Part shown: positions 1 through 64,000 of the stretch, piece after piece
How the letters are laid out: every line of letters begins with the position of its first letter
Numbering within the stretch: the stretch's first letter is position 1
Assembly: GCA_964418945.1 (NCBI GenBank)
Contig: CAYQNR010000004.1
Span: forward strand, 2,156 to 66,155
Origin: an uncultured Desulfobacteraceae bacterium
GTDB lineage: Bacteria > Desulfobacterota > DSM-4660 > Desulfatiglandales > HGW-15
DNA length: 64,000 nucleotides
Direction: 5' to 3'
The notes under the pieces: model-generated
The model's database searches: none
The model's input: only the letters and a program-made list of their open reading frames with translations
Told to the model about the DNA's origin: nothing
Program-made: the position numbers and the translations under genes

Positions 1-1
1 C

Positions 2-265
2 GAAGCCACGATTGCCGTCACCGACCTAGGCGAACGTGAACGGGCAATGGTTGGTGAAGACAAGATTGTCCTTACCCTTCCTGCGAAGACATGGCAATTA
101 GGCAAAGGCAACTCCAGAAACCTGTTCAAAGACCTGATGGAAGGAATCGATCACTTCAAAGATTCCTTGCCTTATAAGAGTGCCTTTCCCCCTACCATGA
201 TGCCTGATTTCCGTCAGCCTGATTTCTATGTGGATTACTTCAAAGAGTGGGGATTGTGGCCCTAA
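2..265 (+). CDS. DUF169 family protein, C-terminal fragment (5' end outside window)
   Basis: The frame is open from the window edge. The last ~85 aa align with the C-terminus of the full DUF169-like ORF at 28064-28984 (...DFxQPxFYxxYFxxWGL). Confidence 0.7.
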   Translation, partial: EATIAVTDLGERERAMVGEDKIVLTLPAKTWQLGKGNSRNLFKDLMEGIDHFKDSLPYKSAFPPTMMPDFRQPDFYVDYFKEWGLWP

Positions 266-375
266 TGCTCGTCCTCATTTGTAGCTTGAACAGAGGTTTG
301 TAAAGTATTCAACTTGAAATAATCGAGCATCGAATGGAGGGTCAGGATCTGTGCCCTAAGCGGGTGAATCAGGTC

Positions 376-432
376 TTGACATACAAGGCGAAAGTGAATA
401 TACTTCGATCGCAAATATCGAGTTCCTATCAA
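376..432 (+). promoter_or_regulatory. Sigma70-type promoter plus conserved leader box (copy P0), upstream of the MFS gene
   Basis: TTGACA (376-381), 17-nt spacer, TATACT (399-404), 8 nt, then AAATATCGAGTTCCTATCAA (413-432). The layout matches the other copies. Confidence 0.65.
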
Positions 433-774
433 CTTCTGGTAAAAAGAGCAACTCTTGCTTGTGTGGAATCCAACTGAGATGCGTACTATCGTTAACATCT
501 ATTTTTTGCTACGCAGTCACTTACAGTCCTCGGAGAAATCCGTTAACACAAAGAATGGGGTTTTCCGGATAATGCAACACCAGGCCAAATTATGGAAATA
601 TTGAAATTGCCGAAACAGATACATGTCACGGTCTTGTTAATAACAACAGTGTCGATCGTAAAGCAGGTTTGAGAGGGAGACATTATCCACATGCCATACA
701 TAGGTGGAGGCTAAACCAATTCGCGATTGAAGCGCCTTAAGAGGCCCGGAAATCGATTGATGAAGGAGGATCTT

Positions 775-2052
775 ATGGACGAGCAAGCCACAAACATTCC
801 GAATGCCATACCAAGAACACCTGGATATGCATGGGTAATTTTATTCGCTATTTACATGGCCACTCTGGCGTTGACACTGAATTTATTCAAAGTGCCGCCT
901 GTGATGTCTACTTTAATAAAAGAATTCAATTTGAATTACGCCCAAGCAGGGCTGATAATGTCCAGCTTTTCGATAATGGGCATCCTTCTTGCCATACCGG
1001 CAGGATATATTCTGAAGGGTTTCGGCATCAAAAAGACAGGTCTATTTTCAGTGGGCGCTGTTACGATCGGCTCGGTTTTGGGCGCGGTTGCGTCAACAAC
1101 CACATTGCTTTTCATCGGACGTTTTATCGAAGGCGTGGGAATGGGCCTGATTATGGTGGCGGCGCCGTTTACGATCAGTTTGTGGTTCCCGGCGCAAAAG
1201 CGAGCCTTGGCGACGGGATTATGGGCGAGTTGCGTGGGAATCGGAAACATCGTCACCCTTTTTTTCGCCCCGAAGATCACGGTGGCCTATGGATGGCAGG
1301 CTGTGTGGTGGGCAGCCACCGCTTTTTCGGCATTGGCTTTTATTCTATTTGCCATTCTGTTTCGAATGCCCAGAGAAGATGAAATGTATGAAGCTCCTCC
1401 AGCACCAAGCCCCGCAACACAAGAAGAAACAGCACCCAGTCTGGCAAAGGGTATGGCCAATAAGGACCTCTGGATGATAAGCATTTCGTTCGGAATTTAT
1501 AACCTGGTTGTCATGGCAATATTATCTATTCTTCCGACATTCTTGGAAACCCAACGTGGTTTTTTACTGACATTCGAAAAAGGCTTTCTCCTGAACGCTT
1601 CTTTCATTACCGCCTTCATAATGTTAGCTTCTGTCTTTACCGCACCTCTCGGCGGCTATATATCTGATCGTTTGGGCAAACGCAAGATCATGATTCTTAT
1701 TCCATACATCCTGATGACGGTAATGTTTCTTTTCATCTTTAAGGTGACAGGATTGATGATCCCGTTATATTTGTTTGTTTTCGGCATTGTCGGCGGCCCT
1801 CTGGCTACTGTTCTTCTCGCGTCTGTTCCGGAGGTGGCGAGAAAACCTCAATTCATCGGAATCGGCATGGCTGTAGCAGCTTTAGGCCAGAATATCGGGA
1901 TGTATATAGGCCCCTCGCTATTCGGCAAGATTTTGGACCAACTTGCTACTCCCACCGGTGTCGATATAGCGGCATATGTAACCGGAGGGTATTGGATGAT
2001 TCCTATATGCTTAATTGGCATTATTGCAACCTTCTTTATCAAGGTACGATAA
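775..2052 (+). CDS. MFS transporter
   Basis: Multi-TM hydrophobic profile typical of MFS. The ORF opens at TTG 727, but AAGGAGGA (763-770) precedes ATG 775, so the start is uncertain (727/760/775). Confidence 0.85.
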   Translation: MDEQATNIPNAIPRTPGYAWVILFAIYMATLALTLNLFKVPPVMSTLIKEFNLNYAQAGLIMSSFSIMGILLAIPAGYILKGFGIKKTGLFSVGAVTIGSVLGAVASTTTLLFIGRFIEGVGMGLIMVAAPFTISLWFPAQKRALATGLWASCVGIGNIVTLFFAPKITVAYGWQAVWWAATAFSALAFILFAILFRMPREDEMYEAPPAPSPATQEETAPSLAKGMANKDLWMISISFGIYNLVVMAILSILPTFLETQRGFLLTFEKGFLLNASFITAFIMLASVFTAPLGGYISDRLGKRKIMILIPYILMTVMFLFIFKVTGLMIPLYLFVFGIVGGPLATVLLASVPEVARKPQFIGIGMAVAALGQNIGMYIGPSLFGKILDQLATPTGVDIAAYVTGGYWMIPICLIGIIATFFIKVR

Positions 2053-2161
2053 TAAACCGCGATGAACGGAGCCATTTATTATAGTTTCAACCAGATTACG
2101 GGCAGGCCATAGGCAGCGTTCTTGGCCCAGGAAAATTGTATACATAATATAAGGAGGATTT

Positions 2162-3025
2162 ATGATTCGGATAATCGCTATGTTTGTGCTGCTCTTCAGT
2201 GTCTCGTCGGTTCATGCAGAAACTGTTCTGTCGACTCCTGAAGCAACAGGATGCACCCGGAAAAGCCTTCAGGAAACCGTCGATAAATATCTGGATGCCC
2301 TGGAGAAAGGCAATCCATCCCTGATGCCTCTTGCCACCGATGCGAAGTATATTGAAAACAGGAAGGAGATTGCGTTTGAAGAAGGCATATGGCAGGCGCC
2401 CTTGATCGTTGATTTCCAACGCAGCCTCTTCGACGTGGACACTTGCGAGACTTTTTCAGAAATTATCCACACAAGCAGCAGCCACCCCTATGTCATAGGG
2501 ACCCGTTTAAAGGTTGTAAACGGCAAAATCGCGGAGGTTGAGAGCCTGGTCACCGATGAGGATGACTGGCTTTTTGACGCCACAAACTATCTGAAATATT
2601 CGTCGACGGAAAAATGGGACATCATTCCTCCCGATAAGCGCACCGACCGTCAGACTTTGATCCAAGTCGCCAGCGACTACTTCGACATATTTGAGGATTA
2701 CTCCGCCTTCTCCAAGGTGCCCTGGGGTATCCCCTGTGTCCGCATTGAGGGCGGCGCGTATACCAATCCCCAAAATGACCCTAACCCTTCCTGTACTGTC
2801 GGGGTCCCAAAGGGAGGAGGCGTCCCCATGACAAACCGGCACTATATTGTCGATGTCGATATGGGGGCGGTTGTAGGCGTGTTGGACTTTGGCGGAGCCG
2901 ATGGTTTGCCCGACGCCCACACCTTTCGGCTGGAAAACGGAAAGCTTCGTTATGTTCACACCATAACCGTGTGTCCTAACGGCTGCCCGAAAATCCCTTT
3001 GCCAAAAGACATGCCCAAACAGTAA
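2162..3025 (+). CDS. Exported protein of unknown function (signal peptide)
   Basis: N-terminal MIRIIAMFVLLFSVSSVHA-ETV signal. AGGAGG lies upstream of the ATG. No family recognised. Confidence 0.7.
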   Translation: MIRIIAMFVLLFSVSSVHAETVLSTPEATGCTRKSLQETVDKYLDALEKGNPSLMPLATDAKYIENRKEIAFEEGIWQAPLIVDFQRSLFDVDTCETFSEIIHTSSSHPYVIGTRLKVVNGKIAEVESLVTDEDDWLFDATNYLKYSSTEKWDIIPPDKRTDRQTLIQVASDYFDIFEDYSAFSKVPWGIPCVRIEGGAYTNPQNDPNPSCTVGVPKGGGVPMTNRHYIVDVDMGAVVGVLDFGGADGLPDAHTFRLENGKLRYVHTITVCPNGCPKIPLPKDMPKQ

Positions 3026-3095
3026 CTCTTCAAACGGCAAAGGGAATATTTAAAACTGTGTCCGATACCGGATACAATCCAAAAGGAGGTTTACC

Positions 3096-3668
3096 ATGAT
3101 ACGCACTTTACTATCCATTTGTCTCATTTCAGCCCTGTCGTTGCTCATGGCCTGTAACACAGAACCCACGGCGACAGTTGAAGATACCGCGGCGACAATT
3201 GAAGACACGGCGCCGACAATCCAGGGGGTTTGGACGATCGAAGAAATGGAGGTCGGCATCGGTGAGAATAAAAGAACCACCGTGCCCCAGGCGTTTATGC
3301 TTTTTGTAATGGAGAAGCACTACAGCGCAATCCGCGATTTTTCTCAGGAACCGCGCCCGGGCTGGGGAGCCGGGTCTCCGGAAGGAGAATCTGCCCCTTC
3401 CGTCGCCGGTTTCATGGCTGATGCTGGAACCTATGAATATGACGGATCCACATTTGTGGTCCATCATCAAGTTGCCATGATTCCAAACATGATGCAGGGA
3501 GGATCATCAATGACCTTCGGGTGTCAAATGGAAGGGAACGACACTCTTATACTGGCCCCGCAATACGACAAAATGGTCATACCGGGAATGGAGATGGCGC
3601 CTTCACCAGAGGGGAAGATGTCCTATGGAGACATGGCGGTTCGCTACAAATTCATGCGCTTGGAGTAG
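3096..3668 (+). CDS. Lipoprotein of unknown function
   Basis: Lipobox LLMAC near the N-terminus. AAGGAGG lies upstream of the start. Confidence 0.7.
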   Translation: MIRTLLSICLISALSLLMACNTEPTATVEDTAATIEDTAPTIQGVWTIEEMEVGIGENKRTTVPQAFMLFVMEKHYSAIRDFSQEPRPGWGAGSPEGESAPSVAGFMADAGTYEYDGSTFVVHHQVAMIPNMMQGGSSMTFGCQMEGNDTLILAPQYDKMVIPGMEMAPSPEGKMSYGDMAVRYKFMRLE

Positions 3669-3745
3669 CGGGGACAAGGAAGATCTCCAGTGGACATTTC
3701 TCAGAAGTATTTAGGGCATCCGTAAGATGAGTCGCGGCTACCGGT

Positions 3746-5392
3746 TCACTCTCTCGGAACAACAGGAGCCCATTCCACTTTCGCGGCACCGAGGAGTGTT
3801 CCGGTTGCATATGCCAGGTCTATAAGTGCTATCTGATACTCCGCAAGGGCCAGGATTTCCAGTCTCTGTGCGTCTGCAAAGTCTGTCTGAGCATTCAGGA
3901 CATCCGTGGATGTAACAAGGCCCAGTTCAAACTGTCTTTTTTCCGCCCTATACTGCTCGTGCTTAAGGATGGTTGTCTGCCTGCTGGCCAGAACACGCTG
4001 CCAGTTTGCCTCGAGTTTGTCAATCTGGTTTAGCACTTCATACTTTATTTCAGACTTTTTACTCTCCCTGCTGGCAAGTCTCTGGGCACGTTCATACACT
4101 GCCTTTCGAAGCCTGCTTTTTGCCTCCCTGTTGCCAATGGGTATGGATACCTGAAGACCGAACCGGTGATCATTAAAATCATTATCGGACAGGAGGTCAT
4201 ATGAGTCGGTTCTTTCCGGACCCAGACCATTTATATTATATCTGTACTCCAGTGTTACCAGGGGAAGAGTCTGGTTCTTAAGGAAGTCAATGTTACTGCT
4301 GTCCTGGGCTATCTGCAGTTCCAGCTCCAGCATCTCCATCCGGTTTTCAAGGGCCTTTTCCACCATCCTGTTCCTGTTAATTTCATATCTGACAGGGTCC
4401 GGCGGAGATGACGCGATTAAGACCGTTTTTGTTTCCATGCCCAGCCCTTTCTTGTTGAGCATGCGTTTCAAGTCCCTTTCAGTGTCCCGAACATCGTTTT
4501 CAGCCTTTATAATTGCTTCAAGCTTGTCTGCTACACTCGCCTCTGTCCGGATCATCTCAATTTTGGGTTTCTCTCCCACCTCTACAAAACGTGAAGTCTC
4601 CTCATATAAGGCCTTTGAAAGGTCATACTGTTTCCTGCGGACCTCCAGAAGTTTTCGCGTACCGTAAAGCCTCCAGTAGGCACGGTCCACATTGGCGATT
4701 ATGCGGATTGCCTCAAGCTTGGTCCTGGCATCTGTTATACTGCTGTTGTATTGTGCCACCCGAATGCTGTGAGTATTCACCCGATTGCCGCTGTTGCGAA
4801 GCAGGGGCTGACTTATGGACGCAGAAAAGTCTGATTCATAGGAAGGATTAAATACTGAAAAAAGAGAATCCGTTTTCATCCGCCGGTCTGCAATGTCAAA
4901 GGAGAGTGTTCCCCCTGTTCTGAGTGGAATGCTTACACCTAAGTCAACGGAAGTGCTGTCCACGCTGGATCCCGCTATATCGAGCGTTGAAGCGGTGGGT
5001 GTGTCAGTCTTTGCATAGTTCACATTACCCGTAAAGGTAGCATCAAACTTTGCCTCCTCCTGACTGATCCCCTCCTTGGCAATGGAGGGATTGATAAGCT
5101 GCACCCGAAGATCCAGATTGTTTTCAAGGGCAAGTGCACGGCATTCTTCAAGGGAAAGCTCGATCTGGGATGCTTCCGGTTCAATCACATCCACTGTATA
5201 CGGTTTATCCTCTGCTGCTTCTTCTAAGTCAATGACATCAATCTGTCTTACCTCTTCCTGAGGAACAAAGAATTCCGGAGAAGGTTCATACCAATCTTTC
5301 ACGTGTGAACATCCCCCCATAAAACATAATCCATATATCATTGAAATTAGAAACGGTGAAACAAGCTTTTTAAATGAAAACCCTTTTTCCAT
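3746..5392 (-). CDS. TolC/OprM-family outer-membrane efflux lipoprotein
   Basis: Two-repeat OEP-type sequence. It is the last gene of the efflux operon. The start is moved to ATG 5392 (GAGGAGG 8 nt upstream; lipobox FMGGC). Confidence 0.85.
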   Translation of the reverse strand: MEKGFSFKKLVSPFLISMIYGLCFMGGCSHVKDWYEPSPEFFVPQEEVRQIDVIDLEEAAEDKPYTVDVIEPEASQIELSLEECRALALENNLDLRVQLINPSIAKEGISQEEAKFDATFTGNVNYAKTDTPTASTLDIAGSSVDSTSVDLGVSIPLRTGGTLSFDIADRRMKTDSLFSVFNPSYESDFSASISQPLLRNSGNRVNTHSIRVAQYNSSITDARTKLEAIRIIANVDRAYWRLYGTRKLLEVRRKQYDLSKALYEETSRFVEVGEKPKIEMIRTEASVADKLEAIIKAENDVRDTERDLKRMLNKKGLGMETKTVLIASSPPDPVRYEINRNRMVEKALENRMEMLELELQIAQDSSNIDFLKNQTLPLVTLEYRYNINGLGPERTDSYDLLSDNDFNDHRFGLQVSIPIGNREAKSRLRKAVYERAQRLASRESKKSEIKYEVLNQIDKLEANWQRVLASRQTTILKHEQYRAEKRQFELGLVTSTDVLNAQTDFADAQRLEILALAEYQIALIDLAYATGTLLGAAKVEWAPVVPRE

Positions 5393-5405
5393 TTGAAATG
5401 CCTCC

Positions 5406-6134
5406 TCAATCCCCAAGCATCTTCTCCCGTCTTTCCACACGGGAAAAGGTGAGAAGAGTAATTGCTGAAATAACTATAATAAACAGGATACGGTTTTGAA
5501 TCGTATAGGATGAAACGTCTGTCATATTCGAATCCATTGCCAGTGGATTAAAAAAGGGAGACAAACGCATCTTACTGCCAAAACCGATTATCATATTGAT
5601 AGTCAAAAGAAGTGCTGTTGCCATGGCACCGGATATCTCACTCCTGAAAAACGCGGCAAAGGCCATGCCAACGACCATGTAGAAGACTGCTGCCTGAAAG
5701 GCGCCGTAAAATGAAACAAATGGGAATGATGTGAACAGGATAAGAGTAACTATGGCCAGCAGCACTTCACTGAACAGCAGCAGACAAAAGCATGCGGCCA
5801 TCTTCGCAAGCCAGATCCTGTGGCTGCCACCAGGCACGGTATAGGCAACTTCCAGGGTCCTTCGATCCACCTCACTGGCTATTATCCGAATACCAAGACC
5901 AATGGCATAAATCACCAGAGGCAGTCCAATAAGCGACTGGACGTCTATTGCTTCAATTTCAGACTGCCGCCAGCCCACGAGAAGGAGAAACACTTGAAAG
6001 GCCGGCCAAAGCAGAGGGAGCAGCACTGTGATATAAAAACGGCGTCCTGCTATCAACTGGATGGACAGATGAGTAAGTCTTACATAATCCTTAATTCGTC
6101 CTCTAAGTCTGTTTTTCAATGTTTCATCACTCAC
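5406..6134 (-). CDS. ABC-2-type membrane permease
   Basis: Six-TM-like profile directly after the ATPase-containing gene. GTG 6134 overlaps the upstream stop (6127-6129). The 290-aa form from 6278 would overlap the upstream gene by ~150 nt. Confidence 0.65.
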   Translation of the reverse strand: MSDETLKNRLRGRIKDYVRLTHLSIQLIAGRRFYITVLLPLLWPAFQVFLLLVGWRQSEIEAIDVQSLIGLPLVIYAIGLGIRIIASEVDRRTLEVAYTVPGGSHRIWLAKMAACFCLLLFSEVLLAIVTLILFTSFPFVSFYGAFQAAVFYMVVGMAFAAFFRSEISGAMATALLLTINMIIGFGSKMRLSPFFNPLAMDSNMTDVSSYTIQNRILFIIVISAITLLTFSRVERREKMLGD

Positions 6135-9100
6135 TTTCCATATGACTCGGTCCTGACACCTTTCGCTCCATCCCGTATCCCACAAGCTGCAGGTATCCGT
6201 CCTGCAGGCTGGGAGAGATCCTGCGGGCGTGAGGAAAAGGGGGTTCTGAACATAGGGCCCGCGCACGATAGAAGCCATCTTCTTCGGGAATCTGGTCCAC
6301 GATCATGGCGTCTTTTCTAATGTTCTTCTCCTCTCCAGCCCGGATTCTAAACTCCCATACCATGCCTTCCGCTTCTCTGGCCAGCATGGAAGGCTTGCCG
6401 TCAAAGACCATTTTTCCTGCGGCCAGGACAATCACCCTCTCACAGGCTACGGCCACATCTTCAACAACATGAGTTGAAAACAGAACCACCCGGTTTTCAG
6501 CCAGTTTAACCAGAAGATTCCTGAATCGGATACGCTCCCTCGGATCAAGACCCACTGTGGGTTCATCCACTATTATTATGGGAGGAAGACGTAGAAGGGT
6601 CCGCGCAACTGCCACACGCTGCCTCATCCCGCCCGAATACCCCTTGATCTCCTTATCCGCCTGCTCAGACAGGCCTACCTCCTCGATAAGGGTTTCAACC
6701 CTCCCCTTTTTCACAAGGCTGTCGCCGATATCGTATAGCAGGGCATAATATTCCAGGTATTCTCTTCCTGTCAGGTTTCCTGGCAGACCGAAGTCCTGCG
6801 GCAGGTATCCAATCCACCTTGCCAGGTGTCTCCTTATCTTTTTAATGGATATGCCACCAATATCTATAGCGCCTGTTGTAGGCACCAGTATTCCCGCCAG
6901 GGTCCTGAGAAGTGTTGTTTTACCTGCTCCATTTGGACCGAGTATGCCTATCATCCCCTTCTCTGCGCGGAAATGGACATTCTTGAGTGCCTCCACCTCA
7001 TCCCTGGGAAGATCCAAACTGAACAACCTTCTGCTTACCCTTCGCCAGACAGTTTTTACTCTTTGCAAGAATCCCCTGCCCACACGTTCCGTTATTCTTC
7101 CTGCAACCAGGTCTCTGGCTGTCTTTCTCCCCCCTTGAATATATACTATTAAAGCCCCTATGAGCACCAGGGCCAGAGGTGCAAGACGAGGATTTCCCTC
7201 TGCCATTACCGGTATGAGATAATAATGAATGCCCAATAATATGAACACAACCCACGGGACCAGAAATGCCAGCAAATGTTCTATCCCACCGGGATCAGGC
7301 CTGCCGGAAGGATCACACTTGCCCCTCAATCGTCTCAATTGAATCAGGATCTGGCCGAGTATTACGGCGCCGGTAAAGGAGAACACAAGACGCCACCATG
7401 TGGTGCTTAAGGAAAAGGCGAGATATCCTGCCCCTGAAAGGAGTACTATCCTTGTAATAATCGGTTGAATAGTGTCTACGGGTAAAAATGGCTTGCCTCC
7501 CCTGGCAAGGACCCTTTCCGCGAAGTGTTCTCCTGATCGCCAGGCACGACCCACAGGCCCCGGACGACCATATATCTTATGGAGGAATTTTACCTCTATG
7601 TCCATTTCTGCTTCCGGTTCAGGGATATCCGATCTCCTGAACAGAAGTACTATCACTCCAAGAATAACAGCGGCTACAAGCAATGTCGTTATGATCTGCC
7701 ATGTCATGGAAGAAATGTGATCAAATATAATGAGGGGAGACATAACCGCGGCGGTCATTCCAAACCACAGCACTGTTATCCATGGACCAAGTCTTCCAAA
7801 CAGCCTGTCCAGGCGGTTCAGGAACACAAAACCCATAGGGACCACAAGCAGGATAAGCAGGCTTGAAGTGGCCAGACCTCCCATAACCACTACGGCAAAG
7901 GACGGCCATATTTCATTCTCCCTGCCTGTGGGAATGGCCAGAGGCCATAACCCGGCGATTGTGGTGCATGTTGTCATTAAAACCGGCCTGACCCTTTCCC
8001 TGACCGCTGCTATTGCAGCGGCTCCTGCCGACCATGAACCTGTAAGTACCCTCTGCTGCATACGGTCTACAAGGAGAATGGCCGGGTTTACAGTAAGTCC
8101 GAGAAGAACAACAGCCCCTGCCATGGCCATCATATCCGCAGGCATGCCTGTCAGTACCAGTGCCCACGCTGATCCCAGTATTGTTAGAGGGACAGCAAAC
8201 AGCACAAGCACAGGCATCGTAAGAGATTCGAATGTAACAGCCAGCACGGCAAAGAGCAGGAGCAGCATTGGTATAAAAACACGTTTGAACCAGCTTGTAG
8301 ACTCTTCCTTATCCGGCGGATCAACGATATACCCCGCAGGAAGATGAATGCTCCTTATCATTGACAGAATTTCCTCATCCAGTGCATCCCTTGCCGGTCC
8401 TGTTTTAGGCACACTCCCGCTGAACCTGTAAAATACACTTAACTCCCTCCTGCCGTTGTGATGCTGGATCATGGGGGGAGGAGGCATCTTGTATGCATCA
8501 GACACGAGCCCAAGGGGCAGGACACCTGCGGTTGTCGGCAGCTTGAGTTTTTCCATCTTATAACTTACCCGACTGGAGGCGGTTTCATAGCTTCTGACAG
8601 TAAGGGGGATTTCTCTTCCATCGTCCAGGATCATTCCGGCTCGCATCTCCGTCCCTTCCCTGCTCAGCATACTCAGCATCGGCATTATCTGATCCGAAGT
8701 AAGTCCCAGACCGGTCAATATAAAATGATCAGGAACAACCTGTATTTCATCCTGCCCCGGCTTGGCTGAAAGCCAGACACCATGTCTGCCTATCTCCGGT
8801 ATAGATTCCAGTCTTTCCTTTATGGATTCGGCAAGAGCCTTTAACTGACCTGTATCAGGCCCGGAAAGAACAATTTCAGAAGGCCCCTGGCCGAACAATT
8901 GCGCGTTACCACCACCTTCTCTTGATCCCCCCTCCTCTCCCGATGTATCCTCAGACCGGATTTCTATGCCTTTGAGGGTTTTTGCAGCCTCTCTTACCTT
9001 TGATCTTACCCGATAGGCTGTCAGGTCTTCAGGACGTTCATCCCGGTCGACAAACTTTATATTAAGTGAACTGTTGTCCTCCCGCACAATACTTTCAACA

Positions 9101-10911
9101 TATTTTACACCTTCAAGCTCAAGCGCCGCCTGTTCAAGTGCTGATATATCCCGGCCTATTGCCTCCAGGGAATCTCCGGATGGAACATCAATGGATAGTC
9201 TTATTTCATCAGCCTCACTTGCCTCTTCTGATGTTGAACTCACCAATACCCATGGAACAGCTACGATAACAGTAATTAAAACTGCACCTGTTATAACGGC
9301 AAGCCACCCGGCAGGACGACGAAGGGAAATCTTTAACAGGCCTGAAAACAGTTCCCGCCACTTGTCAGGATATACCAGTCCGGCATAAAGTTCTCTCCTC
9401 TTCCGGACTGCATCGAGTCTTGCCAGCGCAGCAGGAGCTGCAAGCTTTCTGCTTAAAAGAGGTACCATCCCGACAGCTACGAGCAGGGATGATACCAGAG
9501 GCAACAGAATAGCGGCGGCAAGTACCTTAAGAAGCCCTCTGATCATTGCGTCCTCAGTTAAAAATGCGATAGGGAGAAACACAATAGCTGTTGTCACTGT
9601 CGCGGCTATGATCGCCCTGATAGTAATCTTTACACCTTCCCCTGCTGCCGCGTCCGGTTCTACTCCCCTTTCAAGCTTGCGCTGAATCGCTTCATACACA
9701 ACTATGCTGTTATCCACCAGCATGCCGATTCCCACAGCAAGACCGATAAGGGTTACTATATTGAGGGTATAACCACCGGTGTATAACATTGCCATGGCAG
9801 CCAAAAGACTGACAGGCACAGACACTGCGACTACACTTACCGCCCTTGGTCGGCGTATGAACAGAAAAAGCACTACAAGGGCAATGATAAATCCGCTGAA
9901 AGCCAGTTTCTTGAGTCGATCAAGCTGTTCTTCCACTGCTTCAGCGCCGTCAAAGCCTATTACAAAATCAATCCCATAGGGATTAAATTCATCCCGCAAA
10001 TCATCAATTCGGGAGCGGAGATCTCTGCCCAGTTTAACAAGATTGGCCCCTTCTTCCTTGAGCACAACAAGACCCACGGAAGGCTTGCTATTTACCCGAA
10101 ACAGCATGTTTGTTCTTCCGGTTCCTCTTGACACATCCGCGACATGGCGTATCAGTACAGGCTTATCCTTGGCTACCCTTATTTCTTCCAGGGCATGGAT
10201 GCCCTTTGGACGACCATCAAGCATTATTGGTGTTCTTTTTGACTCATCTTCCAGCCCTCCCAGGAATCTGAGACGATGAACCGATCGGGTAAGTGATTCT
10301 GTTACATCCCTGGGTGAAATTCCAAGCTCGGCACATTTGTCAGGATTGATACGGACAGTAACTTCCTCTGGCGCGCCTCCCATTACAAAAACAGTACCAA
10401 CACCTGTAACAGCGGCCACCCTGGATTGTATTCTGTCCTCAACAAGGCTTCTAAGGGCATTGTCGTCTGCCCCGCCCAGCACCTGAATGACCATGACAAA
10501 ACGACTTATAATGGAAAAATCCTGCGCTTCAACACTGATTGTTGTTCCCTTTGGCTGGTTTCTTTTAAGTTCAATTGCCAGATGCTGCATTTCCAGTTGA
10601 CGGACTTTGATGTCTGTTCCCGGCTCAAAGCTGACAGTAAAAGAACCCCCGGAACCCCTGACCTCACCCCATGACTCCTTCATTCCGGGGAGTTCGGACG
10701 ACTTTGCCTCTAGAGGAATCAGAATCTCCCGTTCCACGACTTCAGGTTCGCTATTGAGCCTGTTAAAATTTACGTATAATTTGTCACCTTCCAGGTTCGG
10801 AACAAGCTCAACGGGTATTTTCTGCCACCCCACGATTCCCAGCAAAAGAATGGCGGCAAAGAGCATAGATGTGGCAACAGGACGCTGGACAGGGAGGTTG
10901 TACCACTTCAT
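6127..10911 (-). CDS. RND (AcrB-like) transporter fused to an ABC ATP-binding domain
   Basis: Residues 1 to ~1040 are AcrB/HAE-like. Two extra TM helices follow, then DIEVKFLHKIYGR (NBD strand 1), ~4 TM helices, Walker A GPNGAGKT, signature YSGGMRQR and Walker B IIIVDEPT. It is one uninterrupted ORF whose ATGA overlaps the upstream RND stop. Confidence 0.8.
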   Translation of the reverse strand: MKWYNLPVQRPVATSMLFAAILLLGIVGWQKIPVELVPNLEGDKLYVNFNRLNSEPEVVEREILIPLEAKSSELPGMKESWGEVRGSGGSFTVSFEPGTDIKVRQLEMQHLAIELKRNQPKGTTISVEAQDFSIISRFVMVIQVLGGADDNALRSLVEDRIQSRVAAVTGVGTVFVMGGAPEEVTVRINPDKCAELGISPRDVTESLTRSVHRLRFLGGLEDESKRTPIMLDGRPKGIHALEEIRVAKDKPVLIRHVADVSRGTGRTNMLFRVNSKPSVGLVVLKEEGANLVKLGRDLRSRIDDLRDEFNPYGIDFVIGFDGAEAVEEQLDRLKKLAFSGFIIALVVLFLFIRRPRAVSVVAVSVPVSLLAAMAMLYTGGYTLNIVTLIGLAVGIGMLVDNSIVVYEAIQRKLERGVEPDAAAGEGVKITIRAIIAATVTTAIVFLPIAFLTEDAMIRGLLKVLAAAILLPLVSSLLVAVGMVPLLSRKLAAPAALARLDAVRKRRELYAGLVYPDKWRELFSGLLKISLRRPAGWLAVITGAVLITVIVAVPWVLVSSTSEEASEADEIRLSIDVPSGDSLEAIGRDISALEQAALELEGVKYVESIVREDNSSLNIKFVDRDERPEDLTAYRVRSKVREAAKTLKGIEIRSEDTSGEEGGSREGGGNAQLFGQGPSEIVLSGPDTGQLKALAESIKERLESIPEIGRHGVWLSAKPGQDEIQVVPDHFILTGLGLTSDQIMPMLSMLSREGTEMRAGMILDDGREIPLTVRSYETASSRVSYKMEKLKLPTTAGVLPLGLVSDAYKMPPPPMIQHHNGRRELSVFYRFSGSVPKTGPARDALDEEILSMIRSIHLPAGYIVDPPDKEESTSWFKRVFIPMLLLLFAVLAVTFESLTMPVLVLFAVPLTILGSAWALVLTGMPADMMAMAGAVVLLGLTVNPAILLVDRMQQRVLTGSWSAGAAAIAAVRERVRPVLMTTCTTIAGLWPLAIPTGRENEIWPSFAVVVMGGLATSSLLILLVVPMGFVFLNRLDRLFGRLGPWITVLWFGMTAAVMSPLIIFDHISSMTWQIITTLLVAAVILGVIVLLFRRSDIPEPEAEMDIEVKFLHKIYGRPGPVGRAWRSGEHFAERVLARGGKPFLPVDTIQPIITRIVLLSGAGYLAFSLSTTWWRLVFSFTGAVILGQILIQLRRLRGKCDPSGRPDPGGIEHLLAFLVPWVVFILLGIHYYLIPVMAEGNPRLAPLALVLIGALIVYIQGGRKTARDLVAGRITERVGRGFLQRVKTVWRRVSRRLFSLDLPRDEVEALKNVHFRAEKGMIGILGPNGAGKTTLLRTLAGILVPTTGAIDIGGISIKKIRRHLARWIGYLPQDFGLPGNLTGREYLEYYALLYDIGDSLVKKGRVETLIEEVGLSEQADKEIKGYSGGMRQRVAVARTLLRLPPIIIVDEPTVGLDPRERIRFRNLLVKLAENRVVLFSTHVVEDVAVACERVIVLAAGKMVFDGKPSMLAREAEGMVWEFRIRAGEEKNIRKDAMIVDQIPEEDGFYRARALCSEPPFPHARRISPSLQDGYLQLVGYGMERKVSGPSHMESE

Positions 10912-13900
10912 GATTCTGCCCGATTAATACGCAAATGGTCCAAAAGGAGATACAGGCAAGGAATGACAAGAAGAGAAAACAGTGTTGATGTGATGACCCC
11001 TCCGATAATAGTCAGGGCGAGGGGAGCCCTTAACTGCGCTGCCTCACCTACGCCTATCGCGAGGGGCAGAAGGGCCAGCACTGTTGTTGCGGTAGTCATA
11101 AGGATAGGACGAAGCCTTATGGCCGCAGCCCTGGCCAGCGCTTTTTTCCGTTCCAGGCCTTGTGCCATAAGCTGACGTGCGGTCTGGACCATGAGGATGG
11201 CGTCGTTCACGGCAATACCGGACAAAACAATAAGACCCAGAAACTGCATAACTCCAATGGGACGACCGCCCGGAACAAGTACTGCTGCTACACCCACAAG
11301 GGCAAAGGGTATGGAAGCAAGGACAGTGACAGGGTGGACTAGAGACTCAAACGTGCCTGCCAGAACCATGAACACGAGGAGTATAGCTATTATACCTGCC
11401 CATTCCAGTTCACTAAAGGCCTTCTGCCGTTCCTCCTCTTCTCCGGCGAGTTTGATACTCAGCCCCGGACTCAGGTTAATATTTTTTATGACCTTTTCAG
11501 TAACTGCCCTGGCAACCGGGTACTCAACACCTGATGCAACTCTCGCGGTAATCCTGGCTACCCTTCGCTGATCCCTTCGAAATATCTCAAGCGCCCCCTC
11601 TACCGGTACAAAGTCAGCGACATCTCCCACTGTAAGTCGCTCTCCACCGGCAGTAGTAAAGGGGATGGATTTCAGGTCGGGAACATATTTTTTATCCATC
11701 AGAAGAACTACATCCCGTTCCTCATCACCGGTAGACAGTTTTGTGACAGCACGGCCATCAAGGGCAGCTTCAAGTACCCTGGCAAGACTGTCCAGATCAA
11801 TACCAAGACCGTCACAGAGTGTTCGGTTCAGGATGACATGCACTTCAGGCGCGCCACCTTCAAAGGAAGAGCGCACATTCCAGAGCTCAGGCAGTGTCCT
11901 TAATCGTTCAAGAACCTTTTCAGCGCTTTTTCTGAGGTCTATAACTGACTGCCCGGAGATCTCAACCTGGACAGGAGGGCCTGTAGTACCAATGGCCCGT
12001 GAAAGAACGGACGTGCCCAGTTCCCAGGAAACTTCAACATTCGGCAGGGAAGATACTGCTGATGAAGCGGCAGAAACCACCTGGCTCGCTGTTTTACCCT
12101 TTGCTGACAGGTTCACAAGGATTCTTGCCGTATTTTCACCTGTCCTTTCTTCACGTATAAAGTGGTCATCCTCCGGCAGCCTTCCCACCTCAGACAATAT
12201 TGTACGAAGGTCATCTCCTGCCGCTTCCCTGATTATCTCTTCAACAACGGCGGACATATTTTTCGTTGATTCAACACGCTGACCTGGCGGACCCACAATC
12301 CTGAGGGTAAACTGCCTGGGATCAGCAGGGGCAAGGAGTTCGGAGCCCAGGCCTAGCAGGCTGTTGATTGATATTGCAACCAGCAAAAGGCTTATGAATG
12401 TTACGAGAATGGGATGTTTTAACAGACTCAACACAATAGCTTCTATTCTTGCCTTTCCCGGATCAATCTCCCTGGTTTTTCGTCCGGGAAGAAACCATGC
12501 AGCGAGAGCCGGAATCAAGAAAATAGCCACCGCAAGAGAAGCGACAAGAGAGACTACTACAGTAAAGGATATGCCCGATACAAGCCTGGCTGCCAGTCCC
12601 TGAATAAAAAGAACAGGTAAAAACACAACACATGTGGTAAGTGTGCTTGCCACAATCGCCCCTGCGACCAATGCAGCACCTTTTGCAGCCCCCTCTCCCG
12701 GTGAATCGCCCTCTAACCTTCTGCGAAATATACTTTCTATTACAACAATGGCATTATCAACCAGCATCCCGGCACCAAGAGCCATTCCCCCGAGAGTCAT
12801 CAGGTTAAGGCTGTAGCCGGCAAAATGCATGGCAAACAGTGTGGCCATAAGGGATACGGGGACTGCCGAGACAACCACGATTGTTGATCCCAGAGAACGC
12901 AGGAAAAAGGTCAGTACAATGACAGCGAGAATAATACCTATAACAGCGGCGCCTTCAACATCATTAATCGCATCCTCAACCAGAGCCGCCTCATCGCTGA
13001 CTATTCTGAATTCAATATTTTTGAGATCAGTGTTCAGATTTTCAATGGATTCCCTTACGCTTCGGGAAACCTTTACAGTATTGGCTCCTGCCTCCTTATA
13101 AATGGAAAGACTGACTCCTTCCTGACCGTCTACGAGGACCAGATCACTTATCTCCTTCTCAGCGAGAACAACCCGGCCAAGGTCTCCGACCCTCACAGGA
13201 ACCTGCTTGTTTTCCGAATCCCGGTCATACTTGACCAGTACCTGCGTTATATCCTTGACATCCCTGAATCTGGATAAACCTCTTACAAGGTAAACTCTGT
13301 CTCCCTCCTCCAGGGTTCCTGCGTTAATATCCAGGTTTGATGCTTTAATGCGCTGTTCGAGCACTGCCATGGTTACGCCGTGCGCTTCCATCAAATATCT
13401 GTCCAGGAGGATCCTGACTTCCTCTTCACGACCTCCTGTAACACGTACTTCTGCCACCCCTTCAAGCTGTTCAAGGGCAGGAGCAAACTGGCGTTTTGCT
13501 ATGCGGCGCAGTTCAGTAAGGTTGGGAATTCCATCCGGGGCGACAAGTCCCAAAGAAAGGACAGGCAACTGGCGTGGGTCCTGACGCCGGACAAGAACTT
13601 CATCAACATCAGGATCTGCGGCAATGGGATTTACCGCCTTCTGTACATCCACAAGGGCAAGGTCCATATCCGAGTGCCAGTCGAATGTTACCCTGACAAT
13701 AAGGTTTCCGGATCTGGCCACCTGGTTGATTGCCCTGATTCCCCTGACTGTAAACAGGCGTTGCTCAACCTGCTCACCGTAAAGGCGTTCCATTTCAGTC
13801 GGGGGACGGTCACCGGAACGTATCGCGACCAGTACTGTAGGGCTCTGAATGTCAGGAAGGAGATCCAGGGGCAGCTCTTTCCAGGATATCCATCCAAGCA

Positions 13901-13970
13901 TTACTATCGCCGCAGCAACTACGGTTACTGCCACGGGTCGTTTTGTCGCGTAGCGTGCTAGAATATACAT
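10908..13970 (-). CDS. RND efflux transporter permease (AcrB family)
   Basis: 1020 aa with a canonical AcrB-like N-terminus and 12-TM organisation. Confidence 0.9.
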   Translation of the reverse strand: MYILARYATKRPVAVTVVAAAIVMLGWISWKELPLDLLPDIQSPTVLVAIRSGDRPPTEMERLYGEQVEQRLFTVRGIRAINQVARSGNLIVRVTFDWHSDMDLALVDVQKAVNPIAADPDVDEVLVRRQDPRQLPVLSLGLVAPDGIPNLTELRRIAKRQFAPALEQLEGVAEVRVTGGREEEVRILLDRYLMEAHGVTMAVLEQRIKASNLDINAGTLEEGDRVYLVRGLSRFRDVKDITQVLVKYDRDSENKQVPVRVGDLGRVVLAEKEISDLVLVDGQEGVSLSIYKEAGANTVKVSRSVRESIENLNTDLKNIEFRIVSDEAALVEDAINDVEGAAVIGIILAVIVLTFFLRSLGSTIVVVSAVPVSLMATLFAMHFAGYSLNLMTLGGMALGAGMLVDNAIVVIESIFRRRLEGDSPGEGAAKGAALVAGAIVASTLTTCVVFLPVLFIQGLAARLVSGISFTVVVSLVASLAVAIFLIPALAAWFLPGRKTREIDPGKARIEAIVLSLLKHPILVTFISLLLVAISINSLLGLGSELLAPADPRQFTLRIVGPPGQRVESTKNMSAVVEEIIREAAGDDLRTILSEVGRLPEDDHFIREERTGENTARILVNLSAKGKTASQVVSAASSAVSSLPNVEVSWELGTSVLSRAIGTTGPPVQVEISGQSVIDLRKSAEKVLERLRTLPELWNVRSSFEGGAPEVHVILNRTLCDGLGIDLDSLARVLEAALDGRAVTKLSTGDEERDVVLLMDKKYVPDLKSIPFTTAGGERLTVGDVADFVPVEGALEIFRRDQRRVARITARVASGVEYPVARAVTEKVIKNINLSPGLSIKLAGEEEERQKAFSELEWAGIIAILLVFMVLAGTFESLVHPVTVLASIPFALVGVAAVLVPGGRPIGVMQFLGLIVLSGIAVNDAILMVQTARQLMAQGLERKKALARAAAIRLRPILMTTATTVLALLPLAIGVGEAAQLRAPLALTIIGGVITSTLFSLLVIPCLYLLLDHLRINRAES

Positions 13971-13974
13971 GGGA

Positions 13975-15075
13975 TCAGGTAGTCCCTGTTACACGAACCC
14001 GGGTCTGGTCAGTAAGTGTTTCAAGCCCCCGGGTGACAACCCGTTCACCGACTGACAGACCTTCCCGGATTTCCACAATAGAATCATCACCAAGTCCCAG
14101 TACCACTTCTTTCATAGCAACTCTCTGGCCTTTAAGGACAAAAACCACCCACTTGCCACCCCGGTCTGTTACTGACTCCCGGGGCACATATGGGACACCT
14201 TTTCTCTGTTCCTTGATTATAATCACCTCAACAAACATCCCGGGCCTGAGTTTTTCCTGACTATTATCCACCTCTACTTCGGCCCTTAGTGCCCGGGTTA
14301 CAGGATCAATCACAGGATCAAGGCGGACTACCTTGCCCGGAAATATCTCATTTTCCCAGGCATAATGCAGAATTCTTGCCTGAAGTCCTTCCTTTACCTT
14401 TGCCACATCCTGACCCACCAGATCCACATCCGCTATAAGAACGCTGGTAGGGGCGATTCTGGCTACTTCTAAGCCGGGATTGACAAACTGACCCACAGCC
14501 AGGGGCTGGTTCTGGTTGTCCCTGTCCCTTGCCAGCCTGAGGATGACACCGTCTATGGGAGTAGCCAGCAGGTTGCGTTTTTCTGAATTCAGGCTTCGTT
14601 CATACTCCAGCCTTGCATCTTCAAGACCGGACTGCTTGGTGAGTAATTCCGATTTACTTTTAAATCCCTCTTCGTACAGTTTTTTTGCTGCTTCATATTC
14701 ATCTTTTGCTGTCAGAAATTTCTGATAATTTGCCTTTGTTCTTGCGGCCAGGCGTACATCCTCTCCCGTGATCCTGGCAATAACATCACCGGCCTTTACC
14801 CTGTCTCCTTCCTGATAGCGTCGTCCACTCTCATTTGTGAGAAATTCCAGGATACCCCCGGTCTCCACTTCAAGACGTGCCATTTTTTTTGCGCGCAGTG
14901 TTCCGGTTGCAGTAATCCTGTCCTCAACATCGGTAATTCCTACATCCGTGACAGTTACAGGGACCAGAAAATCAATTTCATCAACAGGATTTTCACCTGT
15001 ACAGCCTGAAAGGCAGACCAATACAGATGAAAGAATCAAAATAAGCAACCCGAAAAAGACATGTCTTTTATTCAT
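13975..15075 (-). CDS. Periplasmic adaptor (MFP/HlyD family) lipoprotein
   Basis: Lipobox LSGC, with barrel-sandwich, coiled-coil and beta-barrel sequence pattern. It lies directly upstream of the RND genes. Confidence 0.85.
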   Translation of the reverse strand: MNKRHVFFGLLILILSSVLVCLSGCTGENPVDEIDFLVPVTVTDVGITDVEDRITATGTLRAKKMARLEVETGGILEFLTNESGRRYQEGDRVKAGDVIARITGEDVRLAARTKANYQKFLTAKDEYEAAKKLYEEGFKSKSELLTKQSGLEDARLEYERSLNSEKRNLLATPIDGVILRLARDRDNQNQPLAVGQFVNPGLEVARIAPTSVLIADVDLVGQDVAKVKEGLQARILHYAWENEIFPGKVVRLDPVIDPVTRALRAEVEVDNSQEKLRPGMFVEVIIIKEQRKGVPYVPRESVTDRGGKWVVFVLKGQRVAMKEVVLGLGDDSIVEIREGLSVGERVVTRGLETLTDQTRVRVTGTT

Positions 15076-15089
15076 TCGCTCTCCTTCTG

Positions 15090-18000
15090 TTAATCGCCCT
15101 TTGAGGGTGTCCAGCGTATTGCATCCGCGACAACAAGCTGTCCCTTTGTTCTATCAGAAAGTTCAACAGTCACTTTCCCTTCGGGAAGGTTCAGTTTTTC
15201 TGCCAGGTTCCATCCTTGAATTCCCGCCTCTGAATCAAACTCTATTTTATGCTGATCTCCATTACTGTCACTTACTGTAATATACCATGTACCATACCGT
15301 CTATTCATAAAACCGGTTTTCACAGGCAGATGCAGTTCAAGATCCCATGCGCCATCGTTTGGCAGGGAGGTCGAAAATAAGGCCCTCTTACTGCCTTTAC
15401 CCGGTCTTATTATCGCGAAAGTATGGCGATAGGTTCCCCAGGCTGTTGTTTCTGCTATGCGAGACCATTCACCGGGAACAGGTAACGCCAAAATGTTTGA
15501 AGCTATGTAGGGCAGCCCTTGATCTGTTTCCTCATCACTGTTATTACGTGCTTTTAAGCGCAACCCCTTTTTTTCTTCCTCTTCTGTGATTTCAAAACCT
15601 TTATCCAGATCATCAACAACAATTGAATTATCAACCGGAAGAGTCCACGGGATTTCCTCAATCCCTTTTATGGGATCCTTGTTAACAATCTTATCATGAT
15701 CAAAAAAATTGACGTTTATTAGGAAAATCATCCTGTTAAGCGACAGATACGGTTCCAGAAAATAGCTGTCTGGAAGCCTGGATAGAATCGTGCCGTATTG
15801 AAGCGAGTGCTTTCCTGCAAGCCTGATGGACTCACTTGTTGCAAGTTCAAAATTATTCGATTCTCCCGGATATAGATATACAAAACGAAAAACTCCTGGT
15901 ACGGGCTCATCATTTCTTACGGTAAACAACAGCTGATACTGCGGACTTCCATTCTCATCATCAGGAATTCGATAACCTTTTGCCTCGGAAACAACAAAGC
16001 CCGGCAGTTCGGCGCTACCAATCCAGTCACCAAACAACTCGTTAAAGTCATATCCCAGATCTTTTCCGACCTTTATCATATCATCAACAGAAAAACATTG
16101 GCCTTGGTGATTATTGCGAATAATTGAAAGGAGTGTGGCTGTTTTTTCCCGGCCAAGTACATCCAGTATAGCCTGGGATATGGCATAGCCCTTTAATGTA
16201 AGGACATCCACCGTATCTGCAGGGTCCTTCCAGGGATCCATGTCTTTCAGGGAAACCTCGAGGGCCTTTTCCCATACTGCAGGTCGTGATGTCATTGCCC
16301 TGATAGTAGCATCGGAAAAAGATACACCTAAAGAGCTGGTCTGGATGTAGTTCAATAATACCGAGGTAATGATAGAACTAATTTTGCTTCCGGCTGAGTA
16401 GATATGCGCGGAAAAATAACCCTTTGTGTCCGCGATCAGAAGCCCGGAAAGTGTTTCCATTACAAAATTGAGGGCAAGGCTTTCGGGCCCCACAGCAGAG
16501 GTCTGGTACAGGAAAAAATTTCGTGGTGCCCCTGTTAAGATATTCCCCCCGGAGAAATCATTCTTAAAAAAGGTCTGAAGCCTTTCCCATTTTGCCTGGG
16601 CTATGCCTCCTTCTCTGTCCTTATACCTTTTAGGATTTCTGAAAGCCGAATCAAAACGCGCTGTTGGCAGGGATAACTCCCTCAGCAGTAATAGGCCCGG
16701 AGGAAACTGGACCGTATCAAGCCGCCATCCGCCTCCATATGCCCGTAAACAGGTCGGTACCTCTACCACTGTAAAACCGTCGTAGGGATACCCCAATCCC
16801 ATCTCCTTCGCCTCTTTTAATCTATCACCTGCCCATTCGCGTATTTTATCACCGGTCTCTGCAAGTACCTCAATGTTCTTCATATGTTTTTTAGAGATTA
16901 ACACTTCCATTAAAACATTATCCACTTCAAAGGAGCGGCTTTCAAACCGTGATGCGATCAGTGCAACCTCCGGTACCTGAGATGGAGGTGAAAAACGGAA
17001 CACATTAAATCCATTTCTTTCTTCCACCTTTTGTCGTCTGCCAGGTCCTGCAACAAGCCATGTTTCCGGAAGCTCAACCAAAAGGTCCACATTAAAAAAA
17101 TCCGTAGCCCGTTCTCGCGGGTCATTACGTCCCTTTTCAGGCCCGGACGCGGGCAGCCATCGAGCAGCAGGCATTAATGCAACAAAACCTGAATTGAAGA
17201 TAATATTTTCAGTTCCGAGCAGGGCAATATTGTTACTATTCAGAACACTCATCTCCTGAATATTCATCGCGCTCTTGAGATACGCAAAGTTTTTATCGGG
17301 CAGACCTTCAACATGCAGGAGTACAACTGTTTCTTCACCGGGGGAAAGAATTTCAGGCAGTGAGATCTCGAGCAATCCGTTATTGTGGATGAAATCTATC
17401 GGGTTACCTGTAATATCAAGGACCTTTGTTACCTTTTGGCCCGGGTTGAGGGTAAAGAGGGCCTTTTTTAACGAGTTATCTTCAGGCGCGCAGAACCTGA
17501 TATCGAGATCGAGATCCAGTTTTTCCCCGGGAATGATCTTTACTTTTCCGGAGACAGTTTTAAGATCAGGCACAGGCTCCTGGCTATATTTGCCATGTGC
17601 TTCATACCACAATTCCTGGTTTCTTATAGCTTTTACATCATTAGAATACACAAAACCTAAAAGGCCGGCTGCTATAATAACAATTGCCGTTCCCACGATA
17701 GCAAGTTTTGCGCGAGAACCGTCATCAAGCCGTGGATGAACGGCAGCGCTGACACCCAGTATACCAAGGGAGGCAATGAGTATGGCTATTCGATGCAGCA
17801 GAGCGTCAGCGTCGCTAATGAGGGGAACTAGTTCCGAGGGAAAATTCATCTGGAACATCCCGTAAATATCAAATATTTGGGCTTTATAGAAGGGGAGCTT
17901 TGATATTGCCCAGACATCAAGTCCCATAAGTATAAGAAGAATAACAGCCGAGACCAACCTGTTGCGTACAAGTAAAGTGATCATGAATACAACTGATAGC

Positions 18001-18512
18001 ACAAATGCCAGACATGGAAGGCTCATAAAAAAAACAAAGGCCAGAAGTGAGTACAGTTCAACAGGTTCACCGATCGGGGAACCTACGCCCTTAAGAAGCA
18101 GTCCTAAAAGCTCAAGGAAAACCACCAGTATCAGGATAGGCACCCAGGCAGGGATAAGGATGCCCAGGAAACGGCCTGCCACAAGCTCCAGGTTTGTATA
18201 GGGACGGGAATCAAGAACTTCCATAATCCGTTCTCTCCTGTCCCTTGCCCTGACATCAAATGCCAGGAACACCACCCCCACAGAATAGATCAGCAGGTAG
18301 TACATTCCTATAAAACTAACCAGAAACTTTGGGCAGATAAGCCCGGCGGTCGCGGAATTTGTTGAAAAGATGCCGTGAAGAATTGAGTAATATAAAAACG
18401 CAATAAGTACAATCAGGGAAGAAAAGGAAAGGAATACCCAGTAACGCACAAGGCGTCTTGTGACACGGGTTTCAGCCTGGGCAATAGACCAAACCGGTTT
18501 CATATCAAGCAT
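15090..18512 (-). CDS. ABC-2-type permease fused to a ~800-aa extracytoplasmic domain
   Basis: The N-terminal ~300 aa are multi-TM. The rest is a large soluble region ending ...LVVADAIRWTPSKGD. The start overlaps the ATPase stop. Confidence 0.75.
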   Translation of the reverse strand: MLDMKPVWSIAQAETRVTRRLVRYWVFLSFSSLIVLIAFLYYSILHGIFSTNSATAGLICPKFLVSFIGMYYLLIYSVGVVFLAFDVRARDRRERIMEVLDSRPYTNLELVAGRFLGILIPAWVPILILVVFLELLGLLLKGVGSPIGEPVELYSLLAFVFFMSLPCLAFVLSVVFMITLLVRNRLVSAVILLILMGLDVWAISKLPFYKAQIFDIYGMFQMNFPSELVPLISDADALLHRIAILIASLGILGVSAAVHPRLDDGSRAKLAIVGTAIVIIAAGLLGFVYSNDVKAIRNQELWYEAHGKYSQEPVPDLKTVSGKVKIIPGEKLDLDLDIRFCAPEDNSLKKALFTLNPGQKVTKVLDITGNPIDFIHNNGLLEISLPEILSPGEETVVLLHVEGLPDKNFAYLKSAMNIQEMSVLNSNNIALLGTENIIFNSGFVALMPAARWLPASGPEKGRNDPRERATDFFNVDLLVELPETWLVAGPGRRQKVEERNGFNVFRFSPPSQVPEVALIASRFESRSFEVDNVLMEVLISKKHMKNIEVLAETGDKIREWAGDRLKEAKEMGLGYPYDGFTVVEVPTCLRAYGGGWRLDTVQFPPGLLLLRELSLPTARFDSAFRNPKRYKDREGGIAQAKWERLQTFFKNDFSGGNILTGAPRNFFLYQTSAVGPESLALNFVMETLSGLLIADTKGYFSAHIYSAGSKISSIITSVLLNYIQTSSLGVSFSDATIRAMTSRPAVWEKALEVSLKDMDPWKDPADTVDVLTLKGYAISQAILDVLGREKTATLLSIIRNNHQGQCFSVDDMIKVGKDLGYDFNELFGDWIGSAELPGFVVSEAKGYRIPDDENGSPQYQLLFTVRNDEPVPGVFRFVYLYPGESNNFELATSESIRLAGKHSLQYGTILSRLPDSYFLEPYLSLNRMIFLINVNFFDHDKIVNKDPIKGIEEIPWTLPVDNSIVVDDLDKGFEITEEEEKKGLRLKARNNSDEETDQGLPYIASNILALPVPGEWSRIAETTAWGTYRHTFAIIRPGKGSKRALFSTSLPNDGAWDLELHLPVKTGFMNRRYGTWYITVSDSNGDQHKIEFDSEAGIQGWNLAEKLNLPEGKVTVELSDRTKGQLVVADAIRWTPSKGD

Positions 18513-19444
18513 TATGCCACCTCCTTTTCGGAAGTCTCTAAGCTCTTTCCCCGTGCTGCCATAAAGGCCAGGTATGCCTCCTCCAGGGTAGGGTTTTCCA
18601 GTAATCTTGCCCCTGGAGGAAGATTCCGGTCACTTGATACTGCCCGGATGGTAACTTCATTTTCCCTGTCCTCTCTTGATACTATTTCCAGATTAGCGGT
18701 AACCTGTGCCTCATCCTGATGGGGGATGGTTATTTCAAATACCGAACCTACGGCCCTTTTAATAAGTTCGGATGGACTGCCCCTGAATTCCACCTTTCCG
18801 TGATCGATCAAGGCCATATCAGAACATCCTGAACCCAGGTCCGCAACTATGTGGGTGGAAAGGAGGATAACCCGGTCCTGACCAAGCCTGGTCATTAACT
18901 GTCTGAAATTCAGACGCTCCTCAGGATCCAACCCAACTGTAGGTTCATCCACAACAAGGATCCTGGGTTCATGGACAAGGGCCTGTGCTACACCCATTCT
19001 TCTGACCATACCGCCTGAAAGTTTCTTGACTTTCCGGTCAGCCACATCGCTAAGGCCGACAGACTCAATGATTTCATCGACCCGCTTATGACGAAGAGAT
19101 TTTTCCTCAAGGCCGGAAAGGGCTGCAAGGGTATCCAGCACCTCTGCCACACGGTGCAGACGCCATGCGCTGAATTCCTGGGGCAGGTACCCTATCAGAC
19201 TTCGCACTTCCCTGCGATTATCCACCACATCATAACCACCCACAGAAACCTTCCCTTCTGTGGGGGGCAGCAGGGTACAGATGATACGCATAAGGGTGCT
19301 TTTACCGGCTCCATTAGGACCAAGCATCCCGAAAAACCCTGTACCTATCTTAAGGTCAATGCCATCAAGTGCGACAGTATCCTTTTTATAAATATGCCGG
19401 ACTCCTTCGATGGCGATATGCATCCCATTTTCAGCCTGTTCCAT
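18512..19444 (-). CDS. ABC transporter ATP-binding protein
   Basis: Walker A GPNGAGKST, signature LSGGMVRR, Walker B ILVVDEPT. Confidence 0.92.
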   Translation of the reverse strand: MEQAENGMHIAIEGVRHIYKKDTVALDGIDLKIGTGFFGMLGPNGAGKSTLMRIICTLLPPTEGKVSVGGYDVVDNRREVRSLIGYLPQEFSAWRLHRVAEVLDTLAALSGLEEKSLRHKRVDEIIESVGLSDVADRKVKKLSGGMVRRMGVAQALVHEPRILVVDEPTVGLDPEERLNFRQLMTRLGQDRVILLSTHIVADLGSGCSDMALIDHGKVEFRGSPSELIKRAVGSVFEITIPHQDEAQVTANLEIVSREDRENEVTIRAVSSDRNLPPGARLLENPTLEEAYLAFMAARGKSLETSEKEVA

Positions 19445-19546
19445 ATACCCTCCTGCCTTTTACTGTTAGACGTTTTAAGATCCCATTTGTTGTTACAAAT
19501 CTAAATAACCGGGCAAATTTAGCCATGCAACCGTTATGGAAATAGA

Positions 19547-20461
19547 TTAGAGTTTTCCGGGCGCAAAATCTCCGCTGCCGAAAGGCCGAACATCTGTAAG
19601 TATAAATGGTCTGTCAATCTTTGTAATGATTAGCGGACAGTGTGCAAGGCCTTTGGGTATCACCACTGCAGTCGGTTCGGTTATTACATGTCTTTCCATT
19701 TCCTTTCCTAAGTATAACTCAGCCTCTGCCCCCAGATAGCCTAGATTATTGGTATCTATCCCCATAAAAAAAAGGATCTCGGGTTTGGGATGGGTATGCG
19801 GCTTATCCGGTATAGGACCAAATCTGTACGGAGCTTTTTTTAAGCTCTCGCACATAATAAGAAATTCAAATTCATTCGGGTCTTTATTATAAATGAAGGC
19901 AAGTGAACCGCCTGAGTCGTCCCGGTTCTTAGGCCCATAAATCCAGGCACCTTTGCGAATGAACGCGGTATTCATAATGTGTTTCCTGTATTTGCCCGTC
20001 CATCCCATTATCGGCGCAGACTCAAAAACCTTCTTATCAAATGGCACAGACTTCTCTTTATATTCAGAAGCATATGATATTTCCATGTATATAAAACGGT
20101 TATCCATTCTTTGAATAGTAGCCGGGAAATGCGATAACCCTTTGGGAACCCAGACCGATGAAGAACTAGTAATCATATATCTTTCTCCTTCTTCGCCCAT
20201 ACAAAGCTCGACCTCAGCACCCAACTCTCCCATCTCATTTGTATCTACTCCCATAAAAAGCATTATCTGATTAAAGTCATGGGAGTGCGGGCCATAGGGT
20301 TCCTTCCCCATCTTACCAGCTGCAACAAAGGTTCCAAACTGAATATGAAAATCCAATCCAAAAGATTTCCCGTTTAGTTGAGTCACCTGCCTGTTGAGCC
20401 CGGATGTATCACCTTTAAATTTGAGTTTTTTTACATATCGACCGTATTTTGTTTTAGCCAT
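19547..20461 (-). CDS. Bicupin protein, uncharacterised family (paralogue 1 of 4)
   Basis: Two cupin modules: PHSHDFNQIMLFMGVD...VPKGLSHFP and PHTHPKPEILFFMGID...IPKGLAHCP. Confidence 0.75.
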   Translation of the reverse strand: MAKTKYGRYVKKLKFKGDTSGLNRQVTQLNGKSFGLDFHIQFGTFVAAGKMGKEPYGPHSHDFNQIMLFMGVDTNEMGELGAEVELCMGEEGERYMITSSSSVWVPKGLSHFPATIQRMDNRFIYMEISYASEYKEKSVPFDKKVFESAPIMGWTGKYRKHIMNTAFIRKGAWIYGPKNRDDSGGSLAFIYNKDPNEFEFLIMCESLKKAPYRFGPIPDKPHTHPKPEILFFMGIDTNNLGYLGAEAELYLGKEMERHVITEPTAVVIPKGLAHCPLIITKIDRPFILTDVRPFGSGDFAPGKL

Positions 20462-20560
20462 TTCTAATATCCTTTATAAATAAGAAGTAATATTTAAAAC
20501 CATCAGGTAAAAATATAATTAAATACATTATTCCCTGCATTATTTCAACCTCATTTTTGT

Positions 20561-20949
20561 GGGTCATCCGGTTAATGAGTACGTAAAGAAGTAAATGAGG
20601 GTCCAAGGCCCTTCAACGGTGCTCAGGGCCGTGAGCGTGTCGAACGGGTTATAGGGTTCAAGGGGTCGAGGGGGCAAGTATACTAATAAAGTCTATTAGG
20701 CTGAAGGCTGTTAGGTTTTAGCTGTTAGCTTTTACCCTAACCCTTAATCCTTAATCCCTATTTGATATTAACCAGTTGACTATTTAACGAATCGACTATT
20801 TAACCATTATGCTATGAACTATGCTTGCCCCGTTAAATGCCTTTTAATTCATATTTAACTGGGGAGCTATGAGCTGATTTCCCCCATGGCCCATATAGCA
20901 CAAAATATTTAGATATCATTAACTAGCGTACTCATTAACCGGATGAACC
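20561..20949. mobile_element. MITE-like element, copy A (inverted relative to copies B-D)
   Basis: Terminal inverted repeats GGGTCATCCGGTTAATGAGTACG ... CGTACTCATTAACCGGATGAACC. TTTTTGT flanks both sides. It carries REP-like and low-complexity cargo. Confidence 0.7.
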
Positions 20950-21042
20950 GTTTTTGTTATAGATCAGGGTGAATTATGATGTGGAATATCCTTTCGAAGA
21001 TCCTGATCTTTTGACCCACAATGTTACACGTGTCATTTTGTC

Positions 21043-21100
21043 TTGACACACCAGGGCTATCTTCCTATGCTAATTCTCTGAAAAAGCCAGTTCTTATCAA
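21043..21100 (+). promoter_or_regulatory. Promoter plus leader box (copy P1)
   Basis: TTGACA, 17-nt spacer, TATGCT, 9 nt, then AAAAAGCCAGTTCTTATCAA. Confidence 0.65.
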
Positions 21101-21125
21101 CTATCACATAATAGGAGGGACCAAA

Positions 21126-21719
21126 ATGCGAAAAGGGATGGGAACATTATTGAGTGTTATCGCAGCTTCATCAGTGATGATGATTATGTCCTGCACGCCT
21201 GCCGCCGACCCCAACGTCAGCAGTTACGCTGAAGACCGTGCCCAGATCGAAGACCTTCAGGCCCGTTATATGTTTGCCCTGGATTTCGGCGATGTTGACA
21301 CCTATCTATCGACATTCACTGAGGATGGTATCCTGGATATCGTAGGCATGAAATGGCAGGGTCACGACGAAATCCGAGAAATCATTGGAGGCATGTCTGA
21401 AAACGCTCCCGAAGGCGAAGAGGAACCTGCCGCAGAAGACGAACCTGCCGCAGAAGAGCAAGAGGAGCTGTATCCTGCTACGGGTCGCCACAACATCACC
21501 AACATAGTGCTGAAAATCGATGGAGACAGGGCAGAAGGAAGAGCCTACTGGTTCCACTATGGAAACGATAATCCCGAGCGAAGTGCACAAATCAATTCGT
21601 ACGGACACTATGAGGATGAATTGGTTAAGGTGGACGGCCAATGGCTGTTCAGCAAACGCGTCATTTACAACGAACAGGTGGCCGAATGGATCGGTCCTAC
21701 TGAAAATCCGTGCTGGTAA
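21126..21719 (+). CDS. SnoaL/NTF2-like lipoprotein with an acidic insert
   Basis: Start moved to ATG 21126 (AGGAGGG upstream; lipobox IMSC). SnoaL_4-like DRAQIEDLQARYMFALD...GRHNITNIV... pattern. Confidence 0.75.
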   Translation: MRKGMGTLLSVIAASSVMMIMSCTPAADPNVSSYAEDRAQIEDLQARYMFALDFGDVDTYLSTFTEDGILDIVGMKWQGHDEIREIIGGMSENAPEGEEEPAAEDEPAAEEQEELYPATGRHNITNIVLKIDGDRAEGRAYWFHYGNDNPERSAQINSYGHYEDELVKVDGQWLFSKRVIYNEQVAEWIGPTENPCW

Positions 21720-21768
21720 GTATCATTGATGAAGCTTTTGGACTCCAAGATTTAAAAGGCCCGACGAC

Positions 21769-21796
21769 CTGGACACCCATGAATGGGTGTCCAGGT
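21769..21796 (+). terminator. Perfect 12-bp hairpin after the SnoaL-like gene
   Basis: CCTGGACACCCA-tgaa-TGGGTGTCCAGG. The T-tract is weak. Confidence 0.45.
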
Positions 21797-21991
21797 ATTA
21801 AACACGGAAACTATCCGTTTATTTCACTCCAAGCGGGTTGTGCAATTCGGCGAGTGGCCTTGTGAAGATGCACTCAAGGAAGGCGTCTATCGGCATTTGG
21901 TCTTAAGCACAACCAAATACTGTCTCGACTAGTCATCTTCTCAATCTCCCCATATAGTTTCTTCCCACATTATCATGTGTCTATTATCACT

Positions 21992-22048
21992 TTGACACCC
22001 AAGGGTAAAACTTCTATACTCCGTTCCCAAAAAAGCGAGTTCTTATCA
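21992..22048 (+). promoter_or_regulatory. Promoter plus leader box (copy P2)
   Basis: TTGACA, 17-nt spacer, TATACT, 8 nt, then AAAAAAGCGAGTTCTTATCA. ATG 22065 follows. Confidence 0.7.
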
Positions 22049-22064
22049 CCTAAGGGAGAAATCA

Positions 22065-23996
22065 ATGAAAAGAAAATTTCCTAACCTGTTCAGTCCATTA
22101 AAAGTGGGCAATGTTACTTTAAAGAATCGTATAATATCTGCACCGATGACATTCCCCATACTGACTGCTAACAGTTGTCTGACTCCAGAAGCGAACGCAT
22201 TTTATGAGCTGCGTGCAAAGGGAGGGGCAGCGGTCGTGACAGTAAGCGAATTAATAGTTCACAGCGCAACAGGCAAGTACTATCCTGTCCAGGTTCTTAT
22301 GGATGCCCCGAATGCCAAAGACAGCCTTGCAACCGCGGCGCGCGCGGTTAAGCGTCACGGGGCCATACCCAGTATGGAACTATCTCATGGCGGGAAATAT
22401 TCCCTGACAAACGCAGAGAATCCTGTCAGTTATGGCCCCAGTGATGAGTTCTCAGACGGGATTCAGTTTGCCCGTGAAATGCCCCGAGAAATTGTAGAAC
22501 AGATCATTGAAGCCTATGGGAAAGCTGCGTTATTGTGCAAAGCGGCAGGTTTTGAAATGTTGCTTATACATGCGGGACATGGGTGGCTTCTTCAACAGTT
22601 TCTGTCTCCGGCAAGCAACAAAAGGACGGATGAATACGGCGGAAGCTTGGAGAACAGAGCCCGTCTGGCACTTGAAGTCATTGATAAAGTACGTTCTGTT
22701 GTCGGACCCGGATTTCCTCTTGAACTGAGAATGAGCGCTGAGGAGTACCTGGATGACGGCTATTCCTTTGATGAAGCAATTCAATTCGCGAAACTTGCAG
22801 AAAGCAAAATTGATCTGCTCCAGGTCTCTACAGGATCTCATGAGGGAAGCTTTGAAAAGACACATCCTTCAGCATTTATGGAACGCGGTGTAAATGTGCA
22901 TTATGCTGAAAAAATAAAAAAGAATGTTTCTATCCCAGTATCTACTATCGGCGCATTGAATGAGCCTGAAATGATGGAAGATATAATCACAACAAGCAAG
23001 GCTGATGCGGTTGTAATGGCAAGGGCACTTCTGGCAGATCCCTATCTGCCGAAAAAGGCATTCATGGGTAAAGACGAAGAGATAGTCCGCTGTTACAGAT
23101 GCTTTGTCTGCATGGGCGAACGCATGAACACAGGTTTGCGTATTTGCGCATTGAATCCGGTTATAGGCAGTGAATATGAAGCTAATTTTATTCATTCTAC
23201 AGTCAAACCAAAGAATCTTCTCATAGCGGGTGGAGGTCCCGCAGGGATGCAGGCAGCTATAACAGCCGCCGAACGCGGACACAATGTAATACTCTGTGAG
23301 AAAAGTGATGAGCTAGGAGGTGCGCTCAAAGCAGTGAAAGGAATCCCGTTTAAGAAGGATCTATTCAAATTCATTGCCACAAAAACCCTTCTAATGGAAA
23401 AAGCAGGAGTCGATGTACGATTGAATACAGAGGTTACATCTGATCTTGTAGAAAGCATTGAGCCTGATGTTCTCATTATTGCTGTCGGAGCTGAGCCGAT
23501 CATTCCATCCATGCCGGGTATTAATGGCTCTAATGTAATTATAGCTAATGATCTTCCTGATCAATATGATAAGATTGGTCATAAGGTCGTTGTGCTCGGC
23601 GGCGGACTTGTGGGATGTGAGACAGCAGTACACATGGCACAGGAAGGCAAAGACGTAACTGTCATTGAGATGCTGCACGAAGTCTGCCCAGACGCCAATC
23701 CACGTTACAGGCCTTTGCTTCTTGATCAGCTTGAAAAGCACGTTACCTGCAGGACTGACATGCGTGGCATTTGCATCACAGAAGAGGGACTTGTATGTGC
23801 TGATACAGATAGTAATGAAATTCTTTTTGATGCTGGTACGATCATTTGTGCTGTAGGGCAGAAACCGCTTCGCAGCGTTGTGGATAAACTTCGCAACTGC
23901 GCGCCTGAAGTAATTGAGATCGGCGACTGCGTAAAGCCCGGTCATGTAACCGAGGCAGTGTTCCGCGGATACTGGGCAGGGATTGATATTGAATGA
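22065..23996 (+). CDS. OYE-like FMN / Fe-S / FAD-NAD(P) oxidoreductase (2,4-dienoyl-CoA / enoate reductase family)
   Basis: N-terminal TIM-barrel OYE pattern, Cys cluster CYRCFVCMGERMNTGLRIC, and a GGGPAG dinucleotide fold. Confidence 0.88.
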   Translation: MKRKFPNLFSPLKVGNVTLKNRIISAPMTFPILTANSCLTPEANAFYELRAKGGAAVVTVSELIVHSATGKYYPVQVLMDAPNAKDSLATAARAVKRHGAIPSMELSHGGKYSLTNAENPVSYGPSDEFSDGIQFAREMPREIVEQIIEAYGKAALLCKAAGFEMLLIHAGHGWLLQQFLSPASNKRTDEYGGSLENRARLALEVIDKVRSVVGPGFPLELRMSAEEYLDDGYSFDEAIQFAKLAESKIDLLQVSTGSHEGSFEKTHPSAFMERGVNVHYAEKIKKNVSIPVSTIGALNEPEMMEDIITTSKADAVVMARALLADPYLPKKAFMGKDEEIVRCYRCFVCMGERMNTGLRICALNPVIGSEYEANFIHSTVKPKNLLIAGGGPAGMQAAITAAERGHNVILCEKSDELGGALKAVKGIPFKKDLFKFIATKTLLMEKAGVDVRLNTEVTSDLVESIEPDVLIIAVGAEPIIPSMPGINGSNVIIANDLPDQYDKIGHKVVVLGGGLVGCETAVHMAQEGKDVTVIEMLHEVCPDANPRYRPLLLDQLEKHVTCRTDMRGICITEEGLVCADTDSNEILFDAGTIICAVGQKPLRSVVDKLRNCAPEVIEIGDCVKPGHVTEAVFRGYWAGIDIE

Positions 23997-24054
23997 AGAA
24001 TAGTCAATCACAGGTCCCTTAAATCAAGAAAGAAAAATCATTCGATGCTCTGGA

Positions 24055-24400
24055 ATGGCCCTGCCAAAAAGCGACGGGATGGAGGCACTTGCCTCCATGC
24101 CTGGCGAGGCGAAGCTGTGCGAAGACTGCTGTTCTCATATTCCCAATAGGGGAAAACAGATGGTCAGCTATTATGGCTGTTATAATAATGTGAGTCGCGG
24201 AAAACGGAAAAATCAGGACCAGGACAAACTAATCCCCTCCAGCTTGGAACCGGATGAATCATTAAGAAAACCCTTAAGAACCGGTCAAGGCTGATTGAAA
24301 AGATCTAGGAAGAGTACCCGCTGACTTGCCTAAAACGTTCTTCTGCCAAATCTTCCGGTCTTGCTCATAATGCCCAGCACATTATTTTACTTTGATCTGT
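24055..24400 (+). pseudogene. IS91-family transposase C-terminal remnant
   Basis: ...HIPNRGKQMVSYYGCYNNVSRGKRK resembles the IS91 C-terminal region. Homology continues in another frame with an internal stop (RLIEKI*EEYPLTCLK). Confidence 0.5.
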
Positions 24401-24738
24401 GATGGATCCGATATCTTAATAGACCCGCCGCCGTTTGGATTTTCATGGATTTCCCCGGTGACACAAATCGTCTTACCTACATACAAATCCTCATCCAAAT
24501 CACCTTTAATCGAATCATCCACTTCTATTCCCACAGCGCTCGGCTCCATTACCGCTGCTCCCATACCAAGAATTGTCATTCCTGAATAGGGCAAAGTGTC
24601 AACGATTTTTCCGCAAACGGTTGCCTTTTCACCCATGTGGTTCGCAGCTTCATCCCAATTGTATTCTGCAGCAAATGAAACAAAGGCTGAGAAGAAAACA
24701 AAAACAAACACCAAGCCAAGACACAATACTTTTTTCAT
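24382..24738 (-). CDS. Small exported protein of unknown function
   Basis: Signal peptide MKKVLCLGLVFVFVFFSAFVSFA. AAGGAGG lies upstream of ATG 24738. Confidence 0.6.
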   Translation of the reverse strand: MKKVLCLGLVFVFVFFSAFVSFAAEYNWDEAANHMGEKATVCGKIVDTLPYSGMTILGMGAAVMEPSAVGIEVDDSIKGDLDEDLYVGKTICVTGEIHENPNGGGSIKISDPSQIKVK

Positions 24739-24890
24739 AATAACCATACCTCCTTAATTAGATTAATGGTTCATCGTGCAATCAACACACCACTGCACAT
24801 CTCTGAATACAACCCCAAACAACACCTTCTGTCCAAAACGGTGGGGATTAAGACACATTAAAGATATAAAAATCGAACTACAAACTGATC

Positions 24891-26990
24891 CTATATCTGA
24901 TTACCAATTCTCCAGCCTGCGGCGATTGCATCAGGTATTATCGCGGGATCATCGCAGTCACCGATTGCGTAGAGCTCTGGCACCTTTCCTTGAAGTTCTT
25001 CATATAAGCCGACATTTCGCGCAAATCCAATAGGTATGATATGATCTGCTGCTAATGTTTTTTCCTCACCTTCTTTAGTGATTATTTTTAATCCTTCTTT
25101 ATTGATTTCGACCAGTTTAACTCCTGCATATGTTTTAACACCCTTTTTCCTGAACCATATTAACAGACGATTTGTAAATTCGGGGATAAGCATGTCTCCA
25201 AGCTCATCACTGGGTTCAACTATGGTTACCTTTCGCCTTCTTTTAGCCATGAATTCACCTAACTCACATCCCTGAATGGCGCCACCTATTATAACAACCC
25301 TTTTCCCGATAGGCTTAAAGGGATTCCATCCAGCGGGAGTCCATATTTTAGTAAACCAATTTGCGAAACTCGGACTAAAGAATCTGAGAACAAATTTTAC
25401 TAACCTATACAGAGTAGTTGTTTTAATGACATTAGGGCTGTCAAGTCCCGGTATATCCGGATACTTTGGCACAGCTCCCAATGCAACAACCACGGCATCC
25501 GGTTTCTCTGCGAGTATTTTAGACGAATCAGGCATTTTTCTCAGATGGACCTTAACTCCAAGCTTTTTAAGCTGGGTCTTAAACCACTTTACGATTTCTG
25601 GAAGGTCTTCGAGCTCAGTACCTTTTATAGCTGCTGCACATGGTAAATTTCCACCCAGGTATGGTTCCATTTCATACAATGTCACATCATGGCCTCTGAT
25701 GGCACTGATTCTGGCTGTCTGCATCCCAGCGGGCCCGCCGCCGATCACTACTACTTTTTTCTTTTTGTCTGCTTTGTCCACTTCGTACTTATCAGTGCCG
25801 AAAGACGCATTTATACGGCATTCCCTAGGTTCATTATATATTTTGGCGCAGTTAACGCAATGGGTACACGGCACTATATCTTCAAGACGGCCTTCTCTTG
25901 CCTTGTTTGCATACTGCGGATCCGCAAACACTCGCCTGTTAAAACCGATAATGTCAGCCTGGCCTTTTTGAAGGACCATTTCCGCGGTATCAGCGGTGAA
26001 TCCGCCTGTAGTCATAATGGTTGGCTTGGTGACAGTATTTTTAATTACTGCGGAAGACGGTACGGTGATCAGATCCCCATAATTGCTAAAGTCCATCTCC
26101 TCTGGTAGATCTTCCTTGGGAATGCAAAGTTCAGGGTACCAGAGTACATTATGAAGGTAAGAACCCTGGTGATGCCCAACCAGATGATTCCTGACCTGCA
26201 AAGAATCAACACCGATTGATTCGTATATCTTCGCAATCTCAATACCTTCTTCCCAGGTTATTCCCTGATCGCCTAAACCAAATTCATAGGCGTTCATAAG
26301 TACCTGGACCGGCCAGTCTTCTCCACACCGTTTCTTGATCTCTTTTACGGTGTTAACAACGAATCTCATCCTATTTTCCCACGACTGTGGGCCGTATTCA
26401 TCATCACGCCTGTTCCAGTAACGTGAAATAAAGGTATGGAAAAGATGATCAGCACCGGCGTTTATTTCAACACCATCAAAACCGGCCTTTTGGACTCGTA
26501 CCGCACAGCTGGCGAAATGGTCGACCAACCATTCTATCTCTTCAACGCTTAATGCCCTTGGCGGCTCTTCTTCATGAACGTCATATTCCGATGTGAAATG
26601 AACAGCTGAAGAGGCAACACGATCTGCTATGAATTGATATTCCTTCCCCCACGGGCCGCGGTGATAGAATTGAACAAATGCCTTACAATCGTGTTTATGA
26701 ATAGCTGCAGTTAACTCAGAGATATTGTCTATATACATGTCATTATCAACGCGAAACCTGCGATCGCCTTCTTCGAGCAACGGCCATTCCATGGCAGGTG
26801 TTTCAACTATAATAAGACCGACACCGCCTTTAGCTACAGCTTCATAGAATGCCAAGGCGAGGCTGCCGACACGCTTCTCTCCTGATTCGAAAAAATATGT
26901 CTGTGCTGCCGTTTTAACAAACCTGTTTTTTAATTGAACCTTTCCTATATGATATGGTGAAAAAAGTTTTTCGTATTTATTCCTTGCCAC
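24891..26990 (-). CDS. OYE-like FMN / Fe-S / FAD-NAD(P) oxidoreductase, paralogue 2
   Basis: OYE N-terminal domain, CTHCVNCAKIYNEPREC cluster, and GGGPAG fold. GTG start with GGAGGA upstream. Confidence 0.88.
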   Translation of the reverse strand: MARNKYEKLFSPYHIGKVQLKNRFVKTAAQTYFFESGEKRVGSLALAFYEAVAKGGVGLIIVETPAMEWPLLEEGDRRFRVDNDMYIDNISELTAAIHKHDCKAFVQFYHRGPWGKEYQFIADRVASSAVHFTSEYDVHEEEPPRALSVEEIEWLVDHFASCAVRVQKAGFDGVEINAGADHLFHTFISRYWNRRDDEYGPQSWENRMRFVVNTVKEIKKRCGEDWPVQVLMNAYEFGLGDQGITWEEGIEIAKIYESIGVDSLQVRNHLVGHHQGSYLHNVLWYPELCIPKEDLPEEMDFSNYGDLITVPSSAVIKNTVTKPTIMTTGGFTADTAEMVLQKGQADIIGFNRRVFADPQYANKAREGRLEDIVPCTHCVNCAKIYNEPRECRINASFGTDKYEVDKADKKKKVVVIGGGPAGMQTARISAIRGHDVTLYEMEPYLGGNLPCAAAIKGTELEDLPEIVKWFKTQLKKLGVKVHLRKMPDSSKILAEKPDAVVVALGAVPKYPDIPGLDSPNVIKTTTLYRLVKFVLRFFSPSFANWFTKIWTPAGWNPFKPIGKRVVIIGGAIQGCELGEFMAKRRRKVTIVEPSDELGDMLIPEFTNRLLIWFRKKGVKTYAGVKLVEINKEGLKIITKEGEEKTLAADHIIPIGFARNVGLYEELQGKVPELYAIGDCDDPAIIPDAIAAGWRIGNQI

Positions 26991-27384
26991 TGTTATCCTC
27001 CGATATAATTTCAGTTCATTTATCTAAAAATTAGATTACTTTTAAGTACTTTTTACAATTGAATACCTGCTGACACCGTACCCGAATTGAAATGCTCTGG
27101 CACGTTGAGATATTATATAGAAATTAAGCGGTCCGTGATTATTTTACAACGCCTCGGTTTAGAAAACGCCGGTCAACTAAACTCAATGATATGCTGTATG
27201 GAAAAAACTAATATCATCCAGATTCAATATTTAGCTGTCATAAATAGGAATAACAAAGAGATAAGTCAATAGAAAATCCATGATTTTGTCCATTTTTTTG
27301 TGACATTTCATAAGCAGATACAAGATTCCCATATCCCCGCCTCTGCCCGGTACATTTAGCTGGTTTTAAAGGACTTCTTTTTGA

Positions 27385-27510
27385 GGTTAATCCGTTTAAT
27401 GAGTACGCTAGTTAATGATATCTAAGTATTTTGCCCTATATGGGCCATTAAGCTGTTCATAATAAGGTTTAATATTTTACTTCTTTACGTAGTCCTTAAC
27501 CGAATGGACC
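27385..27510. mobile_element. MITE-like element, copy B (minimal 126-bp form)
   Basis: Carries the same TIR family (GGTTAATCCGTTTAATGAGTACG ... CGTAGTCCTTAACCGAATGGACC). The internal sequence equals the ends of copy C without the nested insert. Confidence 0.7.
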
Positions 27511-27734
27511 TTTTTTATATTCATAAATGATATCCATATGAAGAAGAATTATACCTAATTTCATTCAATAAGGCGTTATAACATGTCACTACCATAAATA
27601 TTGTATAACTGATTCTATTAGATGTGGATGTATAAATAATATAAAGAAAATAGGCAAGAAAAATCAATTTTTGTCACGCAAGAATAACGGTACTGTATCA
27701 TAAGTGTTCACTAAGCACTTCCTTAAAAAACGAC

Positions 27735-27790
27735 TTTACAATTAAACATTCATTCACTATGATGTTGCCGGTTGATGCGGTCCTCATCAA
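27735..27790 (+). promoter_or_regulatory. Promoter plus diverged leader box (copy P7)
   Basis: TTTACA, 17-nt spacer, TATGAT, 8 nt, then TTGATGCGGTCCTCATCAA, which is itself an inverted repeat. Confidence 0.45.
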
Positions 27791-28063
27791 TTGGTTTATA
27801 TATCTAACATAATTAGGTTCTAAAGATGATCTGTATTGAAAGAACACTAAAATTGATGAGCTGATTGATGAGTCCTAAATTAAGACAACACAGCTAACTG
27901 ATCCTTCACAGATTACCGAACGTTGATGAAAATCCATTGTAATCAAACCGAGGATTAGCCCGCAGAGTCTAAAATATGCCTGTTCTTTGATTACGTTCGG
28001 TATAAAAGAGTTTCAGGGAGTTCAAGACGGAAAGGGAGAATAATCATCAACTCCGATGAAGTA

Positions 28064-28984
28064 ATGCAAAAGAGAATTACTCGAAGGGATTTTATTAAGA
28101 AAGCCGCTGTTGCCGGAGCCGTTGTAACAACTTCAAAGGTACTTGCGGATCCAGCCCAGACAAAAAATATACGAGGAGGTGATCAGATGGCGATTTCAAC
28201 AGCAACATTCAACAAGTATGGCACCGATCTCGAGAAAATGTTGCTATTGAGCACATACCCCATTGCGATAAAGATGCTTGAGACCGAATCCCAAATCCCC
28301 AAGGGCGCCATACGGCCCAAAAAAGACCGGGGCGAGCATTATGCCATGTGCCAGGCCTTTGCCCTTGCCCGCCGCCAGGGAATGACATTGGCCATGTTCA
28401 TCGAAGATCATTGGTGCTTTGAACCCATAATCTCCTACGGGCTTGTGGAAACGCCTCAGGATTATCTGGATGGATTCACCAATTCGTTTTTCATGGCCGA
28501 TAAAGAAGCGGCAGCGAAACATGCGCGCGGAATGACCCGCCTGCCCGTCGGGAAGTATGCCGGAATGGTTTTGGGCCCACTGAAAACGGCGAATTTTGTT
28601 CCTGACCTCACGATGATTTATTCCAATACCGCACAGCTGCGACATTTACTCCTTTCTTTGAGATACCTCAATGGGACCCAGGTGACTTCAACCATTGATC
28701 CCATAGGATCCTGTGTCCATTCGGTCGTTCCCTCACTTTTAAATGATGAATGCCACATTACGGTGCCTGATCCCGGTGATTTCGAGCGCGCCGGGGCTGG
28801 GGATGATGAAATGATTCTCACGGTTCCTACCAGAAGATTGAAGGAGCTGATGGATGGGGTATATCATTTTGACAAAGCCATGGCATTTAGAAACTTTAAC
28901 TATTCAATACAACCGGACTTCCAGCAGCCTCCGTTCTATGAGGAATATTTTAGAAGGTGGGGATTGGATGCGCCTAAGAAGTAG
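28064..28984 (+). CDS. DUF169 family protein with in-frame Tat-like N-terminal extension
   Basis: RITRRDFIKKAAVAGAVVTTSKVLA lies at the N-terminus. An alternative ATG 28187 has a strong AGGAGG 7 nt upstream. The body is homologous to the fragment at 2-265. Confidence 0.8.
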   Translation: MQKRITRRDFIKKAAVAGAVVTTSKVLADPAQTKNIRGGDQMAISTATFNKYGTDLEKMLLLSTYPIAIKMLETESQIPKGAIRPKKDRGEHYAMCQAFALARRQGMTLAMFIEDHWCFEPIISYGLVETPQDYLDGFTNSFFMADKEAAAKHARGMTRLPVGKYAGMVLGPLKTANFVPDLTMIYSNTAQLRHLLLSLRYLNGTQVTSTIDPIGSCVHSVVPSLLNDECHITVPDPGDFERAGAGDDEMILTVPTRRLKELMDGVYHFDKAMAFRNFNYSIQPDFQQPPFYEEYFRRWGLDAPKK

Positions 28985-29022
28985 GAGTTAAAGGCTTAGT
29001 AGCATGTAACGAAGTTTTGAAA

Positions 29023-30255
29023 TTAGTAACGTCCGTATTCACGGGTAAAATCTATCATCGCCTTCAGGTTTTCGGGCCTGACTTCATCTACAACCGATGC
29101 GGGTCCTACAATCAGTCCGCCGTCCTTTCCAACGACATCGATCAGCCATTTGCAGTATTTCTTTACTCCCTCCACATCGCTTGCCTGCAGCAGCGAGGAC
29201 GGTACGTTCCCGGATATGCAGACGTGTCCTCCCAGAACTTCCTTCGCTTTAACTATATCCGTGTGGTCCATGCGGGCGATCACTTTACCTTTGGGCAGTT
29301 CTCGAAGGTATTCCAGGCGTTGGGTATAGTCGCCCTCAAAAAAGATTTCAGGCGTGTACCCGGCATCCACCAGCGCGTGGACTAATTTAAGGAGGTCGGG
29401 CCAGTAGAATTTTTTAAACTGATCCAGCGACATAAAGCCGTCTGCGCCTCGATGCAGGGCCATGAAGGTGGTCGTGAAACCGTCGGGTTTCGGAGCGGCT
29501 GCGACGGCTTTGAGGGTTTGATCGGAGATTCTTTCAATCGCGGCCAGCAGTTTGTCTGGTCGTCGGTACATGTCGAGCATGGAACCCCGCATACCTCGCA
29601 ATAAGTCGGAAACCATATCAAATGGCACCGGCCCTCCGACCATGGTCATCCGACACGGGAAACCGTTTTCATTTAAAGCGTCAAACATTTCCTGGTTCTG
29701 TCGCATCCATTCCACCGCCTCATGTGAAATCGAAGATAGCGTTTTGAGCATCTCGGCAAATTCCGGCAAGGCAAAAAGATGCAAGGGAAGCATAAAATGC
29801 ATGGAATGAAGCGGGGGCAAAGCTGATAGCGGCGCCAGTAAGCCGTACATTCTCGGCAAAAGGGTCCGAATGGTGAAATCCGACTGGTCATTTATAAAAT
29901 GCTCGTATTCTTCCGCTTTCATGTACTCGCCTTCAACAAACTGGTGCGAACGGTTCTTTCCCACTCCGTGCCCGGGCCAGACGAAGAATTTTTGATCCAG
30001 TGTCTCAAGGACCCTGCCGGATTCATTGGGGAAGAATTCGCACCGGTCCGGTTGAAAATAGTGTGCCGTTTTCAGATAGGCTTCTTTCCACTTGGGGAAG
30101 TCGTAATATGCATCACTATAAGTAATACCTGTAAACCTAGCCGGTAGGTAGCTTAAATGAACCGAGGTCGGAACCCTGTCCGGTATCCTTAGTTGAACGG
30201 CATCGATATACCTTTTTTCTCTTTCGCGATACAGTTGTTCCGTAACCTTGTCCAT
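29023..30255 (-). CDS. Uroporphyrinogen-decarboxylase (URO-D) family protein (MtaA/methyltransferase-like), paralogue 1
   Basis: 410 aa, URO-D-fold-like, homologous to 45462-46805. Confidence 0.75.
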   Translation of the reverse strand: MDKVTEQLYREREKRYIDAVQLRIPDRVPTSVHLSYLPARFTGITYSDAYYDFPKWKEAYLKTAHYFQPDRCEFFPNESGRVLETLDQKFFVWPGHGVGKNRSHQFVEGEYMKAEEYEHFINDQSDFTIRTLLPRMYGLLAPLSALPPLHSMHFMLPLHLFALPEFAEMLKTLSSISHEAVEWMRQNQEMFDALNENGFPCRMTMVGGPVPFDMVSDLLRGMRGSMLDMYRRPDKLLAAIERISDQTLKAVAAAPKPDGFTTTFMALHRGADGFMSLDQFKKFYWPDLLKLVHALVDAGYTPEIFFEGDYTQRLEYLRELPKGKVIARMDHTDIVKAKEVLGGHVCISGNVPSSLLQASDVEGVKKYCKWLIDVVGKDGGLIVGPASVVDEVRPENLKAMIDFTREYGRY

Positions 30256-30285
30256 TCTTACCTCTCCAGATGTCTTTTTAAGTGG

Positions 30286-32349
30286 TCACCCAAGCCTGCC
30301 TTTATTTTGGAGTGTATCAGCCACTTTCTTCAATCCCATGGCTTCAAGTGTGCTTCTTTTCGGCCAGCCGCTATCACTGTTCCAACCTTCAAAATCATAG
30401 AATCTGGTTTTCCATTCCTCAAACCTATTCCTATCCAGGACCCTGCCTACACAAGGGCTGTAGCTCCAGGCACCGTTCTCATAGACCGGCAGGTAATAGG
30501 GCTCTTCCGTAGGAACATTGTAGACATATCCAGCCAATACTTCCATATCGCGATGTCTCCCCTGCATCACCCATATGGCCCTGTCCAGGTTCCATATCTT
30601 GCGTCCGATCTCGATCCCCTCGACAAAACTCAAATTCTTTCCGGTAACCGCATTAAAAAACCTGGATTCCCCTTCCGGTGTTGGCCCGGACTTATCAGGA
30701 CTATTGGGGGTAAAAAAACGAGGCCAGACCCAATCACAGAAGAGGATAGACTGTATCCAGAATCTGGTGTAGTGCCTATGCCAGGCTATTGTTTTAACCC
30801 TATGGTCCGAATAGATTCCTGTGGGGCCTTCACTGTAGTCGAACATAAAGGGATCGCCTGCATATGGAGCCACACCCGAAGATAATTTCTCTACTGCTTC
30901 TTCAGCAGAAAGCACAGGATCCATATCTGCGCTTTTTGTCCAAGTTGGCATATGGTGTATGGCCATATTGAAGCTGTGCTCATTAATATCTCTTTCTCCC
31001 AGGATGGAACCATAGCTCCACTCCACCTCGAGCCTTGGGTCATAATGCTCAAAATATCCCCAGTTCGGCAGGTTCAGGAGTCCGCTTTCACTATCCTCCT
31101 TATATCGTCCCCATGTGTCTGCCGCTCTGGCCACGCCTCCGCTCAGGGCATCGCCAATCCCCTCCCTGTTGGCGATTTTCTTGACAAGTGCATGAATGAA
31201 TTCAACCCTGCCGAACAACTCCATTGGCAGGTTACTTTCAATCTTCTTTCCGGGCCCCAGTATTCCCTGTTTATAGAGTGCCTGGATATATGAAAGCATC
31301 GGACGCATTTGAAAGGCATTTATGCCGTAATACTGAACCAGGTCGCAAGCAATCTCCTTATCCTTTCGAGTCCCCTGAAGAGCCATAGCCGCCCAGATGG
31401 TGTCTTCACAGCTCAACTCATTACTGACACCGCCGGCCAATCGCATGCGGCAGGCCTTAGGGCATCCGGCACAGGCCTGGGCGCGTGCCGGTTCAATTGG
31501 GAACTGCTTGTTCACGAAGTTATCGTCCCCAGGATTATCGTTGACGGGTGAAAAAACAAATACATCCGGAGGTTTCTCCATCCTGGGATTGTCAACGTCA
31601 TACTCGAATTGCCGATACCACAGTCGGGCTTCCATAAGTGCATTTGGATTGGCTATGGGTAAACTTCCAGTACCGATCACGCTTATAGCCTTAAGCTTCT
31701 TTGATCCGAAAACTGCTCCAAAACCACCCTGCCCCGCGCCATTTCCCGCATCATGAATCAAACAGGCAATCCTTACTTGATTCTCCCCCGCAGGTCCAAT
31801 GCACAGTACTGCGGGTTTCTGGGTCGTATAGTGATCCCCGATATCCAGCCATTCGCCGGACTTCGCGCCAGCTGTCACCCGCCTCCAGATTTCCTCCTGC
31901 GTCTCCATGACATCCAGACCCCACAGCGACCCGGCGGGTTCAATCTTTGCTTTATCATCAATGATATTGATCCACACAGGCTCATCGGATGCCCCTTCAA
32001 CGACAACTCCATCCCATCCGGCATATTTAAGCTGGGCTGAAAAGCGTCCTCCAAAATTGCTGCGGGTAAACCATTCCACAGGGTATCCCTGAGGCCCTAA
32101 TCCTTGCACCTCGCATCGTCCCGCAGCGGAAGGCACAATTACACCGGAAAAAGGACTTGCGATCACAGTAACGACATTTCGGGGATCAAGGGCGTCAAAG
32201 GGCAACTGATCACCGATCAGGTCCCAGAATATGGCGGAACCGATTCCGTGACCACCGCCATACTCTTCGTATTGTTCAGTCTCCAGGGTACTGATTGATT
32301 TTTTGTTTAAGTCTACCCGTAAAATCTTTCCGGTATATCCATATGCCAT
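30286..32349 (-). CDS. Aldehyde:ferredoxin oxidoreductase (AOR) family tungsto/molybdo-pterin enzyme
   Basis: Typical AOR N-terminus MAYGYTGKILRVDLNKK...GGGHGIG and C-terminus ...GWNSDSGWPKRSTLEAMGL. Confidence 0.88.
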   Translation of the reverse strand: MAYGYTGKILRVDLNKKSISTLETEQYEEYGGGHGIGSAIFWDLIGDQLPFDALDPRNVVTVIASPFSGVIVPSAAGRCEVQGLGPQGYPVEWFTRSNFGGRFSAQLKYAGWDGVVVEGASDEPVWINIIDDKAKIEPAGSLWGLDVMETQEEIWRRVTAGAKSGEWLDIGDHYTTQKPAVLCIGPAGENQVRIACLIHDAGNGAGQGGFGAVFGSKKLKAISVIGTGSLPIANPNALMEARLWYRQFEYDVDNPRMEKPPDVFVFSPVNDNPGDDNFVNKQFPIEPARAQACAGCPKACRMRLAGGVSNELSCEDTIWAAMALQGTRKDKEIACDLVQYYGINAFQMRPMLSYIQALYKQGILGPGKKIESNLPMELFGRVEFIHALVKKIANREGIGDALSGGVARAADTWGRYKEDSESGLLNLPNWGYFEHYDPRLEVEWSYGSILGERDINEHSFNMAIHHMPTWTKSADMDPVLSAEEAVEKLSSGVAPYAGDPFMFDYSEGPTGIYSDHRVKTIAWHRHYTRFWIQSILFCDWVWPRFFTPNSPDKSGPTPEGESRFFNAVTGKNLSFVEGIEIGRKIWNLDRAIWVMQGRHRDMEVLAGYVYNVPTEEPYYLPVYENGAWSYSPCVGRVLDRNRFEEWKTRFYDFEGWNSDSGWPKRSTLEAMGLKKVADTLQNKGRLG

Positions 32350-32416
32350 TGATTAATACTCTCCTTTGGGGAACGTTGGCATCTTGAATCACGGCGCAAC
32401 TCAAGCTAATGAAGCT

Positions 32417-32599
32417 CCCCGCCGCAAGCGGCGGGGTTTCAAGCGGAATTCCGCCGAAACCACCCGCCTTTCCATCCTCCATAGCCCGTCCTCCGCAGTG
32501 GCCTGCTACGGAGGATGGACAGGCTACTGCGGAGGACGGGCGCCCAGTGAGCTACGGCGCGGTTCGCTACGCCATTCATCCCTGTGGCAAGCCACAGGG
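32417..32599. repeat. REP-like array of perfect GC-rich hairpins
   Basis: CCCCGCCGC-aa-GCGGCGGGG; CCCGTCCTCCGCAG ... CTGCGGAGGACGGG; CCCTGTGGC-aa-GCCACAGGG. Confidence 0.7.
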
Positions 32600-32702
32600 T
32601 ATTCTGGCGAAGGCGAATAAACGCCTATTCTTTTACACCTTCCACTTCGGATTTCAGATCCTTGTTTTCTTGAATCAGCTTGTGGACATATTTGGGTTTT
32701 GC

Positions 32703-34217
32703 CTAGTTAAGGTTGTCCAAGGCTTGGTGGTAGACATTGGTCATAACATGCCCCCCTAAGTACAGACCTACTTCACCCACAACAGTATCCAGGGATCCGC
32801 ACTGCGCATCTCCAAGATTCCGGCTTTTCTCTCCGTATGTATCCTCGATATGCCAGGACCGGATAACCTTGCCGTCAAATTCATCCACTACAATCTTAAA
32901 AAGGCCTCTGGGTCCGTCATAAGAATTGGTTTTCGAATCAAGGGTGATGGCTTCCGCGTTTTCGATGGCCAGACCGGTCATCATATAACAAAGCGGTCAG
33001 ATATAGGCGGTCTGAAGTATGAATCTTGTATCTTCACTCCAGGGATTTCGCAATTCCATCTTTCTTACATCCTCATATATCAGCAGGTCCACTTTACCAC
33101 CGTAGAAGGAGCTGACCTCATTCATCTGCGACACCGGCACAAAATCTCCCGCTTCGTTCATAAGCTTCATGGGACCCGGTCCGAAGGGCATATCAAATTT
33201 TGTATTGATCTGTACACGTATGTTTTCGTAATCCAGAGACAGGGTCGGCCGTATGATGGTGCTATGCTCCAGGATATGCTTTTGGTTCCTGTAAATATCC
33301 AAGGTCAGAGGCCCCAATGTCTTCTCAGCAAGCACATTGCCTTTCGAATCCAGCAGATTGATCCCGACCGTTCCGAGTTCGGGATCGACCGACAAGACCT
33401 TGACTCGGTATTTACCGGCCTGTAAGGTCTGGCCGGCGGCCACATCGTTGGCAACTATCGGTTTATCATAACTGGTTTTGAACCAGATCATGTCCAGGGC
33501 TCCAGCCTCTTTGATCTTTATTCCCTGTGGAGTTACACTGTCCACAACAACAAAGAATGTTGCGGATGCGTCAAAAGGATCACCGAAGAACTGCAGAGGC
33601 GGGGGAGTGATCATTCCTTCACCCTGCAGATAGCCGTAGGCGATAGCATTTCTTGACCTGGCATATCCTGAGGGAATAACAACGGACAAATCCCATGTCC
33701 TATAACCGTTGGCAAAAACAAATTGAAAAGCGGCCGACCTTACATTCAAAAAGCCTTCCATGGAAAAAGTATTGGCAAGAGCAATCGTGCCCTCTTCACA
33801 TAAAGGTACGGGTCGCTTCCCTTGTGCTACGATAAAGTCTTTCTTAATGGCCATGGCTTCCTTCTTCCCCAGCCAAATGGCTTCCTTACCGGCGATAATA
33901 AGTGGTTCTCCGTTCAGATTAGAAAATCCCTCTCCTCCAAAGGTGAAATAGATTAAACCGCCCGGAGGAATTCTAATCTTCCCATCTTCGATGCTACTCT
34001 GACGGATCATAAATCCTTCCGTAATCCCTCTTTCAATGCCATGGCGGTTGGGCAATAACTTTGGAGCCAACAGCTCGGGCATCTCCTCCGGCGCAACGAA
34101 AGATGCATCTGGAGAAGGTAGTTTATAGTGAGCGTTTTCTTCCGCATTTCCTGGGAGCGTGAATGCCAGGAGAAAAACTACGGACAAGACAATATGCAAT
34201 AGTCCTCTCTTTTCCAT
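32703..34217 (-). CDS. Exported protein, candidate selenoprotein (in-frame TGA at 32997-32999; motif U-P-L-C)
   Basis: ORFs 32997-34253 and 32703-32984 share a frame and are separated by TGA plus 4 codons. ATG 32984 has no SD. AAGGAGG precedes ATG 34217, and a signal peptide is present. Confidence 0.55.
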
Positions 34218-34345
34218 ATCTTGCCTCCTTGTTTTGGGGGTTTGTATTGTCATAAGCGGCTTATATTCAATTCAGATCAGGAGTATTGGCATATACTCCC
34301 GGTCTGTAATATTAACGGCTACAGGCATTGCCTTTGCCGGGGGGT

Positions 34346-34642
34346 CTAAAGCTGATGGACTTTTCCTGTTTCTTTATTCTTCCAGTACCCCCTCAGCGCC
34401 AGCGGCCAGTTAAACTGGATAGCCCCGGGTACGGGGCAGTCATTGACGCAGCAACCGCCGTACCAGCATTCTTCAGGGTGCAGGATAATAGGCGGTTTGC
34501 CCTTCTGCGGATGGGGTATAAATACATCTATCTGGCATGCTTCCACGCAGACGTTGCACCCGGTACAAACATCCTCGTTGAATAATACCGGCTGGCTGGG
34601 TGTGGCAACATTGGGAATAGCGAATGTTTCTTCCTTGGACAC
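34346..34642 (-). CDS. 2x[4Fe-4S] ferredoxin-like protein (AprB-like partner)
   Basis: CTGCNVCVEAC and CWYGGCCVNDCP motifs. Start moved to GTG 34642 (TAGGAGG 6 nt upstream). ATG 34732 lies inside the upstream gene and has no SD. Confidence 0.8.
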   Translation of the reverse strand: MSKEETFAIPNVATPSQPVLFNEDVCTGCNVCVEACQIDVFIPHPQKGKPPIILHPEECWYGGCCVNDCPVPGAIQFNWPLALRGYWKNKETGKVHQL

Positions 34643-34685
34643 TTTATGCCTCCTAAAATGAAGGTTGCTTCTTTCAATCCAAAAT

Positions 34686-36632
34686 CTATTTTCTTCGGTA
34701 AACACCGGTATAGTCTTTATTGTGAGCTTCATACTGCTGTTGCATATCGCCCCAGAATGTAATAGGAAGCTCGCCGATTTTTACCTTATCGTTTTCCAGT
34801 TTGACGGTCAGGTACTTGTTCCACTCCGGCGGATCGACCGCAGGGTAATCGATCCTGTGCAGATTCAAAGGGATGCTGCTGGCCTTACGCGCCCTGGAAG
34901 CATGAATGATGATCTTCGCATAATTCAGAAGACTGATGTCCTCAAGACTGCGCATCAGCTTATGGGGATCAAGGGCATACAGGGTAGGCACGGTCTCTTC
35001 CTCAATCTTCTGCAAAGCCTCGAGCCCTATCTGGAAAAGCGATTCGGTCTTGAATTCACTGACATAATACTGCATCACCCTGGAAATACCGGCGTGCAGC
35101 TCTTTCCATTCAATACCGCTGCTACGCCTCACCGGTGCATAAACTCGCGATTTTTCAACTTCAATCTGGTCACGGGACATTTTGGATTCGCTAATTTCCT
35201 TGGCATAAGCGGCGGCTTTTCGGCCCGCGTACCGGCCGGTTGCGGCAGCATAACTATGATCCTCGGGAGAAAACATCTGGGTCCCGGCGGCGTACAGCCC
35301 GTCCAGAGATGTTTTCAGGTTCCAGTCCACCAGCAGGCCTCCGCCATAACCGGCTTCCCGCCACTGGGGCAGGCTTTGTCCTTCGATAAACTTGTAGCCC
35401 TGAAGCAGGTCGCGGCCGGGATCGAAGCCAGCCTGGTTGTAAGTGTCAATAATGACCCTGGTGGTGGATTCTTCACCAAGCATCAATCTCCAAGTGACGT
35501 TTCTCTCCACTTCCGGCATGGAAGGAAAATCGGCGTAAAAAGGCAGGGAGTATTCGCCTTTCATAATCCCTTCATGGATTTTGGCGGTTACTTCGGGAGT
35601 CGGCACCATTGCGCCGGCATCTTCCCAACCCTGTATGGGATAGGGAAGCCTCTTTCCGTTGGCGTCCACGATAGGAACATTCTCGTAGCTGGCGTCCCCG
35701 CCCCCGGTATACCACTTATGTTTCAACCCGGTGGCGATCATAATAACTCCGGTGGCTTCCATGTTGGTCAGCTCCGCTCCGGCCCTCCAGGCCATTACCG
35801 TTCCGTCGCCGGAAACCGTGCGGGGAATCATGTTGGAATATCCTCCATGCTCCATACTCATCAACCATATGGATCCGGCCCCGGCAGTGGCTAAAATGGT
35901 GGCCTTGGATCTAAAAATCATGAATTCGCCGGTACGGTTGTTCAGGCCGGTAGCCCCGATCACCCGGGCGCCCTGGATCCCGTTCTCGGTGAGCAGGCCG
36001 GTCCCCATCACCCGGTCGAAGATCTTAACCCCCAGGCGCTCGCATTCCTTTTTAAGAGCGGGTTTAAAGGTACTCCCCCAAATCCGTATCACCACATTGT
36101 TCCGTTTGTCCGGGGGATTAAAATTGGGTTCTCCCATTCTGGGATCTGGCAAATAGCTGTGAATGGTGCCGTAACGCGGGGAAATCATGAACTTGGTCTT
36201 ATCGTCTCGTTCTTCGGCACCGACGTATTCGTCGTCCGTATCCCTTATTTTGCCTCCCATCTGCTCCATCTCCAGCAAAGTGTCAAAATTCTCCCGGCAC
36301 TGGATCTGGATGCCAATACCGTTGCTATAGGGCCGGTCGGCCATATGCCGCGCCCAGTCGTCCGGAGTAACCCTGGACAGAGGATTGGCCGGAGCATCGC
36401 ACCAGTGGTCGCATCCCGGCCCACCGGCACCGCTTCTGACGGTATCGCCCTTTTCCACTAAAGCCACATTCAGCCCTTGCCTGGCCGCGCTGATCGCCGC
36501 CCAGCATCCGGCGATACCTCCTCCTATCACCAAGACATCGGTCTCGATTTCCTGTTCCTCTTCAAAACGGATAGGATAGGGCCAACTGGGAGGCCGACCT
36601 TCCTCCTTTAAGTAATCATGCCAAGTAGTCAT
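34686..36632 (-). CDS. FAD-dependent oxidoreductase, AprA / fumarate-reductase flavoprotein superfamily
   Basis: DVLVIGGGIAGCWAA dinucleotide fold and AprA/SdhA-like length and pattern. It is paired with the ferredoxin. Confidence 0.82.
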   Translation of the reverse strand: MTTWHDYLKEEGRPPSWPYPIRFEEEQEIETDVLVIGGGIAGCWAAISAARQGLNVALVEKGDTVRSGAGGPGCDHWCDAPANPLSRVTPDDWARHMADRPYSNGIGIQIQCRENFDTLLEMEQMGGKIRDTDDEYVGAEERDDKTKFMISPRYGTIHSYLPDPRMGEPNFNPPDKRNNVVIRIWGSTFKPALKKECERLGVKIFDRVMGTGLLTENGIQGARVIGATGLNNRTGEFMIFRSKATILATAGAGSIWLMSMEHGGYSNMIPRTVSGDGTVMAWRAGAELTNMEATGVIMIATGLKHKWYTGGGDASYENVPIVDANGKRLPYPIQGWEDAGAMVPTPEVTAKIHEGIMKGEYSLPFYADFPSMPEVERNVTWRLMLGEESTTRVIIDTYNQAGFDPGRDLLQGYKFIEGQSLPQWREAGYGGGLLVDWNLKTSLDGLYAAGTQMFSPEDHSYAAATGRYAGRKAAAYAKEISESKMSRDQIEVEKSRVYAPVRRSSGIEWKELHAGISRVMQYYVSEFKTESLFQIGLEALQKIEEETVPTLYALDPHKLMRSLEDISLLNYAKIIIHASRARKASSIPLNLHRIDYPAVDPPEWNKYLTVKLENDKVKIGELPITFWGDMQQQYEAHNKDYTGVYRRK

Positions 36633-36671
36633 TTTTTCGATCTCCTTAATAAAACAATAGGGATTGATTTA

Positions 36672-38375
36672 TTAACGCCAGTCATCGATCAGGACGCTTT
36701 GACGGGGCGCCATTCCTCCATAACTCCAGTAATTATTATTAGATCCTCCGGTGACCACAATGTTTATTTGCGGACGAAACCATGACGGCATCTTCGCCTG
36801 GGGAGGACCGCCTTGTCCTTCCGGGCGCGCCGCAAGGAATTTTTCAAGCTCCTCGACCGTTTCGAAGCCTTCTTCTTTCATGAAATTGGCGACCGGCGGA
36901 CTCAGCACCGCCATAGCGCCGAAAAGCATATCCTGGTCGTTGACGATCTTTTTGAGTGTCCCGGAAAAATCCATCTCTTTTTCCCAAACGCTGTATTTCG
37001 AGTTTTTCGCCGACAGGATCCCCCACCCCTCGCAGAGCGTCACAACGCTGTCAGACGGCTTGAAACCTCTCCGCACATGGAAAGGCTGCCACGGAGACTC
37101 CTCCTCGTTTTCGGCCATGATTACATTGTTCCAGTTCATGGGATTGCCGATAACACCCATATAGGTAGTCCCCACTCTGCCGCAGTTGCCGGCGTTGATA
37201 GACAGCAGGTTCCATGCCCTTCCTATGGTGGAATTGGCCTGGCTGAATGGCCCTAAGGCGCCTATGCCGTAATTGAGGCCTATTTCGTCGCGTATGGGCC
37301 CGTTAATAATCAGACCTTCGGTAAAGGAGTTGTCGGAAACCGAAATAGCCTCTTTCCCGGTCGAGGCCACCGCCAGGATTACCGGAAGGTATTCCGGTTT
37401 GGCACCGGCCATGACAGCGTTGATGGCAACCGTTCTTACCGTATAAGACCAATGTTCGAAAACTTCCACATTGTTTTCTCCCGGCATGGCTGTATGCGCC
37501 GCCATTTTCCCGACCACCTCATCAGGATGGTGACTGGTCCCTTTCAGCATCTCGGCGACCTTCTCTTCGGTCGGCAGGATGATCGGCATATAATCGGTCA
37601 TCCTCTTTTCCAGAAACATCTGCTGCAGATTCTCCGGAGTATCGGTGAAACGCTCCGGCCCTGTCTCTGGTTCTATGGTTCCGGTCATCTTTTCCTCGGC
37701 GGTCAACGGTTTGGCGAGATTCTCCACTATTTCCTGCATGATCATTTTTCCACTTATAGGACTCTCGCTCACGATATCTTTCCGGATCTGTTCTGCCTTT
37801 TTCCCCCATACCGGCGAAATGAGATAGGTAACGCGAAGGTTGGGCATTCCTTTCTGTATGGTATGGTGGGTCTTTACCTGTTCGTAAAATGCGGAGATGA
37901 TCAGGGGAACGGTGGGAACACCGAGCTTCGATTCGATATTTATGCAATGGCCAACGACCGCGGCCACACAGAGGCTTCAATGCCCCATTCCCATAATAAC
38001 CGCGTCGGCCTTTTCCTTAATTTCCGCCCATAAGGCCGGATCTTCCGCAGTGAATCCTCCGCCACTCATCCTCTTATAAATAGTGCTAACTTCAGGCATG
38101 TTTTCCTTGAACCACGCCTGCATTTCCCCGAGAAGGATATCGGTTCCCAGGTAGCCATCATTAACCAGATAGACCGTCTTGCCGTCCAAAGAATCCAGCC
38201 GGGGAGCCATCTGTTTTAGCTGGATGGCAGGCGGTTGCCCCCTTGGATTGAGCACGGTAATTTGCCGCTCGCTGGCTTGCCCTTGCGCCAGAATCGGCGT
38301 ATTAAGAACCGGATACATACAAAACAAGCTCAGAAACAACAAGGCGATTAGCGTTATCGAAATGTGCCGCCTCAT
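36672..38375 (-). CDS. Candidate selenoprotein: UGSC-like domain (H-U-S-L-C, TGA at 37977-37979) fused to a ~430-aa domain of unknown function
   Basis: ORFs 37977-38495 and 36672-37967 are in frame and separated only by TGA. AGGGAGGA precedes ATG 38375. A hairpin with a GGUC loop follows the TGA. Confidence 0.6.
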
Positions 38376-38403
38376 TTCTCTATCCTCCCTGTACTTATAG
38401 TTG

Positions 38404-38461
38404 TTGATAAAAATTCGCTTTTTAATGAACGGAGTATAGAAGATTTGCAGTTGTATGTCAA
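38404..38461 (-). promoter_or_regulatory. Promoter plus leader box (copy P3)
   Basis: Read on the minus strand: TTGACA, 17-nt spacer, TATACT, 9 nt, then AAAAAGCGAATTTTTATCAA. Confidence 0.65.
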
Positions 38462-38775
38462 ATAAACTCTGCCGCACATTTCGGCTGGAAATCACAAGCT
38501 GGATTTAAGGGCTCTAATCAGCAAGGGAACAGATTCAAATACTGTAATGTCTATGACGGCATCATCAATGATATCAAATATCTATGCATCTGTGACCCCA
38601 CCGCCAGTGTCATGGTACGAATGCTATGTTCCCTGGTCAAAGGTAAGAGTATAAACGAGGCGGAACCTCTCACCGGAAAATCTTTTTCACAGGGGATGGG
38701 AGGCGGTATTATTCTTAATTGACAAATAGATGCATAAGTGATATTTGAATAAAAATATGTATTGTTTTCTATAAT

Positions 38776-38793
38776 ACAAAGCAGTTTTATCAA
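38776..38793 (+). promoter_or_regulatory. Leader-box-like motif upstream of the Mop gene (copy P6, not position-locked)
   Basis: ACAAAGCAGTTTTATCAA lies directly after a TATAAT (38770-38775). Its spacing differs from the other copies. Confidence 0.3.
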
Positions 38794-38863
38794 TATTTTC
38801 TCTTCATTTACATTTACTTTTTCAATTTCAAATTTAGGATAAACATGAAAGGGGGCCAAGCAA

Positions 38864-41518
38864 GTGAAAACCGTAACCTTAACTGTGAATGGAGTAAAAA
38901 GGAAGGTTGATGCCAGCCCGGACCTGGTGTTGCTCGACCTGCTGCGCGAAGAACTCGACCTTACCGGGACCAAGCAGTCCTGTGACCGCAAAGGCCAGTG
39001 CGGTGCCTGTACGGTAATCGTCGATGGCAAAGCAACGCGTTCCTGTTTGAAGAAAGTAGTCGACCTGGAGGGAGCGGATGTCATCACTGTAGAGGGCCTG
39101 GGCACGCCTGATAATCCCCACCCCGTCCAGGAAGCCTTTGTCCTGACAGGCGCTATCCAGTGCGGCTACTGCACGCCGGGCATGATTATGGCCACCAAAG
39201 CCCTGCTCGATCAGAATCCCGATCCTGACACAGCTGCGATCAAGAAAGCGCTGGCACACAATCTTTGCCGCTGTACCGGCTACGTAAAAATAATCGATGC
39301 CATAAAGTTAGCCGGTAAATTCCTGCGGGGGGAGACCACACCGGCGAAGGTCCGTGCCAATATCGATAAAGATAAGATGATTGGTGAATCCCATCCCCGT
39401 CCTTCTTCCATGCTTAAAGCCTGCGGCCTGGCTAAGTTCGGCGGAGACTATAAAATGGATAACATGCTGGAAATAGCCGCGGTGCACAGCACTGAATTCC
39501 ATGCCATTATCAAGTCCATCGACACTTCTGCAGCAAAGGAGATGCCGGGTATGGTCGGCGTGATGACGGCGGAAGATATTAAGGGCACCAACCGCCTCCC
39601 CTTTATCGCCCTAGACCAGCCCGTGCTCTGTGAGGACAAGGTAAGGGCCTATGGCGACCCGCTGGCTATTGTCGCTGCGGAGACCAGGGAACAGGCACGA
39701 GCCGCTGCCGCCGCCGTAAAGGTTACTTACGAAAAACTACCGGTGATGAAAACACCGGAAGAAGCCCTGGCACCGGCCGCGGTGCAGATTCACCCCCATT
39801 CGCCCAACCTCTGTTTCCAGCAGCCCCAAATAAAGGGCGACGCTGACAAAGCGCTCAAAGACGCGCACGGGGTAATCGAAGCAGACTTTTCCACGCAAAT
39901 GAACCACCAGTCACCCCTGGAACCGGAAGCCTGCTTCTGTTATTTAGACGGTAATGAACTGGTGGTTATCGGGCGGAGCATCATGATTCACGCCCATGCC
40001 GGCATGATTCAGGGAGCCGTCGGCGCGGAAAAGGTTCGCTATATCGAGCCCTACTCCGGGGGCCAGTTCGGTATTAAAGCCAACATCTCATCGGAAGGCA
40101 TTGCCGCCGCGGCCGCCATGCATTTTAAGCGTCCCATCCGCTATATACCCAGCCTGGCGGAATCGTTCCTTATTACATCCAAACGCCATCCCTTCTCCAT
40201 GAAGACAAAACTGGCCGCTGATGCAAAAGGGAACCTTACCGCTTACTTTAATGATTTTATCATGAACAAAGGCGCCTATTTCCTGCTTGGCCCCATTATG
40301 GCGGGGCGCGCCCTGCACATGCTGAACGGAGCGTACAATATACCTAACATTTCCGCTTTAGTTAAACTGGTTTATACCAATAACGGAAGCGGCGGTGCTG
40401 CCCGGGGAGCCGGACCGCCCCAGGTCATGTTCGCACTGGAATCACTGATGGATATGATGGCGGAGAAGCTGGGCATGGACCCGCTGGAATTCCGCAAGAT
40501 GAATGCCCTCAAACCGGGTCAGACACGCTCCACGGGTGCTCCTATAGACCAGACCTCCTTCCCGGAGCTGTGCGATGATATCAGACCGCACTACGAACGC
40601 GCTAAGAAGGATGCCGCTGCCTTCAATAAAAAGGGCGGCAAGATAAAACGTGGCGTGGGTATCGCCTGCATGTCCTTCGGCATTGCCGAAGCCGGCGACC
40701 GTGCCGATAATGCCGTGGAGATAAATCCTGATGACACTGTTACCATTTATGCCGCCATCGCCGACCCCGGTGAAGGCAACGACTCTATGCTTTCGCAACT
40801 GGCAGCCCAGGTTCTCGGTCTGCCTCTGGAAAAGATAAAACTCTATACTCGCGACACGGATAAGACTGTAGCGGCGGGGCCCTCTGCCGGCAGTCGGCAG
40901 ACCTATATGGGCGGCGGGGCCCTGGTCAACGGACTTGAAAAAATGGCTAAGGCCATGGAAGAAGCCGGCTCCAAGACCTACTCCGGACTCAAGAAGGCCG
41001 GCAAACCCACCCGCTATGAGGGCACGAAGCAAATTGCGGGTAAAGACGAGTTCGATCCCAAGACCGGGCAAACCGACTCTTTTGACTCCCAGGTACACAA
41101 CATCCAAATGGCAGAGGTTGAAGTTGATACAGAGACAGGCAAGACCAAAGTTCTAAAAATGACCACTGCCGTTGACGCTGGCCCCATTATCCACCCGCAG
41201 AACCTGGAAGGTCAGTTGGAAGGCGGTATGGACCAGGGTATTGGCTATGCTTTAAGGGAAGAATTCGTTCTTGGCGAGACCAAGGACTGGATAACATTCA
41301 AATTCCCCACCATTGCAGATTCCTTCGAGGTGGAGTTCGTCAAACGTGAGACTCCCCGCATCAGAGGCACACTAGGCTCTACCGGCATCGGCGAGATGAC
41401 GATGGTTTCTACCGCGCCAGCAGTTACAAACGCTATCTATAACGCCTGCGGCGCCAGGATTCACCACCTACCCGCCACTCCGGATAAAGTAAAGGCTGCA
41501 ATAGCCGCTAAAACATAA
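38864..41518 (+). CDS. Molybdopterin aldehyde oxidoreductase, [2Fe-2S]x2 + Moco fusion (Desulfovibrio gigas Mop-type architecture)
   Basis: N-terminal CoxS-like 2Fe-2S motifs (CDRKGQCGACTV; CGYCTPG; CRCTGY) run continuously into a CoxL/XDH-like Moco domain. No FAD domain is present. GTG start. Confidence 0.9.
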   Translation: MKTVTLTVNGVKRKVDASPDLVLLDLLREELDLTGTKQSCDRKGQCGACTVIVDGKATRSCLKKVVDLEGADVITVEGLGTPDNPHPVQEAFVLTGAIQCGYCTPGMIMATKALLDQNPDPDTAAIKKALAHNLCRCTGYVKIIDAIKLAGKFLRGETTPAKVRANIDKDKMIGESHPRPSSMLKACGLAKFGGDYKMDNMLEIAAVHSTEFHAIIKSIDTSAAKEMPGMVGVMTAEDIKGTNRLPFIALDQPVLCEDKVRAYGDPLAIVAAETREQARAAAAAVKVTYEKLPVMKTPEEALAPAAVQIHPHSPNLCFQQPQIKGDADKALKDAHGVIEADFSTQMNHQSPLEPEACFCYLDGNELVVIGRSIMIHAHAGMIQGAVGAEKVRYIEPYSGGQFGIKANISSEGIAAAAAMHFKRPIRYIPSLAESFLITSKRHPFSMKTKLAADAKGNLTAYFNDFIMNKGAYFLLGPIMAGRALHMLNGAYNIPNISALVKLVYTNNGSGGAARGAGPPQVMFALESLMDMMAEKLGMDPLEFRKMNALKPGQTRSTGAPIDQTSFPELCDDIRPHYERAKKDAAAFNKKGGKIKRGVGIACMSFGIAEAGDRADNAVEINPDDTVTIYAAIADPGEGNDSMLSQLAAQVLGLPLEKIKLYTRDTDKTVAAGPSAGSRQTYMGGGALVNGLEKMAKAMEEAGSKTYSGLKKAGKPTRYEGTKQIAGKDEFDPKTGQTDSFDSQVHNIQMAEVEVDTETGKTKVLKMTTAVDAGPIIHPQNLEGQLEGGMDQGIGYALREEFVLGETKDWITFKFPTIADSFEVEFVKRETPRIRGTLGSTGIGEMTMVSTAPAVTNAIYNACGARIHHLPATPDKVKAAIAAKT

Positions 41519-41529
41519 ACAAAAACAAA

Positions 41530-41564
41530 GAATCGGCAGGCTCGGAAAAAGGGCTTGCCGATTC
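41530..41564. terminator. Hairpin between convergent genes
   Basis: GAATCGGCA ... TGCCGATTC stem between the Mop stop and the AKR stop. Confidence 0.5.
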
Positions 41565-41569
41565 AGCCT

Positions 41570-42697
41570 CTATCTTTTATTCAATATCTCCCATAATTTC
41601 TTAAGCCAGTCGAGAATAGCAATCCCCCTACCGCAGGCATTCACACAAATACCGCATTCATTGCAGTTATCAATACGGTGTTTTTCCTTATGGTAAATAG
41701 ACCGTGCTGTCTCGATGTCATCATACATAATGGCATCATTGTAGAGTTCAAAGAGGCGCGGCACATCAATGCCCTGGGGGCAGGGCATGCAGCCGTAGCA
41801 GGTGGTACAGGGGATGGGCTTCATCTTCCGGTAAGCATCCCTGACCTGGCTGATGAGCACCTCCTCTAGTATGGTGAGGCTATCTGGTCCAGCGGTATCA
41901 GCCAGGGCCATGTTTTCCACTACCTGTTCCATGGTGTTCATATTACAGACAACGGTAGCTATTTGGGGGTGACTCCAGACCCAGCGTAATCCCCACTCCG
42001 CCAGCGAACGCTTTGGGGAAGCGGTTGCCCATACCTTGGCTACTGATTCCGACGGCGCTTTGGTCAGCCTTCCTCCAAGAAGAGGCTCGGCAGCCACCAC
42101 CGCCAGCCCTTTCTCAGCAGCACGTCTGAGTCCGCTGACACCCGGCATGCGGTCTGCGTCCATATAGCTGTACTGAAACTGGCCAACGGCCCAGTTATCG
42201 TAAGAATCCAGTATCTCCCTGAGAATATGAAAGTGGTCGTGGAAGGAGAACCCCACATGGCCAATTCGCCCACTACTCACGGCTGCCTCTGCCCAGTCTA
42301 GTGCATCCAGTTCCTTTAATTTTGGCCAGGTCTCCCGGTTTAGGCCCCCAAAAAGATAAAAATCAATCGTGTCCGTCCCAAGCCATCCTAGTTGTTCGTT
42401 TAGATAACGGTCAAAGTCCCGTGAGGAATGGATAAAGAGAGACGGCAGACTGGCAGTAATTTTTATTTTCTGCCGGTAGCCGTCTTGAATTGCCCGGCTG
42501 ATTAGACGGGTCAGACGCTCATGAGGATAACCCAAGTTCAGATAATTGACACCATGGTCAATGGCAAAACGGATAATCTTGATGGATCCGGCTTCATTGA
42601 TGTCTTTCGGGTCCTCGTCGGCTAACGGCAACCGCATAACACCAAGGCCTAATACCGATACTTCCCAATCCAGCTTGCCGAACCTGCGGTATTTTAT
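41570..42697 (-). CDS. Aldo/keto reductase with C-terminal 2x[4Fe-4S]-type Cys motifs
   Basis: AKR fold plus CTTCYGCMPCP and CNECGICVNAC. The conserved N-terminus (I)KYRRFGKLDWEVSVLGLGV lies upstream of the first ATG. The frame opens at ATA 42697, directly after a stop, with GGGAGGA upstream. Confidence 0.8.
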   Translation of the reverse strand: MKYRRFGKLDWEVSVLGLGVMRLPLADEDPKDINEAGSIKIIRFAIDHGVNYLNLGYPHERLTRLISRAIQDGYRQKIKITASLPSLFIHSSRDFDRYLNEQLGWLGTDTIDFYLFGGLNRETWPKLKELDALDWAEAAVSSGRIGHVGFSFHDHFHILREILDSYDNWAVGQFQYSYMDADRMPGVSGLRRAAEKGLAVVAAEPLLGGRLTKAPSESVAKVWATASPKRSLAEWGLRWVWSHPQIATVVCNMNTMEQVVENMALADTAGPDSLTILEEVLISQVRDAYRKMKPIPCTTCYGCMPCPQGIDVPRLFELYNDAIMYDDIETARSIYHKEKHRIDNCNECGICVNACGRGIAILDWLKKLWEILNKR

Positions 42698-42735
42698 TTA
42701 TGTCCTCCCTTTAGTTACATCTTGAATCAAAGTGG

Positions 42736-43704
42736 TTATTCTTCTTCTTGCACCCAGGGAGAATCGTGCTCACCGCTGAGGCAGCAGACAATAAAGGCGT
42801 AGGGCTTATCCATCCACCTGGTGATGAGGGGGAGATGGGGAAAGCCGGAAGGGCAGACGGCGACAGTAGGCGTGTTGAAGACATGCCTTTCGTATTCCTT
42901 GCCCATAGCCAGCTCCTGCTCACACCCCAGAAAATTCAGGTCATCCGGGTCAAGGCCGAGAAAGACCAGTATTTCCTCGGAAGGATGGTAGTGGGCTTCG
43001 CCGCCGCGGTGCCATATACCTGAGCCGGTGTAAAATCCCCAGGTGAAATTGATTTCAAACCCCTCCAGGTCTTTACCGTAGAGCCAGACAAGTTGGTCAG
43101 CGTTCCCCGGCCCCAGAAGGCCCACCTGGCTCATATCCATTTCAGAATCAGGATGCTCCTTCTTGAACTCCGCCAGCAGACGCTCATCCTTGGCAATAAT
43201 TGACATCCTGACCGGTTCGAAGCCGGGACCAAGCGGTTTAACCAGGTGCCCATACTTGGAACCCGTTGTTTTAGCCTCTTCCGGGAGCGGTTCAGCCTTG
43301 TAGTCCGCGGCCAGACCGATATGGTAATGGGCAATAGGTTTATCTACTTTTCTCACCGTAACCGGGCCGTGCGGTGTCCCTTTGGGGACGATGATTACCG
43401 AAGGTACGTTAAAGATATGCTCCTCGCGTTCCTCGCCCAGTTCTACCGATATTTCGGCACCCAGATAGGTGATATCGGTGTTATCGGTGCCGGCAAAAAC
43501 CAGGCACTCGTCGTAGGGGTGAACCAGCGCCCCTTTAGCGGGGTGAAGCTTGCTGGCTTTTTTAACAAACCCGTACGAGAAATTGGCGTTGAACCCTTCC
43601 ATATCCTTGCCTTCCATCCATATCCACGGCTCGGGATATAAACCTTCCGGCGGTTTTTGGACCAGTAGAGATTTTATCAGATGGGCATACTTTTTCTCGG
43701 CCAT
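42736..43704 (-). CDS. Bicupin protein, uncharacterised family (paralogue 2)
   Basis: Carries the same signature as 19547-20461. It is a tandem duplicate of 43744-44718. Confidence 0.75.
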   Translation of the reverse strand: MAEKKYAHLIKSLLVQKPPEGLYPEPWIWMEGKDMEGFNANFSYGFVKKASKLHPAKGALVHPYDECLVFAGTDNTDITYLGAEISVELGEEREEHIFNVPSVIIVPKGTPHGPVTVRKVDKPIAHYHIGLAADYKAEPLPEEAKTTGSKYGHLVKPLGPGFEPVRMSIIAKDERLLAEFKKEHPDSEMDMSQVGLLGPGNADQLVWLYGKDLEGFEINFTWGFYTGSGIWHRGGEAHYHPSEEILVFLGLDPDDLNFLGCEQELAMGKEYERHVFNTPTVAVCPSGFPHLPLITRWMDKPYAFIVCCLSGEHDSPWVQEEE

Positions 43705-43743
43705 TTTAATAACTCCTCCTGAATAATGATTTCTCCTTGCCGT

Positions 43744-44718
43744 TTAGGCCTCTACCCAGGGCGAGGCGTGTTCGCCGCTTAGGCAGACAACGATAAAGCC
43801 ATAAGGCTTATCCACCCACCTGGTGATGAGGGGGAGGTGGGGGAAACCCTCGGGGCAGACGGCAACGGTAGGCGTATTAATGATATGTCTCTCTTGGTCC
43901 TTGCCCATACCCAGTTCTAATTCAGCCCCCAAGTAATCCATGTTATCCGGGTCAAGGCCGACATAGACCAATATTTCCGCTTCCGGGTGGTAGTGGGCTT
44001 CGCCGCCGCGGTGCCATTTGCCGCAGTGGGAGTGAAAGCCCCAGGTGAAATTGACCTCAAACCCCTCCAGGTCCTCACCAAAGAGCCAGACAGTCTGGTC
44101 TCCGTTTCCCGGACCAACTCCCCTCTCCGCCGGGTGCATTACGCCGGCACGGTCAGCAATAAAGGCATAACTAAGTGGGTCGCCGGGGGGTGGCGGGCCG
44201 GCGGACTTTCGCTCATCGAACGCCTTCCAGTCAATGTACGTAATCATTCTTTTAATCAAATGGTCGTATTTTGAACCCTTTGTTTTGGCGTTTCTAGGAA
44301 CCGGGGTTGCCTTGTAGTCAGCACCCAAGCCGATGTGGTAATGGACTATAGGTCTGTCCACCCGCCGGTAAGTAACCGGCCCGTGTGGCATCCCCTTGGG
44401 GATAAGCACTACCGATGGCTCGGTAAAGACGTGCTCTTCAGCCTCTTCGCCCAGCTCTATAGATACCTCGGCACCCAGATAGAGTATATTACTGGTATCG
44501 GTTCCCTCAAAAACCAGGCACTCATCGTAAGGGTGCACCAGTGCCCCTTCAAGGGGATGGCAAACGCCGGTATTCTTAACAAAACCAAAGGAAAAATTGG
44601 CGTTGAACCCCTCCATGTCCTTGCCTTCCATCCAGAAAAGCGGATCGGGATATAAGCCGGCGGGTCCCTTCTTGGCAATGAGCGGTTTTATCAGATGGGA
44701 ATACTCTTTCTTGACCAT
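43744..44718 (-). CDS. Bicupin protein, uncharacterised family (paralogue 3)
   Basis: EAHYHPEAEILVYVGLD...CPEGFPHLP. AAAGGAGG lies upstream of the start. Confidence 0.75.
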   Translation of the reverse strand: MVKKEYSHLIKPLIAKKGPAGLYPDPLFWMEGKDMEGFNANFSFGFVKNTGVCHPLEGALVHPYDECLVFEGTDTSNILYLGAEVSIELGEEAEEHVFTEPSVVLIPKGMPHGPVTYRRVDRPIVHYHIGLGADYKATPVPRNAKTKGSKYDHLIKRMITYIDWKAFDERKSAGPPPPGDPLSYAFIADRAGVMHPAERGVGPGNGDQTVWLFGEDLEGFEVNFTWGFHSHCGKWHRGGEAHYHPEAEILVYVGLDPDNMDYLGAELELGMGKDQERHIINTPTVAVCPEGFPHLPLITRWVDKPYGFIVVCLSGEHASPWVEA

Positions 44719-44755
44719 TTTGAATGCCTCCTTTCATAAATAGCGACGATATTAG

Positions 44756-44785
44756 ATTTTAGCCCACCTTAACACACCACGTCAA
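44756..44785 (-). promoter_or_regulatory. Sigma70-type promoter for the bicupin/AKR operon
   Basis: Read on the minus strand: TTGACG, 18-nt spacer, TAAAAT. No leader box follows. Confidence 0.45.
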
Positions 44786-44793
44786 GCCTGAAT

Positions 44794-44822
44794 TTGACAA
44801 AACACCTACAGAGTGCTACGCT
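44794..44822 (+). promoter_or_regulatory. Sigma70-type promoter for the monocupin gene
   Basis: TTGACA, 17-nt spacer, TACGCT. Confidence 0.45.
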
Positions 44823-44906
44823 CTCAGCGTCATCCACACAACAGGCATATTCACGCCTGAGAGTCTCTTTAACAGTCAGGTCTTAGCGAAAGGAGGTAAA
44901 AACCCT

Positions 44907-45356
44907 ATGTCCGAATCAAAACTAGAGAAGTATATCAGGAGAGATATGAAAGTGTCCGAAGAAATCCAGCAGCGTCATCTTGAGGTTAAAAGCCCGGTGC
45001 TGGGTCTGGTCAGTGACCAAAGCCTGGGCAGTAAGGACTTCGCCCTGAGCTGGTGGCCCATCTCTGAACCCTTTGAGATGATTTCGGAACCCCACGCCCA
45101 TGACTTTGACCAGTTCCTCATCTTCGTCGGGGGTGATATGAGGAATATGACGGACCTCGGCGGCGAGGTGGAACTGACCCTGGGCGAAAATGACAACGAG
45201 CTGGAAAAATTCGTCTTCACTACAGCCACCACAGTCTATGTCCCCGCCGGGTTGCTGCACAACCCTCTAAATTTCAAGAAAGTGAATGACCCCAATAAGC
45301 CCATCCTGTTCCAAGACTTTTTCTTTTCTCGTGAGTATAAGAGGAAGGAGAAATAG
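44907..45356 (+). CDS. Single-domain cupin, same family (paralogue 4)
   Basis: EPHAHDFDQFLIFVGGD...VPAGLLHNP. AAGGAGG lies upstream of the start. Confidence 0.75.
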   Translation: MSESKLEKYIRRDMKVSEEIQQRHLEVKSPVLGLVSDQSLGSKDFALSWWPISEPFEMISEPHAHDFDQFLIFVGGDMRNMTDLGGEVELTLGENDNELEKFVFTTATTVYVPAGLLHNPLNFKKVNDPNKPILFQDFFFSREYKRKEK

Positions 45357-45416
45357 AGACGACCGGGAAGATGTACTTCTACAGAGATACATCTTAATTC
45401 TTCTGCCTAAAAACAC

Positions 45417-45444
45417 AGCCGGAGGATGAGAGTCCCCCGGCTGG
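45417..45444 (-). terminator. Rho-independent-type terminator for the URO-D-like gene
   Basis: CAGCCGG ... CCGGCTG hairpin, followed on the minus strand by TGTGTTTTT. Confidence 0.55.
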
Positions 45445-45461
45445 ACTATCTGCTGTTTTAC

Positions 45462-46805
45462 CTATTTATAAACGCCGTATTCCTTGGCTGCTTCCATCAC
45501 CGCCCGCAGGTTATCCGCGTTCCCCTTATTCATAGCGACTCCCCCGGTTAATATATAGCCACCGCCCGGGGCGCAGACCTCGATGAGTTGACGGCAGCAT
45601 TCTTTGACTTCCTGGGGGGTGCCGGTATACAGCACTGAGGAGGGTATATTGCCCGCAATGCAGGCAGTATCACCCAGGATCTTTTTGGCTCTAGCCATAT
45701 CCGTCTGGTCAAACCACCATACCGCCGAACCGCGCGGCAGGTCTTTGATAACCTCCAGTCGCCGGTTGTACTTCCCTTCGGCAAAGGGCATGGGAACCAG
45801 GCCCTCGTTAATCATGCCCATCATCACCTCTCTAAAGGTGGGCCAGTAAAAGGTCTCGTACTGCTTGTCGGACATGAAGGTGTCGTCACCCTTATGCAAG
45901 GGCATAGGTACCACCGGGCAATTCGTTGCATTGGCCGAGGCTACGGCTTCATTAATAAGCATAGGCAACATTCGTTCCATAGCTTCAATGATCTTCTCCG
46001 GCTGGCGGTACATATCCACCATTATCCCGTGCGTCCCCCTCAAAAGATCACCTAGCATGTCAAAGGGCGCGCCGCTAAAGCCTCCCCAGATGGAGGGGAG
46101 TCCCGCCTCCAGAGACGCTCGGCTGCATTCCATAACCACCTGCATCCACTTGTTCGCTTCCGTGCCGGCATCCATAAGAACCTTAAGAGCCTTCTGAATC
46201 TCCGGCCGACCGTACTGGAGAATATAAAAAACCGGTATCGCCAGCATGGGACTTAGTTGAGGAAGAGTCCCCAGCGGCTCCAGGGCCTTCGCGACCCGGG
46301 GGAGGTAGAACCGCCACCAGAAATCGGACGGATCTGTCATGAGGGCGTCATATTCATCTGCCTTCATATATTCGCCCTCAATGAACTGATATGTTTCATT
46401 ATCATCCGGCAGGCCATGGCCTGGCCAGACCTGCAGCCTGAAATCAATGGCTTCAAGCACCTTCCCCGGCATCACGAGCTCGGGGCCAAGATACGTATCC
46501 ATCTCAAAATCATGGAGGAACTTCATATACACCCGTTTCAGCTCGTCGTAATCATACATCGCCTCTTTCAGGTTACTTCCGGCATAGAAAGGCGCGAAAA
46601 ACCCTGCCGGCATCAGGACGGGAACACGGTCAGCCTCTTCCAGGTTAATGGCTTTAATGAATCTTGTGGCTCTTAGCTTATAGGCTTCTTCGGCTTCGGG
46701 GCTGGTGAATTTAACATCAGGCGAAAGCCACCGCTTAAACCTCTCTTCCCGTCTTTCCTGCGGGGTCAACTCCGACCAGTTTTTAACCGTATCCATATCT
46801 AACAC
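45462..46805 (-). CDS. URO-D family protein (methyltransferase-like), paralogue 2
   Basis: 447 aa, homologous to 29023-30255. GGAGG lies upstream of the ATG. Confidence 0.78.
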   Translation of the reverse strand: MLDMDTVKNWSELTPQERREERFKRWLSPDVKFTSPEAEEAYKLRATRFIKAINLEEADRVPVLMPAGFFAPFYAGSNLKEAMYDYDELKRVYMKFLHDFEMDTYLGPELVMPGKVLEAIDFRLQVWPGHGLPDDNETYQFIEGEYMKADEYDALMTDPSDFWWRFYLPRVAKALEPLGTLPQLSPMLAIPVFYILQYGRPEIQKALKVLMDAGTEANKWMQVVMECSRASLEAGLPSIWGGFSGAPFDMLGDLLRGTHGIMVDMYRQPEKIIEAMERMLPMLINEAVASANATNCPVVPMPLHKGDDTFMSDKQYETFYWPTFREVMMGMINEGLVPMPFAEGKYNRRLEVIKDLPRGSAVWWFDQTDMARAKKILGDTACIAGNIPSSVLYTGTPQEVKECCRQLIEVCAPGGGYILTGGVAMNKGNADNLRAVMEAAKEYGVYK

Positions 46806-46820
46806 CTCCGCTAGTTCTGG

Positions 46821-46895
46821 TTATTTGTACACGCCGTATCCCTCGGCACCTCCTATTTCAGCTTGCAGGTTGTCCGGATTACACCTGTCAACCCT
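46821..46895 (-). pseudogene. 3'-terminal remnant of a third URO-D-like gene
   Basis: The minus-strand translation ...VDRCNPDNLQAEIGGAEGYGVYK* matches the C-termini of both URO-D paralogues (...ENLKAMIDFTREYGRY / ...DNLRAVMEAAKEYGVYK). Confidence 0.55.
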
Positions 46896-46902
46896 AGAGC
46901 CT

Positions 46903-47051
46903 TTGATAAGAACTCACCTTTTTTGGGACTGAAGTGTATCGGATTTCCCCTTGTATGTCAAACCAAATCCGGCAGCAGGGTATTATGGCGGGAAACTTGC
47001 TTGCTAGACTGGTTAATTCCGGCCAAGTGGGCGAGCACATTTTAAGCAATT
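46903..47051 (-). promoter_or_regulatory. Promoter plus leader box (copy P4) with ~90-bp conserved upstream module
   Basis: Read on the minus strand: TTGACA (46961-46956), 17-nt spacer, TACACT, 8 nt, then AAAAAAGGTGAGTTCTTATCAA. The upstream part aligns with 58097-58185. Confidence 0.7.
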
Positions 47052-47145
47052 AAATGCTCCGGCCTGCAGTTGTTTTTTCGTGTCAAAATCCACCATCAAA
47101 CGTGCAAATAATTCATACTAGCACAGGATTTTGGTATAACCCTGG

Positions 47146-47299
47146 CCACCATATAGATGTCAGATGCAAGGCGCCAAGGAGCGACGACTGAGGCGTATAT
47201 CAAATACGCCGCAAGGAGGAGCGAACGCAGGCAACACAGCCCTTCGACTTTGCTCAGGGCCATGAGCGTGCCGAATGGCAGATGACATCTAGATGGTGG
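47146..47299. repeat. 154-bp inverted-repeat-bounded element with REP-like cargo
   Basis: CCACCATATAGATGTCA ... TGACATCTAGATGGTGG. The internal CTTCGACTTTGCTCAGGGCCATGAGCGTGCCGAATGG resembles 20610-20650 in MITE copy A. Confidence 0.55.
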
Positions 47300-47366
47300 A
47301 TCAGGCTGGTGTTTATATGATTGACAAAACCCTTAATATAATCTTTCATGCTGTGTGAAGAATTTC

Positions 47367-47690
47367 GGTTCATCCGGTTAATGAGTACGGAAATCACTTT
47401 ATATAAATACTTGGTTTGGCCCATGGGGTCTCTTTGCGACAGGCGAACTTGTTTATGTGCAAGGCCCGGGCAATAAGCCGGACGAGGCGGGCGGCGAGCT
47501 ATTGGAATAGTATATCATGACCGGAAGTCCGGCTATCATCTCACAAGTTACCCGCCCGCCTGGCAGGCACCTTATGCTATTATCTTGCTTCTAACCTTTT
47601 CGCCGCTGCAAAAAGAGCCCCATGGGCCGAACATCACCAATCTTGCTATAGTTTTATCATCATCAAGCGTGCTCATTTGCCGGATGATCC
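47367..47690. mobile_element. MITE-like element, copy D (carries nested element 47425-47621)
   Basis: Left TIR GGTTCATCCGGTTAATGAGTACG and degenerate right TIR CGTGCTCATTTGCCGGATGATCC. Confidence 0.65.
47425..47621. repeat. Nested ~197-bp hairpin element, copy 1
   Basis: GGGGTCTCTTTGCGACAGGCGAA ... TTCGCCGCTGCAAAAAGAGCCCC. Inner stem GAGGCGGGCGG / CCGCCCGCCTGG. Confidence 0.6.
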
Positions 47691-47787
47691 AGAATTTAGG
47701 CCCTCTGGACCTATGGAGGGGATGCTGGATTATATGTGTAACCAGCACTGGCGGTGGTGTTGCCGAGGGATTTGAGAGGCGATCCGC

Positions 47788-48954
47788 ATGAATAGAAAGG
47801 CTTTTGCAGTCCTGGTAGCAAGCATGTTTATATCCATGCTGGGTATGGGTATTGTTACGCCGTTTCTTCCCATCTATGCCAATACCCTGGGCGCTTCCTC
47901 CATGGAAGTAGGTTTGATACAGTCAGCCTTCAGCATGACCGGTATCGGCACCCTTCTTTTTGTGGGACGGCTTTCAGATCGTTTCGGACGGAAATCGTTC
48001 CTCAGCGGCGGACTCATCATTCTTGCTATCTCATCGATTGGACTTATGTTTGCCGAAAAATCCCTTCATCTCATCCTCTGGCGCTTCGTGCAGGGACTCG
48101 GTGCCTCGGCTCATTTGCCCATCGCCCAAGCGTACCTTGGGGACATCACTCCGGAGGGCGACGAAGGAAGGTGGATGGGCTATTTCAATGCCGTTCTCTT
48201 CGCGGGTGTGGGCACCGGCCCTTTGGTTGGAGGAGTCCTTACCGATGCCTTCAATATCCGCACCACCTTTTTGGTCATGGCGGTCTTGAATGTCCTGGCT
48301 TTGATTGCCACGCTCCTCTTCCTGAAAGAGATGCCGCGCAAGACCGCTGCCCGTGAGCACGCCTCTATCCTTGCTCCATTGAAAAGCCGCATCATGCGGG
48401 GTGCCCTCAGCTATCGCTTGACGATCGGCATCGGCACCTCAACTCTTATGGCCTTCGTACCGCTTTTTGCGGACCTGAGGATTGGCATGAGTGCCAGCCT
48501 GATCGGAATCCTGTTGGCGATGCGGACGCCCGTTTCCATAGTCCAGTCTTATACCGGCCGTTTGGCGGACAGGTGGAGCCGCCGGTCCATGGTGATTTGG
48601 GGTGGCCTGGCCTCGGTCGCTGCCACAGCGCTTTTGCCTTTGACCGGGGGATTCTGGTTACTCCTCATCGTCTATATCTCTGCAACGCTGGGGCATGCCT
48701 TCGCGATGCCCGCTACCAATGCTTATATAGTGCATGAAGGACGTACCTACGGAATGGGCGCCTGCATAACGATGTTTATGCTGGCCATGCATATAGGCAA
48801 CAGTATCGGGCCGGTGGTGCTGGGAGGAGTGGCTGACTGGCTTGACCTGGAGTTCACCTTCTACGGGGCTGCTATCTCCATGGCAATAGGGGTCTGGCTA
48901 TTTGCCTGGCTGATCCGCGATCCTTCCGGCAAACCGGAGCCTATAGCAGATTAA
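47788..48954 (+). CDS. MFS transporter
   Basis: 388 aa, 12-TM-like, with the MFS loop motif GRLSDRFGRK. Confidence 0.88.
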   Translation: MNRKAFAVLVASMFISMLGMGIVTPFLPIYANTLGASSMEVGLIQSAFSMTGIGTLLFVGRLSDRFGRKSFLSGGLIILAISSIGLMFAEKSLHLILWRFVQGLGASAHLPIAQAYLGDITPEGDEGRWMGYFNAVLFAGVGTGPLVGGVLTDAFNIRTTFLVMAVLNVLALIATLLFLKEMPRKTAAREHASILAPLKSRIMRGALSYRLTIGIGTSTLMAFVPLFADLRIGMSASLIGILLAMRTPVSIVQSYTGRLADRWSRRSMVIWGGLASVAATALLPLTGGFWLLLIVYISATLGHAFAMPATNAYIVHEGRTYGMGACITMFMLAMHIGNSIGPVVLGGVADWLDLEFTFYGAAISMAIGVWLFAWLIRDPSGKPEPIAD

Positions 48955-48956
48955 CT

Positions 48957-49222
48957 AATTCCTGAATTTTGCATAAACAATCTTGAATGGTTGTTAAAAA
49001 GGTTAGTAATGAGCAACTTGCAGCTTTTTTACCATACAACTATAAAATACCATTCGGGTGATTATGAACTATAAGAAAAATATTCAAGATTGTTTACCCT
49101 TCGGGAGTGCCGATTTTACCGGATCTACTGCGTTATCAAGCGCTTGCGGTAAAGTGCTACAGCTGCGCGCTTGATGCCTTGTATCTCCGGCAAACTCGAC
49201 TCTTGCAAAATTCAGGTAATTA
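48957..49222. repeat. Nested inverted-repeat element directly after the MFS stop
   Basis: Outer arms TAATTCCTGAATTTTGCA / TTGCAAAATTCAGGTAATTA. Inner arms AAACAATCTTGAAT / ATTCAAGATTGTTT. Confidence 0.55.
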
Positions 49223-49223
49223 C

Positions 49224-49280
49224 TTGCTCGGTACGTAATTTTGGCATATACTCATTTTCAGAAAACAGGTTCCCATCATG
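49224..49280 (+). promoter_or_regulatory. Promoter plus diverged leader box (copy P8)
   Basis: TTGCTC, 17-nt spacer, TATACT, 8 nt, then GAAAACAGGTTCCCATCATG. Confidence 0.45.
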
Positions 49281-49386
49281 CATATAGAAGCAGAAGCGTA
49301 GTATGCACAAATTACCACAGTTATTGTGTTGGCATATCCTGCTCCATCATATAGCATGACAGTTATCTCCCGCTTAAAACAATTAA

Positions 49387-49717
49387 GGTTCATCCGGTTA
49401 ATGAGTACGTTAGTTAATGATATCTAAATATTTTGTGCTATATGGGCCATGGGGTTCTCTTTTAACCGGCGAACTTGTTTATGTGCACTGATCCTGCACA
49501 AAACAAGACGAGGCGGGCGAGCATCCTTTTCCAGACTTAGCCGGACCGGGGGATTTTCTATTATCTCATAAGTATTCCGCCCGCCTGGGTGGCACCTTAC
49601 GTAGTTAGCATGCTGTTAATATTTTCGCCGCTTAAAAGAGAGCCCCATGGGCCATTAAGGTACTTATAATAAGGTTTAATCTTTTACTTCTTTACGTACT
49701 CATTACCCGAATGAACC
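49387..49717. mobile_element. MITE-like element, copy C (carries nested element 49451-49646)
   Basis: TIRs GGTTCATCCGGTTAATGAGTACG ... CGTACTCATTACCCGAATGAACC. Confidence 0.7.
49451..49646. repeat. Nested 196-bp hairpin element, copy 2
   Basis: GGGGTTCTCTTTTAACCGGCGAA ... TTCGCCGCTTAAAAGAGAGCCCC. It is flanked by the 9-bp direct repeat ATGGGCCAT (49442-49450 and 49647-49655). Confidence 0.65.
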
Positions 49718-49806
49718 ATAATCAATACTGCTGTTGCATGCAGAATTCAAATTTGATTTTATGCACAAAAGCAAAAAAGAAAGAAGTACTTCAGGAGAAA
49801 TAATAT

Positions 49807-52224
49807 ATGTATGAACTAACCCCGGTTACTGATCGTGTTAAAAGAATTCGTGAAAAATATCGGTCAACCAGGCCAAAGATGTGTATAGCCCGTTATAAGA
49901 TTGTAACGGATTTTTATAAAGAAAACCCGCAATTGCAGGGGATTTTAAAAAGAGCTAAGAATTTCAAGAATCTCTGTGAAAAACTACCTGTCTTGATCAA
50001 CGATGATGAAGTGATCGTGGGCTGGCAGGCCACTTCATACAGGGCCTGCGCACTTTACCCCGAAATATCTATCGGCTGGCTTCTGGATGAACTGAGGGAA
50101 GGATCAATCCCGCACAGGGAATGCGATCCATATATAGTTGATCCTGAAGATGCTGAGTATGTTTTAAGCACCGGGGACTTCTGGTTAAAGGAGTGTCTTA
50201 GCGCAAAGGTGGATGAATATATTCCTCTGGGATATCATAAACACGTAGGAAACGGGGTTGTGACTTTTGGAATAAAGGATACCAGCCAATCTCCTGTCGG
50301 TCATTTTGTCGCTAATTTTGACAAAGCTATCAATAAAGGTTTCGGTGCGATCAGGGCGGAAGCTCAGGCGAAAATGGACGAACTGGAAGGTGTCATGTTC
50401 GGAGATAGTGCTGCCAAATATAATTTTTATCGTGCCGTTACTATTGTATGCGATGGTTTGATTGGTTTCTCAAAGAGATACGCTGAAAGATGCAAACAAT
50501 TAGCTTCAGTTGAAACCAATTCGAATCGAAAAAAAGAACTGGAAGAAATGGCGGATGTTCTTAACTGGATAATGCAGAATCCCTGTCGTAACTTTCATGA
50601 AGCAATACAGTGTATGTATATGTATCAGCTCTGCATGTGCCTTGACGGCCAACAACATGGTATCAGCTACGGCCGCGTAGACCAGTATGTTGGTCAGTTT
50701 TATAAAGCTGATATTGCCGCCGGTACTATCAGCCATGACAGGGCACAGGAACTTCTGGACTTATTCTATTTGAAAGTAGCTGAAATGAACAAAATATGGC
50801 CTTACTTTGCCACACTTTCCGGACCCGGATATACAAGCGGTCAGCTTATGACCATAGGCGGTGTAGATAAAGACGGTAATGATGCAACAAATCCTGTATC
50901 ACCTATGATGCTTCAATCTGCCGGACGTCTGGCCCTGCATGATCCGCCCCAAGCGATGCGCGTCCATAAAGGCACTCCCCCTGGACTATGGGAAGCTGCT
51001 ATTGAAACAACACAGCTTGCTGGCGGAGTTCCGACATTTGAGAATGACGATGTTATTATTCCTGCGCTTATGGAAAGAGGCCTTCCGCTGGAAAGCGCGA
51101 GGAACTACTGTCTTATAGGATGTGTCGAACCTCAGGGATGCGGAGATGAATGGGCCTCCCCGGGCGGCAATGGTACGGAATCGTTCTGGAATATGCTCAA
51201 TGCATTCCTGCTGGCAATCAATAACGGCTACAACCCGATGCCCGGCAGGGACGGCAAGCTTGGAGGCCAGGTAGGACTGCCCACAGGCTATCTTTATGAA
51301 ATGGAAACCTTTGATGAAGTACTTGAAGCAGTAAAGAAACAAATGGAATATTTCGCCAAATGGCAGGTTACCCTTGTGAATTCATGGGAATACGTTGCCT
51401 CCGAACACATGCAGCTTCCTCTCGTATCTGCAACTATCGATGGATGCATGCAGTCAGGCAAAGATGTTATGAAGGGAGGAGCTAAATACAATGCAACCGG
51501 CAACGCGGCAATTGCCATTGGCAATATTACTGACAGCCTTGCTGTGGTGAAATATATGGTATATGATAAAAAACTGGTAAGCGCGAGAGAACTTTATGAT
51601 GCGATAATAAATAACTGGGAAGGCAAAGAAGACTTGCGGCAGCAGATAATCAATGAGGCCCCTCATTACGGTAACGACAATGAGCACACAGATCAATTTG
51701 CAAAATGGGCATCAGCTATATACGCAGATATCATTAACTCATCCACCGGGCCACGCGGGAGATGGTCTGCCGGATTATTTCCGGTCACAACTCATGTTCT
51801 TTTCGGGTGGCTTACAGCTGCATCGCCTGATGGAAGGAAGGCCGGCGAGCCGCTTGCCGACGGAATTTCGCCTGTGCAGCAGATGGACAAAAACGGCCCT
51901 ACTGCTGTTGCAAAATCCGTCTCAGCTATTGATCAGAAAAAATTCTCTAACGGCACGTTGCTTAATATGAGATTCCACCCAACCGCGTTAAGAAATGAAA
52001 CAGGGAAAGAAAAGCTCAAGGCTCTGATAAAGACTTATTTCAAACTTGGCGGTATGGAAATGCAGTTTAATATTGTAAGCGCAGATACTCTCAGAAAAGC
52101 GCAGCAGGAACCGGAAGAATACAGGGATCTGGTTGTCAGGATTGCAGGTTTCAGTGCTTACTTTGTGGAAATTTACAAAGCCAGCCAGGAAGATATCATA
52201 AAACGAACCGAACTGAACCTTTAA
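49807..52224 (+). CDS. Glycyl-radical enzyme, PFL2/diol-dehydratase-type (1,2-eliminase class), substrate unknown
   Basis: C-terminal glycyl motif VRIAGFSAYFVEI. Cys loop LIGCVEPQG with the Glu two residues after Cys. Confidence 0.9.
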   Translation: MYELTPVTDRVKRIREKYRSTRPKMCIARYKIVTDFYKENPQLQGILKRAKNFKNLCEKLPVLINDDEVIVGWQATSYRACALYPEISIGWLLDELREGSIPHRECDPYIVDPEDAEYVLSTGDFWLKECLSAKVDEYIPLGYHKHVGNGVVTFGIKDTSQSPVGHFVANFDKAINKGFGAIRAEAQAKMDELEGVMFGDSAAKYNFYRAVTIVCDGLIGFSKRYAERCKQLASVETNSNRKKELEEMADVLNWIMQNPCRNFHEAIQCMYMYQLCMCLDGQQHGISYGRVDQYVGQFYKADIAAGTISHDRAQELLDLFYLKVAEMNKIWPYFATLSGPGYTSGQLMTIGGVDKDGNDATNPVSPMMLQSAGRLALHDPPQAMRVHKGTPPGLWEAAIETTQLAGGVPTFENDDVIIPALMERGLPLESARNYCLIGCVEPQGCGDEWASPGGNGTESFWNMLNAFLLAINNGYNPMPGRDGKLGGQVGLPTGYLYEMETFDEVLEAVKKQMEYFAKWQVTLVNSWEYVASEHMQLPLVSATIDGCMQSGKDVMKGGAKYNATGNAAIAIGNITDSLAVVKYMVYDKKLVSARELYDAIINNWEGKEDLRQQIINEAPHYGNDNEHTDQFAKWASAIYADIINSSTGPRGRWSAGLFPVTTHVLFGWLTAASPDGRKAGEPLADGISPVQQMDKNGPTAVAKSVSAIDQKKFSNGTLLNMRFHPTALRNETGKEKLKALIKTYFKLGGMEMQFNIVSADTLRKAQQEPEEYRDLVVRIAGFSAYFVEIYKASQEDIIKRTELNL

Positions 52225-52260
52225 ACGAAGAATCTTACCCGCCTCCGCAGTATGCTACGG

Positions 52261-52368
52261 CCTCCAAACCGTGGAGGAATGCGGGTATCCTCCAAATCCT
52301 TGGCTAAGGAAGACTGAAGCTTCGGCGGGTTACGCTGCACCAAAGGTGCCACGGGTTCCTGTCCGTGG
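52261..52368. repeat. REP-like hairpin cluster between the GRE and its activase
   Basis: CCTCCA-aaccg-TGGAGG; GCACC-aaa-GGTGC; CCACGG-gttcctgt-CCGTGG. The segment CCTCCGCAGTATGCTACGG is related to 32491-32515. Confidence 0.6.
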
Positions 52369-52422
52369 GGCTCCACTTTTGCCCGGTATCTTAACTGATG
52401 TGGAAATTTAAGATGCAGATGT

Positions 52423-52448
52423 AAGGGCGGCGTTATCGTCGCCCTTTT
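52423..52448 (+). terminator. Terminator/attenuator-like hairpin between the GRE and its activase
   Basis: AAGGGCG-(10 nt)-CGCCCTT followed by TT. The T-tract is short. Confidence 0.4.
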
Positions 52449-52468
52449 GGTAAAAGGACTATAGTAAT

Positions 52469-53422
52469 TTGGAAAGACAATTAACCGGGAAAGTCTATGA
52501 CATTCAGGGATTTTCAGTACAGGACGGGCCCGGAATCCGCACAACGGTTTTTCTAAAGGGATGTCCTCTTCGCTGCCCGTGGTGCCATAGCCCTGAATCT
52601 CAGCAATTTCACGCACAGCTCAGCTGGATGGAAATGAAATGCGTGGGAATAGACGAATGTGGAAAATGTCTGGAGGCATGCTCCAAAGGCGCGATCTCTC
52701 CCGGAAAAGTCAAAAAACATCCGGTTACACAGGAGGATATCAGACATATCCATATAGACAGAACAATCTGTGATAACTGCGGCGATTGCGCTGATGTATG
52801 CTATCACAAAGCGTTATATATTTGTGGCACGGATTACACTGTAGAAGAACTGGTAGAGCGACTGAGCAAGGACATTCCCTTTTACGAAGAATCCGGCGGC
52901 GGAGTAACAGTTTCAGGCGGTGAACCTTTATCTCAACCGGAATTTACCCTGCAGTTGTTAAAAAGTCTTAAAGAACAAGGAATCCACACTGCACTTGATA
53001 CAACCGGTCATGCTCAATATAGATTTATTGAACAGATTCTGCTGTATACGGATTTATTTCTGTACGATCTAAAACATATGGACAGTGAACAACACAAAAT
53101 AGTCGGTGTAAACAATAAGCTGATACTGGAGAATGCCCAAAAAATTGCAACAGCCGGCGGTAATATACAGATCCGTATACCCGTAATCCCGAATTTCAAC
53201 GACTCGGAAGAAAACATAAGGGAAACGGGCGAATTCTGTAAATTACTTGGCGAAGCAGTAAGTTTAGTACAACTGCTGCCATACCATAATCTTGGCGTCA
53301 TGAAATACCAGAGAATTGATGACAGCAAAAAGGTTCTGGAGGCGCCGTTACCCTCTGATAAAAAGATCCAGGCACTTAAAAGGATTCTTGAAGATATGGG
53401 ACTCCCTGTCACCGTGCACTAG
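52469..53422 (+). CDS. Glycyl-radical enzyme activating enzyme (radical SAM)
   Basis: CPLRCPWC (CxxxCxxC) plus two ferredoxin-like Cys clusters. TTG start. Confidence 0.88.
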   Translation: MERQLTGKVYDIQGFSVQDGPGIRTTVFLKGCPLRCPWCHSPESQQFHAQLSWMEMKCVGIDECGKCLEACSKGAISPGKVKKHPVTQEDIRHIHIDRTICDNCGDCADVCYHKALYICGTDYTVEELVERLSKDIPFYEESGGGVTVSGGEPLSQPEFTLQLLKSLKEQGIHTALDTTGHAQYRFIEQILLYTDLFLYDLKHMDSEQHKIVGVNNKLILENAQKIATAGGNIQIRIPVIPNFNDSEENIRETGEFCKLLGEAVSLVQLLPYHNLGVMKYQRIDDSKKVLEAPLPSDKKIQALKRILEDMGLPVTVH

Positions 53423-53484
53423 GTTTTCTCTGCATTGATATTTTTACGCCTGTTAGGTTGGATTATTTCTCGGAGGTGTTGGCC

Positions 53485-54315
53485 ATGAAAATACCGGATC
53501 TATTCAAAGTGGATAATTATGGTGTGGTAGTCACCGGAGGCGCGAGCGGGATCGGCCTGGGTTATGCAGAAGCGCTTGCTTCAAACGGGGCAAGGGTGAC
53601 TATTCTCGATATCGATGCACAACGTGTCGAAGGTGAAACGACGCGATTGCGCGGTGATGGGCTTGACATCCGGGGCAAGGTTGTAGATGTGACGGATCGT
53701 GTGGCGCTTGATGCTGCCATAGATCAAGCGGCCCATACTTACGGGCAGCTTGATGTGGTATTTGCAAATGCCGGTATCGATCCGGGCGTTGGTTTCGTCG
53801 GCAACCGGGCAGGTTCGAAAAGGCGCCGAGTTTCCGAAGGTGCGCTTGAGAATTACCCGGACGAACGCTGGAACCGGGTGATTGATACCAATCTAAACGG
53901 GATATTCGCAACAGTCAGGGCGGCCGTACGCAACATGAAGCCAAAAAGATCGGGACACATCATTGTCACGTCTTCCCTGGCCTCGACCCGTGTTGAACCT
54001 GTGATCGGAGCGGCATACATGGCTTCCAAGGCGGGTGTTTATATGTTCATGAGAACGGTTGCATTGGAAGCTGCTGCATTCAACATTACCGTCAACGCGA
54101 TCGCCCCCGGATTTATTATAACAAACATTGGTGGCGGCCACGCACACGATCCTGCGGAACAGAAGGCGGTCGCCAAGGAGATTCCAATGCACCGTGTCGG
54201 GTTCCGCAACGACCTGAAAGGGGTGGCGCTTTTTCTAGCATCTCCGGCATCGGATTATATAACAGGACAGGAAATCATCGTCGACGGCGGTTTGGGACTT
54301 GGTTTTGCTGATTAA
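53485..54315 (+). CDS. Short-chain dehydrogenase/reductase (SDR)
   Basis: TGGASGIGLG cofactor motif and YxxxK (YMASK). GGAGG lies 8 nt upstream of ATG 53485. Confidence 0.88.
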   Translation: MKIPDLFKVDNYGVVVTGGASGIGLGYAEALASNGARVTILDIDAQRVEGETTRLRGDGLDIRGKVVDVTDRVALDAAIDQAAHTYGQLDVVFANAGIDPGVGFVGNRAGSKRRRVSEGALENYPDERWNRVIDTNLNGIFATVRAAVRNMKPKRSGHIIVTSSLASTRVEPVIGAAYMASKAGVYMFMRTVALEAAAFNITVNAIAPGFIITNIGGGHAHDPAEQKAVAKEIPMHRVGFRNDLKGVALFLASPASDYITGQEIIVDGGLGLGFAD

Positions 54316-54346
54316 TGCGGTTTTCATTGTTATATATCCAGATTTC

Positions 54347-55333
54347 TTATTGATAAATCTTACTGCTGGAACCTGCAACAGCAGGGATATTGTATTCCTT
54401 TAATATTTCGGTCAGTTCAAGCAGGTTCTTCTCCCACACCACTCTTTCCGGTGGAATGAAACCTTCCATAGGATAAGGCATATTCAGAGAGAGATATTTC
54501 TCAGTACCAATCCTTCTGTAAGGCAAAAGCTGAACCTGCACAATATTATTGCTAAGCTCATCCCTGATAAATTCTCCTGTTGCCCTGATATTTTCCTCGC
54601 TGTTGTTATGATCAGGCACAACAGGTATTCTTATGACAAGCGGTTTCTTCAACTCAACTGTTCTTTTGATATTGTTGAGGATGAGTTCATTGCCGACACC
54701 GGTATATTCCTTGTGCCTTTTTGTATCCATGTGTTTAATGTCCGTTATGACAAAATCCGTATCCTTGTATACTTCCTCCATATGTTCCCGCGGGCAATGC
54801 AGTGATGTTTCAACGCAGGTATTGACTGCCTCGTCTTTGCACGCCTTAAGCAGGAGCACTGCAAATTCATATTGCAGCATAACCTCGCCGCCTGAAAGAG
54901 TTACGCCGCCGCCTGTCTCCAGGTAAAAGCTTTTGTCCTTAAGAATTACTTCCATGAGTTCCGGGACAGTCATCTTTTTACCCCAGATCATAATAGCCCC
55001 GGATGGGCATTCTTCTGCGCATATTTTGCAGTCACTGCATTCAGAGATTTCATCTAAGCGGAATAAATAATCATCCCGCGTTTTGATGGGTGTTCCGGGT
55101 CCGAGAGGGCATGATTTGATGCATAGGGAGCATTTGCTGATTCCAATGCACTTGGAAGGAAAGATGCCTATTTGCTGTTTGGGAGACAGTCCCTCAGGAT
55201 TACTGCACCAGATACATCGCAGAGGGCACCCTTTGAAAAAGACCTCTGTCCTTATACCCGGGCCGTCATGAATTGTATATTTTTGAATATTGGTGACAAT
55301 TCCGAAAGGTTTATCAGCCTGTGTCGCTTCCAT
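54347..55333 (-). CDS. Glycyl-radical enzyme activating enzyme (radical SAM), second copy
   Basis: CPLRCIWC plus auxiliary Cys clusters (CIGISKCSLCIKSCP; CSDCKICAEECP). Confidence 0.88.
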   Translation of the reverse strand: MEATQADKPFGIVTNIQKYTIHDGPGIRTEVFFKGCPLRCIWCSNPEGLSPKQQIGIFPSKCIGISKCSLCIKSCPLGPGTPIKTRDDYLFRLDEISECSDCKICAEECPSGAIMIWGKKMTVPELMEVILKDKSFYLETGGGVTLSGGEVMLQYEFAVLLLKACKDEAVNTCVETSLHCPREHMEEVYKDTDFVITDIKHMDTKRHKEYTGVGNELILNNIKRTVELKKPLVIRIPVVPDHNNSEENIRATGEFIRDELSNNIVQVQLLPYRRIGTEKYLSLNMPYPMEGFIPPERVVWEKNLLELTEILKEYNIPAVAGSSSKIYQ

Positions 55334-55354
55334 TATTTATCTAATTTATTCAGA

Positions 55355-57925
55355 TCAGTCGAAAGACAGCTCAGTTCTGTTTATAAGGTCGCTCTGAAGC
55401 TCCTCGCTGAGTTCCACAAAATACGCGCTGTAACCTGCTATACGCACAAGCAGATCTTTATACTGATCCGGTTTTTTCTGAGCGTCTATAAGGATATCTT
55501 TGCCAATAATATTAAACTGGCTCTGCATGCCTCTGTCTTTAAAATAGACATCCATAAGTGAGATAAGACTATCCCTGCCAGCTTCTCCTGATACAGCTCC
55601 AGGAGAGAATTTCCAGTTGAGAATTATTCCATTGCCAATGCGGCTGTGATCCAGCTTTGCCACTGACTTTGCTATTGCTGTTGGCCCGCTTCTGTCATGA
55701 GACCCCATCTCAGTATGCACAGGGCCTATGCAGTCGGACAGAGGCTCATACGCTTTTCTGCCATCCGGCGTGGTTGCTGTAAACAAACCAGCCATAACAT
55801 TCTGTGTAACGGAAAAAATTCCCGGCATATATTCGCCGCCATGCGGTGTGGGTCTGTGCTCAACGTGTTTGCAGTACGTATCTGTTACGAATCTCGCCAC
55901 ATCATCGGCATAATCGTCATCATTGCCGTAACAATGCATCCTGTCACTGTTTACTAACGCGTACAATGGCTCATACCCTCCCCAGTTCGCTTTTAACGCA
56001 TCGAGCATTGTTTTCCCGTCCACTTTCCTTTCGTCAAACACAAGCTGTTTTATTGCAGTGAGGCTGTCCGCTACAGTTCCTATTCCTACACCCTGCGGAC
56101 CGCTGTGATTATAAAGGGCGCCTCCTGTTGATACGTCCTTGCCCCTGCCTATACAATCTTGGATAAGAAGGGACAGATAAGGCAAGGGTTTAAGCCTCTG
56201 ATGCGCTGTATCCACCTTGTTGACCTGGGAGATCATAATATCGCACCAGTATTCCATTTGCTTGTCAAAGGATTCCATAACTTCATCAAAGGAACTAAAG
56301 GTTTCAAGACTGCCTGTATCAATTCCCAGCCTGCCTCCTATGCCTGCGCATTTTTTATGTCTGGGACAATGAGGACCGCAGTCAATACAGCGTCCGCTGT
56401 TTATGGCAAGCTGCATTACCTTTGCCATATTAAAGGAGCTGGAATCATGCCAGCCATAGGTCTTGCCAGGCACACAAGGTTCAACGCATCCTATTCCAAC
56501 ATAATTTCTTGCATCCTCAATAGGCTTATCATAGTTCTGCAGAGCTTTGATCATTTCAGTATCATTGAAGATCTTTGGCTCGCCGGTTCCGATCCTAATC
56601 ACATTAAAGGTCTTTATCTTGAATTCCCGCGGGGAGTTTTCATGAAGACGCACTCCCATCCATGGATTCGGTATCCTGGTATGCGCATGCGCGTCCAGCA
56701 CCATGTAGCTGAGATCATTCGTAGCGTCATTGCCGTCTTTGTCAACTCCGCCGACATCAAGGGCTGTTCCTCCCATGAAAGTGCCGCTTGAAAAGACTAT
56801 TGCTGTCTTATCGCGGATCTTGCAGAGTTCATGGATTTTGAGGAAGGACATCTCTATGAGTTCCTGAATAAATTCCCTGCTGAATCTGCCTTCTTCAATA
56901 TCTTTTTTATAATAAGGATAAAAGAGCTGATCGAAACGTCCATAAGTTACGGAATGACCGTTTGATTCTATAATGATCATATCAGTTGCAATTTGCCACA
57001 GCTGTATTGCTTCCCAGAAATCCCTGGCAGGGCCTTCCGCCACCTGAAAACAGTTTGCAGAAATACGGAGGAGTTCGGCTTTTCTCTTATCGCTTGTCTC
57101 TTTTTCTGCCATATCAGCAGCTAGCTGCGCATAACGCTTTATGTATGAAACAGCACCCTCCAACGAGATCAACGCAGCGTCGTAGAATTCTTTTTTAAAG
57201 ATATCTTCTGGGTCTGATGTATTCAGCTTTGCAATTTGTTCCTGTATCTGTTTTCTAATTCCGCCGAATCCGAGAGTAAACAGCCTTTCATAGTCAGCGC
57301 AGACATGTCCTACACCTGCTGAAACGAATAAATCGAAAAAATTTATGCCCTTTAGGAGATGAGAGCCTTTGAGCTCTTCTTCAGTCAATGTGCTGAGAAC
57401 ATTCTCTTCCAGAGTGTTTCCTTTCCAATATTGCCGAATCTGGAACAGCGCTTCTTTAGTCTTGTCATCAATAACATAACGGTCATTGCGGCGCTGATCA
57501 AGCGGGAAATTGACCATTTCGTCGCATAGCCAGTCAATAGCGAACTCAGGATAAACAGGCGCGCTTTTTGCCGGTGCGGCTATTTCCCCGACTATCAGTT
57601 CATCTGGCCAGATGTTTATATTCACATTCTGGAGTACATCACGGTAAGTCATTGCGCATTTAAGTATCTGAGGATATGCAGTATATTTTTTGAAGTATCC
57701 TTCTGTGTATATTACCGCCCTCTGATGGTCAGCAGTATGAGCCCTGGCCTTTAGCCATTTCAATATTTTATTTATTCTGGGAAATGGCGACGGGTTTTCT
57801 GTTACACCGGAAACGCCGATTCCCCATTCTTTATCATAGGGTTCTATCCCTAAGGGTTTTTGAACCGAGGGTTCTTGAGTAAATGAGTCAGGGGAATTTA
57901 TATTATTTTCTACTACTGTATCCAT
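55355..57925 (-). CDS. Glycyl-radical enzyme, PFL2/eliminase class, second paralogue, substrate unknown
   Basis: VRIAGYSAYFVEL glycyl motif and GIGCVEPCVPG Cys loop. Confidence 0.9.
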   Translation of the reverse strand: MDTVVENNINSPDSFTQEPSVQKPLGIEPYDKEWGIGVSGVTENPSPFPRINKILKWLKARAHTADHQRAVIYTEGYFKKYTAYPQILKCAMTYRDVLQNVNINIWPDELIVGEIAAPAKSAPVYPEFAIDWLCDEMVNFPLDQRRNDRYVIDDKTKEALFQIRQYWKGNTLEENVLSTLTEEELKGSHLLKGINFFDLFVSAGVGHVCADYERLFTLGFGGIRKQIQEQIAKLNTSDPEDIFKKEFYDAALISLEGAVSYIKRYAQLAADMAEKETSDKRKAELLRISANCFQVAEGPARDFWEAIQLWQIATDMIIIESNGHSVTYGRFDQLFYPYYKKDIEEGRFSREFIQELIEMSFLKIHELCKIRDKTAIVFSSGTFMGGTALDVGGVDKDGNDATNDLSYMVLDAHAHTRIPNPWMGVRLHENSPREFKIKTFNVIRIGTGEPKIFNDTEMIKALQNYDKPIEDARNYVGIGCVEPCVPGKTYGWHDSSSFNMAKVMQLAINSGRCIDCGPHCPRHKKCAGIGGRLGIDTGSLETFSSFDEVMESFDKQMEYWCDIMISQVNKVDTAHQRLKPLPYLSLLIQDCIGRGKDVSTGGALYNHSGPQGVGIGTVADSLTAIKQLVFDERKVDGKTMLDALKANWGGYEPLYALVNSDRMHCYGNDDDYADDVARFVTDTYCKHVEHRPTPHGGEYMPGIFSVTQNVMAGLFTATTPDGRKAYEPLSDCIGPVHTEMGSHDRSGPTAIAKSVAKLDHSRIGNGIILNWKFSPGAVSGEAGRDSLISLMDVYFKDRGMQSQFNIIGKDILIDAQKKPDQYKDLLVRIAGYSAYFVELSEELQSDLINRTELSFD

Positions 57926-58039
57926 TGTATTTTCCTCTAATAATAAACAATAGGGAATTTATTTAAAACTCAATTGAAATTTTTAAAGGAAATTCAATAA
58001 AAGCATAACAATGATATTAATAATCAAAAGGAATAATAT

Positions 58040-58185
58040 TTGATAAGAATTCGCTTTTTGCGGCTGAAGTGTATTGAATTTCCCCTTGTATGTCAAATGA
58101 ATTCAGCCGCAAAATATTGTGGCAGGAAACTGGCTTGTTATATTGTTTAATTCCAGCCAGGAGGGCGAGGAAATTTTAAGCAATT
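58040..58185 (-). promoter_or_regulatory. Promoter plus leader box (copy P5) with ~90-bp conserved upstream module
   Basis: Read on the minus strand: TTGACA (58096-58091), 17-nt spacer, TACACT, 8 nt, then AAAAAGCGAATTCTTATCAA. The upstream part aligns with 46962-47051. Confidence 0.7.
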
Positions 58186-58196
58186 TTCATGTTTTG

Positions 58197-58226
58197 TTGA
58201 CAAGAAGCATATTTCCATGCTAATAT
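58197..58226 (+). promoter_or_regulatory. Sigma70-type promoter for the binding-protein gene
   Basis: TTGACA, 18-nt spacer, TAATAT. Confidence 0.5.
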
Positions 58227-58301
58227 TTAAAATATATAATTCTCATCCTTATAACACAATTATCTATTTGATTTTACATAACAACTGTAACGGAGATCGA
58301 T

Positions 58302-59306
58302 ATGCACAAAAAAGCAAAATTCTTCATAAGCAGTTTGCTTTTAATGACGGTTGCAGTATGCATAAGTCTTAGCAATTGCTCTGAAAAAAAACAAAAAGTA
58401 TATCATGTTGGTATTTTAACAGATTATTCCCCTTTCCTGGCTATTGCTGACGGTTTTAAGTCCGGCATGGTTGAGTTGGGCTATATCGAAGGTGAAAATA
58501 TAGTGTATGATGTTCAGATAAAGGACTTTGATCCCGAGGGACAAAAAACGGCCGTCAAGCAATTTATAAAGGACAAGGTCGACCTGATTTTTACCTTCCC
58601 CACCGAAGCAAGCGTCATCGCCTATAAACTCACTCAGGGAACAGACATGACGGTAGTGTTTGCAATGTGCGGCGTAGAGGGAAATCTTCCCATTGAGAGT
58701 GTGCGGCATCCTGGCGGAAATATTACCGGCGTGCGCTTTCCCGGTCCGGATAACACAGTTAAACACCTGGAATTGATGCTTGAAATAAAACCCGAAACCA
58801 AACGAATTTGGGCCACGTATAATCCCAACTATCCCAATACGGTCGCTATACTGGAAGCATTGCGTGAAGCCGTTTCATCCTATGACGTGCAACTCCTGGA
58901 AGCTCCCAATGAAACAATCGAGGAAGTCGAGGCGGACCTGCAGAACCTGGTAGCATCCGGCAAAGTCAATGTTGATGCCATTCTACTGCTGCCGGAAGGC
59001 CTTTCCCAGTCACCGGACGTATCCAAGGCCATCATTGAATTCGCGAAAAAACACAATCTCCCTGTTGGTGGAGGGGTTCCCTTTACCCTTGATCTGGGTG
59101 CGGTATTCTCCTTTCTGCCTGACGATTCGGAAATGGGAAAGCTGGCCGCTCTCTCGGCCCACAAAATATTCAACGGCATTCCAGCCGGTACAATTCCGTT
59201 GATCACACCGGAGAACTATCTCTATCTGAATTATAAGGCCATCCAGGATCTCGGACTAACTGCAAGTGAAGGTCTATTAGGCCAGGCAAAGGAAATAATC
59301 CGATAA
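58302..59306 (+). CDS. COG2984-type ABC substrate-binding lipoprotein (orphan)
   Basis: Lipobox LSNC. Homologous to 62134-63156 and 63178-64000. Confidence 0.8.
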   Translation: MHKKAKFFISSLLLMTVAVCISLSNCSEKKQKVYHVGILTDYSPFLAIADGFKSGMVELGYIEGENIVYDVQIKDFDPEGQKTAVKQFIKDKVDLIFTFPTEASVIAYKLTQGTDMTVVFAMCGVEGNLPIESVRHPGGNITGVRFPGPDNTVKHLELMLEIKPETKRIWATYNPNYPNTVAILEALREAVSSYDVQLLEAPNETIEEVEADLQNLVASGKVNVDAILLLPEGLSQSPDVSKAIIEFAKKHNLPVGGGVPFTLDLGAVFSFLPDDSEMGKLAALSAHKIFNGIPAGTIPLITPENYLYLNYKAIQDLGLTASEGLLGQAKEIIR

Positions 59307-59375
59307 TAAATGGCGCTAAAAAAGAGTAGAATCTTAGCCTTAACTGGCGGGATTTTCAGAGTACGCTCGCAAATA

Positions 59376-62132
59376 CTACACACAATGTTGCTGTAGAACC
59401 TCTTTTAACCGGTCCACCTTAATCGGTTTTTCGAGAAAATCATTCATTCCGGCGGCAAGCGCTTGTTCCCGATCTTCCTGCATCACCGCGGCCGTGAGCG
59501 CGATAATGGGGATTTCTTTACTTATATCATTACGAATTATCTCTGTTGCTTCTATTCCATTCATCTCCGGCATCTGTATGTCCATAAAAACGACATCGTA
59601 CGAATTATTAGCCCTCAGCTTCTCAACCGCTTCCTTCCCATTTTTTGCCTTATCAACGATAAGCCCATATTTCTTAAGTAATGTCTCCATCAGTTTCATG
59701 TTTACCGGGTTGTCTTCCGCCACCAATACCTTCAGCCCCTTAAAAAAGACTTCCTCGGCCAAATGACGCGTGATAATATAGGTTTCTCCTTTACGTTTAT
59801 CACCGAATACCGTCCTGATTACATTTATCAGTTCTCTGCGAATAATGGGTTTTGGTAAATACCCATCAAACCCCTTCATCTTTGCATGCATCGATTGACC
59901 GGGAACCGCATCTGATGTAGCCGCTATGACCTTTAGATGCCTTAATCTCTCATCTTCCCGAATCTTCTCAATGAATTCATACCCATCCATTTCAGGCATC
60001 ATCGTATCACTAATGACAAGATCAGGGAGTGTTTCTTCTGATGCAAGAAACGATACAGCTTCCTGTGCTGAATGGGCGACAAATAGAACGTGCATTTTTG
60101 CAGTCATGCAGTATTCCTTAAATATTTCGCCGGCATGACGGTTATCATCAACTATAACCACCCGCTTTCCCTTCAAAGATTCGAAACTTATTGGTTCTAT
60201 TTCGGCCTCAATAATCGGTTTTGCCTGCGCAAGTTTTAGAGTGAAAATGAACTCACTTCCTTTCCCCTCTTCCGATTCTACCCAAATCTCTCCCCCCATC
60301 TTCTCAGCAAAGGCCTTTGTAATCGATAATCCCAATCCCGTACCGCCATATTTACGAGTCGTTGAAGCATCAGCCTGTGTGAATATCTCGAATATCGACT
60401 CCTTTTTATCTTCCGGGATGCCAATACCTGTATCCCGAATAGTCAGTCTGAGCGTGCGGATCAGGCCTGGCTCGCCATCTCCCTGCTTGTCACTTGGATC
60501 CAAGCCTATCGTTGTAAATATTTCTCCCTTTTCAGTGAACTTGATTGCGTTACCAATCAAATTAATCAATATCTGACGGATACGTGTCGGATCCCCCTTG
60601 AAATATCTCGGCCCCTCTTCCATACGGTAGAGTACATCAACAGAACTCCCGACCATTTTGGATCTTATCATCGATAATACACTCTCAATAAGATACATAA
60701 AATCAAAGTCAATGCACTCAAGCTCATAATCTTTCTCCTCAACTCTTGAAAAATCCAGGATATCATTAATGAGCGCAAGTAAGAGATTCCCGCTACTATG
60801 CATGGTCTTTACATAGTCGCTCTGCACTTCATCAAGGTTGGTATCCTGCAACAACCCTGTAAACCCTATAATCGCGTTCATTGGAGTTCTAATTTCATGA
60901 GACATATTGGCTAAAAACCGGCTTTTTGCTTCCGAGGCTATTTCTGCCTGCTTTTTGGCTTCTCTCAGTGCCTCCTCAGCCTTCTTGCGTTCAACCACTT
61001 CTTCAGCAAGTTCATCACGCGAAACTGTCGTCCTGTTTAAATTTTCAACCATCTTGTTGAAACTTGTGGCCAGTTCTCCTATTTCATCATGTGACGCACT
61101 CTTTATCTGGGTATCCAAATCACCTTTGCTGATTTTTCTGGTAGCATTTCTCAGATCTATGATCGGTTTTGTTATCTTTTTGGAGAGATAGATACCTAAC
61201 ATAGTGGCCGGGATAAAGCATACTAACATAAATGATATCGATCGTGTAAGCGCCTTAATTACAGGCTCGTATGCCTCCAGGGCGGGCAATTCAACTACAA
61301 CCGCCCAATCAGGACTACCAATATGCGCGTGGTTTGCTACGACTTTATTTCCTCTGATACCCTTTGATATGTCAGCGTGGTCTTCATGAGTTAATTCATG
61401 CCCTTCTACAAATCTAGCCACCTCCTGCAAGTGGTCTAATTTTTCTCTCCTTAAAACACGACTTATGTCGCCAAAGGCTATTAGATTGCCTTGTTTGTCG
61501 ACCACATAGGCCACGCCCGCTTTACCAAACTTTATGCTACCTACAAGATCCCACATGAATTTCAAGTTTACCTCGGCCGTCAGGATCCCCTTAAAAATAC
61601 CGAAGACATCTGTGATCGGAACAGCCATTATCATCAGCGGCTCGCTGGTTACTTTATCAATATATACCGGACTGACATATGTTTTTCCCTTACTCGCCTG
61701 AGAAAACAACTCACTCTCGAACTGTCCGGTTGATTGATCTAATGCCAGTCTTGATACACGCGCTGTTCTTTGTAATTCCCGATTTTGTGCGTTTAACAGG
61801 ATCAACTGACGAAAGGCGGGTTCAAGGCCCAGCAACTTATCCAGGACCAGTTTCTTCTCTTCCTGGCTTGCCATTGCCAGATTGCCAACACTGTTTGCCG
61901 TTTCCAATACTCCAAATTTCTTTTGAATGAACCCCTTGACCGAATTCGCCGCCTCCTGGGCAATTAGTTTTTGCTGAGTGACAACTAAATCTTCCTGGCT
62001 CTTGAAGTTGAAATACATGTCCAAGCCACTGACAATCAGCAGAACCACCGCGCTCAAGGCCAAAAAAGAAATAGCTAAAGTAACCGTCAAGCTCCGGAAC
62101 TTGCTTGCTTTTTTTGTTTCAGGCTTTAACAA
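59376..62132 (-). CDS. Hybrid sensor histidine kinase (periplasmic sensor, HAMP, HisKA, HATPase, two receiver domains)
   Basis: Two TM segments flank a ~270-aa sensor domain. HAMP domain, H-box SHEIRTPMN, and two REC domains (DTMMPEMDG; [10 protein letters not shown]). Confidence 0.9.
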
Positions 62133-62133
62133 T

Positions 62134-63156
62134 TTAACGAATTATCTCCTTTGCCATGCTTAACAAACCTTCACTCACGTCCAGTCCCAGTTCTTCAATC
62201 ACTCTGTAATTCAGCCGCAAATACATCGTGGGTGTGACAACCATGATCGTGCCGGCCGGGCTACCTTTGAATATTTTGTCGGCCTGGATAGCGGCAAGTA
62301 TGCCCATTTCAAAGGTGTCAGGACCATAACTAAATACAGCCCCCTGGTCCGCGGTATGGGCCACGGTACCGGCAATAGGCGCTTTATGTTCATTCGCAAA
62401 TTTGAGGATCTCCCCGAAACATTCGGAAGAGTGGGTAAGAATATCAGGCATCATCAGGATAGCATCAATGCCAATATCATCTAATGCGGCTCTCTTCTGC
62501 AGGGCAGCCTGACATTCCTCCAGATCGTTGATAGGCTCTTCCACCAGGGTTAAACCCGTGTCCCGGATTGCCGGCCGCAACTGCCCAATCGCGATGGGTG
62601 CATTGGGGTAGTTATGATCATAGATTATATAGATCCGGTTGGCCTGCGGCACCAACTCGCGCAAGATATCGAGACGCTTAACTGTCATCTCCGGGCCTGG
62701 AAAACGAACACCGGTGATATTCCCGCCTGGTTTGGATATCCTCTCCACCAGGTTATTGCCTTCTATGCCTGCCATGGCAAAAACCACCGGGATGTTTGTC
62801 CCCTGGGCGGCAGCCTTAGCCGCAAATGACGGCCCGGTTGGAAAGGCGAAAATTAAATCAACCTTATCTTCCACAAATCTCCTGGCGACTCGCTTTTCCC
62901 CTGCAGGGTCAGCGTCCAATTCATGGAGGTCATAGACGATGTTCTTGCCCTCTATGTAGCCCAACTCGGTCATTTTGGCCTTGAAGCCATCGGCCATTTC
63001 GATAAAAGACGCTAATCCGGATACAATACCCACCCGATACACCTTTTCCGTTTTCTCACCGCAACCGCTTATAAATAAACAAGCCATAATTAAAAAAGTT
63101 GCAAGAATTATTTTCCGCCTGGATTTAAGTTGTTTACTTTGATTCATTTTATGCAA
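62134..63156 (-). CDS. COG2984-type ABC substrate-binding lipoprotein
   Basis: Lipobox ISGC. Its stop lies 1 nt before the kinase start. Confidence 0.8.
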
Positions 63157-63177
63157 CCTCTTTTTCAGTAATATTAA

Positions 63178-64000
63178 TTAACGAATTATCTCCTTTGCCC
63201 TGCTTAACAAACCTTCACTCACGTTCAGTCCAAGTTCTTTAATCACTCTGTAATTGAGCCGCAAATGATTCTCAGGTGTGACAACCGGGATTGTACCGGC
63301 CGGGGTACCTTTAAATATTTTGTCGGCCAGGGTAGCGGCAAGCATGCCCGTTTCAAAAAAGTCAGGGACAAAACTGAACATGGCGCCAAGGTCCGCTGTA
63401 AAATTAGCGCCACCGCCAATAGGCACTTTGTGTTCATTCGCAAAATTGACGATCGCCGCAAAACCATCAGGTGAATGGTTAATAAAGTCAGGCATAAGCA
63501 GAATAGCATCAATGCCAATATCATCCAAGGCTGCTCTCTTCTGCAGAGAAGCCTGAAGTCCTTCCACACCGATGACATGATCTTCCACCAACGTTATGCC
63601 TAAGGACGAGGCCGCTGGGCGCAACGCCTCAATCACTCTTTGTGTGGTAGGATAATTGGGATTATAGATTATCAAAACTCGTTTGGCCTGCGGCGCCAAC
63701 TCGTGCAAGAACCCAAGACGCATGACATCGTTGTCCGGGCCGGGGAAGCGAACACCGGTTATATGCCCGCCTGGTTGGCGCACGCTCTCTACCAGATTAG
63801 TACCTTCTATGTTGGCGTTGGCAAAAACCACAGGGATGTCTGTCCCCTGGGTGGCTTCCTTAGCTGCAACGCTCGCCCCAGTGGGAAATGCAAAAATCAA
63901 GTCAACCTTGTCCTGCACGAATTTTCTTACAACCCCTCTTCTTTGTGATGGATCCATGTTCTCTATCTGGATATCGTAAGTTATGTTCTTGCCATCTGCA
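63178..64000 (-). CDS. COG2984-type substrate-binding protein, 5' end outside window
   Basis: The frame stays open to the window edge. Homology to the neighbour continues upstream of the first ATG (...GKNITYDIQIENMDPSQ...). Confidence 0.75.
   Translation of the reverse strand, partial: ADGKNITYDIQIENMDPSQRRGVVRKFVQDKVDLIFAFPTGASVAAKEATQGTDIPVVFANANIEGTNLVESVRQPGGHITGVRFPGPDNDVMRLGFLHELAPQAKRVLIIYNPNYPTTQRVIEALRPAASSLGITLVEDHVIGVEGLQASLQKRAALDDIGIDAILLMPDFINHSPDGFAAIVNFANEHKVPIGGGANFTADLGAMFSFVPDFFETGMLAATLADKIFKGTPAGTIPVVTPENHLRLNYRVIKELGLNVSEGLLSRAKEIIR

Follow-up and report, generated by a model that had tools for sequence, protein, structure and literature searches.

We propose that a glycyl radical enzyme (GRE1) and its radical-SAM activating enzyme (AE1), encoded in a 64,000-nt stretch of DNA from an uncultured Desulfobacteraceae bacterium (assembly GCA_964418945.1, contig CAYQNR010000004.1; hereafter, the window), probably form a self-contained two-gene radical module of the 1,2-eliminase/isomerase type, which belongs to an uncharacterised clade and would act on a neutral substrate larger than C3. 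GRE1 is an intact, oxygen-sensitive enzyme whose family is widespread and highly conserved and has no characterised counterpart. The first-pass annotation had described a locus of MFS transporter, GRE1, activase and SDR, and all four open reading frames were found on the forward strand where it had placed them (Table 1); for the SDR, the ATG at 53485 is the more likely start than the TTG at 53458. An SD-like AGGAG precedes the GRE1 ATG by 9 nt. That annotation was silent on the MITE-like element in the MFS–GRE1 gap, on the downstream GRE2 with its activase, and on the breadth of CxE loops.

Table 1 Features of the GRE1 locus (positions in the window).
Feature	Position	Strand	Details
MFS transporter	47788-48954	+	388 aa, DHA1-like; PF07690 E = 4e-59
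GRE1, glycyl radical enzyme	49807-52224	+	805 aa; PF02901 E = 9e-181, PF01228 E = 2e-34
AE1, radical-SAM GRE-activating enzyme	52469-53422	+	317 aa; TIGR02494 348 vs cut-off 174
SDR	53485 (ATG; ORF opens TTG 53458)-54315	+	276 aa; PF13561, PF00106
GRE2 with its own activase AE2	54347-57925	-	convergent, directly downstream of SDR
GRE2, HpfG-type	55355-57925	-	HpfG equivalog cut-off passed
MITE-like element, copy in MFS-GRE1 gap	49387-49717	.	331 nt; terminal inverted repeats GGTTCATCCGGTTAATGAGTACG
MITE-like element, second copy	47367-47690	.	ends 97 nt before MFS start
Conserved upstream motif GTAATTTTGGCATATACTCATTTTCAGAAAACAGGTTC	49236-49272	+	alignments with relatives; putative promoter role
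PVGHF motif, His166	50293-50307	+	aligns with GDH His164
Cys loop GCVEPQGCGDEW	51118-51153	+	Cys439, thiyl radical site; Glu441, general base; clade-specific extension GCGDEW
Glycyl radical motif RIAGFSAYF, Gly781	52138-52164	+	residues 778-786
Hairpin, G+C-rich, then UUUU	52423-52450	+	19 nt before activase start; sequence and fold

GRE1 reached no NCBIfam equivalog cut-off, the best match being HpfG (567 vs 1000). Its NCBIfam scores descended from eliminases (506–567) through PflD (432) and decarboxylases (315–374) to PFL (126), and scores against PDB entries ranked the GRE classes in the same order, with CutC (9f3w, 525 bits) and glycerol dehydratase (GDH; 1r8w, 511 bits) as the best solved relatives. 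At 50% clustering, the nearest representatives were 56% identical, falling to a plateau near 36%. The clade crosses phyla (1037 proteins with E ≤ 1e-50, 68 genome loci), at 74–96% identity in Desulfobacterota, Acidobacteriota and Spirochaetota and 58–66% in Firmicutes and Actinomycetota, and a 2026 review of GREs includes no enzyme of this kind (PMC13450708). GRE1 thus clusters tightly with no characterised GRE (identity to every solved GRE was about 35–40%, with all equivalog scores far under their cut-offs) and does not keep the substrate-binding residues of GDH, 1,2-propanediol dehydratase (PD) or CutC, so the earlier view that the locus has no assignable substrate stands. The absence of a Cys-Cys pair means that GRE1 is not a PFL, as had been stated, and its exclusion from the X-succinate synthases was likewise borne out.

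The expected catalytic motifs, RIAGFSAYF around Gly781 and GCVEP (residues 438–442, nt 51118–51132) with Cys439 and Glu441, are both present. GCVEP had been read as typical of the dehydratase/lyase branch; GRE1 is indeed eliminase-like, but GRE decarboxylases and isomerases can have a CxE Cys loop too (PMC13450708), so the loop alone does not define that branch. The pocket was mapped through sequence alignments with GDH, PD, CutC and HpyG alone, whereas HypD, IslA and HpsG, which had been suggested for the same comparison, were compared by HMM score rather than per residue. His166 was placed by phmmer alignments to 1r8w, 9rco and 5i2a; its GDH counterpart is the proposed acid for the leaving hydroxyl (PMC13450708). 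Across 116 family members of 62–100% identity, the catalytic and pocket positions, including the Gly285, Gly345 and Val660 named below, vary little or not at all: G438–P442, His166, R778 and G781 never do, and D447, E448 and W449 are conserved at 91–98%. The Cys loop is about four residues longer than in GDH, PD or CutC, and the GWHD loop of GDH is replaced by a longer GCGDEW...GTES loop. Ser282 and Tyr339 of GDH align with Gly285 and Gly345, and Ser642 with Val660, as in PD (Val696). On this alignment the pocket is predicted to be enlarged through the two Gly replacements and appears to be lined with His, Asp/Glu and aromatic residues, with no counterpart of the sulfonate-binding Arg/Gln/Arg, which would point to a neutral substrate larger than C3.

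Glycerol dehydratase of Clostridium butyricum (1R8W/1R9D, 511 bits) and PD of Roseburia inulinivorans (5I2A/5I2G, 483 bits) align with GRE1 over their full length and share with it the Gly radical motif, a GCVEPQ loop with its Cys and Glu, the GVGH His, a dedicated two-cluster activase and the lack of a small subunit; an insertion of about eight residues after the Cys loop sets GRE1 apart. These matches, the retention of His166, Cys439 and Glu441, and the Val shared with PD would suit a B12-independent diol dehydratase that converts glycerol, 1,2-propanediol or ethylene glycol to an aldehyde for an SDR, ADH or AOR, as would the Fe-ADH and AOR, expected for an aldehyde product, beside the ortholog of Eubacteriaceae ES3. 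We nevertheless consider such a role quite unlikely, given an identity of only about 37%, a score under cut-off for TIGR01774, the GD/PFL2 subfamily model (605 vs 678), invariant Gly at both the Ser282 and Tyr339 positions of GDH, and replacement of its GWHD loop, which carries Asp447. Neither microcompartment shell proteins nor a 1,3-propanediol dehydrogenase occurred among annotated neighbours, and the adjoining GRE2 is much closer to glycerol dehydratase (614 bits). CutC (9F3W, 5FAU), the best PDB match, has the GCVEPQ loop, the GRVDQY motif and the same mechanism class, but its Asp216 is a His in GRE1, the Thr502/Tyr506 part of its loop is not kept, and GRE1 scores 520 on its equivalog model (cut-off 1050); the vicinity of GRE1 showed neither microcompartment nor cut genes. 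YbiW, PflD (anhydro-sugar phosphate C-O cleavage) and HplG, which also have the CxE loop, use ketyl-radical chemistry to break C-O or C-N bonds beside a carbinol and accept ring-shaped substrates (PMC13450708). Their similarity to GRE1 (338–405 bits) is lower than that of the eliminases, the surroundings of GRE1 showed no PTS, aldolase or sugar-phosphate genes, and no conserved basic residues that might bind phosphate were noticed in its sequence.

Sporobacter and Desulfatiglans, both of which carry members of the GRE1 clade, are specialists in aromatic compounds, as might be expected if GRE1 were an arylacetate-type decarboxylase like HPAD, IAD, AAD or the toluene-forming phenylacetate decarboxylase PhdB. 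Members of that group other than PhdB also carry CxE (PMC13450708). PhdB is itself a stand-alone GRE with an activase from Acidobacteria of sludge and sediment (PMC7079210), where the GRE1 clade is common; by residue position, the His-Cys spacing is 155 residues in both (PhdB H327/C482, GRE1 H284/C439), and both have a Tyr-x-Val pair after the Cys loop (PMC7079210). However, PhdB carries CxQ and loses its activity in the Q484E mutant, whereas CVE is invariant in GRE1, and the Cys-Trp, Cys-Tyr and Cys-Gly spacings of the two differ (by 3, 10 and 9 residues). The decarboxylases also score lower (HPAD 229–315 bits, IAD 374, AAD 371) than the eliminases (445–567), GRE1 has no small subunit, His166 is a dehydratase-type residue, and the nearby carbonyl reductases would have no role. 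Decarboxylation therefore seems highly improbable.

AE1 combines a CPLRCPWC motif (residue 32) with a two-cluster ferredoxin-like insert; its TIGR02494 match and adjoining position agree with its earlier designation as an activase and support it as the cognate partner of GRE1. In 30 of 36 ortholog loci, the gene directly after GRE1 encodes an activase, the sole constant neighbour. The reported absence of small subunits also held, with no such ORF in or beside the GRE1 operon and no conserved small neighbour across the 36 orthologous loci (cruder ORF maps, ORFs ≥90 aa). The 245-nt GRE1–activase spacer contains a single ORF, of 46 aa with a GTG start, and its hairpin may act as an incomplete terminator, keeping activase expression below that of GRE1.

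This constancy of the activase alone would also be expected if the gene order were an accident of rearrangement, with MFS, GRE1-AE1 and SDR functionally unrelated and the pair acting alone, its product entering general metabolism. Most Acidobacteria and Desulfatiglans loci set the pair among GatA/GatB, AsmA and HisS housekeeping genes, and recent shuffling is evident from the MITEs and from upstream neighbours that differ between sibling genomes. Against this, about 60 nt separate AE1 from the SDR, which shares its strand, the GRE1-AE1-SDR trio is kept in at least seven related contigs (close relatives L034, L072, L073 and L137–L140), and SDR and MFS orthologs (73–79% identity) share Acidobacteria MAGs with GRE1, lying 2.7 kb apart in L074. 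Other carbonyl-handling enzymes also recur beside distant GRE1 orthologs: Fe-ADH and AOR in Eubacteriaceae ES3, AKR-FeS and ene-reductases in Sporobacter, and a different SDR with an esterase in L002, each association being recurrent in a minority of loci. We regard an accidental arrangement as unlikely. Recurrent uncharacterised neighbours (cupins, AKR-FeS, ene-reductases and a UGSC selenoprotein fusion) extend the locus leftward.

The SDR, with motifs TGGASGIG, NAG and YMASK, is probably NAD-dependent. It is operonic with GRE1 in all close relatives and only in those; its orthologs in Acidobacteria MAGs that also carry GRE1 (75–79% identity) are on other contigs. It may just as well act with the neighbouring HpfG-type GRE2 as with GRE1. 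HpfG, the (S)-DHPS dehydratase represented here by GRE2, and GRE1 are both CxE/His GREs with their own activases, adjacent in this lineage, although GRE2 is only 35% identical to GRE1 and keeps SNGHS and GKTYGWHD as glycerol dehydratase does, which GRE1 does not. The two GREs might be partners in organosulfonate degradation, with GRE1 taking the other enantiomer of DHPS or a similar hydroxy-sulfonate and the SDR acting on the sulfo-aldehyde or interconverting enantiomers, a role that we think very doubtful. In its favour, SDR-type DHPS 2-dehydrogenases are reported from work on Cupriavidus HpsO/HpsP, GRE2 exceeds the HpfG equivalog cut-off (1061 vs 1000), and the convergent AE1-SDR/AE2-GRE2 order is kept in L072, L138 and L139; however, these relatives are 88–91% identical to the window and so represent one lineage rather than independent evidence. 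GRE1 orthologs in other phyla have no GRE2-like gene (≥50% identity) in their flanks, and the basic SKRRR insert of the window SDR is not conserved in its family. By alignment to GDH, the sulfonate-binding Gln position of IslA and HpsG would be His166, with flanking positions lacking Arg (PMC13450708), and the aligned pocket holds conserved Asp447, Glu448 and Glu458, an unfavourable setting for an anion.

The first-pass annotation had proposed uptake, radical elimination to an aldehyde or ketone, and reduction or oxidation. A carbonyl product is plausible given the SDR, Fe-ADH/AOR and AKR neighbours, but the importer was not supported: the best NCBIfam matches of the MFS, all below cut-offs, are drug:H+ antiporter (efflux) subfamilies, and in the closest relatives the gene does not precede GRE1. 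Its orthologs adjoin bicupin genes, not GRE1, in five loci (L092, L093, L096, L097, L108). Homology to relatives ends about 240 nt past the MFS stop codon, within an 850-nt MFS–GRE1 gap. Because the transporter is efflux-like, the junction lineage-specific and the spacer occupied by a MITE, its link to GRE1 is weak, and it probably does not belong to the GRE1 unit as a dedicated component. About 480 nt, MITE included, have been inserted in the GRE1 5' region, so that the GTAATTTTGGCATATACTCATTTTCAGAAAACAGGTTC motif, about 45–55 nt before the GRE1 ATG in relatives, lies about 540 nt before it here. This insertion between motif and start codon might impair GRE1 expression in this genome.

By analogy with the family, AE1 would use SAM and a [4Fe-4S] cluster to place a radical on Gly781, from which it would move to Cys439. 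The Cys439 thiyl radical would abstract hydrogen from the carbinol carbon of the substrate, and Glu441 would deprotonate the carbinol hydroxyl to give a ketyl radical. The neighbouring C-O group, most likely a hydroxyl and possibly an ether oxygen, would depart, protonated by His166, and the product radical would regain hydrogen from Cys439 to yield an aldehyde or ketone, which in this lineage the co-transcribed SDR would most likely reduce or oxidise. Outside this one narrow lineage, the module is a GRE and an activase alone. The predicted active site argues against glycerol, 1,2-propanediol, choline, hydroxyproline, isethionate and DHPS as substrates. It favours instead a vicinal diol, polyol or glycol ether that is neutral and has more than three carbons, and that may be alicyclic, sugar-derived or aryl-substituted, which suggests that GRE1 eliminates water or a comparable group from an uncharged alcohol bigger than glycerol.

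ORF calling and domain searches recovered the four genes of the locus at the places assigned to them in the first-pass annotation: a transporter (MFS), the glycyl radical enzyme GRE1, its radical-SAM activase (AE1) and a downstream SDR gene. In GRE1, a PFL-like barrel (PF02901, residues 8–667, E = 9e-181) is followed by a C-terminal glycine-radical domain (PF01228, residues 684–787, E = 2e-34), in which the superfamily radical motif RVxG[FWY] appears as RIAGFSAYF (residues 778–786, nt 52138–52164). The loop GCVEP (nt 51118–51132) carries Cys439 and Glu441, and Cys439 aligns with Cys433 of glycerol dehydratase (GDH; 1r8w). An activase adjoins the GRE1 orthologs in 30 of 36 loci. Judged by its domains, radical motif, Cys residue and activase, GRE1 is a predicted member of the PFL-like glycyl radical enzyme (GRE) superfamily. 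The reported absence of small subunits was borne out: no such ORF lies at the GRE1 locus, and none is conserved across the 36 orthologous loci in cruder ORF maps of ORFs of at least 90 aa, where the small ORFs seen 5' of the orthologs are low-complexity artefacts unrelated to one another. A terminator-like hairpin just 5' of the AE1 start (52423–52450) may keep the activase low relative to GRE1; consensus scans for promoters and terminators gave chance-level results.

Features of the GRE1 locus and its surroundings (window positions)
Feature	Position	Strand	Length	Attributes
MITE-like family	20561–20949, 27385–27407 (left end only), 47367–47690, 49387–49717		325–390 nt	terminal inverted repeats GGTTCATCCGGTTAATGAGTACG, long internal hairpins
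Left-side redox genes	22065–23996, 24891–26990, 30286–32349, 34686–36632	+, -, -, -		
UGSC-family selenoprotein fusion	36672–38495	-		single gene; in-frame TGA 37977–37979; motif GMGH-U-SLC
Redox gene cluster, mostly uncharacterised	38864–46805			Mo aldehyde oxidoreductase (884 aa); AKR with 4Fe-4S domain (AKR-FeS); two paralogous bicupins (322 and 324 aa, no Pfam match); single cupin (149 aa); URO-D/MtaA-like protein (447 aa)
MFS	47788–48954			PF07690
GRE1	49807–52224		805 aa	PF02901, PF01228
AE1	52469–53422		317 aa	TIGR02494, 348 against cut-off 174; CPLRCPWC (CX3CX2C); ferredoxin-like two-cluster insert
SDR	53485–54315			
GRE2 activase (AE2)	54347–55333	-	328 aa	convergent with SDR
GRE2	55355–57925	-	856 aa	HpfG equivalog, 1061 against 1000

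Within the superfamily, GRE1 stands apart from every enzyme with an assigned reaction. It reached no equivalog cut-off in NCBIfam, scoring 567 with the HpfG model (NF048009, cut-off 1000), 506 with HpsG (NF048011, 1000), 520 with CutC (TIGR04394, 1050) and 534 with HypD (NF043068, 1100; a comparison by HMM score). It fell below even the broad GD/PFL2 subfamily model (TIGR01774, 605 against 678), and the remaining scores were 432 for PflD, 374 for IAD, 315 for HPAD and 126 for PFL. The best solved structures, each about 35–40% identical to GRE1, were choline TMA-lyase (CutC, 9f3w, 525 bits), GDH (511), 9rco (497), propanediol dehydratase (PD, 5i2a, 483) and HpyG (8id1, 446), with decarboxylases, X-succinate synthases and PFL scoring lower (BSS/MAS 272–288 bits, PFL 106–126 bits); IslA (7kq3) scored 367 bits. 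Among 1.84 billion representatives clustered at 50%, the identity of successive relatives stepped down from 56% to 51%, 49% and 45% and then reached a plateau near 36%. A mid-2026 review of the superfamily lists as characterised GD, PD, HpfG, HypD, HpyG, HpzG, CutC, IslA/IseG, HpsG, HplG, YbiW, PflD, HPAD, IAD, PAD and AAD, and describes whole GRE clades as still lacking an assignment (PMC13450708); GRE1 corresponds to none of the listed enzymes. The first-pass annotation had described a GRE of the eliminase type, accompanied by its activase and without an assignable substrate, a description to be given up if GRE1 grouped tightly with a characterised GRE; because it matches none of them closely, the core of that interpretation holds. 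Literature searches on this clade, or on GREs of UBA6911 or Desulfatiglans, returned nothing relevant.

We mapped the active site of GRE1 through alignments to GDH, 9rco, PD, CutC and HpyG and a 63-sequence alignment of the loci, and counted conservation over 116 family members that were 62–100% identical. G165, H166, H284, G285, R290, Y342, G345, G438–P442, G446 and the radical-bearing G781 are invariant, D447, E448, W449, T457, E458, V660 and T661 are 89–99% conserved, and H663 is 85% conserved. The invariant C439-V-E441 gives the family the CxE signature of eliminases and isomerases, which is also found in HPAD, IAD and AAD (PMC13450708) and is therefore not exclusive to them. The dehydratase His is kept as His166 in PVGHF (GDH His164), aligned with GVGH of 1r8w, 9rco and 5i2a, as is the GRVDQY segment with His284 (GDH His281). 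In contrast, the binding residues Ser282 and Tyr339 of GDH (the latter Phe in PD) are Gly285 and Gly345 in GRE1, and the GWHD loop that bears Asp447 is absent, its place taken by GCGDEWA(S/C)PGGxGTES, which is about four residues longer and is followed by a further insertion of about eight residues. GDH Ser642 is replaced by Val660, as in PD, and the position of GDH Tyr640 is Phe in the window enzyme and Tyr in most relatives.

GRE1 also differs from the other characterised branches. CutC Asp216 is His in GRE1, and the choline-pocket loop with Thr502 and Tyr506 differs. Of the Arg/Gln/Arg triad that holds the sulfonate in IslA and HpsG, GRE1, as read through the GDH alignment, has His166 at the Gln position and no Arg four residues earlier. 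PFL carries a Cys-Cys pair whereas GRE1 has a single Cys followed by V-E, and the X-succinate synthases, which have small beta/gamma subunits, lack the Glu. The toluene synthase PhdB was a candidate on account of the Acidobacteria-rich distribution of the clade and an identical spacing from His to Cys. PhdB, however, needs a CxQ loop in which Gln484 is essential and the Q484E variant is inactive (PMC7079210), and in view of the invariant CVE of GRE1 and its 116 relatives this reading was rejected. The GRE1 pocket appears to be enlarged by two Gly substitutions and rich in His, acidic and aromatic residues. Such a pocket, without the Arg/Gln/Arg clamp, would be a poor fit for anions and would suit a neutral hydroxylated substrate of more than C3 size. 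The extended Cys loop (GCGDEWAC; GRE1 residues 444–451, window 51136–51159) bears two additional Cys residues in most of the family, Cys445 in 108 of 116 members and Cys451 in 77 of 116, with Ser451 in the window enzyme; the two might serve as a redox switch or bind a metal.

The clade is large and widely distributed. GRE1 had 1037 homologs at E <= 1e-50, of which the top ~100 were 73–94% identical and none was informatively named. In data with one genome per species, orthologs 74–96% identical occurred in Desulfobacterales, Desulfatiglans, many Acidobacteriota, Spirochaetota and Leptospirales, and orthologs 58–66% identical in Clostridia, Negativicutes (Sporomusa acidovorans), Paenibacillus and Actinomycetota; the nearest genome was an uncultured Desulfobacteraceae MAG (contigs L034 and L037, 91–96%). 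More than 1000 close homologs are thus spread over six phyla or more, and their sources are sediments, peat, digesters, soils and rumen. Conservation across phyla is unusually high (75–89%), which points to strong constraint on the clade and to its lateral spread. Some Firmicutes (L047, L056, L033, L053) have two or three tandem GRE paralogs with one common activase, a GCQEI-type paralog lying beside the GCVEP type, which suggests a family of related, uncharacterised reactions.

The scheme of uptake, radical elimination and subsequent reduction or oxidation proposed in the first pass fared unevenly: the link to the SDR is plausible, but the link to the MFS is weak. The SDR is of the classical type, with the TGxxxGxG cofactor motif as TGGASGIG (residue 17), NAG (residue 95) and the catalytic Ser/Tyr-xxx-Lys residues with YMASK (residue 178), and matches PF13561 and PF00106, with no NCBIfam equivalog cut-off reached. 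The GRE1-AE1-SDR trio is kept in close relatives (L034, L072, L073, L137–L140), the SDR family is 75–96% conserved in Deltaproteobacteria and Acidobacteria, and SDR orthologs lie on other contigs of GRE1-bearing Acidobacteria MAGs (L011 with L074, L016 with L141). Elsewhere the GRE1 ortholog is flanked by a tungsten AOR, an Fe-ADH and a PF04392-type ABC system (Eubacteriaceae ES3), by an AKR-FeS and three OYE-type ene-reductases (Sporobacter termitidis), or by an esterase and a different SDR (Desulfobacterales L002). This replacement of one carbonyl enzyme family by another, unrelated one beside GRE1 orthologs supports an aldehyde or ketone as the product. A basic SKRRR insert in the SDR, considered as a clue to sulfonate binding, is not conserved across the SDR family.

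The MFS had been taken for an importer of the GRE1 substrate. That role is not established, because its best NCBIfam matches, all under cut-off, are drug:H+ antiporter (efflux) subfamilies, and this MFS is absent from the 35 other GRE1 ortholog loci. No homology was found between it and the MFS genes that lie close to GRE1 in Paenibacillus and Sporomusa. In the closest relatives, the place 5' of GRE1 is held by a divergent SDR adjoining RND efflux genes in L137 and L140 and by a histidine-kinase/PF04392 cluster in the sibling contig L037. In metagenome contigs, MFS orthologs (57–82% identical) do not lie beside GRE1; in five contigs they are preceded by a bicupin pair with homology to window genes 42736–44718, their neighbours otherwise being uninformative. 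One observation keeps the MFS link alive: in the Acidobacteria MAG JAFGIY, a 73%-identical MFS lies 2.7 kb from a 75–76%-identical SDR.

Homology of the window to its relatives ends ~240 nt 3' of the MFS stop codon. The motif GTAATTTTGGCATATACTCATTT.CAGAAAGCAGGTTC, conserved 45–55 nt before the GRE1 ATG in relatives, stands at 49236–49272 in the window, separated from the GRE1 ribosome-binding site by an insertion of ~480 nt that includes a 331-nt MITE. A riboswitch or shared regulatory RNA 5' of MFS and GRE1 was considered for the ~330-nt structured repeat found there; the repeat recurs elsewhere in the window with terminal inverted repeats, and is therefore a MITE and not a ligand sensor, and the elements gave no Rfam match. 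Copies lie just 5' of MFS and within the GRE1 5' region, where gene order departs from that of sibling genomes. Near these copies, G+C falls from 0.49–0.53 (28000–48000) to 0.43–0.47 over the two-GRE block (~48000–62000), which fits a laterally acquired or rearranged segment.

Across the 36 ortholog loci (at least 58% identical), the activase is the only constant neighbour of GRE1, and many loci sit amid housekeeping genes. Regulators and transporters vary: ES3 and Paenibacillus have a PucR-type regulator near GRE1 (48% identity between the two), two Clostridia carry LysR together with CitMHS, and the MFS proteins present are unrelated ones. A downstream partner of ~420 aa was dismissed, being limited to a few closely related Acidobacteria and having no Pfam match. 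Genes to the left of the GRE1 locus in the window recur near GRE1-superclade members elsewhere, each association covering a minority of loci. Cupin or bicupin proteins lie near superclade genes in L006, L017, L018, L031, L040, L066 and L070 (the L070 copy 46% identical), an AKR-FeS 40% identical to the window protein adjoins GRE1 in L070, and a URO-D-like protein occurs in L031 (35%), L068 and L040. An OYE-type ene-reductase is present in three GRE1 loci, as a 74% ortholog 3 kb from GRE1-AE1 in a Desulfatiglans MAG (L045), as a 44% homolog adjacent to GRE1 in L070 and as a 36% homolog in L031. Orthologs of the UGSC fusion, with TGA or Cys, lie 0.5–3 kb from a superclade gene in L006, L022, L036, L043 and L054; its fusion partner is a domain of ~400 aa without Pfam or PDB match, and the N-terminus is signal-like. 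Taken together, these neighbours suggest for GRE1 a place in a little-understood redox pathway whose intermediates are unsaturated or carbonyl compounds, and a functional neighbourhood that reaches left of 47788.

Homologs of several genes of the cluster at 38864–46805 recur near GRE1 orthologs, and its bicupin pair recurs beside MFS orthologs. The four left-side redox genes encode two OYE/FAD ene-reductase types, a tungsten-type aldehyde:ferredoxin oxidoreductase and a FAD_binding_2 flavoprotein; both OYE/FAD proteins have a 2-enoate or naphthoyl-CoA reductase architecture, and the L045 ortholog is that of the second.

GRE2, the second GRE of the window, is 35% identical to GRE1 and keeps the GD-like motifs SNGHS and GKTYGWHD. 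Its match to HpfG, the (S)-DHPS dehydratase, speaks for the use of organosulfonate (DHPS) by this member of the Desulfobacterales. The block AE1-SDR/AE2-GRE2 is kept in relatives at 88–91% identity; this conservation is that of one lineage and so shows no functional tie, and the SDR may serve GRE2 instead.

A hybrid histidine kinase (dCache, HAMP, HisKA, HATPase and two receiver domains) at 58302–63957, and likewise at L037 1–7594, has beside it a series of PF04392 'ABC substrate-binding' proteins that may be sensor partners; neither a permease nor an ATPase lies close to them. The cluster abuts GRE2 in the window and GRE1 in the sibling MAG, and the ABC system beside GRE1 in ES3 is headed by a PF04392 protein. 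On the opposite flank (6127–10911, - strand), a single ORF of 1594 aa joins a full RND (AcrB-type) domain to a C-terminal ABC ATPase domain, a fusion that would be unusual if real; it adjoins a second RND pump, a membrane-fusion protein and an outer-membrane factor.

From the motifs and their conservation, which are observed, we infer the chemistry that GRE1 might perform. AE1 would generate the Gly781 radical, and the resulting Cys439 thiyl radical would take the carbinol hydrogen of the substrate. Deprotonation of the hydroxyl by Glu441 would give a ketyl radical, from which the C-O group next to it would depart, protonated by His166; this group would be a hydroxyl, or perhaps an ether oxygen. 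Return of the hydrogen by Cys439 would yield a carbonyl compound, to be reduced or oxidised by the SDR in the window lineage and by an ADH, AKR or AOR elsewhere. As a long shot, which we consider improbable as it stands, GRE1 could represent a reaction type new to the family, as a radical C-O lyase or dehydratase acting on bulky, neutral glycols of plant or polymer origin, with the recurring and likewise uncharacterised cupin/bicupin, AKR-FeS, OYE-type ene-reductase, URO-D-like and UGSC-selenoprotein proteins as partners. Substrates on that speculative reading would include aryl or alkyl glycol ethers, such as 2-phenoxyethanol, PEG-type units and lignin beta-O-4 units, and alicyclic vicinal diols from anaerobic polyphenol breakdown. 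The enzyme with which acetogens cleave glycol ethers anaerobically is not known to have been identified, and a literature search for an identified anaerobic glycol-ether lyase found no report.

GRE1 is a widespread, well-defined and experimentally tractable variant inside a known enzyme superfamily. The chemistry of glycyl radical enzymes is difficult and anaerobic, and with every substrate class added to the superfamily a pathway came to light that had been overlooked, as with choline to TMA, hydroxyproline, sulfonates and anhydro-sugars. The active site of the GRE1 clade is distinct and invariant, and assigning its substrate would annotate many genomes together. Cultured carriers, namely Sporomusa acidovorans DSM 3132, Sporobacter termitidis DSM 10068 and Paenibacillus puldeungensis, make the question testable, and the answer could reveal an anaerobic flux of carbon that is common but has gone unrecognised, perhaps one fed by plant-derived or synthetic glycols.
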